Source: Schaalia meyeri (lineage in GTDB: Bacteria > Actinomycetota > Actinomycetes > Actinomycetales > Actinomycetaceae). Taken from it: a DNA stretch of 32,000 nucleotides. The stretch lies in assembly GCF_900105015.1 (NCBI RefSeq), contig NZ_FNLK01000008.1, positions 30,001-62,000 of the forward strand, written 5' to 3'. Each line of letters starts with the position of its first letter. Position 1 is the stretch's first letter. The notes under the pieces are model-generated. The model saw only the letters and a program-made list of their open reading frames with translations. It searched no databases and was not told the DNA's origin. Below are positions 1-32,000 of this stretch, in pieces. A program made the position numbers and the translations under genes.

Positions 1-425
1 GCGGCGCGGCATCCGGGGCACTGCGAGCCTCGGGACGCGGGGGCCTCCTGGGGGGCATCGCCAACTGGTTCGACGGCCCGATCCCCCGCAAGGGCGCGAA
101 GATGCTCGACCGGTGGGGCCTGATCATCATTCCCCTGTGTTTCCTGACGGTCGGCGTGCAAACGGCGGTCAATGCGGGCGCCGGGCTGGTGCGCATGCGC
201 TGGAGCACCTACACGGTCGCCATGGTGCCGGGGTGCGTCATCTGGGCACTCCTGTACGGCCTCGGCATGCTGGCGGTATTTGCGGCCGCGGTCCGCGCGG
301 TGGCCGGTTCTCCGTGGGGCTGGGCGGGGCTGGCGCTGATCGCCGGGATGATCGCCGCCAAGATCGCCTACAGTCGTCGCAGGCGCCACTCATCCGAACC
401 GGCGCTGCAAACAGAAAACGCCTAG
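1..425 (+). CDS. DedA/VTT-family-like integral membrane protein, 3' part (5' end lies outside the window)
   Basis: Frame 3 is open from position 3 to TAG 423-425, so the listed ORF 102..425 is only the Met-initiated tail. It has hydrophobic helices and a basic C-terminal tail (YSRRRRH). The ...RWG-IIIP...NAGAG...IW... layout resembles the C-terminal half of DedA. The family call is from memory only. Confidence 0.5.
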   Translation, partial: GAASGALRASGRGGLLGGIANWFDGPIPRKGAKMLDRWGLIIIPLCFLTVGVQTAVNAGAGLVRMRWSTYTVAMVPGCVIWALLYGLGMLAVFAAAVRAVAGSPWGWAGLALIAGMIAAKIAYSRRRRHSSEPALQTENA

Positions 426-1246
426 GCCCTGGACGCGCGCTCGACTGCCCCGCCGAAGCGCCGCTCGCGTCCGGTAAACTCCTCCAGGCACCCCCACAGT
501 TCCTCGCGGTCAAACGCGGGCCAGGGGGTGTCGACGAACATCATCTCGGCGTACGCCATCTGCCACAGCAGGTAGTTGGAGATCCTTAGCTCGCCCGAGG
601 TCCGAATCATGAGGTCTACGTTGGGCACATCGGGCAGGTAGAGGTGACGCGCCAGCGTCTTCTCGGTGACACCGCGGGGGCTGAGTCGGCCGGAAGCCAC
701 CTCCCCGGCGATCGAGCGCGCAGCATCGACCAGCTCGGCCCTGCCTCCATAGTTGACGCACATGACGAGGTCCAGAGTGGAGCAGTGCGACGTGGCTCGG
801 TCCGCCTTCTCCAGGGCGTTGATGACGCTCTTCCAGAGCCTCGGGCGTCGCCCGCTCCACCGGACGTGGACCCCCCACTCGGCGAGCTGGTCGGTCCGCC
901 TCGCGAGCACGTCGGAAGCGTAGTTCATGATGAAAGAGACCTCGGCGGGCGAACGCTTCCAGTTTTCGGTCGAGAAGGTGTAGACGCTCAGGTACCGCAC
1001 GCCGACGTCGATTGCCCCGGCAATCGTGTCCATGAGGGCGTACTCCCCCGCCCGATGGCCTTCGGTTCGGGCCAGGCCGCGGCCGTTAGCCCACCGGCCG
1101 TTTCCATCCATGATGAGGGCGACGTGGTCGGGGATCTCGCCGCGCCCAAAGTCGGGCGCGCTGCGATGCCATTGACCGGGTCCCAGCAGCGGCGCCGAGG
1201 GGTCGGTGGGGGCGCGGTCCATGGGGGTGGGGCGCGCGTGGGTCAT
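422..1246 (-). CDS. uppS: Undecaprenyl-diphosphate synthase (cis-isoprenyl transferase)
   Basis: Carries the hallmark motifs HVALIMDGNGRWA and SVYTFSTENWKR. The start is placed at ATG 1246-1244, which overlaps the recO stop (TGA 1245-1243) in an ATGA junction. The ORF track's 1300 start would overlap recO by 58 nt. Confidence 0.93.
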   Translation of the reverse strand: MTHARPTPMDRAPTDPSAPLLGPGQWHRSAPDFGRGEIPDHVALIMDGNGRWANGRGLARTEGHRAGEYALMDTIAGAIDVGVRYLSVYTFSTENWKRSPAEVSFIMNYASDVLARRTDQLAEWGVHVRWSGRRPRLWKSVINALEKADRATSHCSTLDLVMCVNYGGRAELVDAARSIAGEVASGRLSPRGVTEKTLARHLYLPDVPNVDLMIRTSGELRISNYLLWQMAYAEMMFVDTPWPAFDREELWGCLEEFTGRERRFGGAVERASRA

Positions 1247-1983
1247 GGGTGGCTCCTGTCGATGAGGGTCAGTGAGCGGAGGCGACGTTCGAGGTGCCAT
1301 TGAGTGTACGACGAGATGAGGCCCGTGGCCTCATCTCGCGCGTAGGATTCGCACCGGTCCGCGAATTCCCAGTCTCCGCTGAGAAGGTGGCCGAGCAGGG
1401 CGAGCGTATCGGGCGCCGGGGAGGAAGCGCCGGGGGGACGGCACGCGTCGCAGACGGTACCGCCTTCCGGGATCGAGAAAGACGCGTGCGGCCCCGCCTT
1501 CCCGCAGACGGCGCAGTCGAAGCACGAGGGCGCCCACCCCGCCAGGGCGAGCGCACGCAGGGTGTAGGAGGTTCGGATCAGGGTCGGATCGTGCCTGCGG
1601 CGCGCCATGGCGTTGAGGGCACCCAGGAGCAGGAGGTACTGCGAGTGGGTGCCGTCGGTGGCGTCAGCCGTGAGACGTTCGGCGGTTTCAACGATGACGG
1701 TGGCTGCCAGATAGAGGTCGTAGTTCGCCGCGATCGCGTCGCCGTATTGGGCGATGGAGACAACCTGCGTCAGGGTGTCGAGGGTGCGCCCGCGATGAAG
1801 TTGCGCGTCGATGACGCAGAAGGGTTCGACGCGCGCACCGAACTTGGAGGTCGTTCTCCGTACGCCCTTGGCCACGACTCGGATCTGACCGTGTTCAGCG
1901 GTGAGCAGCGTGATGATGCGATCCGCTTCACCCAGCTTGTGGGTGCGCAGGACGATCGCCTCGTCTCGGTAGGACTTCATCAC
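1243..1983 (-). CDS. recO: DNA repair protein RecO
   Basis: The N-terminus MKSYRDEAIVLRTHKLGEADRIITLLT (OB-fold) is typical of RecO, as is the Cys-rich zinc motif CFDCAVCG...CDAC. The gene is translationally coupled to uppS, as in other actinobacteria. Confidence 0.9.
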   Translation of the reverse strand: MMKSYRDEAIVLRTHKLGEADRIITLLTAEHGQIRVVAKGVRRTTSKFGARVEPFCVIDAQLHRGRTLDTLTQVVSIAQYGDAIAANYDLYLAATVIVETAERLTADATDGTHSQYLLLLGALNAMARRRHDPTLIRTSYTLRALALAGWAPSCFDCAVCGKAGPHASFSIPEGGTVCDACRPPGASSPAPDTLALLGHLLSGDWEFADRCESYARDEATGLISSYTQWHLERRLRSLTLIDRSHP

Positions 1984-2149
1984 GGCATCATTGTGTCACG
2001 GGGACCGGGCCGGGGCGTTGGCCGACGCCTCGCATCGCGCCGCGCGAAACCGTCTGTGAAGTGCGCTGTCACGCCCACCGACAAATATCGTCGCGCGCGA
2101 CGTCAACATAGTATGAGAAACTGACAGCGTGGTCGATTGCACACGCGAC

Positions 2150-2175
2150 AGATAGTTTTCAAATAGATAGTTTTC
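2150..2175. promoter_or_regulatory. Tandem direct repeat AGATAGTTTTC x2 (2150-2160 and 2165-2175) in the AT-rich region upstream of the first TetR gene; candidate operator or promoter element
   Basis: Two identical 11-mers lie 15 bp apart (start to start), 48-73 bp upstream of ATG 2223. The surrounding sequence is unusually AT-rich for this genome. Confidence 0.3.
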
Positions 2176-2222
2176 TCGTAACTGATTATAGTTTATCCGC
2201 AACCATTGAAGGAAGGATACAG

Positions 2223-2762
2223 ATGGCACCCCCGATCGATGCCCGAGAAAAGCTTGGCACTGCACTGCGTCAGGCCCTCACCCAGACGTCCCTGTCAAAG
2301 ATCTCTGTCAGCGCACTGACACGCTCCGCAGGGGTCACCCGTCAAGCGTTCTACTACCACTTCAACTCCCTCAGCGACCTCAACGCATGGATTTTCCGCG
2401 AGGAAATCACATCACGACTGACCGACAGTTCGGAGGAATGGCTGGACGCCATTGAGGCGACGATGATGTGGATGCATGACCATCGCGACGAGACCTCATC
2501 CGCCATGAAGACCATCGAAGCAAACGACCTGTGGGCCTTCCTGGCCTCGAACATCCAGGAGCTCATCGAATCCCGCCTGCCCGCCTCGGCCTCGGCCACG
2601 GCGCGCGACGCCGTCGCCCAGCACTTCGCCCTGGCCACCACCGCCCACATGGCGCAGTGGATGCTCTCCGGCCTCGAAGTCAACCCCTCGCGTGCGATCG
2701 CACGCATGAGGATCCTCATGACCGCCCAGACCACCCCCGCCCTGGCCCGTCTGGCCAAGTAA
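2223..2762 (+). CDS. TetR/AcrR-family transcriptional regulator (paralog 1)
   Basis: N-terminal HTH LSKISVSALTRSAGVTRQAFYYHFNS. An RBS-like GAAGGAAGGA lies at 2208-2217. Length is 179 aa. Confidence 0.85.
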   Translation: MAPPIDAREKLGTALRQALTQTSLSKISVSALTRSAGVTRQAFYYHFNSLSDLNAWIFREEITSRLTDSSEEWLDAIEATMMWMHDHRDETSSAMKTIEANDLWAFLASNIQELIESRLPASASATARDAVAQHFALATTAHMAQWMLSGLEVNPSRAIARMRILMTAQTTPALARLAK

Positions 2763-2804
2763 CGCACACTCCCACCAACCGCGTTCAGACAGACGCGCCA
2801 CCGC

Positions 2805-2836
2805 CCCCGGCCTCGCGAACGTTAACGAGGCCGGGG
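2805..2836 (+). terminator. Hairpin after the first TetR gene
   Basis: CCCCGGCCTCG (2805-2815) pairs perfectly with CGAGGCCGGGG (2826-2836) across a 10-nt loop. Only TT follows, so it is a T-tract-poor terminator-like structure. Confidence 0.45.
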
Positions 2837-3082
2837 TTACGCTATCTCCGCCCGCATTCAGGCATTCTCCCGAACCGGTTCGCAAGAAAATCAGCGGACA
2901 CCGCGCCCTCCGGGCGGCGCGCTACGTCGGGCGCGCGCGATCCTCACGACCGGCAGAACGCGACCGCGAGGCTCGCCACGTTATACAATTATTTGACCAT
3001 GCCTAGAGGTGGGATTTAACAGTTCCACACTCAGACATGTACAGTTCGCACGCCCCCCTTTTGCTGTCGACGAGGATCCCCC

Positions 3083-3667
3083 ATGGCCCATACCGATGCG
3101 AAAACAACGCTCGCCCACGCCCTGCGCGAGGCGCTCACGACCGTGCCCCTGTCAAAGGTGACGGTCTCCGGGCTCACGCGCGCCGCCGGCGTCACCCGCC
3201 AGGCCTTCTACTACCACTTCTCCGGCATCCGCGACCTGACCGTGTGGGTCTTCAAGCGCGAGGTTGCCAACCAGATCGCCGCCCAATCAACCCACGAAAA
3301 CTGGCCAGACGGCCTGCTGTCGATGTTCGTGTGGATGCAGACGCACCCGGAGGAAACCCGCTCCGCCGTCTCTACCCTCACCATGGAGGAACTCCAGATC
3401 TTCCTCCACAAGCAGCTGCGCACCGTCATGGAACCCATCGTTGACCACTTCAGCGATGGCCTGAACGTCACCGAAGACGACCGGCTCTTCGTGACCGATC
3501 ACTTCACGCTCTCCGTGCTGGGGCACGTGTCCCAATGGCTCGCGACCGGCATGAGCACCGACCCCCACATCCTGACCGAAAGAATCTCTCGGATCCTGCA
3601 CGGGCAGATCCGGCGCGCGCTCACCGTCTTTTCGGATAACCCAACCGACTCCTTGACGCGCACGTAA
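3083..3667 (+). CDS. TetR/AcrR-family transcriptional regulator (paralog 2)
   Basis: The HTH LSKVTVSGLTRAAGVTRQAFYYHFSG is nearly identical in pattern to the upstream paralog. Length is 194 aa. Confidence 0.85.
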   Translation: MAHTDAKTTLAHALREALTTVPLSKVTVSGLTRAAGVTRQAFYYHFSGIRDLTVWVFKREVANQIAAQSTHENWPDGLLSMFVWMQTHPEETRSAVSTLTMEELQIFLHKQLRTVMEPIVDHFSDGLNVTEDDRLFVTDHFTLSVLGHVSQWLATGMSTDPHILTERISRILHGQIRRALTVFSDNPTDSLTRT

Positions 3668-3694
3668 CGAGGCGCGCGTGAGCGAGGGGACAAA

Positions 3695-5548
<1,854 letters not shown>

Positions 5549-5636
5549 TTAAATATGCTCAAAATATGTGCATATGCCCACTCGTATGTCATGATAATTA
5601 GGTCCAATGTCCCACACACCGACGCGCGGAGCATCA

Positions 5637-7307
5637 ATGACCCCCCTATTCGTAGCCCAAACCTTTACCCCGTCGACGACGGCCGTGGCAGGAAATGTCT
5701 TCCTGACCGCTGTCGTGGGCCTCCTCCCCCTCGCTGTCTTCTTCGTCCTCATGGGCGTGTTCAAGGTCGCGACCCACTGGTGTTCGATCATCGCGCTCGT
5801 ACTCTCCCTCGTCATCGCGATCTTCGCCTTCCAGATGCCGATAGGCATGGCACTCCTGGCGGGCACGCAGGGGGCGGCAATGGGCTTCATGCCGATCATC
5901 TACATCATCATCGCGGCCGTGTGGCTGTACAACCTGACCGAGAAATCGGGCCGCAGCGCCGACCTGAAGGCCGTGTTTAACACGATCGGGCGTGGCGACC
6001 AGCGCGCTCAGGCCCTGATCGTCGCCTTCTGCTTCTGCGGCCTTCTCGAGGGACTGGCTGGCTTCGGCGCTCCCGTTGCCATCACCTGCGCGATGCTCGT
6101 CACCCTGGGGGTGCCGAAGATCAAGGCCGCCGTCGTCACCGTCGTCGGCAACGCGATCAACGTCGGCTTCGGTGCCATGGCGATCCCCACGACGACAGCC
6201 GGTCGCCTGGGTGGCGCCGACGCAACGGCCGTGGCCGCCAACATGGGTCACCTGACCTGGATCTTCTGCCTCTTCATCCCCCTCCTCCTGCTCTTCATCC
6301 TGGACGGCGGCCGCGGCGTTCGTCAGCTCTGGCCCCTCGCCCTCGTCGCCGGTGCCGCCGCCGGCGTGGGCCACTTCGTGACCCCCTCCGTTTCCTACGA
6401 GCTGACCGCCGTCGTCGCCTCCCTCCTGGGATTTGCGGCCTGCTACGTGTTCCTGCTCGTGTGGAGCCCCACGACCCCCCAGGACTGTGCGACCAGCGCG
6501 GACGAGTCGGATAAGCCCTCCGGATCCCGCATCGCGCTGGCTCTCATGCCCTACGTCCTGGTCGTCGTGATCATCGCGATCACCAAGCTGTGGAGGATCG
6601 GCGTAAGCCTGCCTGATCTGCTGAAATCAACAGACCGCGACATCCCCTGGCCCGGCATTTACGGCTCCCTGCTGGGCGCCGACGGGCAGCCCTCAACCGC
6701 TGCGATCTACACGTTGCAGATCCTGTCCAACCCCGGCACGTGGATCTTCGTCACCGGCATCATCGTGGCGATCGTGTACGGATCGAACTCCTCGGGCGGA
6801 CGCTTCGCTACCTCCATTCCCCAGATGTTCGCGGTCCTGCCGCGCACCATCTACTCGCTGCGCATGGCGATCCTGACGATCGCCTCCGTCATGGCCCTGG
6901 CCTTCGTTATGAACCTGTCCGGGCAGACCACCTCCATCGGTGCCGCGCTGGCCACGACGGGGGCGGCATTCGCCTTCCTTTCCCCGATCCTGGGATGGAT
7001 CGGCACGGCAGTCGCCGGTTCCGCGACCTCAGCGGGCGCGCTCTTCGCGAACCTCCAGTCCACCGCGGCCACCGGGGCGGGCCTGGATCCGCGCATCCTT
7101 TTGGCCGCCAACACCATCGGCGGCGGCATCGGCAAGATCGTTTCCCCCCAGAACCTGGCGATCGCGGCGACTTCCGTGGACTCCGAGGGCTCGGACGCGG
7201 AGATCCTCAAGAAGGCCGCTCCCTACTCAATCGGCCTGCTCCTGGTCCTGTGCATCCTCGTGTTCGTCTCCTCGCAGGGCTGGCTCGGCGCGTACATGCC
7301 GGCCTGA
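5637..7307 (+). CDS. lctP: L-lactate permease (LctP family)
   Basis: A polytopic membrane protein of about 556 aa. The N-terminal region NVFLTAVVGLLPLAVFFVLMG and the motif GFMPIIYIIIAAVWLYNLTEKSGR match the LldP/LctP layout. ATG 5637 has GGAG at 5628-5631, and 5607 is an alternative start. Confidence 0.9.
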   Translation: MTPLFVAQTFTPSTTAVAGNVFLTAVVGLLPLAVFFVLMGVFKVATHWCSIIALVLSLVIAIFAFQMPIGMALLAGTQGAAMGFMPIIYIIIAAVWLYNLTEKSGRSADLKAVFNTIGRGDQRAQALIVAFCFCGLLEGLAGFGAPVAITCAMLVTLGVPKIKAAVVTVVGNAINVGFGAMAIPTTTAGRLGGADATAVAANMGHLTWIFCLFIPLLLLFILDGGRGVRQLWPLALVAGAAAGVGHFVTPSVSYELTAVVASLLGFAACYVFLLVWSPTTPQDCATSADESDKPSGSRIALALMPYVLVVVIIAITKLWRIGVSLPDLLKSTDRDIPWPGIYGSLLGADGQPSTAAIYTLQILSNPGTWIFVTGIIVAIVYGSNSSGGRFATSIPQMFAVLPRTIYSLRMAILTIASVMALAFVMNLSGQTTSIGAALATTGAAFAFLSPILGWIGTAVAGSATSAGALFANLQSTAATGAGLDPRILLAANTIGGGIGKIVSPQNLAIAATSVDSEGSDAEILKKAAPYSIGLLLVLCILVFVSSQGWLGAYMPA

Positions 7308-7329
7308 TCCCCGCGCTCTCGGGGGGATT
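7306..7329 (+). terminator. Weak hairpin plus TTT overlapping the lctP stop codon
   Basis: CCCCG (7308-7312) pairs with CGGGG (7319-7323), followed by GGATTT. The stem is short and imperfect. Confidence 0.3.
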
Positions 7330-7388
7330 TGCTTCCGAGGGCACCCCCGAGTAGTCTCGCTGCATACATCCCAACGAAGGAGATTAGC

Positions 7389-7670
7389 GTGGCAAACTTG
7401 CGTTTCTCGAGCGAAGAAATCAGGGCGGCGATTGACTGTCTGGGTCGCGGTGCAAGCATCGGATTTGGTCTATCCGATCCCCCAGCACAGCCCTGCTGCA
7501 ACACGTACATCGGCAGGCTTCACCGCCCTCTTGAAGAGCTCAACAAAGAGGAAGACCATGTGAGAAGCAACATCAGTGATGCTCGCCAGAACCTACGGAC
7601 AACCATCGAGATTTTCGAGGCCACCGAAGCCCAGATTTCTCAATCCCTCAGCAGTCTGCAGAAAAGCTAA
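7389..7670 (+). CDS. Small (93 aa) predicted helical protein; candidate secretion partner or chaperone for the downstream WXG/LXG-type toxin
   Basis: GTG 7389 lies 6 nt after a strong SD, GAAGGAG (7376-7382). The C-terminal half (EELNKEEDHVRSNISDARQNLRTTIEIFEATEAQISQSLSSLQ) is heptad-like and helical. The gene ends 8 nt before the toxin ATG. Its size and position mimic the small helper proteins upstream of LXG toxins. No family was recognised. Confidence 0.55.
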   Translation: MANLRFSSEEIRAAIDCLGRGASIGFGLSDPPAQPCCNTYIGRLHRPLEELNKEEDHVRSNISDARQNLRTTIEIFEATEAQISQSLSSLQKS

Positions 7671-7678
7671 AGTACATC

Positions 7679-8704
7679 ATGATCACCAGATCCCAACTCG
7701 AAGGGTTGGACGTCCTCGCGTTCGACCCACTGCTCCAACAGATCCGGATGTCCATCCAATCCAACAAAGACAAAATCTCCGATATCGAAAAAGCAACGTC
7801 ACACATCGTATCCGGGTGGGAAGGTGAGAGCAGCAATGCCGCACAGAGCAGGCTCTCTCACATCCAGGAGCAGACCCAGAAGCACATCGATGATCTCGAG
7901 GCGATGAAAAAGACCGTCACGACCTACGTCGAGGCAAAGAAATTACGGCAAGCCCACATCCTGGCGTTCATTGCGGAGCTTAAGACACTCCAGATGACTG
8001 TCACCGATGACTGGCAGGTTCGTCCAAATATTGCGCTGATGGCTGCCGCATCTGTCGGCGGGGCATTCATCCTAGCTGCACAGGTAACGAAACGTCTGCA
8101 TGCCCTCGTCAGGATGTTTGAGCAATACGAATACGAGGCACCCATCGCAGGAGTCAGCACCGCTCCCTCGTTCGTGTCCTCGTCAGGCTACTCAACCAGC
8201 CAACCCGACAGAACGATCAATTTCGACGACGATTTTCCATACGGCTCCAAGAAGGGAAAAGAGACGTTGGAGGACCGCGCTAACTGGGCAAAATGGGGGC
8301 TCAAGCTCGAGGGGGCGGAAGCAATCGGAGGCATGCCCGACGCATGCAAAATGTATCGTCATTTCCGAGAAGGAAAAGGAACCCCCATGCGTTTCGACTA
8401 CGACAAGGCGTACCGGGAAGATGCTGGCATTCGCAACTTTGTCAATGACGAACTGAATGGGTCTCTGCAGGCAGCCAACGAGGCCGTGAAATCGGGGAAC
8501 ACAAACGTCACCCTTCACTCGCCGATGCGCACGAACAGCGGCTACTACCCCGAGACGGAAAACTGGCAGAAGACTGTCGGCGGCTACAGCAGCTACACCG
8601 AAACGAATGTCCAGGTCTCGGGAGACACAGTCACCGCCACGGTCACGGTTCACGCCAAAGACAAGTGGAACTTCAACTACGTCTCCATGTGCATTGGAGC
8701 GTGA
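7679..8704 (+). CDS. WXG100/LXG-superfamily polymorphic toxin candidate (341 aa): N-terminal WXG helical hairpin, central hydrophobic segment, C-terminal domain of unknown family
   Basis: W47-E48-G49 (nt 7817-7825) sits in SGWEGESSNAAQ at the position expected for a WXG100 hairpin turn, between two helical stretches of about 40 aa. IALMAAASVGGAFILAAQV (aa 118-136) is hydrophobic. An S/T/P linker follows, then a domain of about 165 aa (aa 178-341). The stop overlaps the start of the next gene (GTGA at 8701-8704). Confidence 0.65.
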   Translation: MITRSQLEGLDVLAFDPLLQQIRMSIQSNKDKISDIEKATSHIVSGWEGESSNAAQSRLSHIQEQTQKHIDDLEAMKKTVTTYVEAKKLRQAHILAFIAELKTLQMTVTDDWQVRPNIALMAAASVGGAFILAAQVTKRLHALVRMFEQYEYEAPIAGVSTAPSFVSSSGYSTSQPDRTINFDDDFPYGSKKGKETLEDRANWAKWGLKLEGAEAIGGMPDACKMYRHFREGKGTPMRFDYDKAYREDAGIRNFVNDELNGSLQAANEAVKSGNTNVTLHSPMRTNSGYYPETENWQKTVGGYSSYTETNVQVSGDTVTATVTVHAKDKWNFNYVSMCIGA

Positions 8705-9261
8705 CCTTGAAACTTTCCCTCCGCATTCTTGCCCCGTTGGTCGTCGTCGTGGCGCTCACCGCATGCAGCCCCTTTGCACCTAGGAACCCTCGGGTGCAGC
8801 TCCCCCACGACCCGCGCTTCACAAAATTCACGTCAAAGACCGAGGGCGACCCAAAGCTCGGCGACCAGCTGGATTCCTTCAATGAACGTATGCCCGCTCT
8901 CGGGGCAACCGAGGGCCATTTCGCAGCAGGTTTGATTCCCACCGGTTGGAGTCTCTTGCCCACCCCGGATCGGCAGCACTGGTACACCGGGGTTGCCACA
9001 GTCCCCGACGAGACGATCAAGAGACTCCAGGCCGGTGCGAGCGGTGACGCGAAGACACTGCCCGGAATTTACCCTGAGCTCTACCAGTACGTGCCTCAGG
9101 ACTGTCATTTCCCAACCATTCCATCGGACCATGCGAACAAGGTCCTTGAAACCAACAAGACAAGCATGAACAGCAAGTATGGTTCCCTCACAATCAAGGA
9201 GTTCGCCGCCTCGATGGACTGTCACCTGGTCCTGGTAGTCGGCGAGATCAGGCGCGGCTAG
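8701..9261 (+). CDS. Lipoprotein, candidate immunity protein (paralog 1)
   Basis: Signal peptide with lipobox L-T-A-C (VTLKLSLRILAPLVVVVALTAC). GTG 8701 overlaps the toxin stop. TTG 8707 (MKLSLRIL...) is an alternative start with GGAG (8696-8699) 7 nt upstream. The mature region is 54% identical to paralog 2 (89/165 positions, gapless hand alignment). Confidence 0.65.
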   Translation: MTLKLSLRILAPLVVVVALTACSPFAPRNPRVQLPHDPRFTKFTSKTEGDPKLGDQLDSFNERMPALGATEGHFAAGLIPTGWSLLPTPDRQHWYTGVATVPDETIKRLQAGASGDAKTLPGIYPELYQYVPQDCHFPTIPSDHANKVLETNKTSMNSKYGSLTIKEFAASMDCHLVLVVGEIRRG

Positions 9262-9310
9262 GAGGGCTTGTTTCTGTCCATCAGCGATGGTTCTCTTACG
9301 TAAGGTAGGC

Positions 9311-9868
9311 ATGAAACTCTTATTTCGCACTCTCGTACCGTTGGTCATCGTCGCGGCGCTGAGCGCGGCTTGCTACCCTTTTGTGCCAAGAAAACCCAAG
9401 GTGCATCTCCCCCACGACCCGCGCTTCGCCGAGTTCACGTATGAGACCGATGACGAGCTGAAGGTACAGGAGCGCATCGATTCATTTAACGAGCGTATGC
9501 CCGAACTGGGAGCGACCGAAGGACACGTCGTCGTAGCCCATTTCCGGGATGGCGCATCCTGGCAGCCGACGCCCGACCGCCAATTCTGGCTGACCGGCGT
9601 CGCCACAGTCCCCGATACGACGATCGCTATGCTCGTCGACGACAACATCGGCGAATCCTCGTTGCTGCCCGGCATCCACCCCGACCTCTACCAGTACGTG
9701 CCCGAGGAATGCTCTTTCACGACCGTTGACCCCGACGTCGCCAACAAGGTCCTCGATACCGCTCGTAACGAGTTTTATTCGGAATGGGGCTCGTTCGAGA
9801 TCCGCGAGTTCGTGTTCTCTGCCGACTGTAACCTCATCCTTGTCACCGGCGATGGCCTCCAGGGCTAG
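9311..9868 (+). CDS. Lipoprotein, candidate immunity protein (paralog 2)
   Basis: Signal peptide MKLLFRTLVPLVIVAALSAAC, with a lipobox-like ...AAC. Shared motifs with paralog 1 are LPHDPRF, DSFNERMP-LGATEGH, TPDRQ-W-TGVATVPD, LPGI-P-LYQYVP and ANKVL. ATG 9311 is preferred over the track's 9287. Confidence 0.65.
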   Translation: MKLLFRTLVPLVIVAALSAACYPFVPRKPKVHLPHDPRFAEFTYETDDELKVQERIDSFNERMPELGATEGHVVVAHFRDGASWQPTPDRQFWLTGVATVPDTTIAMLVDDNIGESSLLPGIHPDLYQYVPEECSFTTVDPDVANKVLDTARNEFYSEWGSFEIREFVFSADCNLILVTGDGLQG

Positions 9869-10462
9869 CACACCGACCTTAACGACACATATTAAGCTCC
9901 CACTCAAGATTCTCGCTCCAACTCTCGCAGTTATCGCTCTGGTCTCCGCGTGCCTCCCGTCCTCCTCCGGGCGTTCGTCCAGCCACAACACCAAACCCGC
10001 TGCATCGAAGATAGATCCCCGATTCGCTGAGTTTCAACACACCTTCAAGAAAAACCGGAGATTCAAGAAATGGTTGACATTCTCAACGAGCATTGGTCAG
10101 ACCTGGAGGCGACGGAGACTCACCTCACCCTCGCGTACTCTCGCACTGGCTTCTGTGACGTCAACATCGAACCCGAATTTTGGATGACTGGCGTCCCGAC
10201 CATTTCCGATGAAGCAATCGAGATGCTCAGCGTCAAGACAGACAATACGAATACCCTCCAGCCCGGCATCTATCCGGGCCTCTACCAATACGTGCCCCAG
10301 GACTGCCACTTCTCCATGATCCCCGCCGACCACGCCAATGAGACCCTCGAGACGAAGACGACCAAGTCTTCCTCTCCCTTCGGCTCGTTCAAGGTCCAGG
10401 AGCTCGCCGTTTCCGCGGACTGCCACCTCGTCGTCGTGACGGGAGAGGGAGTGATGGGATAG
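9852..10462 (+). pseudogene. Lipoprotein, candidate immunity paralog 3, disrupted by a 1-nt frameshift near the A5 run at 10050-10054
   Basis: The N-terminal part (lipobox V-S-A-C, then IDPRFAEFQHTF) is in frame 0, within track ORF 9726..10187. The C-terminal part (EKPEIQEMVDILNEHWSDLEATETH...LQPGIYPGLYQYVPQDCHF...SADCHLVVVTGEGVMG) is in frame 2. Frame 2 has a stop at 10028-10030, so the switch must fall between 10031 and about 10055. The codon homologous to the paralog start codons is ATT (9891-9893). The only upstream ATG (9852) lacks an SD. Confidence 0.6.
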
Positions 10463-10487
10463 CAACTCACCCACAATCCCCGGCCCG

Positions 10488-10509
10488 GGCCTCGTCCATT
10501 GTCGAGGCC
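10488..10509 (+). terminator. Short hairpin after the third lipoprotein gene
   Basis: GGCCTCG (10488-10494) pairs with CGAGGCC (10503-10509) across an 8-nt loop. There is no T-tract. Confidence 0.3.
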
Positions 10510-10760
10510 GAGGTGCCAGTGCGCTCACTCGCGACCATCGCAAAAATGAAAAACGAAAACTCACCCTGAGCTAAGTCGCCTTCCATGCGCCTCATTTCTT
10601 TCGGATACAAGGGATTTTTCGACGATGATTTTTCTTTAGTTTTCCGCGAGAATTCGCCGCTCACGCGCCATCCTCCACACAGCGGACACGAGAATACACC
10701 CCGGGACCTCCGACCTAGTCATAACCTGAGACTGACAGCACCTACGAGGAAGGATCCCCC

Positions 10761-11558
10761 GTGCGCATCGCTCTCTTTTCCACCTGCCTAGCAGACGTCA
10801 TGTTCCCCCAGGCGGCCCAGGCGACAGTGACCCTGCTCGAACGCCTCGGCCATGAGGTCGTCTTCCCCGAAGGCCAGGTCTGCTGCGGCCAGATGCACGC
10901 CAACACCGGCTATTTTGAAGACGCAGCGAAGATCACCCGTAACCACGTCAAGGCCTTCGAGCCCGTCCTGGACGGACTATGGGACGCCATCGTCGTTCCC
11001 TCCGGCTCCTGCACCGGCGCAGCACGCCACGAACAGAAGGTCGTCGCCGAACACGTTGGAGACACAGAGCTGGCCAAGCAGTCCCAGCGCATCGCCCAGC
11101 ACACCTACGACCTCACCGAACTCCTCACCGACGTCCTGGGCCTGGAAGACGTGGGCGCATACTTCCCCCACACCGTCACCTACCACCCGACCTGCCACTC
11201 CCTGCGCATCGCCAGGGTCGGCGACCGCCCCTACCGCCTGCTGCGCCAGGTCGAAGGACTGACCCTCATCGACCTGCCGGACGCCGAGGTCTGCTGCGGA
11301 TTCGGCGGCACCTTCTCCATGAAGAACTCCGAAACTTCCACGTCGATGCTGGCCGACAAAGTCGCCAACGTCATGTCCACGCGCGCAGAGGTCCTGGTCA
11401 TGGGCGACTACTCCTGCCTCCTGCACGTCGGCGGCGGCCTCTCCCGCCTCAACTCCGGTATCCGCCCCATACACCTCGCCGAAATCCTGGCATCCACCAA
11501 GGACCAGCCCTTCCAGGGCAACATCTCCTTCGCACCCGAAAGCGCACAGGTGATCTGA
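10761..11558 (+). CDS. lutA: Lactate utilization protein A (Fe-S oxidoreductase, CCG-domain)
   Basis: N-terminus RIALFSTCLADVMFPQAAQATVTLLERLGHEVVFPEGQVCCGQMH, and a second CCG motif (EVCCGFGGTF). The start is GTG 10761, with GAGGAAGGA at 10746-10754. Confidence 0.9.
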   Translation: MRIALFSTCLADVMFPQAAQATVTLLERLGHEVVFPEGQVCCGQMHANTGYFEDAAKITRNHVKAFEPVLDGLWDAIVVPSGSCTGAARHEQKVVAEHVGDTELAKQSQRIAQHTYDLTELLTDVLGLEDVGAYFPHTVTYHPTCHSLRIARVGDRPYRLLRQVEGLTLIDLPDAEVCCGFGGTFSMKNSETSTSMLADKVANVMSTRAEVLVMGDYSCLLHVGGGLSRLNSGIRPIHLAEILASTKDQPFQGNISFAPESAQVI

Positions 11559-11559
11559 C

Positions 11560-13164
11560 ATGACCGCAACGTTCATCGGAATGCCCTCCACCCCCGAATC
11601 CCACACCGGCGGCTGGCGCACCACCGTCACCATCCCCGAAGACACCCTCCGCTGGGGCCACACCTTCCCCGAGGGCGCACACAAGACACTGGCCAACACC
11701 CAGATGCGCCGTAACCTCGGCCACGCCACCCGCACCATCCGCACCAAGCGCGGGCAGCGCGTCGCCGAAATGCCGGACTGGGAGGACCTGCGCAGCGCCG
11801 CCGAGGCCGTCAAATTCGAAGTCGAATCGCGCATGCCCGAGCTGCTCGAAGAGTTCGAGCGCAACGTCACCGCTCGCGGCGGCATCGTCCACTGGGCGCG
11901 CGACAAGCACGAGGCCAACCGCATCGTCGCGGACATCATCAAGTCCAAGGGCGTCGACGAGGTCGTCAAGATCAAGTCCATGGCCACCCAGGAAACCAAC
12001 CTCAACGAGTACCTGAAGGGTCAGGGGATCTCCGCGCTGGAAACCGACCTGGCCGAGATGATCGTCCAGCTGGCCGACGACATGCCCAGCCACATCGTGG
12101 TCCCCGCGATCCACCGCAACCGCTCCGAAGTGCGCGGCATCTTCCTGGATCGCATGGAGGACGCGCCGCGCGATCTCTCGGATGACCCGACCGAGCTCAC
12201 GGGCGCCGCCCGCGCCCACCTGCGCAAAAAGTTCCTGCACGCCAAGGTCGCCGTCTCCGGCACCAACATGGGCATCGCGGAAACCGGCACCGTCTCCGTC
12301 TACGAATCCGAGGGCAACGGTCGCATGTGCCTGACCCTGCCGGACACGCTCATCACCCTGATGGGCATCGAGAAGCTGGTGCCCCGCTTCCAGGACATCG
12401 AGATCTTTTCCCAGCTGCTGCCCCGTTCCGCGACCGGCGAGCGCATGAACCCCTACACTTCCCTGTGGACGGGCGTCACCCCCGGCGATGGCCCCCAGGA
12501 GTTCCACCTGATCCTCATGGACAACGGGCGCACCAAGGTACTCGCGGACCCCATCGGACGACAGGCCCTCGCCTGTATTCGCTGCGGCTCCTGCATGAAC
12601 ATCTGCCCCGTCTACCAGCACACATCCGGTCACGCCTACGGCTCTGTCTACCCCGGGCCCATCGGTGCGATCCTCACCCCGCAGCTCACCCAGGGCCTGG
12701 GCGAGAAGGATCCTGTGCACACCCTCCCCTTCGCCTCCTCTCTGTGCGGTGCGTGCGGCGAGGTTTGCCCCGTCAAGATCGACATCCCCACGATCCTCAT
12801 CCATATGCGCGCGCGCACGGTGGACATCAAGCGCAACATCGTGCCCGATGTGTGGGACCTGGCGATGGGCGTTGCCACCCCCGTCATGTCGAACGCGACG
12901 CTGTGGAAGGCCGCAGGCATGTCCACCAAGACCACCCGCCTGTTCGCCAAGAAGGGGGCGATCGGCGCGCTGCCGTTCCCGGCTTCGCTGTGGACCCGCG
13001 CGCGCGACCTGCCGGTGGTGCCCAAGGAAACATTCCGGCAGTGGTGGAAGCGCACCCACGCGGACTCCGACGCAAACGCGCCCCGCACGGACACCCCCGC
13101 CACGGGGCTCCCGCTCGCATCCGAGCATGGCATGACCACCCGCACGACCCCCGAGGAGGCGTGA
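11560..13164 (+). CDS. lutB: Lactate utilization protein B (4Fe-4S ferredoxin-type plus LUD domain)
   Basis: Two ferredoxin cluster motifs, CIRCGSCMNICPVY and CGACGEVCPVKIDIP. The ATG lies 1 nt after the lutA stop. Confidence 0.9.
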   Translation: MTATFIGMPSTPESHTGGWRTTVTIPEDTLRWGHTFPEGAHKTLANTQMRRNLGHATRTIRTKRGQRVAEMPDWEDLRSAAEAVKFEVESRMPELLEEFERNVTARGGIVHWARDKHEANRIVADIIKSKGVDEVVKIKSMATQETNLNEYLKGQGISALETDLAEMIVQLADDMPSHIVVPAIHRNRSEVRGIFLDRMEDAPRDLSDDPTELTGAARAHLRKKFLHAKVAVSGTNMGIAETGTVSVYESEGNGRMCLTLPDTLITLMGIEKLVPRFQDIEIFSQLLPRSATGERMNPYTSLWTGVTPGDGPQEFHLILMDNGRTKVLADPIGRQALACIRCGSCMNICPVYQHTSGHAYGSVYPGPIGAILTPQLTQGLGEKDPVHTLPFASSLCGACGEVCPVKIDIPTILIHMRARTVDIKRNIVPDVWDLAMGVATPVMSNATLWKAAGMSTKTTRLFAKKGAIGALPFPASLWTRARDLPVVPKETFRQWWKRTHADSDANAPRTDTPATGLPLASEHGMTTRTTPEEA

Positions 13165-13165
13165 C

Positions 13166-13840
13166 ATGAGCAAGACCACGATGGACGCAAAGACCGCGAT
13201 CCTGGCGCGCGCACGCGACGCCATCTCCCATTCACAGCAGGGACGCCCCGTGCGACCGATCCCTCGCGACTACATCCGCTCCACCGAGCACGCGCCCGGT
13301 TCGGACGCCGTCGTTGAGGAAATGATCGAGAAACTCGAGGACTACTCCGCGCAGGTTGTCGTCGTTTCGGGAGAGGATGCCGTCGCCGACGCCGTCGCCA
13401 CGTTCCTGGCCGATCAGAAGGCCACCTCGGTCGTCGTTCCCACCGGCCTGGACGAGGCCTTCAAGAAGGCGGCCGCCCGCGACGGGCGCAAGGTGAGCGA
13501 AGACAGCCGCGAGAAGGCCATCTCCACCCTGGAGCTGGACGAGATCGACGCGGTCGTCACCCGCAGCCGCGTCGCCATCTCCATCTCGGGAACCATCGTC
13601 CTGGACGGCGAACCCGACCAGGGGCGTCGCGCAATCTCCCTCGTGCCCGACACGCACGTCGTCGTCCTAAACCGCGCGGACATCGTTCCCACGGTCCCCC
13701 AGGCGGTCGACATCCTCGGCAAGAACCCGACCCGTCCCATGACGTGGATCGCCGGCGGTTCGGCGACCTCCGACATTGAGCTCGTGCGAGTCAACGGCGT
13801 GCACGGCCCCCGCAACCTGCGGGTCGTCATCGCCTCCTGA
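13166..13840 (+). CDS. lutC: Lactate utilization protein C (LUD-domain)
   Basis: A 224-aa protein that starts 1 nt after the lutB stop. Its position and size fit LutC/YkgG, and the C-terminal ...GGSATSDIE...GVHGPR pattern is typical of the LUD domain. Confidence 0.85.
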   Translation: MSKTTMDAKTAILARARDAISHSQQGRPVRPIPRDYIRSTEHAPGSDAVVEEMIEKLEDYSAQVVVVSGEDAVADAVATFLADQKATSVVVPTGLDEAFKKAAARDGRKVSEDSREKAISTLELDEIDAVVTRSRVAISISGTIVLDGEPDQGRRAISLVPDTHVVVLNRADIVPTVPQAVDILGKNPTRPMTWIAGGSATSDIELVRVNGVHGPRNLRVVIAS

Positions 13841-13860
13841 GCGACGCGGCTGCAACGCGC

Positions 13861-13903
13861 AACGCTGTGCCCGACTGCCACTGCGGCAGTCGGGCACAGC
13901 GTT
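13861..13903. terminator. Bidirectional terminator hairpin between convergent lutC and the uvrA paralog
   Basis: AACGCTGTGCCCGACTGCC (13861-13879) pairs perfectly with GGCAGTCGGGCACAGCGTT (13885-13903), giving a 19-bp stem and a 5-nt loop. TTT follows on the plus strand. Confidence 0.7.
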
Positions 13904-13999
13904 TATGTGTCGGCAGCATTGGCGAGGACGCACGGCAGACAAGCAGCTACATTCCGACGATCGCGAGGAAGAATACAATCCCCTGAGCAAACGGCGGCA

Positions 14000-16489
14000 T
14001 CAGCGCAGGTATCGTCCCGTCACCGAATCAGCTTCGGCGGCGATATCGCGGGCAGTTCCGCAGGCGACGACGCGCCCGCCCAGGGCACCGCCGCCCGGCC
14101 CCATGTCGATCACCCAGTCGGAGTTGGCGATGACATCCAGGTCGTGCTCGATGACGACGACGGTGGCACCGCGGTCGATGAGACGCTGGAGGACGTCGAG
14201 GAGGACCTGCACGTCCTCCGGGTGCAGGCCGATCGTCGGTTCGTCGAACACGAAGAGCGCACCCTCCTGGCGCCTGCCCATCTCCGAGGCGAGCTTGAGC
14301 CGCTGGGCCTCGCCTCCCGACAGGGCGGGCGTGGCCTCGCCGAGCGTCAGGTAGCCCAGTCCCAAGCCCGAGAGGGTGTCGAGCAGCGCCCCAGCCTTCC
14401 TCAGGCCTCGCACCGCGCCCCGCGCGTCGTCCACGCTCATCGCCATGATGTCGGGCAGGCTGAGTCCATCGCGACGAATCTGCCCCGCATCCTGGCTGTA
14501 CCTGCTGCCCCGGCAGTGCGCGCACTCGACATCAACGTCAGGCAGGAACTGCACGTCCAAGGTGATCTGGCCGGTCCCCTCGCACGTGGGGCATCGCAGC
14601 GACCCCGTGTTGTAGGAGAAGGCCCCGGCCTTCAGCCCAGCCGCCCGCGCCGCCTCCGTGCGTGCGAAGGCCCGGCGCAGCTCGTCCAGGACCCCGCAGT
14701 ACGTGGCCACGGTGGAGCGCACGTTCACGCCGATCGGCGTCGCGTCGATCAAGTGGACGCGCGAGATGCCCGCCGCGTCCACGTCCCGCACGTGACCGGG
14801 CAGCGCCTCCCCCGCCAGGGCGGCCCGCAGGGCGGGCACCAGGGACTCCAGGACCATCGTCGTCTTACCCGATCCGCTGACCCCCGTCACCGCCGTGAGT
14901 GCCCCCACCGGGATATCAACGTTCAGGGGGTGGACGGTGTGGATCCGCTCAGTCTCCAGGTGGATGGCGCCGCGCCCGTCCGCGCCCGACGCACCGTGTC
15001 CCTGCGCCTTTAAGGCTCGCCGCCCCGACCCCGCCGGCCGCTCCACACGGCGACTCCCGGCCAGGTACGGGCCGATGCGAGAAGCGGGTGCTCGGCATGC
15101 CTCGTCGATCGGTCCCTGGAAGATGACGCGGCCGCCGTCAGCGCCCGCGCCCGGTCCGATCTCGATCAGATGGTCGGCGGCAGCCAGCACGCGGGTGTCG
15201 TGGTCAACCACGACGGCCGAGTTCCCGTCCGCGATGAGATCGCGGACGATGCCCAGGACCCCGTCGACGTTGGAGGGGTGCAGGCCGATGGTCGGCTCGT
15301 CCAGGACGTAGAGGACGCCGGTCGTACGGTTGCGGACCGCCCGAGCCAACTGCACACGCTGGCGCTCGCCGTTGGACAGCGTGGAGGAGGCCCGGTCCAG
15401 CGACAGGTAGGACAGGCCCAGGTCCGCCAGGCGCTTCATCGGCTCTGCCATCTCATCGACGATGACGCGGGCCATGGGCGCGACCTCGCCGGGGACGAGG
15501 CCGGGCACGCGCGCCACCCACTCGCGCAGCTCGGCCAGGGACAGGCGCGAGGCCTGGCCCAGGTCGATGCCGTCGATCAGGGTCGAGCGCACCCGCTCCC
15601 CCAGGCGCGTGCCCTCGCAGGCGGGGCAGGTGCGCGTGATGAGGTACTTGCCGACGCGGGCGAGGGCCTTCTCATCCTTGGCCTTGGCGAGCGCGTTCTC
15701 CACGGTCGCGACCGCGTTGAAATACGTGAAGTCCAGCTCCGCGCCACCCGTCTTCGTGGCAACGACAATGTGGTGTTTCTCGGCGGGTCCCTCGTAGACG
15801 ATGGCCTTCTCCGCCTCGCTCAGATCACGGAAGGGCACGTCGGTGCGCACGCCCATCTCTCTGGCGACGTCCTTCATGAGCTTCCACATGAGGGAACCCC
15901 ACGGGGACACTGCCCCCTCGTCGATCGATCGGGACTCGTCTGGCACGAGCGCGGCGCGGTCGACGACACGCTGGATCCCGGTCCCCTCGCACACGGGGCA
16001 CGCGCCGGCGGAATTGAAGGCCATCTCCTCGGCGCCCAGCCCGTAGAAGGACTCGGAGCACTGCGGGCACACGAGCGGCACTTCCAGAGCCACGTTGCGC
16101 GACGGGGGCACGCGGTGCCCGCTGGGGCACAGGTAGGAGCCCACGCGCGAGAACAGCAGGCGCAGGTGGTTCGCCAGCTCCGTAGCCGTACCGAATGTGG
16201 AGCGCACGCCGGGCGCGCCCGGGCGCTGGCGCAGAGCGAGGGCAGCGGGGACGTGGATGACCTCGTCGACCGAGGCCTTGGCCGCCTGGGAGATGCGCCT
16301 GCGCGTGTAGGTCGCCAGGGACTCCAGGTAGCGGCGAGAGCCTTCCGCGTAGAGCGTGCCCAGGGCCAGGGAGGACTTGCCCGACCCAGACACGCCCGCG
16401 ATGGCGACAAACCGGTTCAGGGGAACATCGACGTCTACGTTCTTCAGGTTGTGGACGCGGGCGCCGCGCACGCGTATGACGCTGGGCAC
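14000..16489 (-). CDS. UvrA-family ABC ATPase paralog lacking the UvrB-binding insert
   Basis: N-terminus IRVRGARVHNLKNVDVDVPLNRFVAIAGVSGSGKSSLALGTLYAEGSRRY, with two ABC modules (a second Walker A, TGVSGSGKTT) and zinc modules. At 829 aa it is shorter than canonical UvrA. Only about 35 aa separate the first CP... Cys module from FNSAGACPVCEGTG, where canonical UvrA carries the UvrB-binding domain. The GTG start (16489-16487) lies 1 nt after the era stop. Confidence 0.85.
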   Translation of the reverse strand: MPSVIRVRGARVHNLKNVDVDVPLNRFVAIAGVSGSGKSSLALGTLYAEGSRRYLESLATYTRRRISQAAKASVDEVIHVPAALALRQRPGAPGVRSTFGTATELANHLRLLFSRVGSYLCPSGHRVPPSRNVALEVPLVCPQCSESFYGLGAEEMAFNSAGACPVCEGTGIQRVVDRAALVPDESRSIDEGAVSPWGSLMWKLMKDVAREMGVRTDVPFRDLSEAEKAIVYEGPAEKHHIVVATKTGGAELDFTYFNAVATVENALAKAKDEKALARVGKYLITRTCPACEGTRLGERVRSTLIDGIDLGQASRLSLAELREWVARVPGLVPGEVAPMARVIVDEMAEPMKRLADLGLSYLSLDRASSTLSNGERQRVQLARAVRNRTTGVLYVLDEPTIGLHPSNVDGVLGIVRDLIADGNSAVVVDHDTRVLAAADHLIEIGPGAGADGGRVIFQGPIDEACRAPASRIGPYLAGSRRVERPAGSGRRALKAQGHGASGADGRGAIHLETERIHTVHPLNVDIPVGALTAVTGVSGSGKTTMVLESLVPALRAALAGEALPGHVRDVDAAGISRVHLIDATPIGVNVRSTVATYCGVLDELRRAFARTEAARAAGLKAGAFSYNTGSLRCPTCEGTGQITLDVQFLPDVDVECAHCRGSRYSQDAGQIRRDGLSLPDIMAMSVDDARGAVRGLRKAGALLDTLSGLGLGYLTLGEATPALSGGEAQRLKLASEMGRRQEGALFVFDEPTIGLHPEDVQVLLDVLQRLIDRGATVVVIEHDLDVIANSDWVIDMGPGGGALGGRVVACGTARDIAAEADSVTGRYLR

Positions 16490-16490
16490 G

Positions 16491-17747
16491 TCAGAACCCC
16501 AGGCGCCCCAGCATCTTCGGGTCGGACTGCCAGTCCTTCGCCGTACGCACGTGCAGGTCCAGGTAGACGCGCCGCCCCAGCAGCTCCTCGATGTGGGCGC
16601 GAGAGCGCGTGCCGATCTGCTTCAGGCGCGAACCCTTGCGGCCGATGATGATGGCCTTCTGGGAGTCGCGCTCCACGTAGACGTTGACGTGGATGTCCAG
16701 CATGGGCGCTCGCTCGTCGCCCTCGCGCCGGGGGCGCTCGATAATCTCCTCGACCTGGACGGCCAGGGAGTGGGGCAGCTCGTCGCGCACGCCCTCGAGG
16801 GCGGCCTCGCGGATGAACTCGGCGATCAGGGTGTCCCGTGATTCGTCCGTAACATCCCCTTCGGGATACAGCGGGGGCGAGAGCGGCACCGTCTGGGCGA
16901 GCACGTCGCGCAGGTGGTCGATGCCTTTGCCTTCCACGGAGGAAACGGGAACGATGGCCGCCCAATTCCCCAGCGCCTCAATCGAGAGCAGGTGCTTCAT
17001 GACGCGCTCACGCGGAACGGCGTCGCACTTGGTGGCCACAGCGACGATCGGACGTTTCACGGCGCGCAGTTCGCGGGCGATGAACTGGTCGCCGGGGCCG
17101 ATGCGCTGGTTCGCGGGCAGGCAAAAGAGGACGACGTCCACCTCGGAGAGGGCCTCGCGCACCATGTCGTTGAGCCGTTTGCCCAGCAGGGTGCGGGGGC
17201 GGTGGTATCCGGGCGTGTCCACGAGGACCAGCTGATACCCCTCGCCGTGGACGATGCCTCGGATGTTGTGGCGCGTGGTCTCGGGGCGCCCCGACGTGAT
17301 CGCGATCTTGCGCCCGACCAGGGCGTTCGTCAGGGTGGATTTGCCGACGTTGGGGCGCCCGACGACGGAGATAAAGCCCGCGCGAAAGTCCTCAGGAAAA
17401 TCGGGGATATCGATCGTGGCCACCGCGTCCCGCCGCAGCGATGCCACTGAAGTCATCGCCTCGAAGGCACCCAGGTCCGCGTCCTCCTCGCCCGCCAGGC
17501 CGTCCTCGGCGTCACAGTCGCCGATGTCATCACCGGCCTCGGTGTCACCGAAATCGGCGTCGGACCCATCCTCGGAGTCATCGCCGAGCTCATCCCCAGC
17601 CCCATCCCGGTTAACGTCACCGACGCCTCGGCCTATCTGCGCGCGCGCGTCGGCTTCCGGGTCGGCGGCGTCGGGGGCCACCTCGATGCGCGCGTCGTCC
17701 AGGGCGTTGGGGCCGGCCATGAGTTCGTGGTCGGAGGGGAATCGCAT
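16491..17747 (-). CDS. era: GTPase Era with an acidic N-terminal extension of about 115 aa
   Basis: G1 motif GRPNVGKSTL, then DTPG and a C-terminal KH domain. The G1 motif sits near aa 130 rather than near aa 10-15. The preceding region is rich in D, E, G and A. ATG 17747 lies 1 nt after the upstream gene's stop. Confidence 0.9.
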   Translation of the reverse strand: MRFPSDHELMAGPNALDDARIEVAPDAADPEADARAQIGRGVGDVNRDGAGDELGDDSEDGSDADFGDTEAGDDIGDCDAEDGLAGEEDADLGAFEAMTSVASLRRDAVATIDIPDFPEDFRAGFISVVGRPNVGKSTLTNALVGRKIAITSGRPETTRHNIRGIVHGEGYQLVLVDTPGYHRPRTLLGKRLNDMVREALSEVDVVLFCLPANQRIGPGDQFIARELRAVKRPIVAVATKCDAVPRERVMKHLLSIEALGNWAAIVPVSSVEGKGIDHLRDVLAQTVPLSPPLYPEGDVTDESRDTLIAEFIREAALEGVRDELPHSLAVQVEEIIERPRREGDERAPMLDIHVNVYVERDSQKAIIIGRKGSRLKQIGTRSRAHIEELLGRRVYLDLHVRTAKDWQSDPKMLGRLGF

Positions 17748-17748
17748 G

Positions 17749-19110
17749 TCAGTTGTCCTTGTCGTCGGCGGGGTTTTGGTCGGGGGTCAGGGCGGGATAG
17801 TCGGGGTCGAGGCGGCAGACGATGGTGGAGACCTGGCGGCGGCGCCCGCGCGCCTCTTCGGCGGTCATGGTGACGCCCGCGAGCGTGCCCGTAGCACCGG
17901 GCAGGGGAACCTTGCCGATGGCCTTGGCCAGCAGTCCACCGACGGAGTCCACGTCCGTGTCCTCGATGTCCCGGCCCAGCAGCTCGCCCAGTTCAGAGAT
18001 CGGATAGCGCGCGGGAACACGCCACGTGCCGGGCTCCGTTTCTTCGGGTTCCACGCTGTGGCGGTCGTGTTCGTCGGTGAGCTCTCCGACGACCTCCTCA
18101 ATGATATCTTCGAGGGTGACCAGTCCGGCGACGCCCCCGTACTCGTCGATGACGATGGCCATGTGAAAGCGCTGGGCCTGCATCTGGCGGAGCATGTCGT
18201 CGGCCGGCTTCATTTCGACGGCGTATTCGGCGGGGCGCATCATCTGTTCGGCGCGCATGTCCAGCTGGCCGCCGTGCGCTTCCCAGCGGGAAACGACGTC
18301 CTTGAAATAGAGGATGCCGCGGATGTCGTCCACGTCGTCTCCGACGACGGGCACGCGCGAGAAGCCCGAGCGCACGAAGAGGCGCAGCGCGGAGGGCGCG
18401 GGCGTGTCCGCGTCAATCGTCACCATGTCGGTGCGCGGCACCATGACCTCGCGCACCAGGGTGTGTCCCAGGTCCAGGACGGATCGCACCATGTCCCGGT
18501 CCTCTTCCTCGAAACTCTCGGGTTCGCCGACCTCGTCGACGATCTCGCGCAGGTCTAAGATCACCTCGGCGCGCACCTGCGCCTCCGTGGGGGCCGGGGC
18601 TGGCCGTAAGGAGCGCAGGCGCCGCAGCGCGGGGTCGGCCAGGTGGCTGAGGCGCGACAGATAGGAGGCGAAGCCCGTTCCCGCCAGCGCGATGCCTTCG
18701 GGGTTGGCTGCCCCCCACCGGGCGGGGATGTATGAGACGAACAGGAGCTGGAGTGCGGAGATGCCCAGGACCGCGATCAGGGCGACCGCCCACCAGGGCA
18801 GTCCCGTGCTCACCAGGACGATCGTGACCATGACGGCGTAAACGACCTGCCAGAAGGTGCGGAAGGCCCGCAGGGACAGCAGCGTGCGCCGACGACGGTC
18901 GACCAGCGCGTACAGGAGCTGCGCGTTCTTACGTTTTGCCTCGATGAGGTCCTCTACCCCGGCCAGGGTCAGGCGCTGGACGGATTGTTCGACGCACTGG
19001 GCCAGGGAGGCGGCGGCCAGCGCGATGAGGGCGAGGACCAGCAGCGCCAGGGAGGGCACGCCCGGAAGCGACGAGGCCGGGGCCGCCTCCAGGGGCAAAA
19101 CAGGGGTCAT
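17749..19110 (-). CDS. DUF21/CBS-pair/CorC_HlyC-domain membrane protein (hemolysin-family, CorC/TlyC-like)
   Basis: N-terminal TM helices, a CBS-pair region (VREVMVPRTDMV...) and a C-terminal transporter-associated domain. It overlaps the ybeY stop by 4 nt. Confidence 0.88.
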   Translation of the reverse strand: MTPVLPLEAAPASSLPGVPSLALLVLALIALAAASLAQCVEQSVQRLTLAGVEDLIEAKRKNAQLLYALVDRRRRTLLSLRAFRTFWQVVYAVMVTIVLVSTGLPWWAVALIAVLGISALQLLFVSYIPARWGAANPEGIALAGTGFASYLSRLSHLADPALRRLRSLRPAPAPTEAQVRAEVILDLREIVDEVGEPESFEEEDRDMVRSVLDLGHTLVREVMVPRTDMVTIDADTPAPSALRLFVRSGFSRVPVVGDDVDDIRGILYFKDVVSRWEAHGGQLDMRAEQMMRPAEYAVEMKPADDMLRQMQAQRFHMAIVIDEYGGVAGLVTLEDIIEEVVGELTDEHDRHSVEPEETEPGTWRVPARYPISELGELLGRDIEDTDVDSVGGLLAKAIGKVPLPGATGTLAGVTMTAEEARGRRRQVSTIVCRLDPDYPALTPDQNPADDKDN

Positions 19111-19556
19111 CGGGTGGCCAGGAAGGTGAGCAGCAGCTTGCGTTGGAGCGCAAACATAACCTCGCGCTCGGCGTCCTGCGCGTGATCGTAGCCCAGGAGA
19201 TGGAGCATGCCGTGTGTGGCCAGGAGCAGCATTTCCTCGGCCGCACTGTGGCCGGATTCGGCCGCCTGGCGGGCGGCGACCTGCGGGCAGATGCAGATGT
19301 CGCCGAGCATGCCGGGGGGCGTGGGGTGGTCGGCCGTGCCCGGCTTGAGTTCGTCCATGGGGAAGCTCATCACGTCCGTCGGTCCGGGCAGGTTGAGCCA
19401 GCGCACGTGCAGCTCTTCCATGGGTTTTGGTTCGATGAAGATGATGTTGACCTCGGCGTCCGAGCTGACGTGCATCTGGTCGAGCACGTAGTCGGCCAGC
19501 GCGGAAAACTCGGCGACGTTGATCTCGTAGTCGGTCTCATTAATGACCTCGGTCAT
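19107..19556 (-). CDS. ybeY: rRNA maturation endoribonuclease YbeY
   Basis: Zinc-binding motif HGMLHLLGYDH, length 149 aa, and a 4-nt overlap with the phoH stop. Confidence 0.93.
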   Translation of the reverse strand: MTEVINETDYEINVAEFSALADYVLDQMHVSSDAEVNIIFIEPKPMEELHVRWLNLPGPTDVMSFPMDELKPGTADHPTPPGMLGDICICPQVAARQAAESGHSAAEEMLLLATHGMLHLLGYDHAQDAEREVMFALQRKLLLTFLATR

Positions 19557-20605
19557 GACACGTACTCCCTGCGTGCTGTGTTGTGGCGGCGCGATCGCGC
19601 GCGGCGTGCGGCTGTCCGATCGTCGAAGCGCTGGTAGGCGTCAATGATGGTCCCCACCAGCTCGTGACGCACGACGTCCGCGCTGGTCAAATGGCAAAAA
19701 TCGATGTCGTCGATGCCGCCCAGGATGGATTCGCTGAGAGCCAGTCCGCTGGTCTGGCTGCCTGGCAGATCCACCTGCGAGGCGTCGCCGGTGACGACGA
19801 CCTTCGACCCGAAGCCCAGGCGCGTGAGAAACATCTTCATTTGGCCGAGCGTCGTGTTTTGTGCCTCGTCCAAGATGATGAAAGAGTCGTTGAGGGTGCG
19901 CCCTCGCATGTACGCCAGCGGAGCCACCTCGATGGTGCCCGCGGCCATGAGCTTGGGCAGGGCCTCGGGGTCCAGCATGTCGCCCAGCGCGTCGTAGAGG
20001 GGACGCAGGTAGGGGTCGATTTTATCCGTCAGGGAGCCCGGCAAAAACCCCAGGCTTTCGCCCGCCTCAACGGCCGGACGCGTAAGCACGATGCGTCGCA
20101 CCTCGCCGGACAGCAGGCGACGCACGGCCTGGGCCATGGCCAGGTAGGTTTTGCCCGTGCCCGCGGGCCCGATGCCAAATACGACGGTCGCGCGGTCGAT
20201 TGCGTCCGCGTAGGCCTTTTGTCCGGGCGTCTTGGGGCGGATGGATCGCCCGCGCGCCGACAGGATTTCCTCGGTGGGGGCTTCGCCCGAGGCCAAGCGT
20301 CCGAGCAGGCGGATCGCCTGTTCGACGGCGGCCGCGTCCAGGGCGGTGCCGCGCCGGGCCATGCCGATAAGTTCCTTGAGCAGCCCGGCCGCCACGTCTA
20401 TGTCGACCTGGGTGCCGACCAGAGAGATCTCCCGGCCAGTGACGAGAAAGCGTACGTGGGGAAAGCCCCTCTCGAGGGCACGCAGTACTTGGTCGGCGAC
20501 GCCGAGGACTGTAATGGGATCCGTGTCTGCGGGGATAGTGACGCGCCCCGTGGTGTGTGCGAGGGTGGCCGCCGCAAGCGTCGGCGCTGTGTTCTCCGTA
20601 GTCAT
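19553..20605 (-). CDS. phoH: PhoH-family ATPase
   Basis: Walker A GPAGTGKTYLAMAQAV and the IILDEAQN box. It is the first gene of the phoH-ybeY-CBS-era string. Confidence 0.92.
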   Translation of the reverse strand: MTTENTAPTLAAATLAHTTGRVTIPADTDPITVLGVADQVLRALERGFPHVRFLVTGREISLVGTQVDIDVAAGLLKELIGMARRGTALDAAAVEQAIRLLGRLASGEAPTEEILSARGRSIRPKTPGQKAYADAIDRATVVFGIGPAGTGKTYLAMAQAVRRLLSGEVRRIVLTRPAVEAGESLGFLPGSLTDKIDPYLRPLYDALGDMLDPEALPKLMAAGTIEVAPLAYMRGRTLNDSFIILDEAQNTTLGQMKMFLTRLGFGSKVVVTGDASQVDLPGSQTSGLALSESILGGIDDIDFCHLTSADVVRHELVGTIIDAYQRFDDRTAARRARSRRHNTARREYVS

Positions 20606-20632
20606 ATCGGTCCTCAGTTTACTCTCACCTCC

Positions 20633-20676
20633 CCGGGGTCACTGCGGCGTGGGGATGCCCGCCGCAGTGACCCCGG
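20633..20676. promoter_or_regulatory. Perfect 17-bp inverted repeat in the phoH/hrpB divergent intergenic region
   Basis: CCGGGGTCACTGCGGCG (20633-20649) and CGCCGCAGTGACCCCGG (20660-20676) flank a 10-nt spacer. No gene ends here, so it is not a terminator. Confidence 0.5.
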
Positions 20677-20743
20677 CCGCATTGGCGCCGGGGCGCTCCG
20701 TCCCGGGATGCGGCCGCGCCCTGGGAGCACGCACAATGAAGCC

Positions 20744-23362
20744 ATGCCTGCCCTTGAGGATCTGCTCTCCTGCCCGCCCGACCTGCCAGTCACGCGCGCG
20801 CTGGGCGATATCGCGGCGGCTGTTTGCCCCGGCGGCTGCGCGGTCGTCACGGCTCCCCCGGGCACAGGCAAGACGACGCTGCTGCCTCCCGCCGTCGCGG
20901 TGGCGCTGGCGGGACCTGGTGCGGGGGGCGCGGGGAGTAAATCGGGTGGCTCGCCGATGAGGGTGATCGTTACCCAGCCGCGCCGCGTCGCCGCCCGGGC
21001 CGCAGCCCGCAGGATTGCTCGCCTCCTCGGGGAGGACGTGGGCGGGCAGGTCGGTTACTCGGTGCGCGCTGACTCGCGCGTGAGTGAGCGGACACGGGTG
21101 GAGATGGTGACCCCGGGCGTTGCACTACGCCGCCTCCAGCGCGACCCGGAGTTGCCCGGCGTGGCCGCGCTGATCATTGACGAGTTCCACGAACGCGATC
21201 TGGACACCGACCTGGCGCTGGCGTTCGCGCTGGATGTGCGCGCGGCGCTGCGCGAGGATCTGTTCATCGCGCTCACGTCAGCCACTCTGGAGGCGTCTTC
21301 CGCGGTGCGGCTGCTGCGGGGCGCGACGGGACAAGAGCCCGCGTTGGTTGATATCCCGGGGGAGATTTATCCGCTCGACGTGCGTTACGCTCCCCCGCCT
21401 CGCGGTGTGGACGCAGTGGGCGCGATCAGCCGCGACCGCGTGGGCGTGCGCCGGGAGTACCTGGCGCACGTGGCGCGCACGATCGAGGACACGGTAACGG
21501 GAACGTCGGGCTCCGTCCTGGTGTTCCTGCCGGGGGTCACAGAGATCGAGGCGGTGCGCCGCAGCCTGCGTCTGCCGGGCCTGCCCATCCTTGCCCTGCA
21601 CGGTCAGCTGAGCGCCACCGACCAGGACCGAGCCCTATCCCCCGCGACCGGGCGCCGCGTCATCTTGTCCACGTCCATCGCCGAATCATCGCTGACTGTT
21701 CCCGGCGTGTCCGTCGTGGTCGATGCGGGCCTGGCCAGGGAGCCGCGTTTCGATGCCGGTCGGTGCCTGTCGTCCCTGGTGACCGTGCCGGCGTCGTTGG
21801 CCCGCATGGATCAGAGGGCGGGGCGCGCTGCTCGCACCGGGCCGGGCATGGCCGTACGCGTCATGGACCCCGTGGACGTCGCGCGCAGGCCCGCCCAGTC
21901 CGCGCCGGGTATCGCCACGCAGGACCTTGCTAACGCGCGCCTGCAGGTGGCCTCGTGGGGCACTCCCGTGACGGACCTGGCCCTGTTGGACGCTCCCCCG
22001 ACCGGCACGTGGGAGGCGGCGGGGCAGCGCCTCGCGTCCCTGGGCGCAATTGACCGGGACGGGGCGGTCACCGCCCTCGGCCGCACGTTGGCGGCGCTGC
22101 CCCTGGATCCGCCGCTGGGCAGGGCGCTCCTGGCGGCCAGCGGAGTCCTGGGGGTGCCCCGGGCGGCGCGCTGCGTGGCTCTGCTGTCGGAGGATGTTCG
22201 CGCTCCCGGCGCGGATCTGGGTGGCGTGGAGCGCAGGGGTGGCCGCGAGGGCGGCGATCGGGCGCAGGCCGCGCGGGTGCGCGAGACGGAAGCGCGATTG
22301 AAGCGCCTGGCGTCGCGCCTGCCGAGCGTGAAGGCGTGGGAGGGAAGGGAGGCCGTGCCCGGCGGCGACCCGCGTCCCGGGCGGGGGCGTTCGCGCGAGG
22401 ATGAGCTGGCGCTGACGTGCGCGCTGGCCCACCCGCAGTGGATCGCCCGTAAACGCCCGGGCTCGGCCGCGTACATCCTCGCAGGCGGCGTCGGTGCCGA
22501 ACTGCCGAACGGTTCCCCGCTCGAGGGGCAGGAGTGGCTGGCGGTGTCGTCGATCGACCGCGCACCCGCGTCTCGACACGCGCGCATCCTGGCCGCCGTT
22601 CCCCTGCCGGAGGAGGACGCGCTGGCGGCCGGAGCGGCGATGATCGCCGAGCGCACCCAGGCATCGATAGACAAAGGGAGATTACGTGCCACGCGCACGC
22701 GAACCCTCGGCACAATCCCGCTGTCTACCGCTCCGGCGCGCACCCTGCGCGGCGAGGAAGCCACCGCCCTGGCGGCGGATCACGTGGCATCCCGCGGACT
22801 GGGCGAACTGGGCTGGGGGAAGGAGGCCTCATCCCTGAGGGAGAGGATGCGCGCCCTGCACCGGGCTTTCGGCGCCCCCTGGCCCGACGTGTCGGACGAG
22901 GGGCTCGCCGCAAACGCGCGAACGTGGCTGGCCCCGTGGGGGCAGCGTCTGGCATCGGGCACTCCCCTGGCGTCCGTTCCCATGGTGGAGGTCCTGCGCT
23001 CTCTGCTGCCCTGGCCACACGCGGCACGCCTGGACGAGCTGGCTCCCGACAAGCTGCCGATTCCGTCCGGCGGAACCCGGCCGATCGATTGGAGCGGGGA
23101 GCACCCGGTACTCACCCTGCGTGTCCAGCAGGCCTTCGGTTGGACGCGCACGCCCCGCCTGCTGGACGGGCGTATGCCCCTGGTGCTGCACCTGACCGAT
23201 CCGGCCGGGCGCCCGGCGGCGGTCACCTCGGATTTGACGTCGTTTTGGCAGGGCCCGTACCGGGACGTGCGCGCGCAGCTGCGCGGGCGCTACCCGAAGC
23301 ACCCGTGGCCCGAGGATCCGCTGCGCGCGGAGCCGACGAACAGGGCGAAGAGGCGGAGCTAA
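20744..23362 (+). CDS. hrpB: ATP-dependent RNA helicase HrpB (DEAH-box)
   Basis: Motifs TAPPGTGKTT, IIDEFHERD and TSIAESSLT. Length is 872 aa from ATG 20744. The track ORF start at 19583 is an antisense read-through of phoH. Confidence 0.88.
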   Translation: MPALEDLLSCPPDLPVTRALGDIAAAVCPGGCAVVTAPPGTGKTTLLPPAVAVALAGPGAGGAGSKSGGSPMRVIVTQPRRVAARAAARRIARLLGEDVGGQVGYSVRADSRVSERTRVEMVTPGVALRRLQRDPELPGVAALIIDEFHERDLDTDLALAFALDVRAALREDLFIALTSATLEASSAVRLLRGATGQEPALVDIPGEIYPLDVRYAPPPRGVDAVGAISRDRVGVRREYLAHVARTIEDTVTGTSGSVLVFLPGVTEIEAVRRSLRLPGLPILALHGQLSATDQDRALSPATGRRVILSTSIAESSLTVPGVSVVVDAGLAREPRFDAGRCLSSLVTVPASLARMDQRAGRAARTGPGMAVRVMDPVDVARRPAQSAPGIATQDLANARLQVASWGTPVTDLALLDAPPTGTWEAAGQRLASLGAIDRDGAVTALGRTLAALPLDPPLGRALLAASGVLGVPRAARCVALLSEDVRAPGADLGGVERRGGREGGDRAQAARVRETEARLKRLASRLPSVKAWEGREAVPGGDPRPGRGRSREDELALTCALAHPQWIARKRPGSAAYILAGGVGAELPNGSPLEGQEWLAVSSIDRAPASRHARILAAVPLPEEDALAAGAAMIAERTQASIDKGRLRATRTRTLGTIPLSTAPARTLRGEEATALAADHVASRGLGELGWGKEASSLRERMRALHRAFGAPWPDVSDEGLAANARTWLAPWGQRLASGTPLASVPMVEVLRSLLPWPHAARLDELAPDKLPIPSGGTRPIDWSGEHPVLTLRVQQAFGWTRTPRLLDGRMPLVLHLTDPAGRPAAVTSDLTSFWQGPYRDVRAQLRGRYPKHPWPEDPLRAEPTNRAKRRS

Positions 23363-23395
23363 CGCGCCGGGGATTGCGGCGCAATAAAAGCCGCG

Positions 23396-23650
23396 TCAGT
23401 CCCTCAGCTTGCTGATCACTCGCCGCCCGTCAGGCAGGTTTTTTGATGGCATGTGGTAGGCGTCGATGTCCGAGATCGCGGGACGTTCGAGACCCATTTC
23501 ACGCAGCCGCGCGTAAGTCGACATGCGCACCGGACCCAGCTCGGCGACGGGCTGACCCCCCTGTGTGAGCGTGACGACTTCCCCGGAAGAGGCTCGCGCG
23601 AGCGCGGCACCCACATCCTGTTTGAAATCACCAATATCTAGAGCCCTCAT
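23396..23650 (-). CDS. Phd/YefM (VapB-type) antitoxin-like protein, solitary
   Basis: MRALDIGDFKQDVGAALARASSGEVVTLTQGGQPVAELGPV matches the N-terminal pattern of actinobacterial Phd/YefM-type VapB antitoxins. The tail ...PAISDIDAYHMPSKNLPDGRRVISKLRD resembles their toxin-binding C-terminus. The start is set at Met-12 of the track ORF. There is no room for a toxin gene on either side. Confidence 0.55.
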   Translation of the reverse strand: MRALDIGDFKQDVGAALARASSGEVVTLTQGGQPVAELGPVRMSTYARLREMGLERPAISDIDAYHMPSKNLPDGRRVISKLRD

Positions 23651-23850
23651 ACCCCTATCTAAGCATGCCGGAGGCACTTTCAACGAACCGCGCGGTCACC
23701 ATATGACACACGGCACCGGCACACCGGCCAAACGAGCGTCATACCACAGCTATCGCGTGAGAATCCGCACTGGAAAAGCACTCACCCGGTGGAATAGACG
23801 CCGTCGCTGCGCGTTGAGAGAGGAGAACTTTCCCGATATGAAGGAGCAAC

Positions 23851-25251
23851 ATGTCCACGAACGTAATCGAAGAGGTTGACCTGCTGGTCGTCGGCGGCGG
23901 CAAGGCCGGTAAATCCCTGGCGATGGAGCGCGCGAAGGCGGGCTGGCGCGTCGCGATGGTTGAGCGCCGCTTCGTCGGCGGCACCTGCATCAACGTCGCG
24001 TGCATCCCCACGAAGTCGCTGGTCAATTCCGCCCGTCGCCTTATCGACGCGCGCACCGACGACGTGTTCGGCGTCGTCGGCACGGATCGCGCGCGCGTGG
24101 ACCTGGCGAAGCTGCGCGCCCACAAGGAGGGCATCGTGGGGGCCATGGTGGACGCACACGAGCAGATGTTTACGGCCCCCGGCCTGGATTTCGTGCGCGG
24201 CGAGGCCCGTTTCACGGGCGAGCGCACGGTGACGGTGGCGCTCGGGAACGGGGGCGAGCGAACGATTCGCGGCGAGCGCGTCCTCATCAACCTCGGTTCG
24301 CGCCCCGCGCGCCCCCAGATCCCGGGCCTGTGGGAATCGGGAGCATGGACCAGCGAGGACATTCTGCGCCTTGAGGAGCTGCCCTCTTCCCTGGCGATCA
24401 TTGGGGCCAGCTACATCGGCGTGGAGTTCGCGTCGATGATGGCGACCTTTGGCGTCGACGTGACCCTCATTGCCTCGGACGAGCACGTGCTACCGCGGGA
24501 GGATGCGGACGCCGCGCGCGTCGTCGAGGCGGGCCTGGAGGGCGCAGGCGTGACCATCCTGCGTGGGGTTCGTGCGTCGGCGGCGTCGCGGTCTGGCCTT
24601 GTTACGACGCTGACCTTGTCGGATGGTTCCACGGTGGCCGCCCAGGCCGTCCTGGTTGCGGCCGGCCGGGTGCCGAACACGGATGGGATCGGATTGGACC
24701 AGGCCGGGGTGGCCCTGGACCAGCGCGGCTTCGTTGCGGTGGATGAGCATTTGCGTACGAGCGCTCAGGGCGTGTGGGCGGCCGGCGACTGCGCCGGAAC
24801 ACTCATGTTCACGCACGCGTCCTGGTCGGACTTCCGCATTATCCGCGCCCAGCTGACAGGTGTTTCCCTGGACGATCCGATCACCTCCACGCGCGGCCGC
24901 ACGATCCCCTACGCCGTCTTCGCCACCCCCGAGCTGGCCCGCATCGGCCTTTCCGAGGAGGAGGCCCGTGGCCTGGGTCTGGACGTGCTGATCGCTCAGG
25001 TTCCGACATCGGCCATTCCCCGCGCGAAGACGCTGCGCCACGCGGGAGAGGGCTTCTGGAAGGCGGTCGTGGATGGTCGCACCCACGAGATCCTGGGTGC
25101 GACGTTGATCGGTCCGAACGTCTCCGAGGTCATCACCGCCGTGCAGGTGGCGATGGCCGGGGGCCTCACCTACGAGCAGCTGCGTTTCCTGCCCGTGGCG
25201 CACCCGACCATGGCGGAGGGCCTGCAGGTCCTCTTCGACTCGCTGGGCTGA
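23851..25251 (+). CDS. Class I pyridine-nucleotide-disulfide (FAD) oxidoreductase, mercuric-reductase-like core without metal-binding extensions
   Basis: FAD motif VVGGGKAGKS, redox-active disulfide GGTCINVACIPTK, and a C-terminal dimerisation motif HPTMAEGL. It has no NmerA domain and no C-terminal Cys pair. RBS GAAGGAG lies upstream. Confidence 0.85.
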   Translation: MSTNVIEEVDLLVVGGGKAGKSLAMERAKAGWRVAMVERRFVGGTCINVACIPTKSLVNSARRLIDARTDDVFGVVGTDRARVDLAKLRAHKEGIVGAMVDAHEQMFTAPGLDFVRGEARFTGERTVTVALGNGGERTIRGERVLINLGSRPARPQIPGLWESGAWTSEDILRLEELPSSLAIIGASYIGVEFASMMATFGVDVTLIASDEHVLPREDADAARVVEAGLEGAGVTILRGVRASAASRSGLVTTLTLSDGSTVAAQAVLVAAGRVPNTDGIGLDQAGVALDQRGFVAVDEHLRTSAQGVWAAGDCAGTLMFTHASWSDFRIIRAQLTGVSLDDPITSTRGRTIPYAVFATPELARIGLSEEEARGLGLDVLIAQVPTSAIPRAKTLRHAGEGFWKAVVDGRTHEILGATLIGPNVSEVITAVQVAMAGGLTYEQLRFLPVAHPTMAEGLQVLFDSLG

Positions 25252-25270
25252 CCTCGGCCCCTCCACAGAC

Positions 25271-25306
25271 GCGGGTGGGCCAGAACGATTGTTCTGGCCC
25301 ACCCGC
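25271..25306. terminator. Bidirectional terminator hairpin between the convergent oxidoreductase and S8 protease genes
   Basis: GCGGGTGGGCCAGAAC (25271-25286) pairs perfectly with GTTCTGGCCCACCCGC (25291-25306), giving a 16-bp stem and a 4-nt loop. Confidence 0.7.
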
Positions 25307-25371
25307 GTGTTGTTGCCTCAGCGCGGCGCCCTACTGGGGACGTGGGGGTGCCACGGCCTGGTCAGTGGCGC

Positions 25372-27747
25372 TCATCCGAGCCACGCGCCCGAGGGACTGA
25401 AGTGGAACCAGGATCCGTTGATGCGGACCCATCCGGTGGCCATCTTGCCGGTCGCGGTGTCCAGGTAGTACCAGGTGTCGCCGTCCTTCAGCCAGCCGGT
25501 GGCCATCTTGCCAGAGCCGTCCAGGTAGTACCAGGAACCGTCCAGGTTGGTCCATCCGGTGGCCATCTTGCCGGAGGCATCCAAGTAGTACCAGGAGTCG
25601 CCGTCTTTCAGCCAGCCGGTGGCCATCTTGCTGGAGGCATCCATGTAGTACCAGGAGCCGCGGTCGTTGACCCAGCCGGTCGTGGCGCGGCCGGAGGCGT
25701 TCATCCAGTGCCACGCGCCGTCGTAGTAAGCCCAGCCGGTGACCATGATGCCGTCCTCGTCGAAGTAGTAGTCACCGTCGCCGATCCTCAGGTGCTCGCT
25801 CTTCGCGCAGGAGCCGTCGTCGTAGCAGTAGCTCCAACCGTTAGCGCCGTTGGACCAGGCCCCGCCCTCGCGCACGTATTTGTCGACGTGGAAGTGGGCG
25901 GGTTCCGTCACGTCATCGTCGGCACGAATATCCTTGTTCCGACCTTCGGCGGCGACGGTGGCGTGTGCGGAGGTGCCCACGAGGGGGGACAGGTCGATGG
26001 GGCCGGCGGTGACGGTGACCTCGTTGCCGGTGAAAGAGCCGTCACCGGCGCCTCGTGCGAAGGCGAGGCCCGCGACGTTGAGGGTCACGGCGGTGACCGG
26101 ACCGGAGGCGGTCACGCGCACGTGGATCGTGCCGGACACGCGCGCGCCGGCCAGCGGCTTCCAGTCGGTGAGGCCGTCTCGCGAGTACTCCACCACGCCG
26201 ATGGTCGGCTTGGGCTGATCTTCCAGGACGGCCGCCAGCGCGTTCGCCAGGCCCGCACCGCGATATTCCTTGCCGTCCTCGGGGGCGGCCAGTCGATTAT
26301 AGGTGTAGCCGGCCTGCTTCTTGAGCAAGTTGATCGTCTGATCGGCAGTGTAGTCCGGGTGGATCTCCTTGATCAGCGCGGCGACTCCAGCCACGTGCGG
26401 GGAGGCCATGGAGGTGCCGGACAGGTAGGCAAAGGGAGGGTTCTGCTTCCACGTGGGAACCGTCGACCAGATGCGGCTGCCCGGGGCTGCCACGTCAACG
26501 GAGTTCTTGCCGTAGTTCGAGAACTTCGAGCGATTGAGGGTGGCGGTCGCGGGATCGGCGCCACCGGGCAGGGCCAGAGCGGCCACGGACACGACCGAAT
26601 CGTTCAGCATGGAGGGAACGTCGATGCCGCCTCGAACGTCACGCTCGCGCGCGGCTCCCTCGACGTCATTCGGGGAGTCGCTGTCCTTCGTCGGATTGTC
26701 GTGGTCGTCGTTGCTGTTGCCCTCGGCGGCGATGTTCACCACGCCCTGGGCCTTCGAGTATCGGACCGCGCGGGACGCGGCCTCGAGACCCGCAGCCTGG
26801 GAGCTCTCGCCCGGCATCCAGAAGGCGTAGGGGTCCATGTAGTAGCTGGAGTTTGTCACGTCGATGCCGTGGTCGGCTGCCCAGTCAAAGGCGCAGGCCA
26901 CGTACTCGGGGTAAAAGGAACCGGCCAGGTTCGAGGTCTTGATGGCGACGAGCGTCGCATCGGGGGCCACGCCATCCACGCCGTAGGCGTTGTGTGCGGC
27001 GGCAATCGTGCCGGCGACGTGCGTGCCGTGGTAGTGGTCGTCCTTCCACGCTGAGGGATCCTGGTTCGGGATGCCATTCACCTGGCAACCGACGGACAGG
27101 GAGGTGTCGATCCTGTCCTTGAGGTCCTTGTGGTCGGGGTCGATGCCGGTGTCCATGACGGCGACGGTCACCTTTTCGCGGGGCACGTCAACCTTCTGGG
27201 CTTCGATCGATCCGATCGCGGTCAGACCCCACGCGTTGGCGTCTCCCACGTCGGGGGTGAAGTCGTTGAGCTGGGAGTCGGCGGACAGGCCGGTCACGTG
27301 GGTGCCGGCGGCCTCGGAGACGGCGGCCGCTTCAGCGGGGGTGGCCTGCGGCTGCTCGGTACGGACCTCTTCACCGGTGACGGTCTTGTAGCGGGTGGGG
27401 CCGATCGAGTGATAGGAGATTCCCGCGTCGACCAGGCTCTTGCCGAGCGCCGGAGCGAAGGACGCCTTCACCGACTGGACGAAGAAGGCGTTGAATTCGG
27501 GGTACTGGGCCAGGAGCACGCCGCTTTCCGAGGCCTTGGAGACGGCCGCGTTGAATTCGTAGCGCGAGGCGTCGGCAGGCAGGTTGACGGCGTAGTTCAT
27601 GACCTCGTCTTGGGCGCGCGCCTCGGAGGTGATCCCAGGGACACCGGCCGCGTGGGCGGGCGCACCGAATGCGGTGATCGTCAAGCCCGCAGCGAGGGCG
27701 GTTCCTCCCGCGATGAGGGTTTTCCATGAGCGTTGATGCATCATCAT
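25372..27747 (-). CDS. Secreted subtilisin-like (S8) serine protease with C-terminal cell-wall-binding repeats
   Basis: Signal peptide MMMHQRSWKTLIAGGTALAAGLTITAFGAPAHA. Catalytic triad motifs VAVMDTGID, HGTHVAGTIAA and SGTSMASPHVAGVAAL. The C-terminus carries about 6-7 repeats of GW-x5-G-x-WYY-x4-G-KMATGW. The start is one of three consecutive ATGs at 27747, 27744 and 27741. Confidence 0.9.
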   Translation of the reverse strand: MMMHQRSWKTLIAGGTALAAGLTITAFGAPAHAAGVPGITSEARAQDEVMNYAVNLPADASRYEFNAAVSKASESGVLLAQYPEFNAFFVQSVKASFAPALGKSLVDAGISYHSIGPTRYKTVTGEEVRTEQPQATPAEAAAVSEAAGTHVTGLSADSQLNDFTPDVGDANAWGLTAIGSIEAQKVDVPREKVTVAVMDTGIDPDHKDLKDRIDTSLSVGCQVNGIPNQDPSAWKDDHYHGTHVAGTIAAAHNAYGVDGVAPDATLVAIKTSNLAGSFYPEYVACAFDWAADHGIDVTNSSYYMDPYAFWMPGESSQAAGLEAASRAVRYSKAQGVVNIAAEGNSNDDHDNPTKDSDSPNDVEGAARERDVRGGIDVPSMLNDSVVSVAALALPGGADPATATLNRSKFSNYGKNSVDVAAPGSRIWSTVPTWKQNPPFAYLSGTSMASPHVAGVAALIKEIHPDYTADQTINLLKKQAGYTYNRLAAPEDGKEYRGAGLANALAAVLEDQPKPTIGVVEYSRDGLTDWKPLAGARVSGTIHVRVTASGPVTAVTLNVAGLAFARGAGDGSFTGNEVTVTAGPIDLSPLVGTSAHATVAAEGRNKDIRADDDVTEPAHFHVDKYVREGGAWSNGANGWSYCYDDGSCAKSEHLRIGDGDYYFDEDGIMVTGWAYYDGAWHWMNASGRATTGWVNDRGSWYYMDASSKMATGWLKDGDSWYYLDASGKMATGWTNLDGSWYYLDGSGKMATGWLKDGDTWYYLDTATGKMATGWVRINGSWFHFSPSGAWLG
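25375..25790 (-). repeat. 60-63 bp tandem coding repeats encoding the cell-wall-binding (CW_binding_1-like) modules
   Basis: The string CCGGTGGCCATCTTGC recurs at 25433, 25496, 25556 and 25616, with a diverged unit retaining only CCGGT at 25676. The period is 60-63 bp. Confidence 0.8.
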
Positions 27748-27816
27748 TCCTCGTTTCTGTATTGATGGGGACGCACCCTTCGGATCAATCCGCGGGGTAC
27801 GCCGTTTACACATCGT

Positions 27817-27870
27817 GTCAAGGTTTGTCACTAAATTGCCAGAGGGTTTCACATTTTAAGAAACCTTGAC
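27817..27870. promoter_or_regulatory. 10-bp perfect inverted repeat, with a nested 6-bp one, upstream of the S8 protease gene
   Basis: GTCAAGGTTT (27817-27826) pairs with AAACCTTGAC (27861-27870). Nested inside, GGTTTC (27845-27850) pairs with GAAACC (27860-27865). The element lies 70-125 bp upstream of the protease start. Confidence 0.35.
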
Positions 27871-28205
27871 CCTTGGGTAGAAAATACTTGACCGAGACAT
27901 CGGGACACTCAGCCCACGAGCCGAGGGGCTCGCCAGAGAGCCCCACACCCTCTGAGACGAGACGAGCGAGTTGCGAACGCAGGCAGCGCGAGCGCCCAAC
28001 CTCCCAAAAATAACCGACCAGTTCATTAGACACTAGTTCAAGTATAGAAATACTTGCCGGGTGCAAACCGAGCAAAACCGCAGAAACAGAACCCTTTCGC
28101 CCAAATATCAACCCAGCGCTCTGCTTGACAGTTTCACATGACTCTTCGGAGGATGTGTGCTACGGTCGATAGACGCTAATCACACGCGAGTGATGGGAGG
28201 CACCG

Positions 28206-28475
28206 ATGCCATCATCCATTTACGTGAGCTTCGACGCACCCGAAGGGGTTCCGGCAACGCCGCGTCGGCTGCACGCCGCCCTGTCGTCCGTGCTGGACCT
28301 GCCGCCGGGGGTGAGCCCTAAGCGCGCGGCCCGGTTCCCGACGCTGGCTCACCGCCCACCGCACGGGTCCGGCTCTGCGAAACCCTATTCGCTGGGTGAA
28401 GTGTGCCTGTCGGATTCGACGTTCGGCGTCGAGATGCGTTTCCTGTTCGCGCACGTGAACTCAGCCCGGCGGTGA
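28206..28475 (+). CDS. Short ORF (89 aa) with a good SD; possibly the 5' remnant of a Cas6-like (RAMP) gene
   Basis: GGGAGG (28195-28200) lies 5 nt before ATG 28206. The pattern LHAALSSVLD...H...KPYSLGEV resembles the N-terminal LH-x-h...H...(K/N)P(F/Y)S motif of Cas6 endoribonucleases, but the ORF is about one third of Cas6 length. This is a weak call from memory. Confidence 0.3.
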   Translation: MPSSIYVSFDAPEGVPATPRRLHAALSSVLDLPPGVSPKRAARFPTLAHRPPHGSGSAKPYSLGEVCLSDSTFGVEMRFLFAHVNSARR

Positions 28476-28493
28476 CACCGGCCGGGTCGCAGG

Positions 28494-28617
28494 GCACTCG
28501 TGGATAGGAAATGGCTTCGCGGATAGGTTATGCGTTCATGGATAGGTTATGCACTCGTGGATAGGAACCTAAGCTATCCAGATGGCCGTAACCTATCCAC
28601 GTAGCAACAACCTATCC
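28494..28617. repeat. Iteron-like array of seven GGATAGG/CCTATCC sites at an exact 19-bp period, four direct then three inverted, with dyad symmetry about position 28569
   Basis: GGATAGG occurs at 28502, 28521, 28540 and 28559. GCTATCC occurs at 28573, and CCTATCC at 28592 and 28611. The extended consensus is GGATAGGTTA. The 17-mer GCACTCGTGGATAGGAA is repeated at 28494 and 28551, which is 3 x 19 bp apart. Confidence 0.85.
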
Positions 28618-28733
28618 AGGAAGTGGCCTCGCGCAAACACGCACAATCCGCCAGGGGCCGCGCAACAAACCCACAAGTACGCGCACGACAAACCGACAAA
28701 TGCGCGCGGCACACCAGGCTCATGCCTGCGACT

Positions 28734-28781
28734 CCCCAAAACAAAGCGGGCCTCCTCGGGGAAAGCCCCGGGGAGACCCGC
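28734..28781 (-). terminator. Intrinsic terminator of the minus-strand membrane-protein gene
   Basis: A 16-bp stem (28746-28761 with 28766-28781; one mismatch, one G-U) closes a 4-nt loop. On the minus strand it is followed by TTTGTTTTGGGG (28745-34). It starts 6 nt after the stop codon. Confidence 0.7.
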
Positions 28782-28786
28782 CACCC

Positions 28787-30079
28787 TCACTCGCCGCCGC
28801 CCACCGGCACGCGCTTGGAGGGGTGGCGTCGGTCCTCGCCCCGCCACCACGGCATCCACGCGGCGTAACCATCCGCGGGGGGCGTCGGCGCATCCGGCTG
28901 GAAGCCGAGATCGGCCGGGGTCTCGGGGATACGGTCAACCAGGAAGTACTTGTCCCTGTCGTCGCAGTGTTCGCGCACAATCGTGCGGAACTCCTTCAGC
29001 TCACAGTACAGGACGCCGGTGATCGGGTTCCTCTTCCACGCAACGATCTTGTACACCCAATAGACGAAGAGGGCGACGTTGGCCGCGAGCGCGAGGACCG
29101 CGCACGCGATGTTCGCACGCGGATCCATCGTGGCAAAGTTGAAGATGTCCGAGGGCGGAACCAGCACCTCCGGCAGCAGGGTGTTCATCGAGATCCAAAA
29201 GACCAGCGTGAAACAGCGGAACCAGATCCACTGGCCCTTCGCCCACGTGAATGCCGGGATCGTGCAGGCCAGCAGCAGCGCCAGCGTGCAATACCAGGTG
29301 TAGTCGGCCAGCGAATTGTAGAGGAACGCGTGATTCCACAGGTCGTAGGCGATGACCCACGGCCACACCATGTCCACCCAGATCAGTCCGCGCACCTTCT
29401 GCTTGCCCGGTGAGGTCACGATGATTTTGCCGAGCCCCGTGATCGTGATGATGTTGAGCAGGCCAGCCGCCGCCGACAAGAGGTTCCAGACCCCGCCGAT
29501 CGTGCGGAACCCGGTCTCCGGGTCGATGCCGACGTGCCGGGCAGACAGGTTGGCGGCAACCTCCTGATACCACTGCTGCGAATGGAGCTCGGCAGTGACG
29601 CCCCGCGCCTCGGGCAACCCCGCGATCATGTCGATCGTGTGGGAGTCATTGACGGACTTCAGGCACTGCCAGTCGGCACCGCACGCATAATAGGAGTCGG
29701 CGTTGAAGTAGATCGTCAAGTCACGGATATTGGCTTCCATGATATTGACAGCCAATCCGATCCACAGGGCAACACCCAGCCAAATCGCGTACTTATGAGC
29801 CTTGACGGGATTGCGTTTGGCATAGAGCAGGACAGTTCCAGTCATGGTAGCCGTCAAAATCATGATCGCGTACTTGCCAAACGGAAACCAGCCCACCATG
29901 GGCGTCCCGTGGATCCACGCGTAGGGCATCAGCGCGATGCCGCCGACCGTCCAGACGGCAAAGATCGTCCAGTTCCACCGCCGGTTGATCTCGGCGACGA
30001 TGATCTGAGCGGCCAGGACAGCGAACCAGATGACATAGACCTTTGGGGTTCCAATCTCCCAGAGGAAGAGAGTCTCCAC
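28787..30079 (-). CDS. Polytopic membrane protein of unknown function (430 aa), paralog A
   Basis: About 9-10 hydrophobic helices. It shares the block VWPWVIAYDLWNHAFLYNSLADYTWYCTLALLLACTIPAF with the gene starting at 31292. It also has a Cys-containing loop insert of about 50 aa and a Trp/Pro-rich cytoplasmic tail. Confidence 0.8.
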   Translation of the reverse strand: METLFLWEIGTPKVYVIWFAVLAAQIIVAEINRRWNWTIFAVWTVGGIALMPYAWIHGTPMVGWFPFGKYAIMILTATMTGTVLLYAKRNPVKAHKYAIWLGVALWIGLAVNIMEANIRDLTIYFNADSYYACGADWQCLKSVNDSHTIDMIAGLPEARGVTAELHSQQWYQEVAANLSARHVGIDPETGFRTIGGVWNLLSAAAGLLNIITITGLGKIIVTSPGKQKVRGLIWVDMVWPWVIAYDLWNHAFLYNSLADYTWYCTLALLLACTIPAFTWAKGQWIWFRCFTLVFWISMNTLLPEVLVPPSDIFNFATMDPRANIACAVLALAANVALFVYWVYKIVAWKRNPITGVLYCELKEFRTIVREHCDDRDKYFLVDRIPETPADLGFQPDAPTPPADGYAAWMPWWRGEDRRHPSKRVPVGGGE

Positions 30080-30251
30080 AGCATTCTCCTTCGAAACTGC
30101 AACTGAGCTTATGGTTGTCGGCTATCATAGTGCCTTAATCAACCCAATGTACGAGGTCCGCCACGGAATCCGGGTCACGCCCGGGACGCTCTGCCCGACG
30201 ACCCACATCTGCATCAAGCAGGCCTCGCCTGATCCTCAAGGAGGAGGACTC

Positions 30252-31292
30252 ATGACACGACACTCACGCATGCGCTCGCTATGCCGCATCAGCCTGGCGG
30301 GAACGGCCGCACTCCTGGGTGGCATGTACGCGTTCAGCCAGCTCACCGGGAAAGCGACGCCGGAAGAACAGGCCTGGCGCTATCCGGGAGACGATCTCAT
30401 CGACGCCAACTATGACAACGGCTACTCCTCGACCTACGCCATCACCATTGACGCCCCCGCCTATGCGGTATGGAGGCTCTTTAAACAGATCGGAGCGGAA
30501 AAATCCGGGTCGTTCTCCTCGGAGTTCCTGGAAAGGACCTTCGCTCGTCTCCCCTTCTTCAACTCCTACGAGATACAGGAGGAGTTCCAGCAGCCTGATT
30601 CCATGAAGCCCGGCGACATTGCTGCTTTCGACTTCCACGGGATGTCCATGGAGTGGGCTGACATCGTGCCCGGCAAGTACCTGGTTCAGTGGGTCGACAC
30701 GAAGAACCCGCCGAAGGCTCCCGGGTCCTACGCTTTCCGTTTCCCGGGTATGCGGCATTTCGCGGCGGCCTGGTGCTTCTATATGGTGCCGCTGGCCGGA
30801 GGCCGCACTCGCCTCATCAACCACTGGCGTATCGGCTACGAGCCGCCCAGCGCGGCAATGACCGCGCTCAATTGGGTCAACATCGAGTTCATCGGCGGGT
30901 GTATGACGCACCTGCAGAATCTCTACGTGAAACGCGTCCTGGAGTTTAAGAAGAAGCAGCACCTGACAGGTCGCGTTATGCGCGGCATGCTCGGCGGGCG
31001 GTTCTTCGCCAGCCCCACCCCGGCCGGCCGACACGACGGCACGCCCCTTTTTGAGGACACCTTCACCCAGTGGTTCCGTTATGGGCGCTCAGCCCCGGCT
31101 GTCGCTGAAATACGCCCGCCCGTCACCGACGATCCATCGTGGCCGCCGACGGGTCCGGGCACCCCGTGGGAAAGCGAGGTTGATTCCTCCTACTTCGAGG
31201 GCTGGAGCGAACCGGCATTTTCTTGGGATGAGCAGATACGCCAAAAGATGGAGCGCACCTATCTGCCCGATTGGGGTAAGGAACAACGCTGA
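30252..31292 (+). CDS. Membrane-anchored SRPBCC (START/polyketide-cyclase-like) ligand-binding-fold protein with a Trp-rich acidic tail
   Basis: ATG 30252 follows AAGGAGGAGGA. N-terminal anchor LCRISLAGTAALLGGMYAF. SRPBCC-type opening strand and helix YAITIDAPAYAVWRLFKQIG. The C-terminal 90 aa are rich in W, P, D and E. The stop overlaps the next gene's ATG (TGATG at 31290-31294). Confidence 0.65.
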   Translation: MTRHSRMRSLCRISLAGTAALLGGMYAFSQLTGKATPEEQAWRYPGDDLIDANYDNGYSSTYAITIDAPAYAVWRLFKQIGAEKSGSFSSEFLERTFARLPFFNSYEIQEEFQQPDSMKPGDIAAFDFHGMSMEWADIVPGKYLVQWVDTKNPPKAPGSYAFRFPGMRHFAAAWCFYMVPLAGGRTRLINHWRIGYEPPSAAMTALNWVNIEFIGGCMTHLQNLYVKRVLEFKKKQHLTGRVMRGMLGGRFFASPTPAGRHDGTPLFEDTFTQWFRYGRSAPAVAEIRPPVTDDPSWPPTGPGTPWESEVDSSYFEGWSEPAFSWDEQIRQKMERTYLPDWGKEQR

Positions 31293-32000
31293 TGGGTGCG
31301 ATCACTCCCCCGGAGTATCCGACTCTCTTTTTCTTCGAGGTCGGCCAGTGGTGGGACTACGCGATGCTCGCCTTCGTTATCGCCGCCCTCGCGTTCACCG
31401 CCTGGCTGGCCCAACGCAACATGTGGGTCGTCCTGGGCGTATTCGTCCTGATTCCCGTCGCGCTCACCATCTTCTGGTGGCCGACGTCCACGCAGGGGAC
31501 GGCCTCGGCGGGCTGGTTTCCGATCGTCAAACAGTATTCGGCGCTGGCCGGATCCCTGTGCCTGGTCGCCCTGCAGGTGTTCCCCAGGCTGCGACACAAC
31601 CGCTGGTACCTGCTGATCCCACCGGTCATCCTGGCGGTGAATATCGCCGAGGCGGTGGTCCGGGATTTTCAGTGCTACGGGATTCACGGGGTTGATCCGT
31701 CCCAGGGGATGGTCACCTGGGGAGGACCGTGGAACATCATGAACGGTATTGCGGGTATCCTCAACCTCCTGGCGATCTCGGGATGGATCGGGATCTTCGT
31801 GTCGAAAGGGAAGGAACGGGCCCTCGTGTGGGGTGACCTGACCATCGGCTGGATCATCGCCTACGACCTGTGGAACTTCGCCTACGTGTACAACTGCCTG
31901 GCGGACCGCGCGTGGTACTCGGGCGTGGCCCTGCTGGCCTCGTGCACGATCCCGGCCCTATTGAAGTTCGGTCGGGGGGCGTGGATCCAATACCGGGCGT
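31292..32000 (+). CDS. Polytopic membrane protein of unknown function, paralog B (3' end lies outside the window)
   Basis: This gene is not in the ORF track because it has no stop within the window. I translated frame 2 from ATG 31292 and it is open to 32000: MGAITPPEYPTLFFFEVGQWWDY...LTIGWIIAYDLWNFAYVYNCLADRAWYSGVALLASCTIPAL... It is clearly homologous to paralog A. Confidence 0.8.
   Translation, partial: MGAITPPEYPTLFFFEVGQWWDYAMLAFVIAALAFTAWLAQRNMWVVLGVFVLIPVALTIFWWPTSTQGTASAGWFPIVKQYSALAGSLCLVALQVFPRLRHNRWYLLIPPVILAVNIAEAVVRDFQCYGIHGVDPSQGMVTWGGPWNIMNGIAGILNLLAISGWIGIFVSKGKERALVWGDLTIGWIIAYDLWNFAYVYNCLADRAWYSGVALLASCTIPALLKFGRGAWIQYRA

Follow-up and report, generated by a model that had tools for sequence, protein, structure and literature searches.

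A disarmed, probably type VII-linked toxin-immunity cassette with a predicted colicin M-like toxin in Schaalia meyeri

Schaalia meyeri is an oral bacterium. In a 32-kb stretch of its DNA (32,000 nucleotides, hereafter the window), a low-GC island flanked by the lactate permease gene and lutABC holds five ORFs at positions 7389-10462, all of which are co-directional (Table 1). GC content is 54-58% in this segment versus 65-70% in the flanks. The initial annotation described a tightly packed cassette of five genes, and while the ORFs, their direction, and their order are as it stated, the toxin ORF is a deletion remnant, a 120-aa gene is missing, and the third lipoprotein gene is a pseudogene. 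The helper gene at the head of the cassette does have the strong Shine-Dalgarno sequence attributed to it (AAGGAG, 6 nt upstream of the GTG), and its stop codon is followed after 8 nt by the start of a 341-aa ORF. The existence of this ORF, its spacing, and its W47-E48-G49 motif were all called correctly, but it is not an intact gene.

Table 1. Positions of the features of the S. meyeri cassette, counted from the first nucleotide of the window.
Feature	Position	Strand	Description
Terminator-like stem-loop	7308-7325	+	3' of the lactate permease gene, at the upstream island edge; consensus scan only; GC drops onward
Helper, 93 aa, GTG start	7389-7670	+	Small partner protein, probably helical; ORF and Shine-Dalgarno sequence
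Toxin head, residues 1-157	7679-8149	+	Predicted WXG100-like hairpin of two helices, W47-E48-G49 at its turn, then a third helix
C-terminal toxin domain remnant, residues 165-333 of the 392-aa protein	8171-8677	+	Predicted colicin M-like fold; D328-K-W-N-F-N333 kept, ends right after
Deletion junction, 523 bp relative to the intact allele (L001:1645-2167)	8677-8678	.	Contigs L001, L002, and L010 aligned to the window with blastn
Last 8 codons and stop of the 120-aa gene	8678-8704	+	Now the C-terminal YVSMCIGA of the shortened toxin ORF
Lipoprotein 1, 184 aa from TTG 8707 (186 aa if GTG 8701)	8707-9261	+	Intact immunity candidate; lipobox LTAC
Lipoprotein 2, 185 aa, ATG 9311	9311-9868	+	Intact paralogue, 54% identical to copy 1
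Lipoprotein 3, pseudogene	9890-10462	+	ATT at the start codon position 9890; 1-nt frameshift near 10044-10053; three-frame translation

Sister contigs L001, L002, and L010, which share 99.7% nucleotide identity with the window, carry 523 bp that are absent there, and in this intact allele the toxin is 392 aa long and is accompanied by a 120-aa gene. The deletion takes residues 334-392 of the toxin (59 codons, invariant residues among them) and, from the 120-aa gene, codons 1-112; the 341-aa ORF consists of toxin residues 1-333 fused in frame to YVSMCIGA. The toxin in the window is thus a deletion remnant, and the intact toxin gene expected of an Eat-type or LXG-type locus is found in the sister allele rather than in the window. 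Were the 523-bp gap and the frameshift in the third lipoprotein gene assembly or sequencing errors, the strain would truly have an intact cassette, and the frameshift does adjoin a short A5/C2 run. However, the same junction and frameshift are present in the complete genome CP066065.1, the same 341-aa protein occurs in a second isolate record (SDR68366.1), at least five independent metagenome contigs from different sequencing runs share the identical junction in gapless alignments, and the intact toxin allele was itself recovered independently, making an artefact extremely improbable. Both alleles circulate in public samples, the intact form on approximately 16 contigs and the deleted form on approximately 18, as counted with 15 of the 19 cluster members listed. 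Parallel losses of the toxin are represented by a frameshift allele (P0339) and, in L004-L006, by a second toxin reduced to its head.

In the intact form, the 120-aa gene lies between the toxin and lipoprotein genes and is a conserved member of the module. Its product would be cytoplasmic. A single 523-bp deletion removed this gene along with the end of the toxin domain. Such a one-step loss hints that a strain requires the 120-aa protein only as long as its toxin is active, either as an intracellular antidote or as a dedicated chaperone of a toxin that folds before export.

Downstream of the toxin remnant are three diverged, tandem lipoprotein-like units, spaced 607 and 594 nt apart, whose cores share 71-76% nucleotide identity and whose lipoboxes read LTAC, LSAAC, and LVSAC, respectively. 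In lipoprotein 1, the lipidation cysteine and two further cysteines are invariant. TTG 8707 is the more likely start of this gene, as it lies opposite the copy 2 ATG in the alignment, is preceded by GGAG 7 nt upstream, and fits the 184-aa NCBI gene model. The GTGA sequence previously taken for an overlap of the toxin stop and the lipoprotein start is actually the original boundary at which the 120-aa gene meets the lipoprotein gene, which was brought in when the deletion fused the toxin to the end of the 120-aa gene. The Shine-Dalgarno-like sequence AAGGTAGG stands 5' of the lipoprotein 2 start codon. For the third unit, the 130-aa tail alone (10070-10462) has been called as a gene; its lesions recur in L011-L013, of which L012 and L013 are independent contigs, while the 130-aa tail product is found on 66 contigs and its variant P0388 is out of frame as well. 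Decay of this copy probably predates the deletion. Two further diverged copies of the first lipoprotein had been proposed, and while the three tandem units are borne out, only two of them are intact.

Of 63 distant loci encoding the toxin domain, 43 have a lipoprotein gene directly 3' of the toxin-domain gene, in most with a 4-nt overlap, and the window lipoproteins are homologous to these distant downstream lipoproteins (hhalign probability 93%, E 3.5e-7), with HMM matches in agreement. As the family is encoded directly after the toxin domain in these loci, this linkage, conserved across phyla, marks the lipoproteins as the predicted cognate immunity proteins of the toxin domain. A downstream immunity gene with a lipoprotein signal, as expected of an Eat-type or LXG-type locus, is thus present in the window. 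A search of the lipoprotein 1 model against the PDB returned no fold match and no resemblance to a known immunity protein.

The head of the toxin had been proposed to form a WXG100-like helical hairpin, and this description is supported by a predicted hairpin of approximately 100 residues with W-x-G in its turn. An AF2 model of the 392-aa allele (pLDDT 81) places helices at residues 12-46, 50-103, and 126-153, and Foldseek comparison of the head with EsxA and EsxB gave target-normalised TM-scores of 0.75-0.80 (0.80 with an rmsd of 2.1 for EsxA, 4lws_A; 0.75 for EsxB, 4j7k_B). At the profile level, the Pfam WXG100 model (PF06013) matched the window toxin with 22.5 bits and an E-value of 1.4e-4, below its cut-off of 27.3 bits, while the family member P0065 exceeded the cut-off with 27.8 bits; the LXG model (PF04740), the other profile suggested for this region, gave no match to the window toxin. 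A profile of the toxin family also matched EsxA structures (E 1.4e-4). In an alignment of 27 homologues G49 is invariant and W, M, or L occupies position 47. The head is thus WXG100-like in its family profile, in its predicted fold, and in its motif. The hydrophobic stretch at residues 115-140 does not represent a conserved transmembrane segment.

The C-terminal domain, for which no Pfam model exists, defines a family of 1146 representative clusters in which it is C-terminal in every case. Among 114 members, the heads identified were WXG100 (13), LXG (8), WXG100_2 (7), T7SS_signal (2), EspC (2), eCIS (2), and DUF4280 (1), with Pfam-significant matches on relatives to LXG (2.4e-18), WXG100_2 (1.7e-28), and T7SS_signal (5e-31). 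RHS proteins of up to 3025 aa are also among the carriers, as are PAAR-like proteins that end in the same domain, and RHS proteins of Bacteroides and other Bacteroidota carry family members with lipoproteins encoded downstream of them (L089, L093). The distinct C-terminal toxin domain claimed by the initial annotation is, by these sequence comparisons, a polymorphic-toxin module joined to unrelated trafficking domains (RHS, LXG, WXG100, T7SS_signal, eCIS_core, and DUF4280).

The predicted structure of the toxin matched, outside the WXG proteins, only four entries with an E-value below 0.01: the C-terminal domain (CTD) of BtpeA (9jdi_A, 1.3e-4), two entries of colicin M (2xtr_A, 4.5e-4; 3da4_A, 2e-3), and syringacin M (4fzm, 2.6e-3), with Foldseek probabilities of 0.96-1.00. 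The next non-WXG matches had E-values of 0.7 or higher. Because the model was searched with both of its domains together, TM-scores to the colicin M group were low (0.14-0.37). Colicin M (ColM) has the catalytic motif D226-K-Y-D-F-N within the signature DxYDx5HR, of which D226, Y228, D229, H235, and R236 are essential (PMC8469651). The motif D-[KR]-[WY]-N-F-[ND], invariant in the toxin family, aligns with this catalytic motif, such that ColM D226, Y228, F230, and N231 have equivalents in the family (D328-[KR]-[WY]-N331-F332-[ND]), and more than 114 diverse members all retain D328, the equivalent of essential D226. The full signature is missing from the family, which has an invariant N for D229 and no conserved H-R at +9/+10. 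Searches of the window toxin and its family with Pfam Colicin_M (PF14859) and DUF3289 gave no match, comparison of the family profile with the ColM sequence was not significant (hhalign E 0.03-0.07; hmmsearch E 0.003 against a single target), and the family profiles found neither colicin M nor the 9jdi sequence among PDB sequences. The link to colicin M thus stands at the level of the predicted fold.

As the predicted fold matches only colicin M-type structures, our best guess is that the toxin has a lipid II-cleaving activity directed at the cell envelope. Alternatively, the cassette could be as described and the toxin could act on another envelope target, such as peptidoglycan, the membrane itself, or a lipid-linked precursor other than lipid II, with the likeness to colicin M reflecting a shared scaffold only. 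The partial ColM signature, with N in place of D229 and no H-R pair, the lack of a sequence-level link between PF14859 and the toxin domain, the low TM-scores, and the position of the BtpeA CTD rather than ColM at the top of the structural matches would all fit this possibility. Nevertheless, all four significant fold matches fall within the colicin M group with nothing else at E < 0.4, the equivalent of ColM D226 is invariant, and an extracytoplasmic lipoprotein partner suits a target at the external side of the membrane, and we therefore consider a target other than lipid II rather unlikely.

Type VII machinery genes, including EccC, are absent from the window, consistent with the satellite position first proposed for the cassette. 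In the sister species S. odontolytica, an Esx system that includes eccC is functional and its candidate substrates adjoin small hairpin genes, while the substrates detected in the secretome of this species are only those encoded inside the Esx cluster (PMC13622651). In the S. meyeri cassette, as expected of an Eat-type or LXG-type locus, a small partner gene whose product is predicted to be helical lies directly upstream of the toxin, and this position is kept across related loci. The helper contains the motif F76-E77-x-x-E80, which is nearly invariant and represents a version of the secretion motif YxxxD/E, and upstream partners bearing YxxxD/E are also found in distant toxin loci of Nocardia and Pseudonocardiaceae. 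Matches of the helper to the LXG, EspC, and PE profiles were all sub-significant, and no relative was found among solved structures. Its position and motif suggest that the helper is a secretion partner of the toxin.

The toxin could instead be exported by a non-Esx route, or act inside the producer, with the head and helper forming a helical structure unrelated to type VII secretion. Such a scenario would accommodate the absence of Esx genes nearby, the sub-threshold WXG100 score of the window toxin, the helper's lack of a classifiable family, and the S. odontolytica secretome, in which no substrates from outside the Esx cluster were detected (PMC13622651). It is difficult to reconcile with a toxin that lacks a signal peptide yet has an extracytoplasmic lipoprotein as its partner, with the invariant G49, with the LXG, WXG100_2, and T7SS_signal heads on the toxin domain of relatives, with the YxxxD/E-bearing partners in Nocardia and Pseudonocardiaceae, and with the dependence on ESX-4 of mycobacterial loci of the same grammar (PMC13444075), and we regard it as very unlikely.

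The proposed grammar of a helper, a WXG-headed toxin, and a lipoprotein immunity array is real, as judged by gene order, families, and linkage. It had been thought uncharacterized in high-GC actinobacteria, a view that no longer holds given the Eat loci (PMC13444075) and the Schaalia candidate Esx substrates (PMC13622651); the grammar has already been reported in Actinomycetota by papers from 2026, and the S. meyeri cassette adds one member. Eat loci of Mycobacteriales and other Actinomycetota comprise the toxin EatA, the helpers TapA1 and TapA2, and the lipoprotein inhibitor EatI, and are ESX-4 dependent (Benedict et al. 2026, PMC13444075). They share with the S. meyeri cassette the upstream small helical partner gene(s), the downstream lipoprotein inhibitor gene, a location away from secretion genes, and an elongated helical N-terminal domain joined to an envelope-aimed C-terminal enzyme, the last being predicted in S. 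meyeri. In contrast, Eat loci have two helpers rather than one and a GH183 arabinanase in place of a colicin M-like domain, their immunity family is unrelated, and S. meyeri, a non-mycolate oral actinobacterium, has an array of immunity paralogues, an extra conserved cytoplasmic 120-aa gene in the intact form, and a truncated copy in the window.

TelC of Streptococcus intermedius is a T7SSb-exported LXG toxin and lipid II phosphatase accompanied by LapC1, LapC2, and the immunity protein TipC (PMC5555719, PMC6193138). Common to both systems are a head of the WXG/LXG superfamily, adjacent helper gene(s), membrane-anchored, outward-facing immunity, and, if our prediction for S. meyeri is correct, attack on lipid II outside the membrane. 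They differ in that TelC belongs to a firmicute T7SSb rather than the presumed actinobacterial Esx system, and neither TelC nor TipC has sequence similarity to the S. meyeri toxin or immunity protein. TelC was not among the Foldseek matches of the S. meyeri toxin and, to our knowledge, does not have the colicin M fold.

The colicin M family includes ColM, pectocins M, syringacin M, and PaeM (PF14859; PMC8469651, PMC5821083), and DUF3289 is a ColM-like T6SS effector domain (PMC11148199). The S. meyeri toxin shares with this family the predicted fold (Foldseek E 4.5e-4 to 2.6e-3), the core D-K-[YW]-x-F-N with the essential Asp, a collinear H-[YF]-x-x-G-x-G motif, and immunity anchored in the cytoplasmic membrane and facing outward. 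It differs in the lack of a Pfam match, the N for ColM D229, and the absence of the H235-R236 pair; colicin M-type toxins rely on TonB-dependent import, whereas the window's family uses type VII, RHS, or other carriers, occurs mainly in Actinomycetota, and has lipoproteins of another family for immunity. The top structural match, BtpeA CTD of the Bacteroides fragilis T6SS (229 aligned columns), likewise has an immunity protein, BtpiA, paired with the effector domain, but its delivery is by T6SS and its sequence escapes the profiles of the window's family.

Firmicute arrays of the TipC/EsaG type and the acquired interbacterial defence islands of Bacteroidales are examples of orphan immunity arrays and disarmed toxin loci. 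The S. meyeri locus resembles these in having diverged immunity paralogues beside a lost or truncated toxin, consistent with resistance without toxin production, and differs in that the toxin loss is a population polymorphism arising from one defined 523-bp deletion that also removed the adjacent 120-aa gene.

Taken together, we think it likely that the locus is an Esx (type VII) polymorphic toxin-immunity cassette in a disarmed state whose toxin, when intact, is colicin M-like and cleaves lipid II. The gene content, the deletion, the pseudogene, the domain families, and the conserved linkage of toxin and lipoprotein are observed, and on this basis we infer the dependence on Esx, the choice of lipid II as target, and the functions of the helper and of the 120-aa protein in the following model. 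The helper would pair with the WXG100-like head of the 392-aa toxin, creating a two-part secretion signal, to which the toxin contributes [W/M/L]xG and the helper [F/Y]ExxE, that is shown to Esx machinery encoded elsewhere in the genome. Before secretion, the 120-aa protein would probably serve the toxin as chaperone or antidote. The colicin M-like domain would most likely cut the undecaprenyl-pyrophosphate link of lipid II at the external surface of the membrane of neighbouring Gram-positive cells. Membrane-anchored lipoproteins on the outer face would neutralise it, and the diverged paralogue array probably covers several toxin alleles. With no active toxin and two intact immunity genes, the strain itself would be a resistant non-producer.

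More tentatively, and with the balance leaning slightly against it, the toxin domain and lipoprotein may represent an unnamed toxin-immunity pair with a very wide distribution (at least 1146 representative clusters, from Actinomycetota to Bacteroidota and Proteobacteria). Within the colicin M fold, the toxin domain would form a divergent lineage marked by a separate catalytic signature, D-x-[YW]-N-F-N ... D ... D-x-x-N-G-R-F, and the loss of the toxin with retention of immunity in S. meyeri may be a balanced polymorphism. If true, Gram-positive bacteria would have here their first colicin M-type weapon that cleaves lipid II and is delivered by the actinobacterial Esx system.

The cassette occupies a segment of lowered GC content (54-58% at window 7300-10600 versus 65-70% in the flanks) between a lactate permease gene and lutA/lutB/lutC. 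The 93-aa and 341-aa ORFs and the three lipoprotein-like units named in the initial annotation are all present, the last of these in tandem and detected as direct repeats of 607 and 594 nt, and that annotation's reading of the cassette grammar was correct. All five products are hypothetical proteins of S. meyeri at NCBI, and over bases 1-18704 the window has the same sequence as part of the S. meyeri chromosome CP066065.1. The remaining genes of the window are housekeeping in nature (uvrA-like, era, a CNNM/CorC transporter, hrpB, and a pyridine-nucleotide oxidoreductase); no secretion machinery was found among them, and no type VII genes were found within 10 kb of homologues in the five contexts inspected. 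A 16-nt repeat at 8221 and 10617, the latter copy being an intergenic 'FDDDF'-coding match before lutA, was considered as a relic of a second toxin gene, a reading for which tblastn gave no support, and the repeat is assumed to reflect chance. Separately, a second region of lowered GC content and several other ORFs lie further along the window and are listed in the table.

Coordinates of the features discussed (window positions unless a locus is named)
Feature	Location	Strand	Description
Lactate permease gene	5607-7307		Left flank of the low-GC segment
Helper ORF	7389-7670	+	93 aa, GTG start, AAGGAG 6 nt upstream
Toxin ORF	7679-8704	+	341 aa, start 8 nt past helper ORF
lutA/lutB/lutC	from 10761		Right flank of the low-GC segment
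HrpB ORF	19583-23362	+	1259 aa; HrpB helicase match restricted to residues 401-1259; first ~400 codons in 70-75% GC DNA, may be an over-extended call or a true N-terminal extension
ORF opposite the 826-aa ORF	25342-27054	+	No family match, probably spurious
826-aa ORF	25372-27852	-	Translation only: subtilase-type motifs HGTHVAGT and SGTSMASPHVAG; C-terminal run of cell-wall-binding-type repeats, GW..WYYLD..GKMATGW
ORF opposite the 826-aa ORF	27130-27729	+	No family match, probably spurious
Second lowered-GC region	27500-31300		59-62% GC
DUF5692 membrane protein	28787-30079	-	Within the second lowered-GC region
393-aa ORF	30111-31292		Within the second lowered-GC region; hydrophobic N-terminal segment, no family match
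Second helper and head-only toxin remnant	L004:14346-15115		Past the four-lipoprotein array; same layout in L005 and L006

A protein search returned P0001, a 392-aa protein identical to the window toxin ORF across their common region, together with homologues of ~400 aa in Actinomyces and Schaalia. The contigs encoding P0001 share 99.7% nucleotide identity with the window apart from 523 bp, corresponding to positions 1645-2167 of contig L001, that are missing from the window at a junction between positions 8677 and 8678, where no obvious microhomology was found. The missing segment covers the final 59 codons of the toxin gene together with a 120-aa gene except for its final 8 codons, and in the window ORF toxin residues 1-333 (numbered on the 392-aa allele, as throughout) thus run in frame into 'YVSMCIGA', the C-terminal end of the 120-aa protein. 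The 341-aa toxin ORF exists as initially named, although as a deletion remnant of the 392-aa form rather than as an intact gene. The deleted allele is real, not an artefact, and is present in complete genome CP066065.1 and, with gapless alignments throughout, in five or more contigs assembled from separate sequencing runs, while the 341-aa protein is also listed in a second isolate record (SDR68366.1). The intact allele was recovered in three sequencing runs; among the 15 of 19 cluster members listed, approximately 16 contigs carry the 392-aa form and approximately 18 the 341-aa form. As the deletion takes out residues with complete or near-complete conservation across the family (D338, D345, N348-G-R-F-E352, and G355), as well as the last beta-strand of the toxin fold predicted by AF2, we infer that the truncated 341-aa enzyme is dead. 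A third allele, P0339 (258 aa), found on two metagenome contigs and in the same 90%-identity cluster as the window toxin, is frameshifted past approximately residue 234, within the HFREGKG motif, indicating that the S. meyeri toxin gene has been inactivated by more than one route.

In other Schaalia genomes, the island is at the same lldP-lutA site and runs from a helper and a toxin gene through the 120-aa gene to four lipoprotein genes. Past these, as seen in loci L004 to L006, come a second helper paralogue (97 aa; 34% identity to the window helper) and a head-only toxin remnant of 159 aa with 27% identity to toxin residues 1-157 (E 1.4e-20). This remnant ends immediately past the head and is joined to part of a lipoprotein gene; it represents a further, independent loss of a toxin domain.

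The proposal that the toxin has a WXG100-like head was borne out by the family profile, the predicted fold, and the turn motif, with the window protein itself scoring below the Pfam WXG100 cut-off (22.5 versus 27.3 bits). A family member, P0065, exceeds this cut-off (27.8 bits), and a profile of 27 homologues matches EsxA from T. curvata and S. aureus with an E-value of 1.4e-4. In an AF2 model of the 392-aa allele (pLDDT 81), the head forms a long hairpin and a third helix, and Foldseek superposes the hairpin on EsxA/EsxB with target-normalised TM-scores of 0.75-0.80. The turn of the hairpin contains W47-E48-G49, in which G49 is invariant and W is frequently M or L. A transmembrane helix at residues 115-140 was considered and rejected, as homologues carry charged residues there and the segment forms a head-bundle helix in the model. 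P0065, located at 10001-11640 of JGI metagenome contig L007, is the most distant WXG100-headed member of the first search; its neighbours are a giant Ser/Thr kinase-GAF-PAS gene and, downstream, a 174-aa ORF. As L007 appears non-actinobacterial, WXG-headed versions of the toxin are probably not limited to Actinomycetota. The helper is kept directly upstream of the toxin gene in related loci and has a near-invariant F-E-x-x-E motif. It had no significant match in Pfam, NCBIfam, or PDB sequences, its profile returning only coiled-coil noise from the latter. Loci from Nocardia and Pseudonocardiaceae with the same toxin domain have small upstream partners with Y-x-x-x-D/E motifs. The helper and toxin head would together mimic an EsxB-EsxA pair.

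The C-terminal domain, which begins at residue 165, is matched by no Pfam or NCBIfam model. When 1.84 billion cluster representatives were searched with a profile, 1146 proteins had the domain at E ≤1e-3, 300 of them at ≤1e-30, and in these proteins of 170-3025 aa, RHS proteins among them, the domain is invariably C-terminal. The carriers recognized among 114 members were WXG100 (13), LXG (8; best E 2.4e-18), WXG100_2 (7), T7SS_signal (2), EspC (2), eCIS_core (2), and the PAAR-like DUF4280 (1), an architecture that is characteristic of polymorphic toxin modules. Among the reference genomes scanned, the domain occurs in Actinomyces, Schaalia, Pauljensenia, Nocardia, Saccharothrix, Streptomyces, Kitasatospora, Terrabacter, and Cellulosimicrobium, as well as in some Bacteroidota, Proteobacteria, Myxococcales, and Anaerolineae.

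When the predicted toxin structure was compared with the PDB using Foldseek, the sole matches to the C-terminal domain with E <0.01 were the toxin domain of BtpeA, a B. fragilis T6SS effector (1.3e-4), colicin M (4.5e-4 and 2e-3), and syringacin M (2.6e-3). Colicin M cleaves lipid II and depends on the essential motif D226-K-Y-D-F-N-A-S-T-H-R236 (PMC8469651). Narrow as well as broad profiles, used in hhalign and hmmsearch, gave no significant sequence link to colicin M, and WXG100 proteins were the sole matches of the toxin-family profiles among PDB sequences. Low-stringency, non-significant profile alignments to colicin M were collinear, pairing its essential motif with the invariant D328-[KR]-[WY]-N-F-[ND] of the toxin family and its H135-Y-L-W-G-N-G with H228-F-x-x-G-x-G. 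In contrast to colicin M, the family lacks the H-R pair and has an invariant N in place of D229. As the alignments are non-significant and these residues differ, the domain, which the model predicts to be colicin M-like in fold, is not placed in the colicin M family. Our best guess, based on this predicted fold, is that the domain cleaves lipid II.

Of the three lipoprotein immunity candidates proposed initially, copies 1 and 2 are intact, each with a lipobox, an invariant lipidation Cys, and two more invariant Cys, while copy 3 is a pseudogene in which the start-aligned position 9890 reads ATT and a 1-nt loss near 10044-10053 shifts the frame. The same state of copy 3 is found in independent contigs, and its 130-aa tail ORF is recorded on 66 contigs. 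The first lipoprotein gene had been thought to start at the GTG of a 'GTGA' overlap with the toxin stop; TTG 8707 is the most likely start of copy 1, as it aligns with the copy 2 ATG, has GGAG 7 nt upstream, and agrees with the 184-aa NCBI gene model. Actinomycetaceae loci have 2-4 diverged lipoprotein copies (34-55% identity) behind each toxin gene. Among 63 distant loci with enough downstream sequence, 43 encode a lipoprotein of one family (150-190 aa) directly past the toxin gene, mostly overlapping it by 4 nt. This family aligns with the window lipoproteins over 116 columns (hhalign probability 93%, E 3.5e-7), and an HMM built from it matches the Actinomycetaceae copies at 2e-11 to 2e-4. 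This linkage, conserved across phyla and carrier types, is strong sequence evidence that the toxin domain and lipoprotein are a cognate toxin-immunity pair, and the outward-facing lipoprotein anchor points to toxin action on the outer side of the membrane. The lipoproteins match nothing in Pfam or NCBIfam, and a Foldseek search of the PDB with their model (pLDDT 79) yielded no match (best E 0.12), excluding likeness to Cmi, TipC, or BtpiA.

In all Actinomycetaceae loci, even the distant L029 and L032, the toxin gene is followed by the 120-aa gene, which is known from just 35 clusters, all of Actinomyces and Schaalia. The distant loci considered above do not have it, and there the toxin and lipoprotein genes adjoin directly. 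Its product has no signal peptide and had no family match in Pfam or NCBIfam and no structure match, its profile giving coiled-coil noise against PDB sequences. As a single event both disabled the toxin and eliminated the 120-aa gene, its product may be a chaperone or intracellular antidote that is relevant only while the toxin is active.

The initial claim that this architecture was uncharacterized in high-GC actinobacteria has been superseded by two 2026 papers. Benedict et al. (PMC13444075) demonstrated that the Eat toxins of mycobacteria, which come with Tap helpers and a lipoprotein inhibitor, depend on ESX-4, and reported diverse loci of similar type throughout Actinomycetota, in which extracellular targets go with lipoprotein immunity proteins. 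Wang et al. (PMC13622651) demonstrated that the Esx system (eccC) of S. odontolytica is functional and noted candidate substrates outside the Esx cluster, each beside a small WXG100-like hairpin gene; they also state that no Esx effectors had previously been identified in Actinomycetaceae. A colicin M-like domain does not feature in either paper. Burroughs et al. (PMC12419801) report a novel colicin M-like toxin domain with other carriers and BamE-like immunity, which may or may not be the same domain. What is new here is the identity and breadth of the toxin-immunity family, its predicted colicin M-like fold, and the coexistence of the disarmed allele in the window with an intact allele.

Esx effectors of Actinomycetaceae are almost unstudied, the first secreted one having been reported only in 2026, and the cassette offers a testable effector with lipid II as its predicted target, a defined immunity family, and a natural knock-out allele beside an intact one. 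The toxin domain is found in more than 1000 distinct protein clusters with type VI, type VII, RHS, and eCIS carriers, and naming and testing it would improve the annotation of many genomes. The deletion illustrates how oral commensals lose toxin genes yet retain protection, which bears on strain competition in dental plaque.

What the first reader, a model, noticed from the sequence alone, without database searches (positions are those of the whole stretch)
8210..8704. Toxin C-terminal domain (about 165 aa) that I cannot assign to any known toxin family
The sequence of aa 178-341 is TINFDDDFPYGSKKGKETLEDRANWAKWGLKLEGAEAIGGMPDACKMYRHFREGKGTPMRFDYDKAYREDAGIRNFVNDELNGSLQAANEAVKSGNTNVTLHSPMRTNSGYYPETENWQKTVGGYSSYTETNVQVSGDTVTATVTVHAKDKWNFN... 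It shows no motif I recognise: no HNH, ART R-S-E, deaminase HxE/CxxC, NlpC/P60 DCSG, lipase GxSxG or colicin-type pore helices. It has one Cys and several His, Asp and Tyr residues that could be catalytic. The C-terminal third looks beta-rich. Because the cognate immunity candidates are lipoproteins, the target is probably outside the cytoplasm, for example cell wall, lipid II or the outer face of the membrane.
Basis: inference. Interest (0 to 1): 0.75.

Follow-up and report, generated by a model that had tools for sequence, protein, structure and literature searches.

The report
Truncated secreted toxin with lipoprotein immunity
This Schaalia meyeri gene is a deletion-damaged copy of a bacterial warfare toxin from a large, unnamed family that probably attacks cell-wall building blocks outside the membrane, and the strain has kept the lipoprotein antidote genes.

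Summary
The ORF 7679-8704 (341 aa) is real and its C-terminal part matches no Pfam, NCBIfam or PDB sequence. It is incomplete. A 523-bp deletion between 8677 and 8678 fused toxin codon 333 to the last 8 codons of the next gene. This removed 59 toxin residues, including 14 of the family's 37 most conserved positions, and a 120-aa gene. Intact 392-aa alleles, identical over residues 1-333, exist in metagenomes. The truncated allele is in a complete Schaalia meyeri genome and several independent samples.

The intact domain (about 208 aa) defines a large uncurated family of at least 873 clusters. It is always C-terminal, behind WXG100/LXG/T7SS-signal or Rhs modules. In 74 of 78 genomic loci a homologous lipoprotein gene follows it.

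A confident AlphaFold model most resembles the Bacteroides fragilis T6SS effector BtpeA C-terminal domain, then colicin M. Profile comparison aligns the family's D-x-Y/W-N-F-N with colicin M's catalytic D-K-Y-D-F-N. The full DxYD(x5)HR motif is not kept.

Most likely this is a disarmed colicin-M-like toxin cassette that retains immunity. It is moderately interesting as a family and ordinary as a locus.

The parts
7389..7670 (+). Small helical partner gene (93 aa) upstream of the toxin, probably a WXG100/Lap-like secretion partner
   Evidence: Called as a 93-aa gene in the identical S. meyeri genome locus L089. A homologous 92-aa gene sits upstream of the toxin in Schaalia loci L003/L004, and a 97-aa paralogue matches at E=2e-14. 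Only a weak Pfam LXG hit, E=0.087.
7679..8704 (+). Fusion ORF (341 aa): toxin residues 1-333 plus the last 8 residues of the downstream 120-aa gene. NCBI names it hypothetical protein I6H42_01610 [Schaalia meyeri]
7679..8140 (+). N-terminal helical WXG100-like domain (about aa 1-154, W47-E-G motif), the presumed type VII secretion targeting module
   Evidence: Pfam WXG100 E=1.4e-4, below the gathering score. NCBIfam TIGR03930 E=1e-4. AF2 shows long helices at 12-46 and 50-103. Foldseek hit to EsxA:EsxB 4lws_A, prob 0.99, TMt 0.82.
8210..8677 (+). Remnant (aa 178-333) of the roughly 208-aa toxin domain. It keeps the helical subdomain and the first strands up to D328-K-W-N-F-N333
   Evidence: Alignments A1/A2, conservation table, AF2 model of the intact allele.
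8677..8678 (.). Deletion junction. 523 bp present in intact alleles (L001 1645-2167) are missing here. No microhomology at the junction
   Evidence: blastn: L001 1-1644 = window 7034-8677 and L001 2168-2962 = window 8678-9472, 99.7% identity. Junction sequences.
8678..8704 (+). Last 8 codons (YVSMCIGA) and stop of the otherwise deleted 120-aa gene, now read in frame with the toxin
   Evidence: The L001 120-aa product ends ...CGHYVYVSMCIGA*.
8707..9261 (+). Lipoprotein paralogue 1 (184 aa, lipobox LTAC), an immunity candidate
   Evidence: AF2 model pLDDT 80.8.
9311..9868 (+). Lipoprotein paralogue 2 (185 aa, lipobox SAAC), an immunity candidate
9891..10462 (+). Lipoprotein paralogue 3, a pseudogene. 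It has ATT in place of the start codon and a frameshift in an A-run near 10047-10056
   Evidence: Only the 130-aa C-terminal part is called in L089-L091.

Best explanation
The ORF is a deletion allele of a polymorphic antibacterial toxin of Schaalia meyeri. The intact protein (392 aa) has an N-terminal WXG100-like helical domain, inferred to target it to a type VII secretion system together with the small helical protein encoded upstream. It also has a roughly 208-aa C-terminal toxin domain from a large, uncurated family. Across Actinomycetota, and in Rhs toxins of other phyla, that domain is followed by a homologous 155-200-aa lipoprotein. The lipoprotein is inferred to be the immunity protein, neutralising the toxin on the outer face of the cytoplasmic membrane. 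The predicted fold resembles the Bacteroides fragilis T6SS effector BtpeA C-terminal domain and the colicin M catalytic domain. The family's invariant D328-x-[Y/W]-N-F-N segment aligns with colicin M's catalytic D226-K-Y-D-F-N. The most likely activity (inferred, about 50%) is therefore cleavage of lipid II or another polyprenyl-diphosphate-linked envelope precursor, which would block cell-wall synthesis. In this window a 523-bp deletion removed the last 59 toxin codons (a helix, the final strand, and D338, D345, N348-G-R-F, G355-W) and 112 of 120 codons of the next gene. That gene encodes a cytoplasmic protein specific to the Actinomyces/Schaalia clade, probably a producer-side chaperone or pre-export inhibitor. 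The toxin is therefore very probably dead. Two intact lipoprotein genes remain, so the strain is disarmed but probably still immune.
For: Deletion allele:
- 100% identity to P0017 over residues 1-333.
- A clean 523-bp gap with 99.7%-identical flanks and an in-frame fusion.
- The truncated protein is in complete genome CP066065.1 and in 9 other contigs, 5 shown from separate sequencing runs. Both alleles are in one 90% cluster.

Toxin family:
- 873 representative clusters at E<=1e-3. The domain is always at the C-terminus, with tails of 58 aa or less in 177 of 178.
- N-terminal partners are RHS, WXG100, LXG, T7SS_signal and EspC. The Rhs_assc_core ends just before the domain.

Immunity:
- A lipoprotein-family gene lies within 1.5 kb downstream on the same strand in 74 of 78 loci, often with a 4-bp overlap.
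- Schaalia versus distant lipoproteins: hhalign P=4e-5 on mature parts. Rhs-linked lipoprotein versus the actinobacterial ones: P=1.4e-6.

Fold:
- AF2 pLDDT 88.6.
- Foldseek: 9jdi_A BtpeA CTD E=1.1e-3, prob 1.0, 239 columns. Colicin M 2xtq_A/3da4_A E about 0.02, prob 0.82-0.84.
- hhalign of the domain profile against a colicin M family profile: score 26.6, P=0.0022, 156 colinear columns. Column-shuffled controls gave 13.1 +/- 2.4, maximum 23.3, 0 of 200 reaching the real score.
- Colicin M's essential residues, periplasmic site of action and membrane-anchored immunity are taken from PMC8469651.

Loss of function:
- 14 of the 37 positions conserved at 85% or more lie in the deleted part.

The 120-aa gene:
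- Present in all Actinomyces/Schaalia-type loci, with no signal peptide or TM segment.
- It decayed together with the toxin a second time, independently, in L133-L135 while a lipoprotein stayed intact.
Against: - The link to colicin M is weak by database-search standards. hhalign probability is 13%, the Foldseek TM-scores are low (computed on the full-length model), and there is no sequence-level hit to the Pfam Colicin_M model or to any PDB chain.
- Only two of colicin M's five essential residues have identical or like counterparts. D229 aligns with N, R236 with D, and H235 is not conserved.
- The biochemical activity of BtpeA could not be retrieved from the held literature.
- The lipoprotein model matches no solved immunity protein such as BtpiA, Cmi or TipC.
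- No T7SS core genes lie in the window. The rest of the genome was not examined.
- No experiment shows toxicity, immunity or secretion for any family member.
Confidence: 0.6

Rival explanations
1. The family is a genuine exported toxin with lipoprotein immunity, but its activity is not cleavage of lipid II. It might hit another envelope target, form pores, hydrolyse peptidoglycan, or attack teichoic-acid or arabinogalactan carrier lipids. On this view the resemblance to colicin M and BtpeA is shared architecture only.
For: The canonical DxYD(x5)HR motif is not kept. hhalign probability is only 13%. The family has its own invariant block, D338...D345..NGRF..GW, which colicin M lacks. The function of BtpeA is unknown to me.
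Against: The alignment runs colinearly over nearly the whole catalytic domain and scores 5.6 SD above shuffled controls. The match falls on the catalytic D-x-Y-x-F-N segment and on the HY..G.G helix. Colicin M is the only functionally characterised fold in the top Foldseek hits.
Confidence: 0.28
2. The truncated 341-aa protein is still a working toxin, or has gained a new function such as a secreted decoy or regulator. The deletion allele would then be maintained for that reason.
For: The ORF is intact and in frame. It keeps the secretion domain and 23 of 37 conserved positions. The allele recurs in at least two sequenced S. meyeri strains and several metagenomes.
Against: It lacks the terminal helix and strand of the sheet and the most conserved motif of the family. 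Another lineage at the same locus carries plain nonsense mutations, which points to relaxed selection on the toxin. The third lipoprotein gene is also decaying.
Confidence: 0.08
3. The 120-aa cytoplasmic protein is the true cognate immunity protein and the target is cytoplasmic. The lipoproteins would then be unrelated neighbours.
For: It is the gene immediately downstream of the toxin in every Actinomyces/Schaalia-type locus. It was lost together with toxin function twice.
Against: It is absent outside that clade. Elsewhere the lipoprotein directly abuts or overlaps the toxin gene in 74 of 78 loci, including Rhs-type loci. Retaining lipoproteins after toxin loss is what defence against neighbours' toxin predicts.
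Confidence: 0.06
4. It is not a toxin at all. It would be a secreted WXG-family protein with a self-directed or host-directed function.
For: No experimental toxicity data exist. All database names are 'hypothetical protein'.
Against: The same C-terminal domain is grafted behind Rhs cores and several T7SS modules, followed by a small, rapidly diverging partner gene present in paralogous arrays. That is the signature of polymorphic toxin-immunity systems.
Confidence: 0.04

Closest known systems
BtpeA C-terminal domain with immunity protein BtpiA (Bacteroides fragilis T6SS effector, PDB 9jdi; Li W et al., Cell Host Microbe 2025, not readable here)
   Same: Best structural match to the model: Foldseek E=1.1e-3, prob 1.0, 239 aligned columns. 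It is also the C-terminal toxin domain of a contact-dependent antibacterial effector with a dedicated immunity protein.
   Different: 13% identity and no sequence- or profile-level hit. Delivery is by T6SS PAAR spike rather than a WXG/T7SS or Rhs module. The lipoprotein model does not match BtpiA. I could not verify the activity of BtpeA.
Colicin M family (Pfam PF14859; lipid II-degrading bacteriocins ColM, PaeM, pectocins M, syringacin M)
   Same: Fold-level resemblance: Foldseek prob 0.82-0.84. The profile alignment is colinear over 156 columns and well above shuffled controls. D-x-Y/W-x-F-N matches the catalytic D226-K-Y-D-F-N. The 'Y.HY...G' helix matches 'AHYLWGNG'. The domain is a C-terminal toxin module. 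Immunity is by a membrane-anchored extracytoplasmic protein encoded downstream.
   Different: No hit to the Pfam model. The DxYD(x5)HR motif is not conserved: D229 is N, H235 is variable, R236 is D. There is an extra helical subdomain and an extra invariant block, D338...D345-x-x-N-G-R-F. The hosts are Gram-positive or mycolate bacteria. Delivery is by T7SS or Rhs rather than TonB-dependent import. The immunity protein is unrelated to Cmi and PmiA.
TelC-TipC (Streptococcus intermedius LXG toxin, a T7SS-exported lipid II phosphatase)
   Same: Works alike at system level. It is a WXG-superfamily N-terminal domain plus a C-terminal toxin that acts outside the membrane on a cell-wall precursor, with an extracytoplasmic membrane-tethered immunity protein that often occurs in paralogous arrays (PMC5555719 and PMC6193138, listed).
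   Different: TelC belongs to the Lipocone superfamily (10.1101/2025.01.14.632903). No TelC structure appears among the Foldseek hits, and the lipoprotein does not match TipC.
[quoted passage not shown]
   Same: They set the precedent that distant colicin M-fold domains serve as polymorphic-toxin modules with periplasmic, membrane-anchored immunity proteins (PMC11148199).
   Different: No Pfam DUF3289 hit in any family member scanned. Those cases are Gram-negative, with T6SS or Cystatin-like/lipobox delivery. Identity with the Aravind domain could not be tested because no sequences were at hand.

Membership tests
Colicin M family (Pfam PF14859) | Significant match to the Colicin_M profile | tested here: not met
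   No Colicin_M hit at E<=1 for the window protein, for the full-length homologues listed, or at E<=1e-3 for 65 diverse members.
Colicin M family (Pfam PF14859) | Catalytic signature DxYD(x5)HR (D226, Y228, D229, H235, R236 essential; PMC8469651, PMC5821083) | tested here: not met
   In the hhalign alignment D328=D226 (100% conserved) and Y/W330=Y228. N331 (96%) replaces D229, the position of H235 is variable, and D338 (98%) replaces R236.
Colicin M family (Pfam PF14859) | Fold of the colicin M catalytic domain | tested here: inconclusive
   Foldseek 2xtq_A/3da4_A E about 0.02, prob 0.82-0.84, 123-125 columns, rmsd 7.5-8.1 on the full-length model. hhalign P=0.0022, with 0 of 200 shuffles reaching the score. 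No residue-level superposition was possible.
Colicin M family (Pfam PF14859) | Hydrolysis of lipid II between undecaprenol and diphospho-MurNAc | not testable with these tools
   Needs a TLC or HPLC assay with purified domain.
WXG100 / LXG type VII secretion substrates | N-terminal helix-turn-helix domain with a W-x-G turn, matching the WXG100 or LXG profiles | tested here: inconclusive
   W47-E-G49 is present. Pfam WXG100 scores 22.5 bits against a 27.3 cutoff, E=1.4e-4. TIGR03930 is also below cutoff. Foldseek to EsxA:EsxB 4lws_A gives prob 0.99, TMt 0.82. Other family members carry bona fide WXG100, LXG, T7SS_signal or EspC domains.
WXG100 / LXG type VII secretion substrates | A T7SS apparatus (EccC/EssC etc.) in the genome and dependence of export on it | not tested
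   No T7SS core gene among the large ORFs of the 32-kb window. The rest of the genome was not available to the tools.
Polymorphic toxin systems (Zhang/Aravind sense) | The same C-terminal toxin domain recombined behind different trafficking modules | tested here: met
   RHS (8 of 65 members), WXG100, LXG, T7SS_signal, WXG100_2 and EspC N-termini. Rhs_assc_core ends about 10 residues before the domain. The domain is C-terminal in 177 of 178.
Polymorphic toxin systems (Zhang/Aravind sense) | Cognate immunity gene immediately downstream, co-varying with the toxin domain | tested here: met
   Lipoprotein family within 1.5 kb downstream in 74 of 78 loci. Homology across clades by hhalign. Paralogous arrays in Schaalia. 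Function as immunity is not shown.
BtpeA-CTD-like T6SS effector domain (PDB 9jdi) | Structural similarity of the toxin domain | tested here: met
   Foldseek top hit, E=1.1e-3, prob 1.00, TMq 0.33 on the 392-aa model, 239 columns.
BtpeA-CTD-like T6SS effector domain (PDB 9jdi) | Detectable sequence homology and a BtpiA-like immunity protein | tested here: not met
   No PDB sequence or profile hit. The lipoprotein model has no PDB match better than E=0.43.
TelC / Lipocone lipid II phosphatase toxins | Lipocone fold | tested here: not met
   No TelC or other Lipocone structure among the 50 best Foldseek PDB hits.

The most novel reading that the evidence does not exclude
The intact family is a previously undescribed branch of colicin-M-fold enzymes with a rebuilt active site (D-x-Y-N-F-N...D...D-x-x-N-G-R-F). 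Actinobacteria, including Mycobacterium, Nocardia and oral Actinomyces/Schaalia, would export it through type VII/ESX systems, and other phyla through Rhs, to cleave polyprenyl-diphosphate-linked envelope precursors of neighbours. A new lipoprotein fold would provide immunity. In the Schaalia clade a new 120-aa cytoplasmic partner would hold the folded toxin in check before export.
Probability: 0.35. Interest if true: 0.7.

Novelty: new variant of a known kind. Interest (0 to 1): 0.5.

Why it matters
If the inference holds, this gives a name and a testable mechanism to a toxin-immunity family of at least 873 sequence clusters that no curated database covers. It would add a second, structurally unrelated class of cell-wall-precursor toxins (after TelC) to the type VII secretion repertoire. 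It would also extend the colicin M fold into Gram-positive and mycolate bacteria, including Mycobacterium and Nocardia, where antibacterial ESX substrates are little known. At population level the locus is a clear natural example of toxin loss with immunity kept. In S. meyeri an intact and a deleted allele coexist in human-associated samples, and another lineage lost the toxin by nonsense mutations. That makes it a usable system for studying cheater dynamics in the oral microbiome. The window copy itself is a damaged gene and is ordinary in that respect.

Tried and rejected
- **Sequence searches of the C-terminal domain and its full-length relatives.** Pfam, NCBIfam and PDB sequences, with single sequences and two profiles, gave only N-terminal WXG100 or Rhs hits.
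- **tblastn for the missing C-terminal block** in other frames of the window found nothing, so this is a deletion and not a frameshift.
- **Foldseek of the toxin model against BFVD** gave nothing informative.
- **Foldseek of the lipoprotein model against PDB** gave no hit better than E=0.43, so no link to BtpiA, Cmi or TipC.
- **Attempts to learn BtpeA's activity or sequence.** The paper is not held, and citing papers give only names.
- **hhalign against colicin M alone or three sequences** was too weak, P=0.083 and 0.014. It improved only with a deeper family alignment.
- **The 120-aa gene as the cognate immunity gene.** Considered and rejected because it is confined to one clade, while the lipoprotein tracks the toxin everywhere.
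- **Assembly artefact as the cause of the truncation.** Considered and rejected because the same allele is in a finished genome and in independent runs.
- **T7SS core genes in the window.** None found.
Full report
**Observation**

Neither this stretch nor full-length relatives match any Pfam, NCBIfam or PDB sequence. The only sequence signal is a sub-threshold WXG100 match at residues 20-82 (E=1.4e-4).

The cassette at about 7.3-10.7 kb has lower G+C (0.57-0.59) than its flanks (0.64-0.70). It lies between a lactate permease gene and lutABC. The same synteny is seen in Schaalia genomes.

**The copy is truncated**

Homologues found with the C-terminal part continue 55-65 residues beyond '...KDKWNFN' with the best-conserved block of the family. 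No frame of the window encodes that block.

A profile search returned P0017, a 392-aa protein identical to window residues 1-333. Its contigs L001 and L002 align to the window at 99.7% on both sides of a 523-bp segment that the window lacks, between 8677 and 8678.

The deletion removed four things:
- the last 59 toxin codons;
- the stop codon;
- a 7-nt spacer;
- 112 of 120 codons of the next gene.

Because the two genes differ in frame by one base and 523 mod 3 = 1, the toxin now runs into the last 8 codons (YVSMCIGA) of that gene.

The allele is not an artefact. The exact 341-aa protein is in the complete Schaalia meyeri genome CP066065.1 (QQC44146.1, 'hypothetical protein'). It is also in 9 other contigs, 5 of which are shown and come from separate sequencing runs. 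The 90% cluster holds both 392-aa and 341-aa forms.

**What the intact domain is**

An exhaustive profile search finds 873 representative clusters (237 at E<=1e-30). In 177 of 178 full-length instances the domain ends within 58 residues of the C-terminus.

N-terminal partners include RHS repeats, WXG100, LXG, T7SS_signal, WXG100_2 and EspC. In Rhs members the Rhs-associated core (TIGR03696) ends about 10 residues before the domain.

A genome scan found it in 198 species-level genomes. These are mostly Actinomycetota: Actinomyces/Schaalia/Pauljensenia, Lentzea, Nocardia, Mycobacterium/Mycolicibacterium, Terrabacter, Intrasporangium and others. There is also a Burkholderiales MAG and a Kiritimatiellia MAG. 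This is the anatomy of a polymorphic-toxin C-terminal module.

**Immunity**

In distant loci the gene that abuts the toxin, often with a 4-bp overlap, encodes a 155-200-aa protein with a signal peptide and lipobox and a shared motif, 'VRTDLEPLTKRFPALG...PGPSTYWIDAVV'.

The three window lipoprotein paralogues (8707-9261, 9311-9868 and the decayed 9891-10462) belong to the same family:
- hhalign of Schaalia against distant lipoproteins gives P=5.7e-7, and 4e-5 with signal peptides removed;
- the lipoprotein downstream of an Rhs-type toxin matches the actinobacterial ones at P=1.4e-6.

With family HMMs, 74 of 78 evaluable loci have such a gene within 1.5 kb downstream on the same strand. The family has 406 detectable members and no Pfam domain. 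Its AF2 model (pLDDT 80.8) matches nothing solved.

It has not been shown experimentally.

**The 120-aa gene**

This gene occurs only in the Actinomyces/Schaalia clade, between toxin and lipoproteins, in every such locus, including a divergent copy in L023. It has no signal peptide or TM segment.

It was lost with toxin function twice. One loss is the window's deletion. The other is in a second lineage (L133-L135), where the toxin has stops at codons 64 and 326 and the 120-aa gene has a frameshift and a stop, while a lipoprotein gene stays intact.

I infer a producer-side role, either a chaperone or a pre-export inhibitor of a substrate that folds in the cytoplasm. It is probably not defence against incoming toxin.

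**Mechanism**

AF2 on a 47-sequence alignment gave a confident model of the intact protein (pLDDT 88.6). It has an N-terminal helical hairpin domain, then a four-helix subdomain (197-271), then an antiparallel sheet (276-373) with a helix at 345-353.

Foldseek against PDB gave these hits:

| Target | E-value | Probability | Other |
|---|---|---|---|
| 9jdi_A, BtpeA CTD (B. fragilis T6SS effector, crystallised with its immunity protein) | 1.1e-3 | 1.0 | 239 columns |
| Colicin M, 2xtq_A / 3da4_A | about 0.02 | 0.82-0.84 | 123-125 columns |
| EsxA:EsxB, 4lws_A (for the N-terminal domain) | 0.58 | 0.99 | TMt 0.82 |

I then built a colicin M family alignment. It used ColM (my recalled sequence, checked against 2xmx_A, one residue corrected), two plasmid homologues and eight metagenomic ones.

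hhalign of the 178-sequence toxin-domain profile against it gives score 26.6, P=0.0022, over 156 colinear columns. Column-shuffled controls gave 13.1 +/- 2.4 (maximum 23.3; 0 of 200 reached the real score), and the reversed alignment gave 16.2.

The alignment puts 'Y.HY...G' on colicin M 'AHYLWGNG'. It puts D328-K-W-N-F-N on the catalytic D226-K-Y-D-F-N. [quoted passage not shown]

Here D328 is invariant and 330 is Y or W. However, 331 is N, the H235 position varies, and D338 replaces R236. The family also has its own invariant D345-x-x-N-G-R-F...G-W block.

I therefore read it as a distant colicin-M-fold relative with a rebuilt active site. It is not a member of the ColM family. I put about 50% on cleavage of lipid II or a related polyprenyl-PP-linked precursor.

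**State of the window copy**

Fourteen of the 37 positions conserved at 85% or more lie in the deleted part. They are D338, G342, D345, N348, G349, R350, F351, G355, W356, A357, F360, G364, W372 and G375. The deleted part also holds the 345-353 helix and the last strand. The protein is very probably inactive as a toxin.

Two lipoprotein genes are intact. The third has ATT for its start and a frameshift in an A-run. The locus is best described as disarmed but probably still immune.

**Comparison with known systems, and novelty**

- At system level it works like TelC-TipC (a T7SS toxin acting on lipid II outside the membrane) but has a different fold.
- At fold level it is nearest to BtpeA-CTD and colicin M, but it fails the ColM profile and motif tests.
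- Distant colicin M-fold toxin modules have been reported for T6SS (DUF3289, PMC11148199) and in the Lipocone preprint.
- I found no description of a WXG/T7SS- or actinobacterial Rhs-linked version. I could not check whether the Aravind domain overlaps this family.

I rate it a new variant of a known kind. As a family it is of moderate interest. The particular gene in the window is a decayed allele.

**Limits**

- BtpeA's activity could not be read.
- No residue-level structural superposition was possible.
- T7SS genes elsewhere in the genome were not examined.
- There are no experimental data for any family member.

Noticed in passing
window 9891-10462: The third lipoprotein paralogue is a pseudogene. 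It has ATT where the paralogues have ATG, and a frameshift in an A-run near 10047-10056 splits it into an N-terminal signal/lipobox part and a 130-aa C-terminal ORF (10070-10462). The same state is seen in CP066065.1 and in metagenome contigs.
   Followed up: yes
L133-L135 (ENA metagenome contigs, same LeuA / lactate permease / lutABC synteny): Independent decay of the same cassette in another lineage. The toxin has in-frame stops at codons 64 and 326. The 120-aa gene has a frameshift and an internal stop. A single lipoprotein gene is intact.
   Followed up: yes
L001 1832-2194; L003 7209-7571 (deleted from window at 8677|8678): A 120-aa cytoplasmic protein family with no Pfam or NCBIfam match. 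It is found only in the Actinomyces/Schaalia/Pauljensenia clade, between toxin and lipoprotein genes. Its role is unknown; a producer-side chaperone or inhibitor is proposed.
   Followed up: partly
L003/L004 10346-11115: Schaalia genomes carry, after four lipoprotein genes, an orphan pair: a 97-aa small helical protein and a 159-aa WXG-like N-terminal domain with no toxin domain. This looks like a remnant or recombination substrate. It is absent from the window.
   Followed up: no
L037 5757-6104 and the equivalent genes in L045, L057, L060, L063, L065, L067, L078, L080: In Nocardia loci a conserved 114-116-aa gene ('HDELG.KVQRAQ..L..IRG.G.VDG..VEVDAEN...') directly follows the lipoprotein gene. 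It has no NCBIfam hit and its function is unknown.
   Followed up: no
window 7000-11000: The toxin-immunity cassette has G+C of 0.57-0.59 against 0.64-0.70 in the flanking housekeeping genes. This fits a horizontally acquired island inserted between the lactate permease gene and lutABC.
   Followed up: partly
window 13907-15010, 15170-16645, 17254-18555, 25342-27051, 30111-31289: Five long + strand ORFs gave no Pfam hit at E<=1e-5. In this high-G+C sequence some overlap annotated-looking genes on the other strand (for example Era GTPase at 16494-17747 and a CorC/CNNM transporter at 17752-19110, both on the - strand) and may be spurious.
   Followed up: no

Follow-up and report, generated by a model that had tools for sequence, protein, structure and literature searches.

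Candidate extracytoplasmic immunity lipoproteins beside a truncated, putatively Esx-type toxin gene in Schaalia meyeri

Three diverged lipoprotein genes lie in tandem behind a putative toxin gene in the 32,000-nucleotide stretch of Schaalia meyeri DNA analysed here (the window), and the question they raise is whether such proteins protect cells against that toxin or serve some other end. An earlier note on the window had proposed the former, that is, an array of extracytoplasmic immunity proteins next to a single toxin. The cassette occupies a low-GC island between the L-lactate permease gene lldP (5607–7307, + strand; Pfam Lactate_perm, E = 6e-109) and a lutA-like gene with CCG domains (10761–11558, + strand; Pfam CCG, E = 6e-32), which is followed by lutB and lutC. 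Both flanks are conserved: lldP borders the lipoprotein gene or the cassette on the left in ~45 related loci, and lutABC was also confirmed in related loci. No RNA family was found in the window with Rfam, and a promoter and terminator scan of the window gave matches at chance level only.

Two intact lipoprotein genes and a pseudogene

The tandem homologous regions are present on the + strand at ~8701–10462 as had been described, except that the third copy is not one open reading frame, which leaves two intact. Paralog 1 (8701–9261, + strand) carries the lipobox LTAC (Cys codon 8764–8766), paralog 2 (9311–9868, + strand; 185 aa) the lipobox SAAC (Cys codon 9371–9373) and paralog 3 (9852–10462, + strand) the lipobox VSAC (Cys codon 9951–9953), in agreement with the claim of a lipobox Cys in all three. 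Judged by sequence pattern (basic region, hydrophobic stretch, lipobox Cys), the predicted N-termini are MKLSLRILAPLVVVVALTAC for paralog 1 and MKLLFRTLVPLVIVAALSAAC for paralog 2, and that of paralog 3 reads ...KILAPTLAVIALVSAC. The GTG of paralog 1 at 8701 overlaps the preceding stop codon (GTGA); TTG 8707 is the more likely start because GGAG (8696–8699) sits 7 nt upstream of it. All of the shared blocks listed earlier (DPRF, NE..L.ATE.H, W.TGV.T, PGI.P.LYQYVP..C.F and S.DC.L) were found, and paralogs 1 and 2 are identical at 85 of 159 mature positions (54%), where the hand count had been 89 of 165. The duplications are old, as also proposed, since synonymous sites are saturated (dS in paralog comparisons from 1.45 to unmeasurable, with dN/dS of ~0.3).

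Paralog 3 is a pseudogene. Its signal-peptide part runs in frame 0 (to ~10054) and its body forms an open reading frame in another frame (10070–10462), because one nucleotide has been lost from the A5 run (10050–10054): one added A gives a gapless 203-aa paralog, and intact orthologs have an extra base at that run (A6 in loci L045 and L009, GA5 in L131). The orthologous ATG start is ATT in the window (9891–9893). We rejected a sequencing error as the source of the frameshift, given that the start codon is lost too and that the shifted 130-aa reading frame is found in 66 public contigs, so that the lesion must be regarded as real and fixed. A 170-aa variant (P0322) uses the same shifted frame as the paralog 3 body.

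The family to which these proteins belong is small and limited to Actinomycetaceae, amounting to 65 clusters (50% identity) in a set of 1.84 billion proteins. Paralog 2 has 208 homologs, the closest of them 97% identical and likewise 185 aa long; where a name is given, it is "hypothetical" or "Lipoprotein", from Schaalia odontolytica. The lipoproteins have no match in Pfam or NCBIfam, and the family profile gave nothing significant against PDB sequences. The AF2 model of paralog 2 (pLDDT 87, pTM 0.78) has no fold neighbour in the PDB by Foldseek (best E = 0.2). Lipobox or signal-anchor N-termini occur throughout the family, the lipobox Cys being aligned in 27 of 32 members and the remainder being signal anchors. 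A conserved pair of Cys is present or absent jointly in 30 of the 32, which fits the disulfide suggested in the earlier note. The invariant residues are hydrophobic or structural, and a catalytic-looking set is absent.

A truncated toxin gene and a deleted 120-aa gene

The open reading frame next to the array (7679–8704, + strand), read earlier as the single toxin of the locus, proved to be a truncated allele, putatively of Esx type, of 341 aa, comprising residues 1–333 of a 392-aa toxin and 8 foreign codons. The 392-aa toxin (P0121) is 100% identical to the window allele through ...KDKWNFN and then continues for 59 further residues. By blastn at 99.7% identity, positions 1–1644 of contig L001 correspond to window 7034–8677 and positions 2168–2962 to window 8678–9472; the window thus lacks L001 1645–2167, a 523-bp deletion relative to L001 and L002 with its junction at 8677/8678, where no microhomology is evident. 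The missing segment contains the 3' end of the toxin gene (its last 59 codons) and codons 1–112 of a 120-aa gene (imm120), the last 8 codons of which are fused in frame and form the end of the 341-aa allele (YVSMCIGA*). Contigs 99.7% identical to the window encode the 392-aa toxin and the 120-aa gene, and both toxin alleles are present in public assemblies. The junction with paralog 1 is the same in L001, there with the stop codon of the 120-aa gene. Truncation costs the toxin 13 of the 42 invariant positions of its C-terminal domain, and the toxin of the window is, to judge by its sequence, dead.

Because it is deleted in the window, imm120 was invisible to the earlier note. Its product is a cytoplasmic protein of 120 aa, and the gene stands between the intact toxin gene, which it follows directly, and the lipoproteins. 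For the protein we found neither a Pfam match nor, with the family profile, anything significant among PDB sequences.

The N-terminus of the toxin scores 22.5 bits against Pfam WXG100, under the cut-off of 27.3; the toxin family profile matches EsxA structures in this region at 5.8e-5, and the N-terminal model superposes on EsxA/EsxB with a TM of 0.76–0.81 (Foldseek). Just upstream of the toxin gene lies wxgS (7389–7670, + strand; 93 aa), which starts at GTG 7389 with AAGGAG 8 nt upstream and is predicted to encode a small helical partner. Its Pfam matches are weak (LXG, E = 0.087), as are the WXG100 match of its ortholog in L053 (E = 0.013) and the EsxA-like and coiled-coil matches in a PDB profile search. 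With the wxgS of the window, tblastn detected it in just a few surveyed loci; in every locus examined (L003, L051, L053, L126, L131, L136 and L139) the toxin is preceded by a wxgS homolog or by a small open reading frame at the same position. L126 and L131 each have an apparent second toxin, which is no more than a decayed N-terminal piece of the same cassette. For export, the WXG100-like helical hairpin at the toxin N-terminus would pair with the small helical protein encoded upstream.

The C-terminal domain of the toxin (~225 aa) has no Pfam match and no significant PDB sequence match by family profile, BtpeA included. By predicted structure it appears to resemble the effector domain of BtpeA, from the Bacteroides fragilis type VI secretion system (T6SS): the BtpeA C-terminal domain (9jdi_A) matched with E = 5e-5 and probability 1.0 over 231 aligned columns and was the only significant structural neighbour found by Foldseek. 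This likeness, to one chain of the BtpeA CTD–BtpiA structure (PDB 9jdi), is one of fold, whereas BtpeA differs in its T6SS secretion and its PAAR-type N-terminus. A literature search found no biochemical activity for BtpeA. Scanning metagenomes with a profile of the toxin C-terminal domain returned close Schaalia-type loci alone and none in distant lineages.

Pairing with the toxin and persistence without it

The order of toxin gene, 120-aa gene and 1–6 lipoprotein genes, all pointing the same way, was found in 80 of 80 toxin-bearing metagenome loci and again in all 16 toxin-bearing loci of a second survey (12 of which are the genome-scan loci), and array composition and copy number (1–6) differ widely among strains. 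Away from lldP–lutA, too, family members accompany this toxin domain, in at least three other genomic contexts. In A. naeslundii, between Zincin_1 and PadR genes, wxg95 and a 433-aa toxin gene are followed after a 176-bp gap by a 191-aa family member, so that an intact toxin adjoins a family lipoprotein directly, with no 120-aa gene. In A. viscosus, a frameshifted family member lies ~1.1 kb upstream of wxgS and the toxin gene, beside TetR and hydrolase genes. The third context is a metagenome contig (L144), where membrane-anchored family members, 25–30% identical to the window copies, lie on either side of a 236-aa protein that contains the toxin domain's C-terminal half (49% identity). The earlier note had proposed to survey related genomes for family members adjoining other toxin C-termini; we looked for such cases and found none, the family being found beside this one toxin domain alone. 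A toxin homolog that is much more remote (P0185; its C-terminal domain is ~34% identical) has a lipobox lipoprotein directly downstream, which we treated as unrelated to the family after hhalign gave no significant match (E = 0.24).

The lipoproteins also persist where the toxin is absent. One or more of them occur without a toxin in ~28 of 43 species-level loci, most lldP–lutA loci having one lipoprotein and no toxin, and further toxin-less occurrences are L141, L146 and L147. These single copies are maintained under purifying selection, yet are fast-evolving: their omega is 0.11–0.42, as compared to 0.01–0.06 for lldP and lutA, and that of the family is 5–10 times that of the flanking genes. 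The earlier note had set its reading against that of a conserved housekeeping lipoprotein found without adjacent toxins. The second half of that description applies to most loci, and the first does not fit the omega values, the pseudogenes or the varying copy number.

We therefore favor, with a probability of about 0.55, the reading that the lipoproteins provide extracytoplasmic immunity, largely as orphans, against an envelope-acting Esx toxin, and that imm120 encodes a factor needed by producers only. Anchored at the outer surface of the membrane, the lipoproteins would bind the toxin domain, and block it, as it arrives from neighbouring cells, and the toxin would therefore act on the envelope or membrane; diverged copies in an array would widen protection against toxin variants. 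The 120-aa protein would be the partner restricted to producers, either as an inhibitor before export or as a chaperone of the toxin domain. A single 523-bp deletion would have cost the present strain both its toxin activity and the 120-aa gene, leaving two functional lipoprotein genes to serve as orphan immunity and a third copy that decayed. The toxin-less loci could equally mean that the lipoproteins have a function independent of the toxin.

The immunity array as first proposed gains from the pairing with one toxin domain across contexts, the variable arrays, the persistence without toxin and the precedent of lipoproteins in type VII secretion system (T7SS) loci; what it did not foresee is that the 120-aa gene co-varies with the toxin far better than the lipoproteins do. 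Across 69 loci, the divergence of imm120 correlates with that of the toxin C-terminal domain at Pearson r = 0.93, as compared to 0.47 for the first and 0.28 for the second lipoprotein, values that linkage confounds and for which the cognate position may vary. Because the lipoproteins track the toxin domain weakly, no specific cognate among them is identifiable. The same correlation, together with the canonical immunity position of the 120-aa gene, its faster divergence (median distance 45%, against 31% for the toxin) and the presence of lipoproteins alone in most species as well as in L141, L146 and L147, is what one would expect if the 120-aa protein were the sole immunity against a toxin acting in the cytoplasm of target cells. 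The lipoproteins would then be fast-evolving surface proteins of unrelated function that share a recombination-prone island; they might, for instance, be envelope proteins whose variability was shaped by phage or Saccharibacteria epibionts, and the cell surface of S. odontolytica is indeed remodelled upon epibiont infection (PMC13622651). We consider this unlikely, although it is the foremost of the explanations that deny the lipoproteins an immunity role. A. naeslundii has an intact toxin and a family lipoprotein without the 120-aa gene, toxin–lipoprotein pairing recurs in L144 and A. viscosus, and protection against incoming toxin predicts orphan copies of the 120-aa gene, whereas no imm120 without a toxin was seen in the surveyed genome and metagenome loci.

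The layout of the cassette bears on another possibility, that the lipoproteins are accessories on the producer side which tether, mature or release the toxin at the cell surface. They lie downstream of the toxin in the same orientation, the GTGA overlap suggests translational coupling to the 120-aa gene, and their repeated association with the toxin, at several genomic sites, would suit such a role. Accessories should nevertheless be lost along with the toxin, whereas these proteins remain under purifying selection in toxin-less species, and diverged multi-copy arrays are unexpected of a delivery factor; we think the idea improbable. Still less probable, to the point of being hardly tenable, is that the ancestral single-copy lipoprotein served lactate uptake or utilization (lldP–lipoprotein–lutABC) and that the toxin cassette was inserted alongside. 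The gene does lie strictly between lldP and lutA in ~45 loci, including clades in which lldP is only 68–75% identical to that of the window, but some family members are away from both lldP and lut, the family is tiny whereas lldP and lutABC are widespread, and neither an omega so far above that of the flanks nor the pseudogenes and copy-number variation suit a metabolic accessory.

Extracytoplasmic immunity might also be one half of a broader arrangement, which we put forward only tentatively: protection in two compartments, with the co-evolving 120-aa protein neutralizing or chaperoning the toxin in the cytoplasm of producers and a shuffled surface array of lipoproteins neutralizing incoming toxin. 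If this were true, the toxin domain would be membrane- or envelope-active and harmful from both faces of the membrane, and it would have passed between the Esx systems of Gram-positive bacteria and the BtpeA-like T6SS arsenal of Bacteroides in communities associated with humans.

Known lipoprotein immunity systems and the Schaalia locus

Lipoprotein immunity to secreted toxins has precedents. The Esx system of S. odontolytica is functional, and each of its distal candidate substrates has a small WXG100-like gene beside it (PMC13622651). Toxins predicted to act outside the cell are found together with immunity proteins that are lipoproteins or transmembrane proteins (PMC13444075). In the same source, M. 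abscessus EatA/EatI, in which a lipoprotein gives immunity to an ESX-4 toxin, is likewise an actinobacterial pair whose toxin has an N-terminal helical bundle and small upstream helical genes (the Tap partners); EatI is encoded downstream and is a Sec-lipobox lipoprotein, and loci differ in how many predicted immunity genes they carry (PMC13444075). EatA, however, is a GH183 endo-arabinanase (PMC13444075), unlike the BtpeA-like domain found here, and EatI is not detectably related to the window's family.

S. aureus TslA/Til1 (TilA) of the T7SSb is described in similar terms (PMC13560087): a secreted toxin, small helical partner(s), clusters of non-identical immunity lipoproteins and recombining loci. 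According to the same paper, which summarizes Garrett et al. 2023, TslA loci frequently lack the toxin gene or have it frameshifted, yet keep the Til1 immunity genes. TslA differs in its lipase activity and in its reversed domain order, the WXG-like domain of the window toxin being N-terminal (PMC13560087), and the cassette studied here has the additional 120-aa cytoplasmic gene between toxin and lipoproteins. In S. intermedius TelC/TipC, an LXG lipid II phosphatase acts outside the membrane and is met by an outward-facing immunity protein (PMC6193138); on this literature-based comparison neither toxin nor immunity protein has the fold of its counterpart here, and no homology was detected. A Foldseek search with the lipoprotein model gave no similarity to TipC, TilA, EatI or BtpiA, nor any 9jdi chain among the top matches, and Til1 has no detectable sequence similarity to the family either.

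By analogy, the array most likely follows the established T7SS immunity-array pattern of TslA/Til1, TelC/TipC and EatA/EatI. To our knowledge, no antibacterial toxin–immunity pair of S. odontolytica has been characterized. This species is the model host of oral Saccharibacteria, and its Esx function has only recently been shown (PMC13622651). The locus supplies candidates for such work, namely an unannotated BtpeA-related toxin domain, a lipoprotein family without a fold neighbour and a co-evolving 120-aa partner, and its natural alleles, in which the toxin appears dead and the putative immunity genes are retained, would be ready comparison strains for competition.

The cassette between lldP and lutA and its deletion allele

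The window derives from a high-GC actinobacterial chromosome (∼67% GC) with closest proteins in Schaalia odontolytica/Pauljensenia, and the whole cassette occupies a low-GC island (∼7300–10760; ∼58% GC as compared to ∼67% in the flanks), which fits either acquisition by horizontal transfer or a mutational history of its own. To its left lies the lactate permease gene lldP (5607–7307), to its right lutA/B/C (from 10761), and all of its genes are on the + strand: those for a 93-aa helical protein (the partner gene; 7389–7670, +) and a 341-aa ORF with a WXG100-like N-terminus (the predicted toxin; 7679–8704, +), and the three lipoprotein-type regions of the earlier note. A second low-GC stretch at 28–31 kb spans only a DUF5692 gene (28787–30079, −) and the adjoining 30111–31292 ORF, and upstream of it, within 64–67% GC sequence, is a subtilase (Peptidase_S8) with C-terminal choline-binding repeats (25372–27852, −); both the subtilase and the DUF5692 protein are unrelated to the lipoprotein array.

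The 341-aa ORF has longer homologs, of about 392–445 aa. Two contigs 99.7% identical to the window, L001 and L002, encode a 392-aa protein (P0121) followed by a 120-aa ORF, imm120 (L001 1832–2194), which has no signal peptide and has a stop codon overlapping the start of the first lipoprotein gene. The window carries only the last 8 codons of imm120 (8678–8704), as a 523 bp deletion (L001 1645–2167; junction 8677/8678) joins toxin codon 333 to them, and the toxin C-terminal domain thereby loses 13 of its 42 invariant positions. Judged from these alleles, the toxin of the window strain is predicted to be dead, a single event apparently having both inactivated it and deleted imm120. Public assemblies contain the deleted (341-aa), intact (392-aa), and frameshifted (258-aa) toxin alleles.

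The lipoprotein genes

The earlier note described three lipoprotein ORFs arising from an old duplication. Paralogs 1 (8701/8707–9261, +) and 2 (9311–9868, +) are indeed intact, share 54% identity, and both contain every conserved block that had been named; with synonymous sites between copies saturated and a dN/dS of ∼0.3, these genes stem from an old duplication and have been under selection. The third, however, is a pseudogene in two frames, with its signal-peptide segment and body out of register. A gapless paralog results when the A5 run at 10050–10054 is extended by one A, and intact orthologs have an extra base there (A6 in L045 and L009, GA5 in L131) as well as an ATG start in place of the ATT at 9891–9893. 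These lesions are real, since the shifted 130-aa ORF is found in 66 public contigs, complete genomes among them, and a 170-aa variant uses the same shifted frame.

With 65 clusters (50% identity) in a search of 1.84 billion representatives, the family is small, and it has no match in Pfam, NCBIfam, or PDB sequences. Its AF2 model is confident (pLDDT 87, pTM 0.78) and finds no fold neighbor in the PDB (best E = 0.2). The invariant residues are hydrophobic or structural, and the two Cys are retained or lost jointly in 30 of 32 members. In a toxin-less single-copy clade the gene is maintained yet fast-evolving, with an omega of 0.11–0.42 as compared to 0.01–0.06 for lldP and lutA.

Distribution of the cassette and co-variation with the toxin

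A tblastn survey was run on 43 loci from a genome scan using one genome per species, and four additional loci (L003, L004, L006, L007), all with the same lldP-family-lutA arrangement, came from exact protein look-up. Genes lldP and lutA flank the family in 39 of the 43; in the remaining four it adjoins at least one of these genes, save in L015, which shows neither. The toxin cassette is present in 12 of the 43 and absent from about 28, with 3 cut by contig ends. Toxin-bearing loci have 2–5 lipoprotein copies and toxin-less loci mostly one (2–4 in seven). A further 80 toxin-bearing metagenome loci have toxin, imm120, and 1–6 lipoprotein genes in invariant order. Array composition is highly variable among loci, and decayed second cassettes (L131 7214–8136; L126 2505–3265), in which the partner gene and a lipoprotein fragment remain and the toxin is reduced to its N-terminal domain, suggest that arrays grow when an entire cassette duplicates and then loses its toxin by deletion.

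In Actinomyces bouchesdurhonensis (L034), lldP halves (5816–6571 and 12137–13036) flank a lipoprotein-lutABC block, suggesting rearrangement or insertion within lldP. Schaalia-type loci also occur in records titled Xylanimonas cellulosilytica (L008), Sanguibacter keddieii (L047), Trueperella pyogenes (MAG; L021), and Tannerella (MAG; L015); the first three have an lldP 68–88% identical to that of the window, the last has lipoprotein genes only, and these assemblies are probably mislabelled or contaminated.

The imm120 family is cytoplasmic and unannotated, with no Pfam or PDB match, and its gene comes after the toxin in all surveyed lldP-lutA loci that have one. How far the toxin C-terminal domain has diverged was compared with its neighbors in 69 distinct loci; the correlation was closest for imm120 (Pearson r = 0.93), followed by the toxin N-terminal domain (0.77), the first (0.47) and second (0.28) lipoproteins, lutA (0.17), and lldP (0.05); imm120 is thus the partner closely matched to the toxin, with respect to which the lipoproteins are shuffled. 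Such values could mean that immunity rests with imm120 alone, the lipoproteins being variable surface proteins without a link to the toxin, but this main alternative appears rather unlikely when considering that A. naeslundii has the partner gene, an intact toxin, and a family lipoprotein between unrelated genes with imm120 absent, that contig L144 has, between two highly diverged membrane-anchored family members, a protein with the toxin domain's C-terminal half, and that no imm120 gene without a toxin was seen in the surveyed loci. As in A. naeslundii and L144, the family is paired with this toxin domain away from the lldP-lutA site in A. viscosus, where the family member is frameshifted and lies upstream of the partner gene and toxin. 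The gene after P0185, a very distant homolog of the toxin, encodes a lipobox lipoprotein unrelated to the family, and family members without a toxin occur at L141, L146, and L147.

Proposed roles and the toxin domain

The earlier reading of the array as immunity genes survives in part: the lipoprotein patterns fit it, although the toxin is probably dead here and imm120 is the better co-varying partner. Lipoproteins are kept and expanded with or without toxin production by the cell, and imm120 strictly accompanies an intact toxin, being deleted jointly with it in the window. Taken together, these patterns fit a model in which the lipoproteins would protect the cell surface against incoming toxin, and imm120, as an immunity protein or chaperone, would be needed by toxin producers only. 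The proposed arrangement mirrors known systems: in Staphylococcus aureus TslA/Til1 rafts, immunity genes are likewise kept, with toxins frequently missing or frameshifted (PMC13560087), Mycobacterium abscessus EatA/EatI likewise has a lipoprotein as immunity protein (PMC13444075), and TelC/TipC (PMC6193138) is a third.

The toxin family profile matches EsxA structures (5.8e-5), and the N-terminal hairpin of the AF2 model (pLDDT 79) superposes on EsxA/EsxB with a TM of ∼0.8. The Esx system of S. odontolytica is experimentally active, and its distal candidate substrates each adjoin a small WXG100-like gene (PMC13622651). The toxin C-terminal domain has no Pfam model, and its sole significant structural neighbor is the C-terminal domain of BtpeA (9jdi_A; E = 5e-5, probability 1.0), a Bacteroides fragilis T6SS effector, crystallized together with its immunity protein; a literature search found no activity for BtpeA. 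From this modeled fold, Gram-positive Esx and the B. fragilis T6SS seem to share a toxin domain in human-associated bacteria, across phyla. The window strain carries a degenerate form of the system, with a dead toxin, two live lipoprotein copies, and one dead copy, and the system itself, unannotated until now, is of an already known kind.

Follow-up and report, generated by a model that had tools for sequence, protein, structure and literature searches.

What is the array of short repeats found at 28,494-28,617 in a stretch of the Schaalia meyeri genome, and does it serve the locus in which it lies? The window that we analysed, i.e. the whole 32,000-nucleotide stretch of DNA, contains there a series of GGATAGG sites arranged in two facing arms. 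The preliminary description took it for a local functional array: iterons of a plasmid or phage, a ParR/ParB-type centromere, an operator for a repressor of neighbouring genes, or a cluster of DnaA boxes. Our analysis shows instead that the array belongs to a family of intergenic repeats scattered through the chromosomes of S. meyeri and its oral relatives in the Schaalia/Pauljensenia (Actinomyces odontolyticus) group, and restricted to that clade.

An exact search returned six perfect heptamers, four GGATAGG on the plus strand (28502, 28521, 28540, and 28559) and two on the minus strand (28592 and 28611). The seventh site previously counted, at 28573, reads GCTATCC and has one mismatch. Its G is an asymmetry conserved across the family, whose consensus also reads GCTATCC: in 53 of 71 aligned copies with three units in each arm (hereafter 3+3) the right inner core is not CCTATCC and hence gives no G-C pair there. 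There are seven exact heptamers in the 32-kb window, six of them inside the 116-bp stretch of the array; dinucleotide shuffles of the window average 2.12 such heptamers per 32 kb, and no shuffle reaches seven. Scanning the window with a 15-mer consensus revealed nothing array-like outside 28494-28621. The spacing was described as 19 bp throughout. This is so within each arm, but one of the six steps, the one across the dyad (28559 to 28573), is of 14 bp, as here a 7-bp spacer separates two 7-bp cores. We confirmed that the inner pairs are mirrored about 28569 (centres at 28562/28576, 28543/28595, and 28524/28614), as well as the presence of the 17-mer GCACTCGTGGATAGGAA at 28494 and 28551, 57 bp apart, and the lower GC content of the array (49% at 28494-28617 vs 65% in the window). 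The extended unit that was said to be shared, GGATAGGTTA, is exact in two direct units only, with TAACCTATCC at 28589; the remaining units read GGATAGGAAA, GGATAGGAAC, GGATAGGTTG, or GGATAGCTTA (Table 1). The predicted folding energies of the two strands of the window array are -56 to -59 kcal/mol (z = -6.4 to -7.5 relative to shuffles); any palindrome would fold in this way.

Table 1. Coordinates in the window of the array, its units, and the neighbouring features.
Feature	Position	Strand	Remarks
Whole array, four direct and three inverted 19-bp units	28495..28621	.	At least 100 other loci are similar only across ~28495-28620
Part matching the canonical 3+3 family element, ~105 bp	28517..28621	.	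Most BLAST matches to other copies cover 28518-28619
D1, direct, extra unit	28498..28512	+	Core GGATAGG 28502-28508; its 17-mer recurs in D4, 57 bp off
D2, direct	28517..28531	+	Core 28521-28527; TCGCGGATAGGTTAT
D3, direct	28536..28550	+	Core 28540-28546; TCATGGATAGGTTAT
D4, direct, left inner dyad site	28555..28565	+	Core 28559-28565
7-bp centre between the inner cores	28566..28572	.	AACCTAA (family consensus TTAATAA); dyad axis at 28569
I1, inverted	28573..28583	-	Core GCTATCC 28573-28579
I2, inverted	28588..28602	-	Core CCTATCC 28592-28598
I3, inverted	28607..28621	-	Core CCTATCC 28611-28617
Terminator-like hairpin of the DUF5692 gene (28787-30079, minus)	28748..28768	-	~125 bp from the array
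cas6 remnant, 89 codons (context only)	28206..28475	+	Homology to the intact 266-aa cas6 (S. meyeri CP012072) ends at 28445/28446

We searched one genome per species (596 Gb) with the dyad pattern GGATAGG-N7-SCTATCC-N12-CCTATCC, for which the chance expectation is well below one. The pattern occurs in at least 118 chromosomal stretches of at least 28 assemblies. Among the 28 matched assemblies listed, 27 are titled or behave as Actinomyces/Schaalia/Pauljensenia; several matched assemblies are labelled Sanguibacter or Xylanimonas and have gene contexts in common with the rest. The matches listed include up to 11 strict copies per genome, and this and the other copy numbers are lower bounds that under-sample degenerate copies because the pattern demanded three perfect cores. 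For S. meyeri we found one copy in the ~52 kb examined. The dispersal is unlikely to be an artefact of assembly or contamination, since copies lie in different conserved gene contexts.

The canonical element spans ~105 bp and is made of 19-bp units only: three units head-to-tail face three inverted ones across an AT-rich 7-bp centre, for which the consensus is GGATAGG-TTAATAA-GCTATCC. The consensus unit is A-T-S-Y-GGATAGG-T-T-A-T-(G)-A-N-S, so that the putative recognition sequence of each unit is the asymmetric ATNNGGATAGG, usually followed by TTAT. Among the 141 arrays in the matches listed, 3+3 is the modal composition (72 arrays), the 4+3 arrangement of the window copy is found in 15, and the extreme is 2+8; the number of units changes in 19-bp steps. 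Information content drops to zero directly past the outer units, and the 935-bp intergenic region of the window is similar to all other loci only at 28495-28620. Two subfamilies, YGCGGATAGGTTAT and TCTGGATAGGAAAC (GC-GGATAGG-TTAT and CT-GGATAGG-AAAC), are found at different loci of one genome and have spacer features in common. A search for three heptamers at a 19-bp period matched five high-GC IMG/VR contigs with the same architecture, in which three to four direct copies of GGATAGGTTA are followed by TAAGCTATCC and then by two of AACCTATCC. No relatives were found in 50,697 phage and 72,556 plasmid records. The searchable literature yielded nothing relevant on the motif or on repeats of Actinomyces/Schaalia, and describes no interspersed repeats of oral Actinomycetaceae. 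The architecture apparently has no described counterpart and is set apart from named repeat families. We also considered DNA-uptake sequences and rejected this idea: the cores do not occur singly, and the window has one stray heptamer.

The window copy is in a chromosomal context, with era, ybeY, and phoH-type genes, and not in the dnaA region. The genes around it encode an S8 peptidase with choline-binding repeats, DUF5692 membrane proteins, an oxidoreductase, and a UvrA-like ATPase. The truncated ORF reported upstream and the terminator reported downstream are both there: the former is an 89-codon cas6 remnant that clusters with the 266-aa Cas6 of other S. meyeri strains, and the latter is a terminator-like hairpin on the minus strand (28768-28748). 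The array is downstream of both flanking transcription units and, in this strain, beyond the terminator of the sole gene reading toward it. It was also correctly noted that no partner gene is evident nearby: there is no rep or par gene within ~10 kb upstream and ~11 kb downstream, and no transposase or repressor near the array. Pfam and NCBIfam searches on all neighbours of the window copy revealed nothing DNA-binding, with one weak exception, and neither tRNAs nor Rfam families (at gathering score) were found in the window. The exception, a 346-aa protein encoded at 30252-31292, was rejected as a partner because its PadR-like hint is weak (E = 0.17) and it is also present in relatives lacking the array. 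The product of the 89-codon ORF was rejected as well, as a cas6 remnant that is absent from other array loci.

The history of the locus can be traced by comparison with the S. meyeri sequence CP012072, where one finds, in this order, the S8 peptidase gene, an intact cas6, a type III cas operon, cas2 and cas1, a CRISPR array, the 4+3 array, and the DUF5692 terminator and gene. The CRISPR array has 35 repeats (37-nt repeat, ~74-bp period) and ends ~75 bp upstream of the GGATAGG array, which in CRISPR-positive strains lies between two convergent transcription units. The homology between the window and CP012072 breaks at 28445/28446 and resumes 49 bp before the array: the window strain has a 15,238-bp deletion of the type III CRISPR-Cas locus, with a junction devoid of microhomology. 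Since CP012072 carries the same 4+3 array together with the CRISPR, the array is older than the deletion and not its product. It cannot be classed as a CRISPR array itself, because its period is 19 bp, its cores span 7-11 bp, and its arms are inverted, whereas CRISPRs have 24-48-bp repeats and unique spacers. No empty site could be defined at this locus: four relatives (L147-L150, 80-84% DNA identity over the DUF5692 gene) lack the array here and have unalignable intergenic DNA, which in one of them (L148) is 166 bp long. In summary, the window copy does not serve the genes beside it; it just happens to lie ~50 bp past the end point of a CRISPR-Cas deletion.

All 141 arrays lie clear of called genes, the gene calls in these loci being a crude GC3-based heuristic. 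The 92 arrays with called genes on both sides include 37 between convergent, 47 between tandem, and 8 between divergent genes, to be compared with 106:364:91 for all intergenic gaps of the same loci. Convergent gaps thus hold more arrays than expected and divergent gaps fewer, and arrays tend to follow gene 3' ends. The asymmetric centre is not preferentially oriented with respect to transcription (20 co-directional vs 15). The flanking genes are unrelated housekeeping genes: clustering gives 118 groups and Pfam 135 families, no group or family exceeds two members, and among them are tRNA synthetases, ribosomal proteins, gyrB, ferrochelatase, and transporters. No enrichment was found among 105 unrelated neighbour families, either for par or for transposase families.

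These results make it almost certain that the window array is not a local element of the kinds initially proposed, even if tandem 19-bp units with a dyad do resemble such arrays. Iterons should be found at a single origin, adjacent to a rep gene, whereas we observe at least 118 dispersed loci in unrelated chromosomal contexts, no such gene at the window copy, and no phage or plasmid match. The centromere reading fares no better, since par genes are neither near the window copy nor enriched among the neighbours elsewhere. A repressor operator is contradicted by the location downstream of both transcription units and by the excess of convergent over divergent contexts. As for DnaA, CCTATCCAC is indeed present in three units (28592 on the plus strand, 28500 and 28557 on the minus strand), but the likeness to the box TTATCCACA is weak. 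Conservation in the unit resides in ATNNGGATAGG(TTAT), and variation in the positions that correspond to the CACA end of TTATCCACA, which is critical for DnaA. When the unit logo (A T S Y G G A T A G G T T A T) is set against TTATCCACA, or against the actinobacterial TTGTCCACA, the positions equivalent to 7-9 of the box on the other strand are R (A 34%), S (C 44%), and A (82%), and conservation runs into TAACC, outside the box. A DtxR/IdeR box was also considered, given that TAGGTTA is half-site-like, and rejected: the half-site spacing is off by 2 bp, and a dyad could be formed at the centre alone. The preliminary description had itself named a dispersed repeat of a known mobile-element end as grounds for abandoning its reading; the array is dispersed, but no known mobile element matches it. 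What survives of that reading is the generic idea of a cooperative array of protein sites without a nearby partner gene, which still fits best; the cores are invariant, strictly periodic, and conserved far beyond spacers and flanks.

This conservation can be quantified between species. In 39 orthologous pairs, mismatches affect 0-2.9% of core positions, 16% of spacer positions, and ~40% of ungapped flanks. The outermost cores, which were not selected by the search pattern, have 2.9% of mismatches at orthologous positions. When flanks are aligned with gaps, in 20 pairs of 3+3 arrays, the values are 1.3% for cores, 12.5% for spacers, and 20.5% for flanks. The outer cores are bimodal: they are perfect in 109 of 137 arrays at one end and 106 of 137 at the other, and otherwise absent, rarely intermediate. 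The unpaired units of unbalanced arrays also keep perfect cores, e.g. in the 2+8 array of locus L098. Within S. meyeri, 21 sequences show one variable column in the 126 bp of the array, within the imperfect GCTATCC, compared with 6.5 and 8.4 variable columns per 100 bp in the non-coding DNA on either side. Part of the core conservation could result from gene conversion among copies or from repair templated by the palindrome. Only the two positions abutting each core are more symmetric from arm to arm within a copy (0.73 vs 0.56), a signal that tracks the two subfamilies.

A rival reading is that of an element acting as an RNA or single-stranded DNA hairpin, in the manner proposed for REP, ERIC, or BOX: either the palindrome is transcribed from the upstream gene and its stem-loop terminates transcription or protects the mRNA 3' end, or the folded single strand is recognised by a REP-type transposase. 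Both strands of the window array fold strongly, arrays prefer gene 3' ends, and the aligned copies show a slight excess of paired cells (75.7% vs 74.4% when shuffled, matched by 2 of 500 shuffles), with two-sided changes at the positions flanking the cores. The covariation score (0.152 vs 0.133) is above those of all 500 shuffles, an excess that relatedness alone can yield. However, a stem needs pairing and not a fixed sequence, and here the 7-bp cores are invariant: the 12 core pairs never vary, there is no covariation in the cores, and pairs altered on both sides are fewer than in shuffles (24 vs 28.7). The spacers of the two arms are no more complementary within one copy (0.549) than between different copies of the same genome (0.548) or of different genomes (0.542), and some mirrored positions are systematically non-complementary (0.07 observed vs 0.33 expected). 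A stem has no need for a direct 19-bp period, nor for the perfect cores that lack a partner in 2+8, 6+1, and 4+3 arrays. The units are not palindromes individually and lack GTAG/CGTC heads, the window copy lies past the terminator of the only gene reading toward it, and Rfam gave no match beyond chance miRNA-like ones at one locus (L031, E ≥ 0.05). We thus regard a hairpin as a quite unlikely explanation of the family. These comparisons favour a putative sequence-specific recognition of each unit on duplex DNA, with which a secondary effect of the hairpin is compatible.

If the units are bound as duplex DNA, the binder might be a transposase or a recombinase. In the simplest version of the former, the elements would be purely selfish MITEs, in which six transposase-binding sites make up a pair of transposon ends joined back to back; a transposase encoded elsewhere in the genome would mobilise them, and they would be devoid of host function. 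They do have the traits of a MITE in being short (~105 bp), non-coding, palindromic with inverted arms, multicopy (at least 118 copies), and intergenic, more commonly at convergent gene ends. Subfamilies are present inside one genome, the consensus ends in 5'-(A)TGC...GCA(T)-3', which is compatible with TG/CA termini, and the period and layout of the arms are like those of the transposase sites arrayed in Tn5090/Tn402, Tn7, and Mu. Two other traits of MITEs are missing. There is no target-site duplication, since no 3-9-bp k-mer is duplicated outside the element at any boundary offset in 67 3+3 copies. There is no precise presence/absence polymorphism either: the six cases between species are segmental indels of 180-670 bp, larger than the array and hard to align, and never involve the element alone. 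Interspecies differences in array presence include duplications and recombinations between paralogues, and the candidate precise insertions at L138/L093, L043/L024, L031/L087/L068, and L128/L145 were rejected as larger segmental indels or paralogue recombination. No solo or half-arrays around cargo and no autonomous element were seen among the 118 loci listed (the pattern required the dyad), and transposases are not enriched among the neighbours. Spacers reach 90% identity in 1 of 184 same-genome pairs, which argues against recent bursts. Finally, different species retain copies at orthologous sites in which the cores are conserved at least 7-fold better than the flanks, contrary to the expectation for dead copies under neutral decay. 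We therefore find it unlikely that the family is purely selfish. It is very unlikely, in our view, that these are dispersed sites of site-specific recombination, in which a tyrosine or serine recombinase would cross over at the inner pair and the outer direct units would be accessory, as in the Tn4430 IRS, integron attI, or FRT; such sites might in addition serve for the attachment of integrative elements. The geometry, taken alone, is that of a tyrosine-recombinase core, 11-7-11 (ATSYGGATAGG-TTAATAA-SCTATCCRSAT, i.e. ATNNGGATAGG-TTAATAA-CCTATCCNNAT), the spacer is well conserved, and species differ by rearrangements in the intergenic regions where arrays lie. Seven IMG/VR contigs bear an array, which in every one of them is near the contig end or the start of chromosomal homology, and three of the seven have a gene for a 265-273-aa tyrosine recombinase 1.5-2.2 kb away. 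Yet if phages lack arrays, an array in a proviral contig must be host flank, and its position at the junction follows from how contigs were selected; moreover, no viral contig has arrays at both ends. The small phage recombinases were rejected as the binder: they are restricted to three viral contigs, two of them are only 38% identical, and they are absent from the chromosomal array loci, none of which has a linked recombinase. In most copies both arms are of one subfamily, so that copies exchange arms at their centres rarely if at all, and the S. meyeri deletion ends 49 bp outside the array and not at its centre.

Altogether, we lean, with somewhat more confidence than doubt, towards a scenario in which the family is a clade-restricted MITE-like repeat of six ATNNGGATAGG sites that spread by copy-and-paste and whose copies have since been kept as putative protein-docking platforms. 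The coexistence of subfamilies in one genome and the dispersal of copies suggest that the element once multiplied as a unit, presumably in an ancestor. Past mobility is deduced from these two observations only, given that we detected neither target-site duplications nor an autonomous parent at the array loci, and no insertion polymorphism matching a clean ~105-bp element. The conservation in place, in turn, suggests that the copies are now retained by selection for what the putative bound complex does. The element would probably be retained as a cooperative docking platform for a candidate trans-acting protein, as judged from the patterns of conservation. Under this scenario, each unit would be a docking site on duplex DNA for a sequence-specific protein encoded elsewhere, with about six protomers per element. 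The 11-bp asymmetric ATNNGGATAGG has the size expected for one DNA-binding domain or for a bipartite monomer. The inner two protomers would sit head-to-head over the 11-7-11 dyad, arranged as in a recombinase core or a head-to-head dimer, and the outer ones would be added head-to-tail every 19 bp. As this step is ~1.8 helical turns, successive protomers would spiral round the helix. As candidate roles, the complex may act as a barrier, transcriptional or topological, where two units converge, may structure the nucleoid, or may be a synaptic or recombination platform derived from a recombinase or transposase.

A more ambitious version of this scenario is possible but doubtful: the dozens of six-site platforms, each with an 11-7-11 dyad and head-to-tail accessory sites, may form a chromosome-wide set bound by a dedicated protein, possibly derived from a transposase or recombinase, and kept by purifying selection. 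If true, this would be a domesticated repeat system whose elements act as barriers between convergent transcription units or as organisers of the nucleoid or of recombination. The unusual simplicity of the family, with just six copies of one site, and its unusually strong conservation in place provide a clean handle on the putative binder and on a role as a domesticated repeat. The family has more immediate uses: it can mark the Schaalia meyeri/odontolytica clade in metagenomic data, it points to intergenic regions that are hypervariable in Schaalia/Pauljensenia genomes, and it shows annotators that such arrays should not be called origins or centromeres.

How does this family compare with known systems? 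By its behaviour, it is a bacterial interspersed intergenic palindromic repeat, outside any named family. Like Correia/ERIC/RUP, BOX, and REP/BIME, it is ~100 bp long, non-coding, imperfectly palindromic, present in tens of copies per genome, strictly intergenic with a bias to gene 3' ends and convergent genes, and clade-specific; like BOX and BIME, it has a variable number of internal tandem modules. REP/BIME, Correia, and BOX repeats influence transcription termination, mRNA stability, supercoiling, and genome rearrangement. Unlike Correia/ERIC/RUP/BOX/REP, the Schaalia repeat is built of one 19-bp unit in a 3+3 arrangement with an invariant 11-bp asymmetric core; unlike MITE-type repeats, it has no separate terminal inverted repeat and no target-site duplication. 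The difference from REP/REPIN is that the 19-bp unit is asymmetric and forms no individual hairpin with a GTAG/CGTC head, and no partner IS or RAYT was seen at the array loci. Its cores are also strongly conserved in place, unlike those of the interspersed palindromic repeats with which we compared it.

Its anatomy points to other systems. The ParR-parC system, the 20-bp repeats of pSK41 ParR, the omega heptads, and the 3+4 iterons of TubR-tubC likewise have closely spaced direct and inverted sites for many protomers. Such plasmid centromeres and operators are single loci beside par or regulatory genes and overlap promoters, whereas the Schaalia repeat is chromosomal, dispersed, distal to promoters, and unlinked to such genes. 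The Tn4430 IRS (IR1-IR2 plus DR1-DR2), the integron attI1, and FRT are closer in having an inverted inner pair, a 6-8-bp spacer, and direct copies of the same motif over ~100-120 bp. They are single-copy, beside their own recombinase gene, and have accessory repeats on one side only, while the Schaalia repeat is symmetric, dispersed in dozens of copies, and has no linked recombinase. The ends of several transposons carry arrays of transposase sites: 19-mers in Tn5090/Tn402, 22-mers in Tn7 (three left and four right), and L1-3 and R1-3 in Mu. These are 19-22-bp asymmetric sites of monomer type, set head-to-tail, three to four per arm, with inverted arms. In the Schaalia repeat, by comparison, the arms abut, the copies are old and fixed at orthologous sites, and we found no transposase gene, 5-bp duplication, or conserved extra terminal sequence. 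By anatomy, the element thus appears to resemble most the transposase sites of Tn402/Tn7/Mu placed back to back, and the recombinase sites with accessory repeats of the same motif.

Between species, the intergenic regions that hold GGATAGG arrays tend to be rearranged. Two sets of comparison loci (L031, L068 and L087; L043 and L024) display additional segments made of the array and its flank, an inverted flank segment, and recombined starts of paralogous methyltransferase genes. A second dispersed repeat of ~60-140 bp, which includes CTGAAGTTCAGATCATGAAATACTCGACGGGGAATTGCATGCGAAATTGCGGC, is present in at least 14 loci and is frequently found 130-250 bp from the centre of a GGATAGG array. This repeat is not found in the window and has no match in Rfam.

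Where arrays occur on proviral contigs from IMG/VR, they sit close to a contig end or to the onset of homology to chromosomal loci. This placement is probably an effect of how such contigs were selected, because arrays are only possible in their host flanks; alternatively, the arrays might serve as attachment sites. Three of these contigs encode a tyrosine recombinase (265-273 aa) 1.5-2.2 kb from the array, and the site occupied in L025 lacks the array in four species. Numerous arrays were also found in the JVOJ and JVKM assemblies, whose titles name Sanguibacter keddieii 250_SKED and Xylanimonas cellulosilytica 352_XCEL. Their gene contexts are those of Schaalia/Pauljensenia genomes, which suggests that both records are mislabelled.

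Relative to S. meyeri CP012072, which has a type III CRISPR-Cas locus, the window strain is missing 15,238 bp: the rest of cas6, the type III cas operon, cas2, the gene of a 592-aa Cas1, and a CRISPR array of 35 repeats. The 5' third of cas6 persists as an 89-codon ORF, and the deletion junction shows no microhomology. One comparison contig (L160), with cas genes present and just one degenerate repeat, is an intermediate form between the CRISPR-Cas-bearing and the deleted loci.

Elsewhere in the window, an island of low GC (52-59% vs 65%) is a candidate type VII-secreted toxin/immunity cassette. It contains a 341-aa ORF with a weakly WXG100-like N-terminus and several small ORFs to which no family was assigned. 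Downstream of the array, a conserved protein encoded between two DUF5692 genes matches no Pfam family; a PadR/Rv3488-like winged helix is weakly suggested at its N-terminus (E = 0.17). The DUF5692 three-gene cassette is retained in relatives devoid of the array.

Coordinates and loci of the features discussed
Feature	Contig or loci	Position
cas6 5' third	window	28206-28475
Deletion junction	window	between 28445 and 28446
Deletion comparison contigs	L152, L155, L160	
Second repeat	L031	3115-3253; 5104-5243
Second repeat, further loci	including L034, L076, L068, L145, L143, L044	
Proviral-contig arrays	L025	4270-4480
	L026	9547-10190
	L161	4821-5550
	L021	11209-11325
JVOJ loci with arrays	L035, L038, L048, L055, L067	
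JVKM loci with arrays	L075, L098, L117, L122, L138, L145	
Low-GC island	window	7600-10700
341-aa ORF	window	7679-8704
Flanking lactate permease gene	window	5607-7307
Flanking lutABC-like genes	window	10761-13840
Protein between DUF5692 genes	window	30111-31292 (346-aa form from 30252)
Phage 19-bp repeats	L027	948-1040

A phage contig (L027) carries five direct 19-bp repeats, GGATAGGGGCCTCCCAGCA, directly upstream of a gene, in an iteron- or operator-like arrangement. Their resemblance to the GGATAGG family is confined to the heptamer and the 19-bp period, and the phage contig is unrelated.
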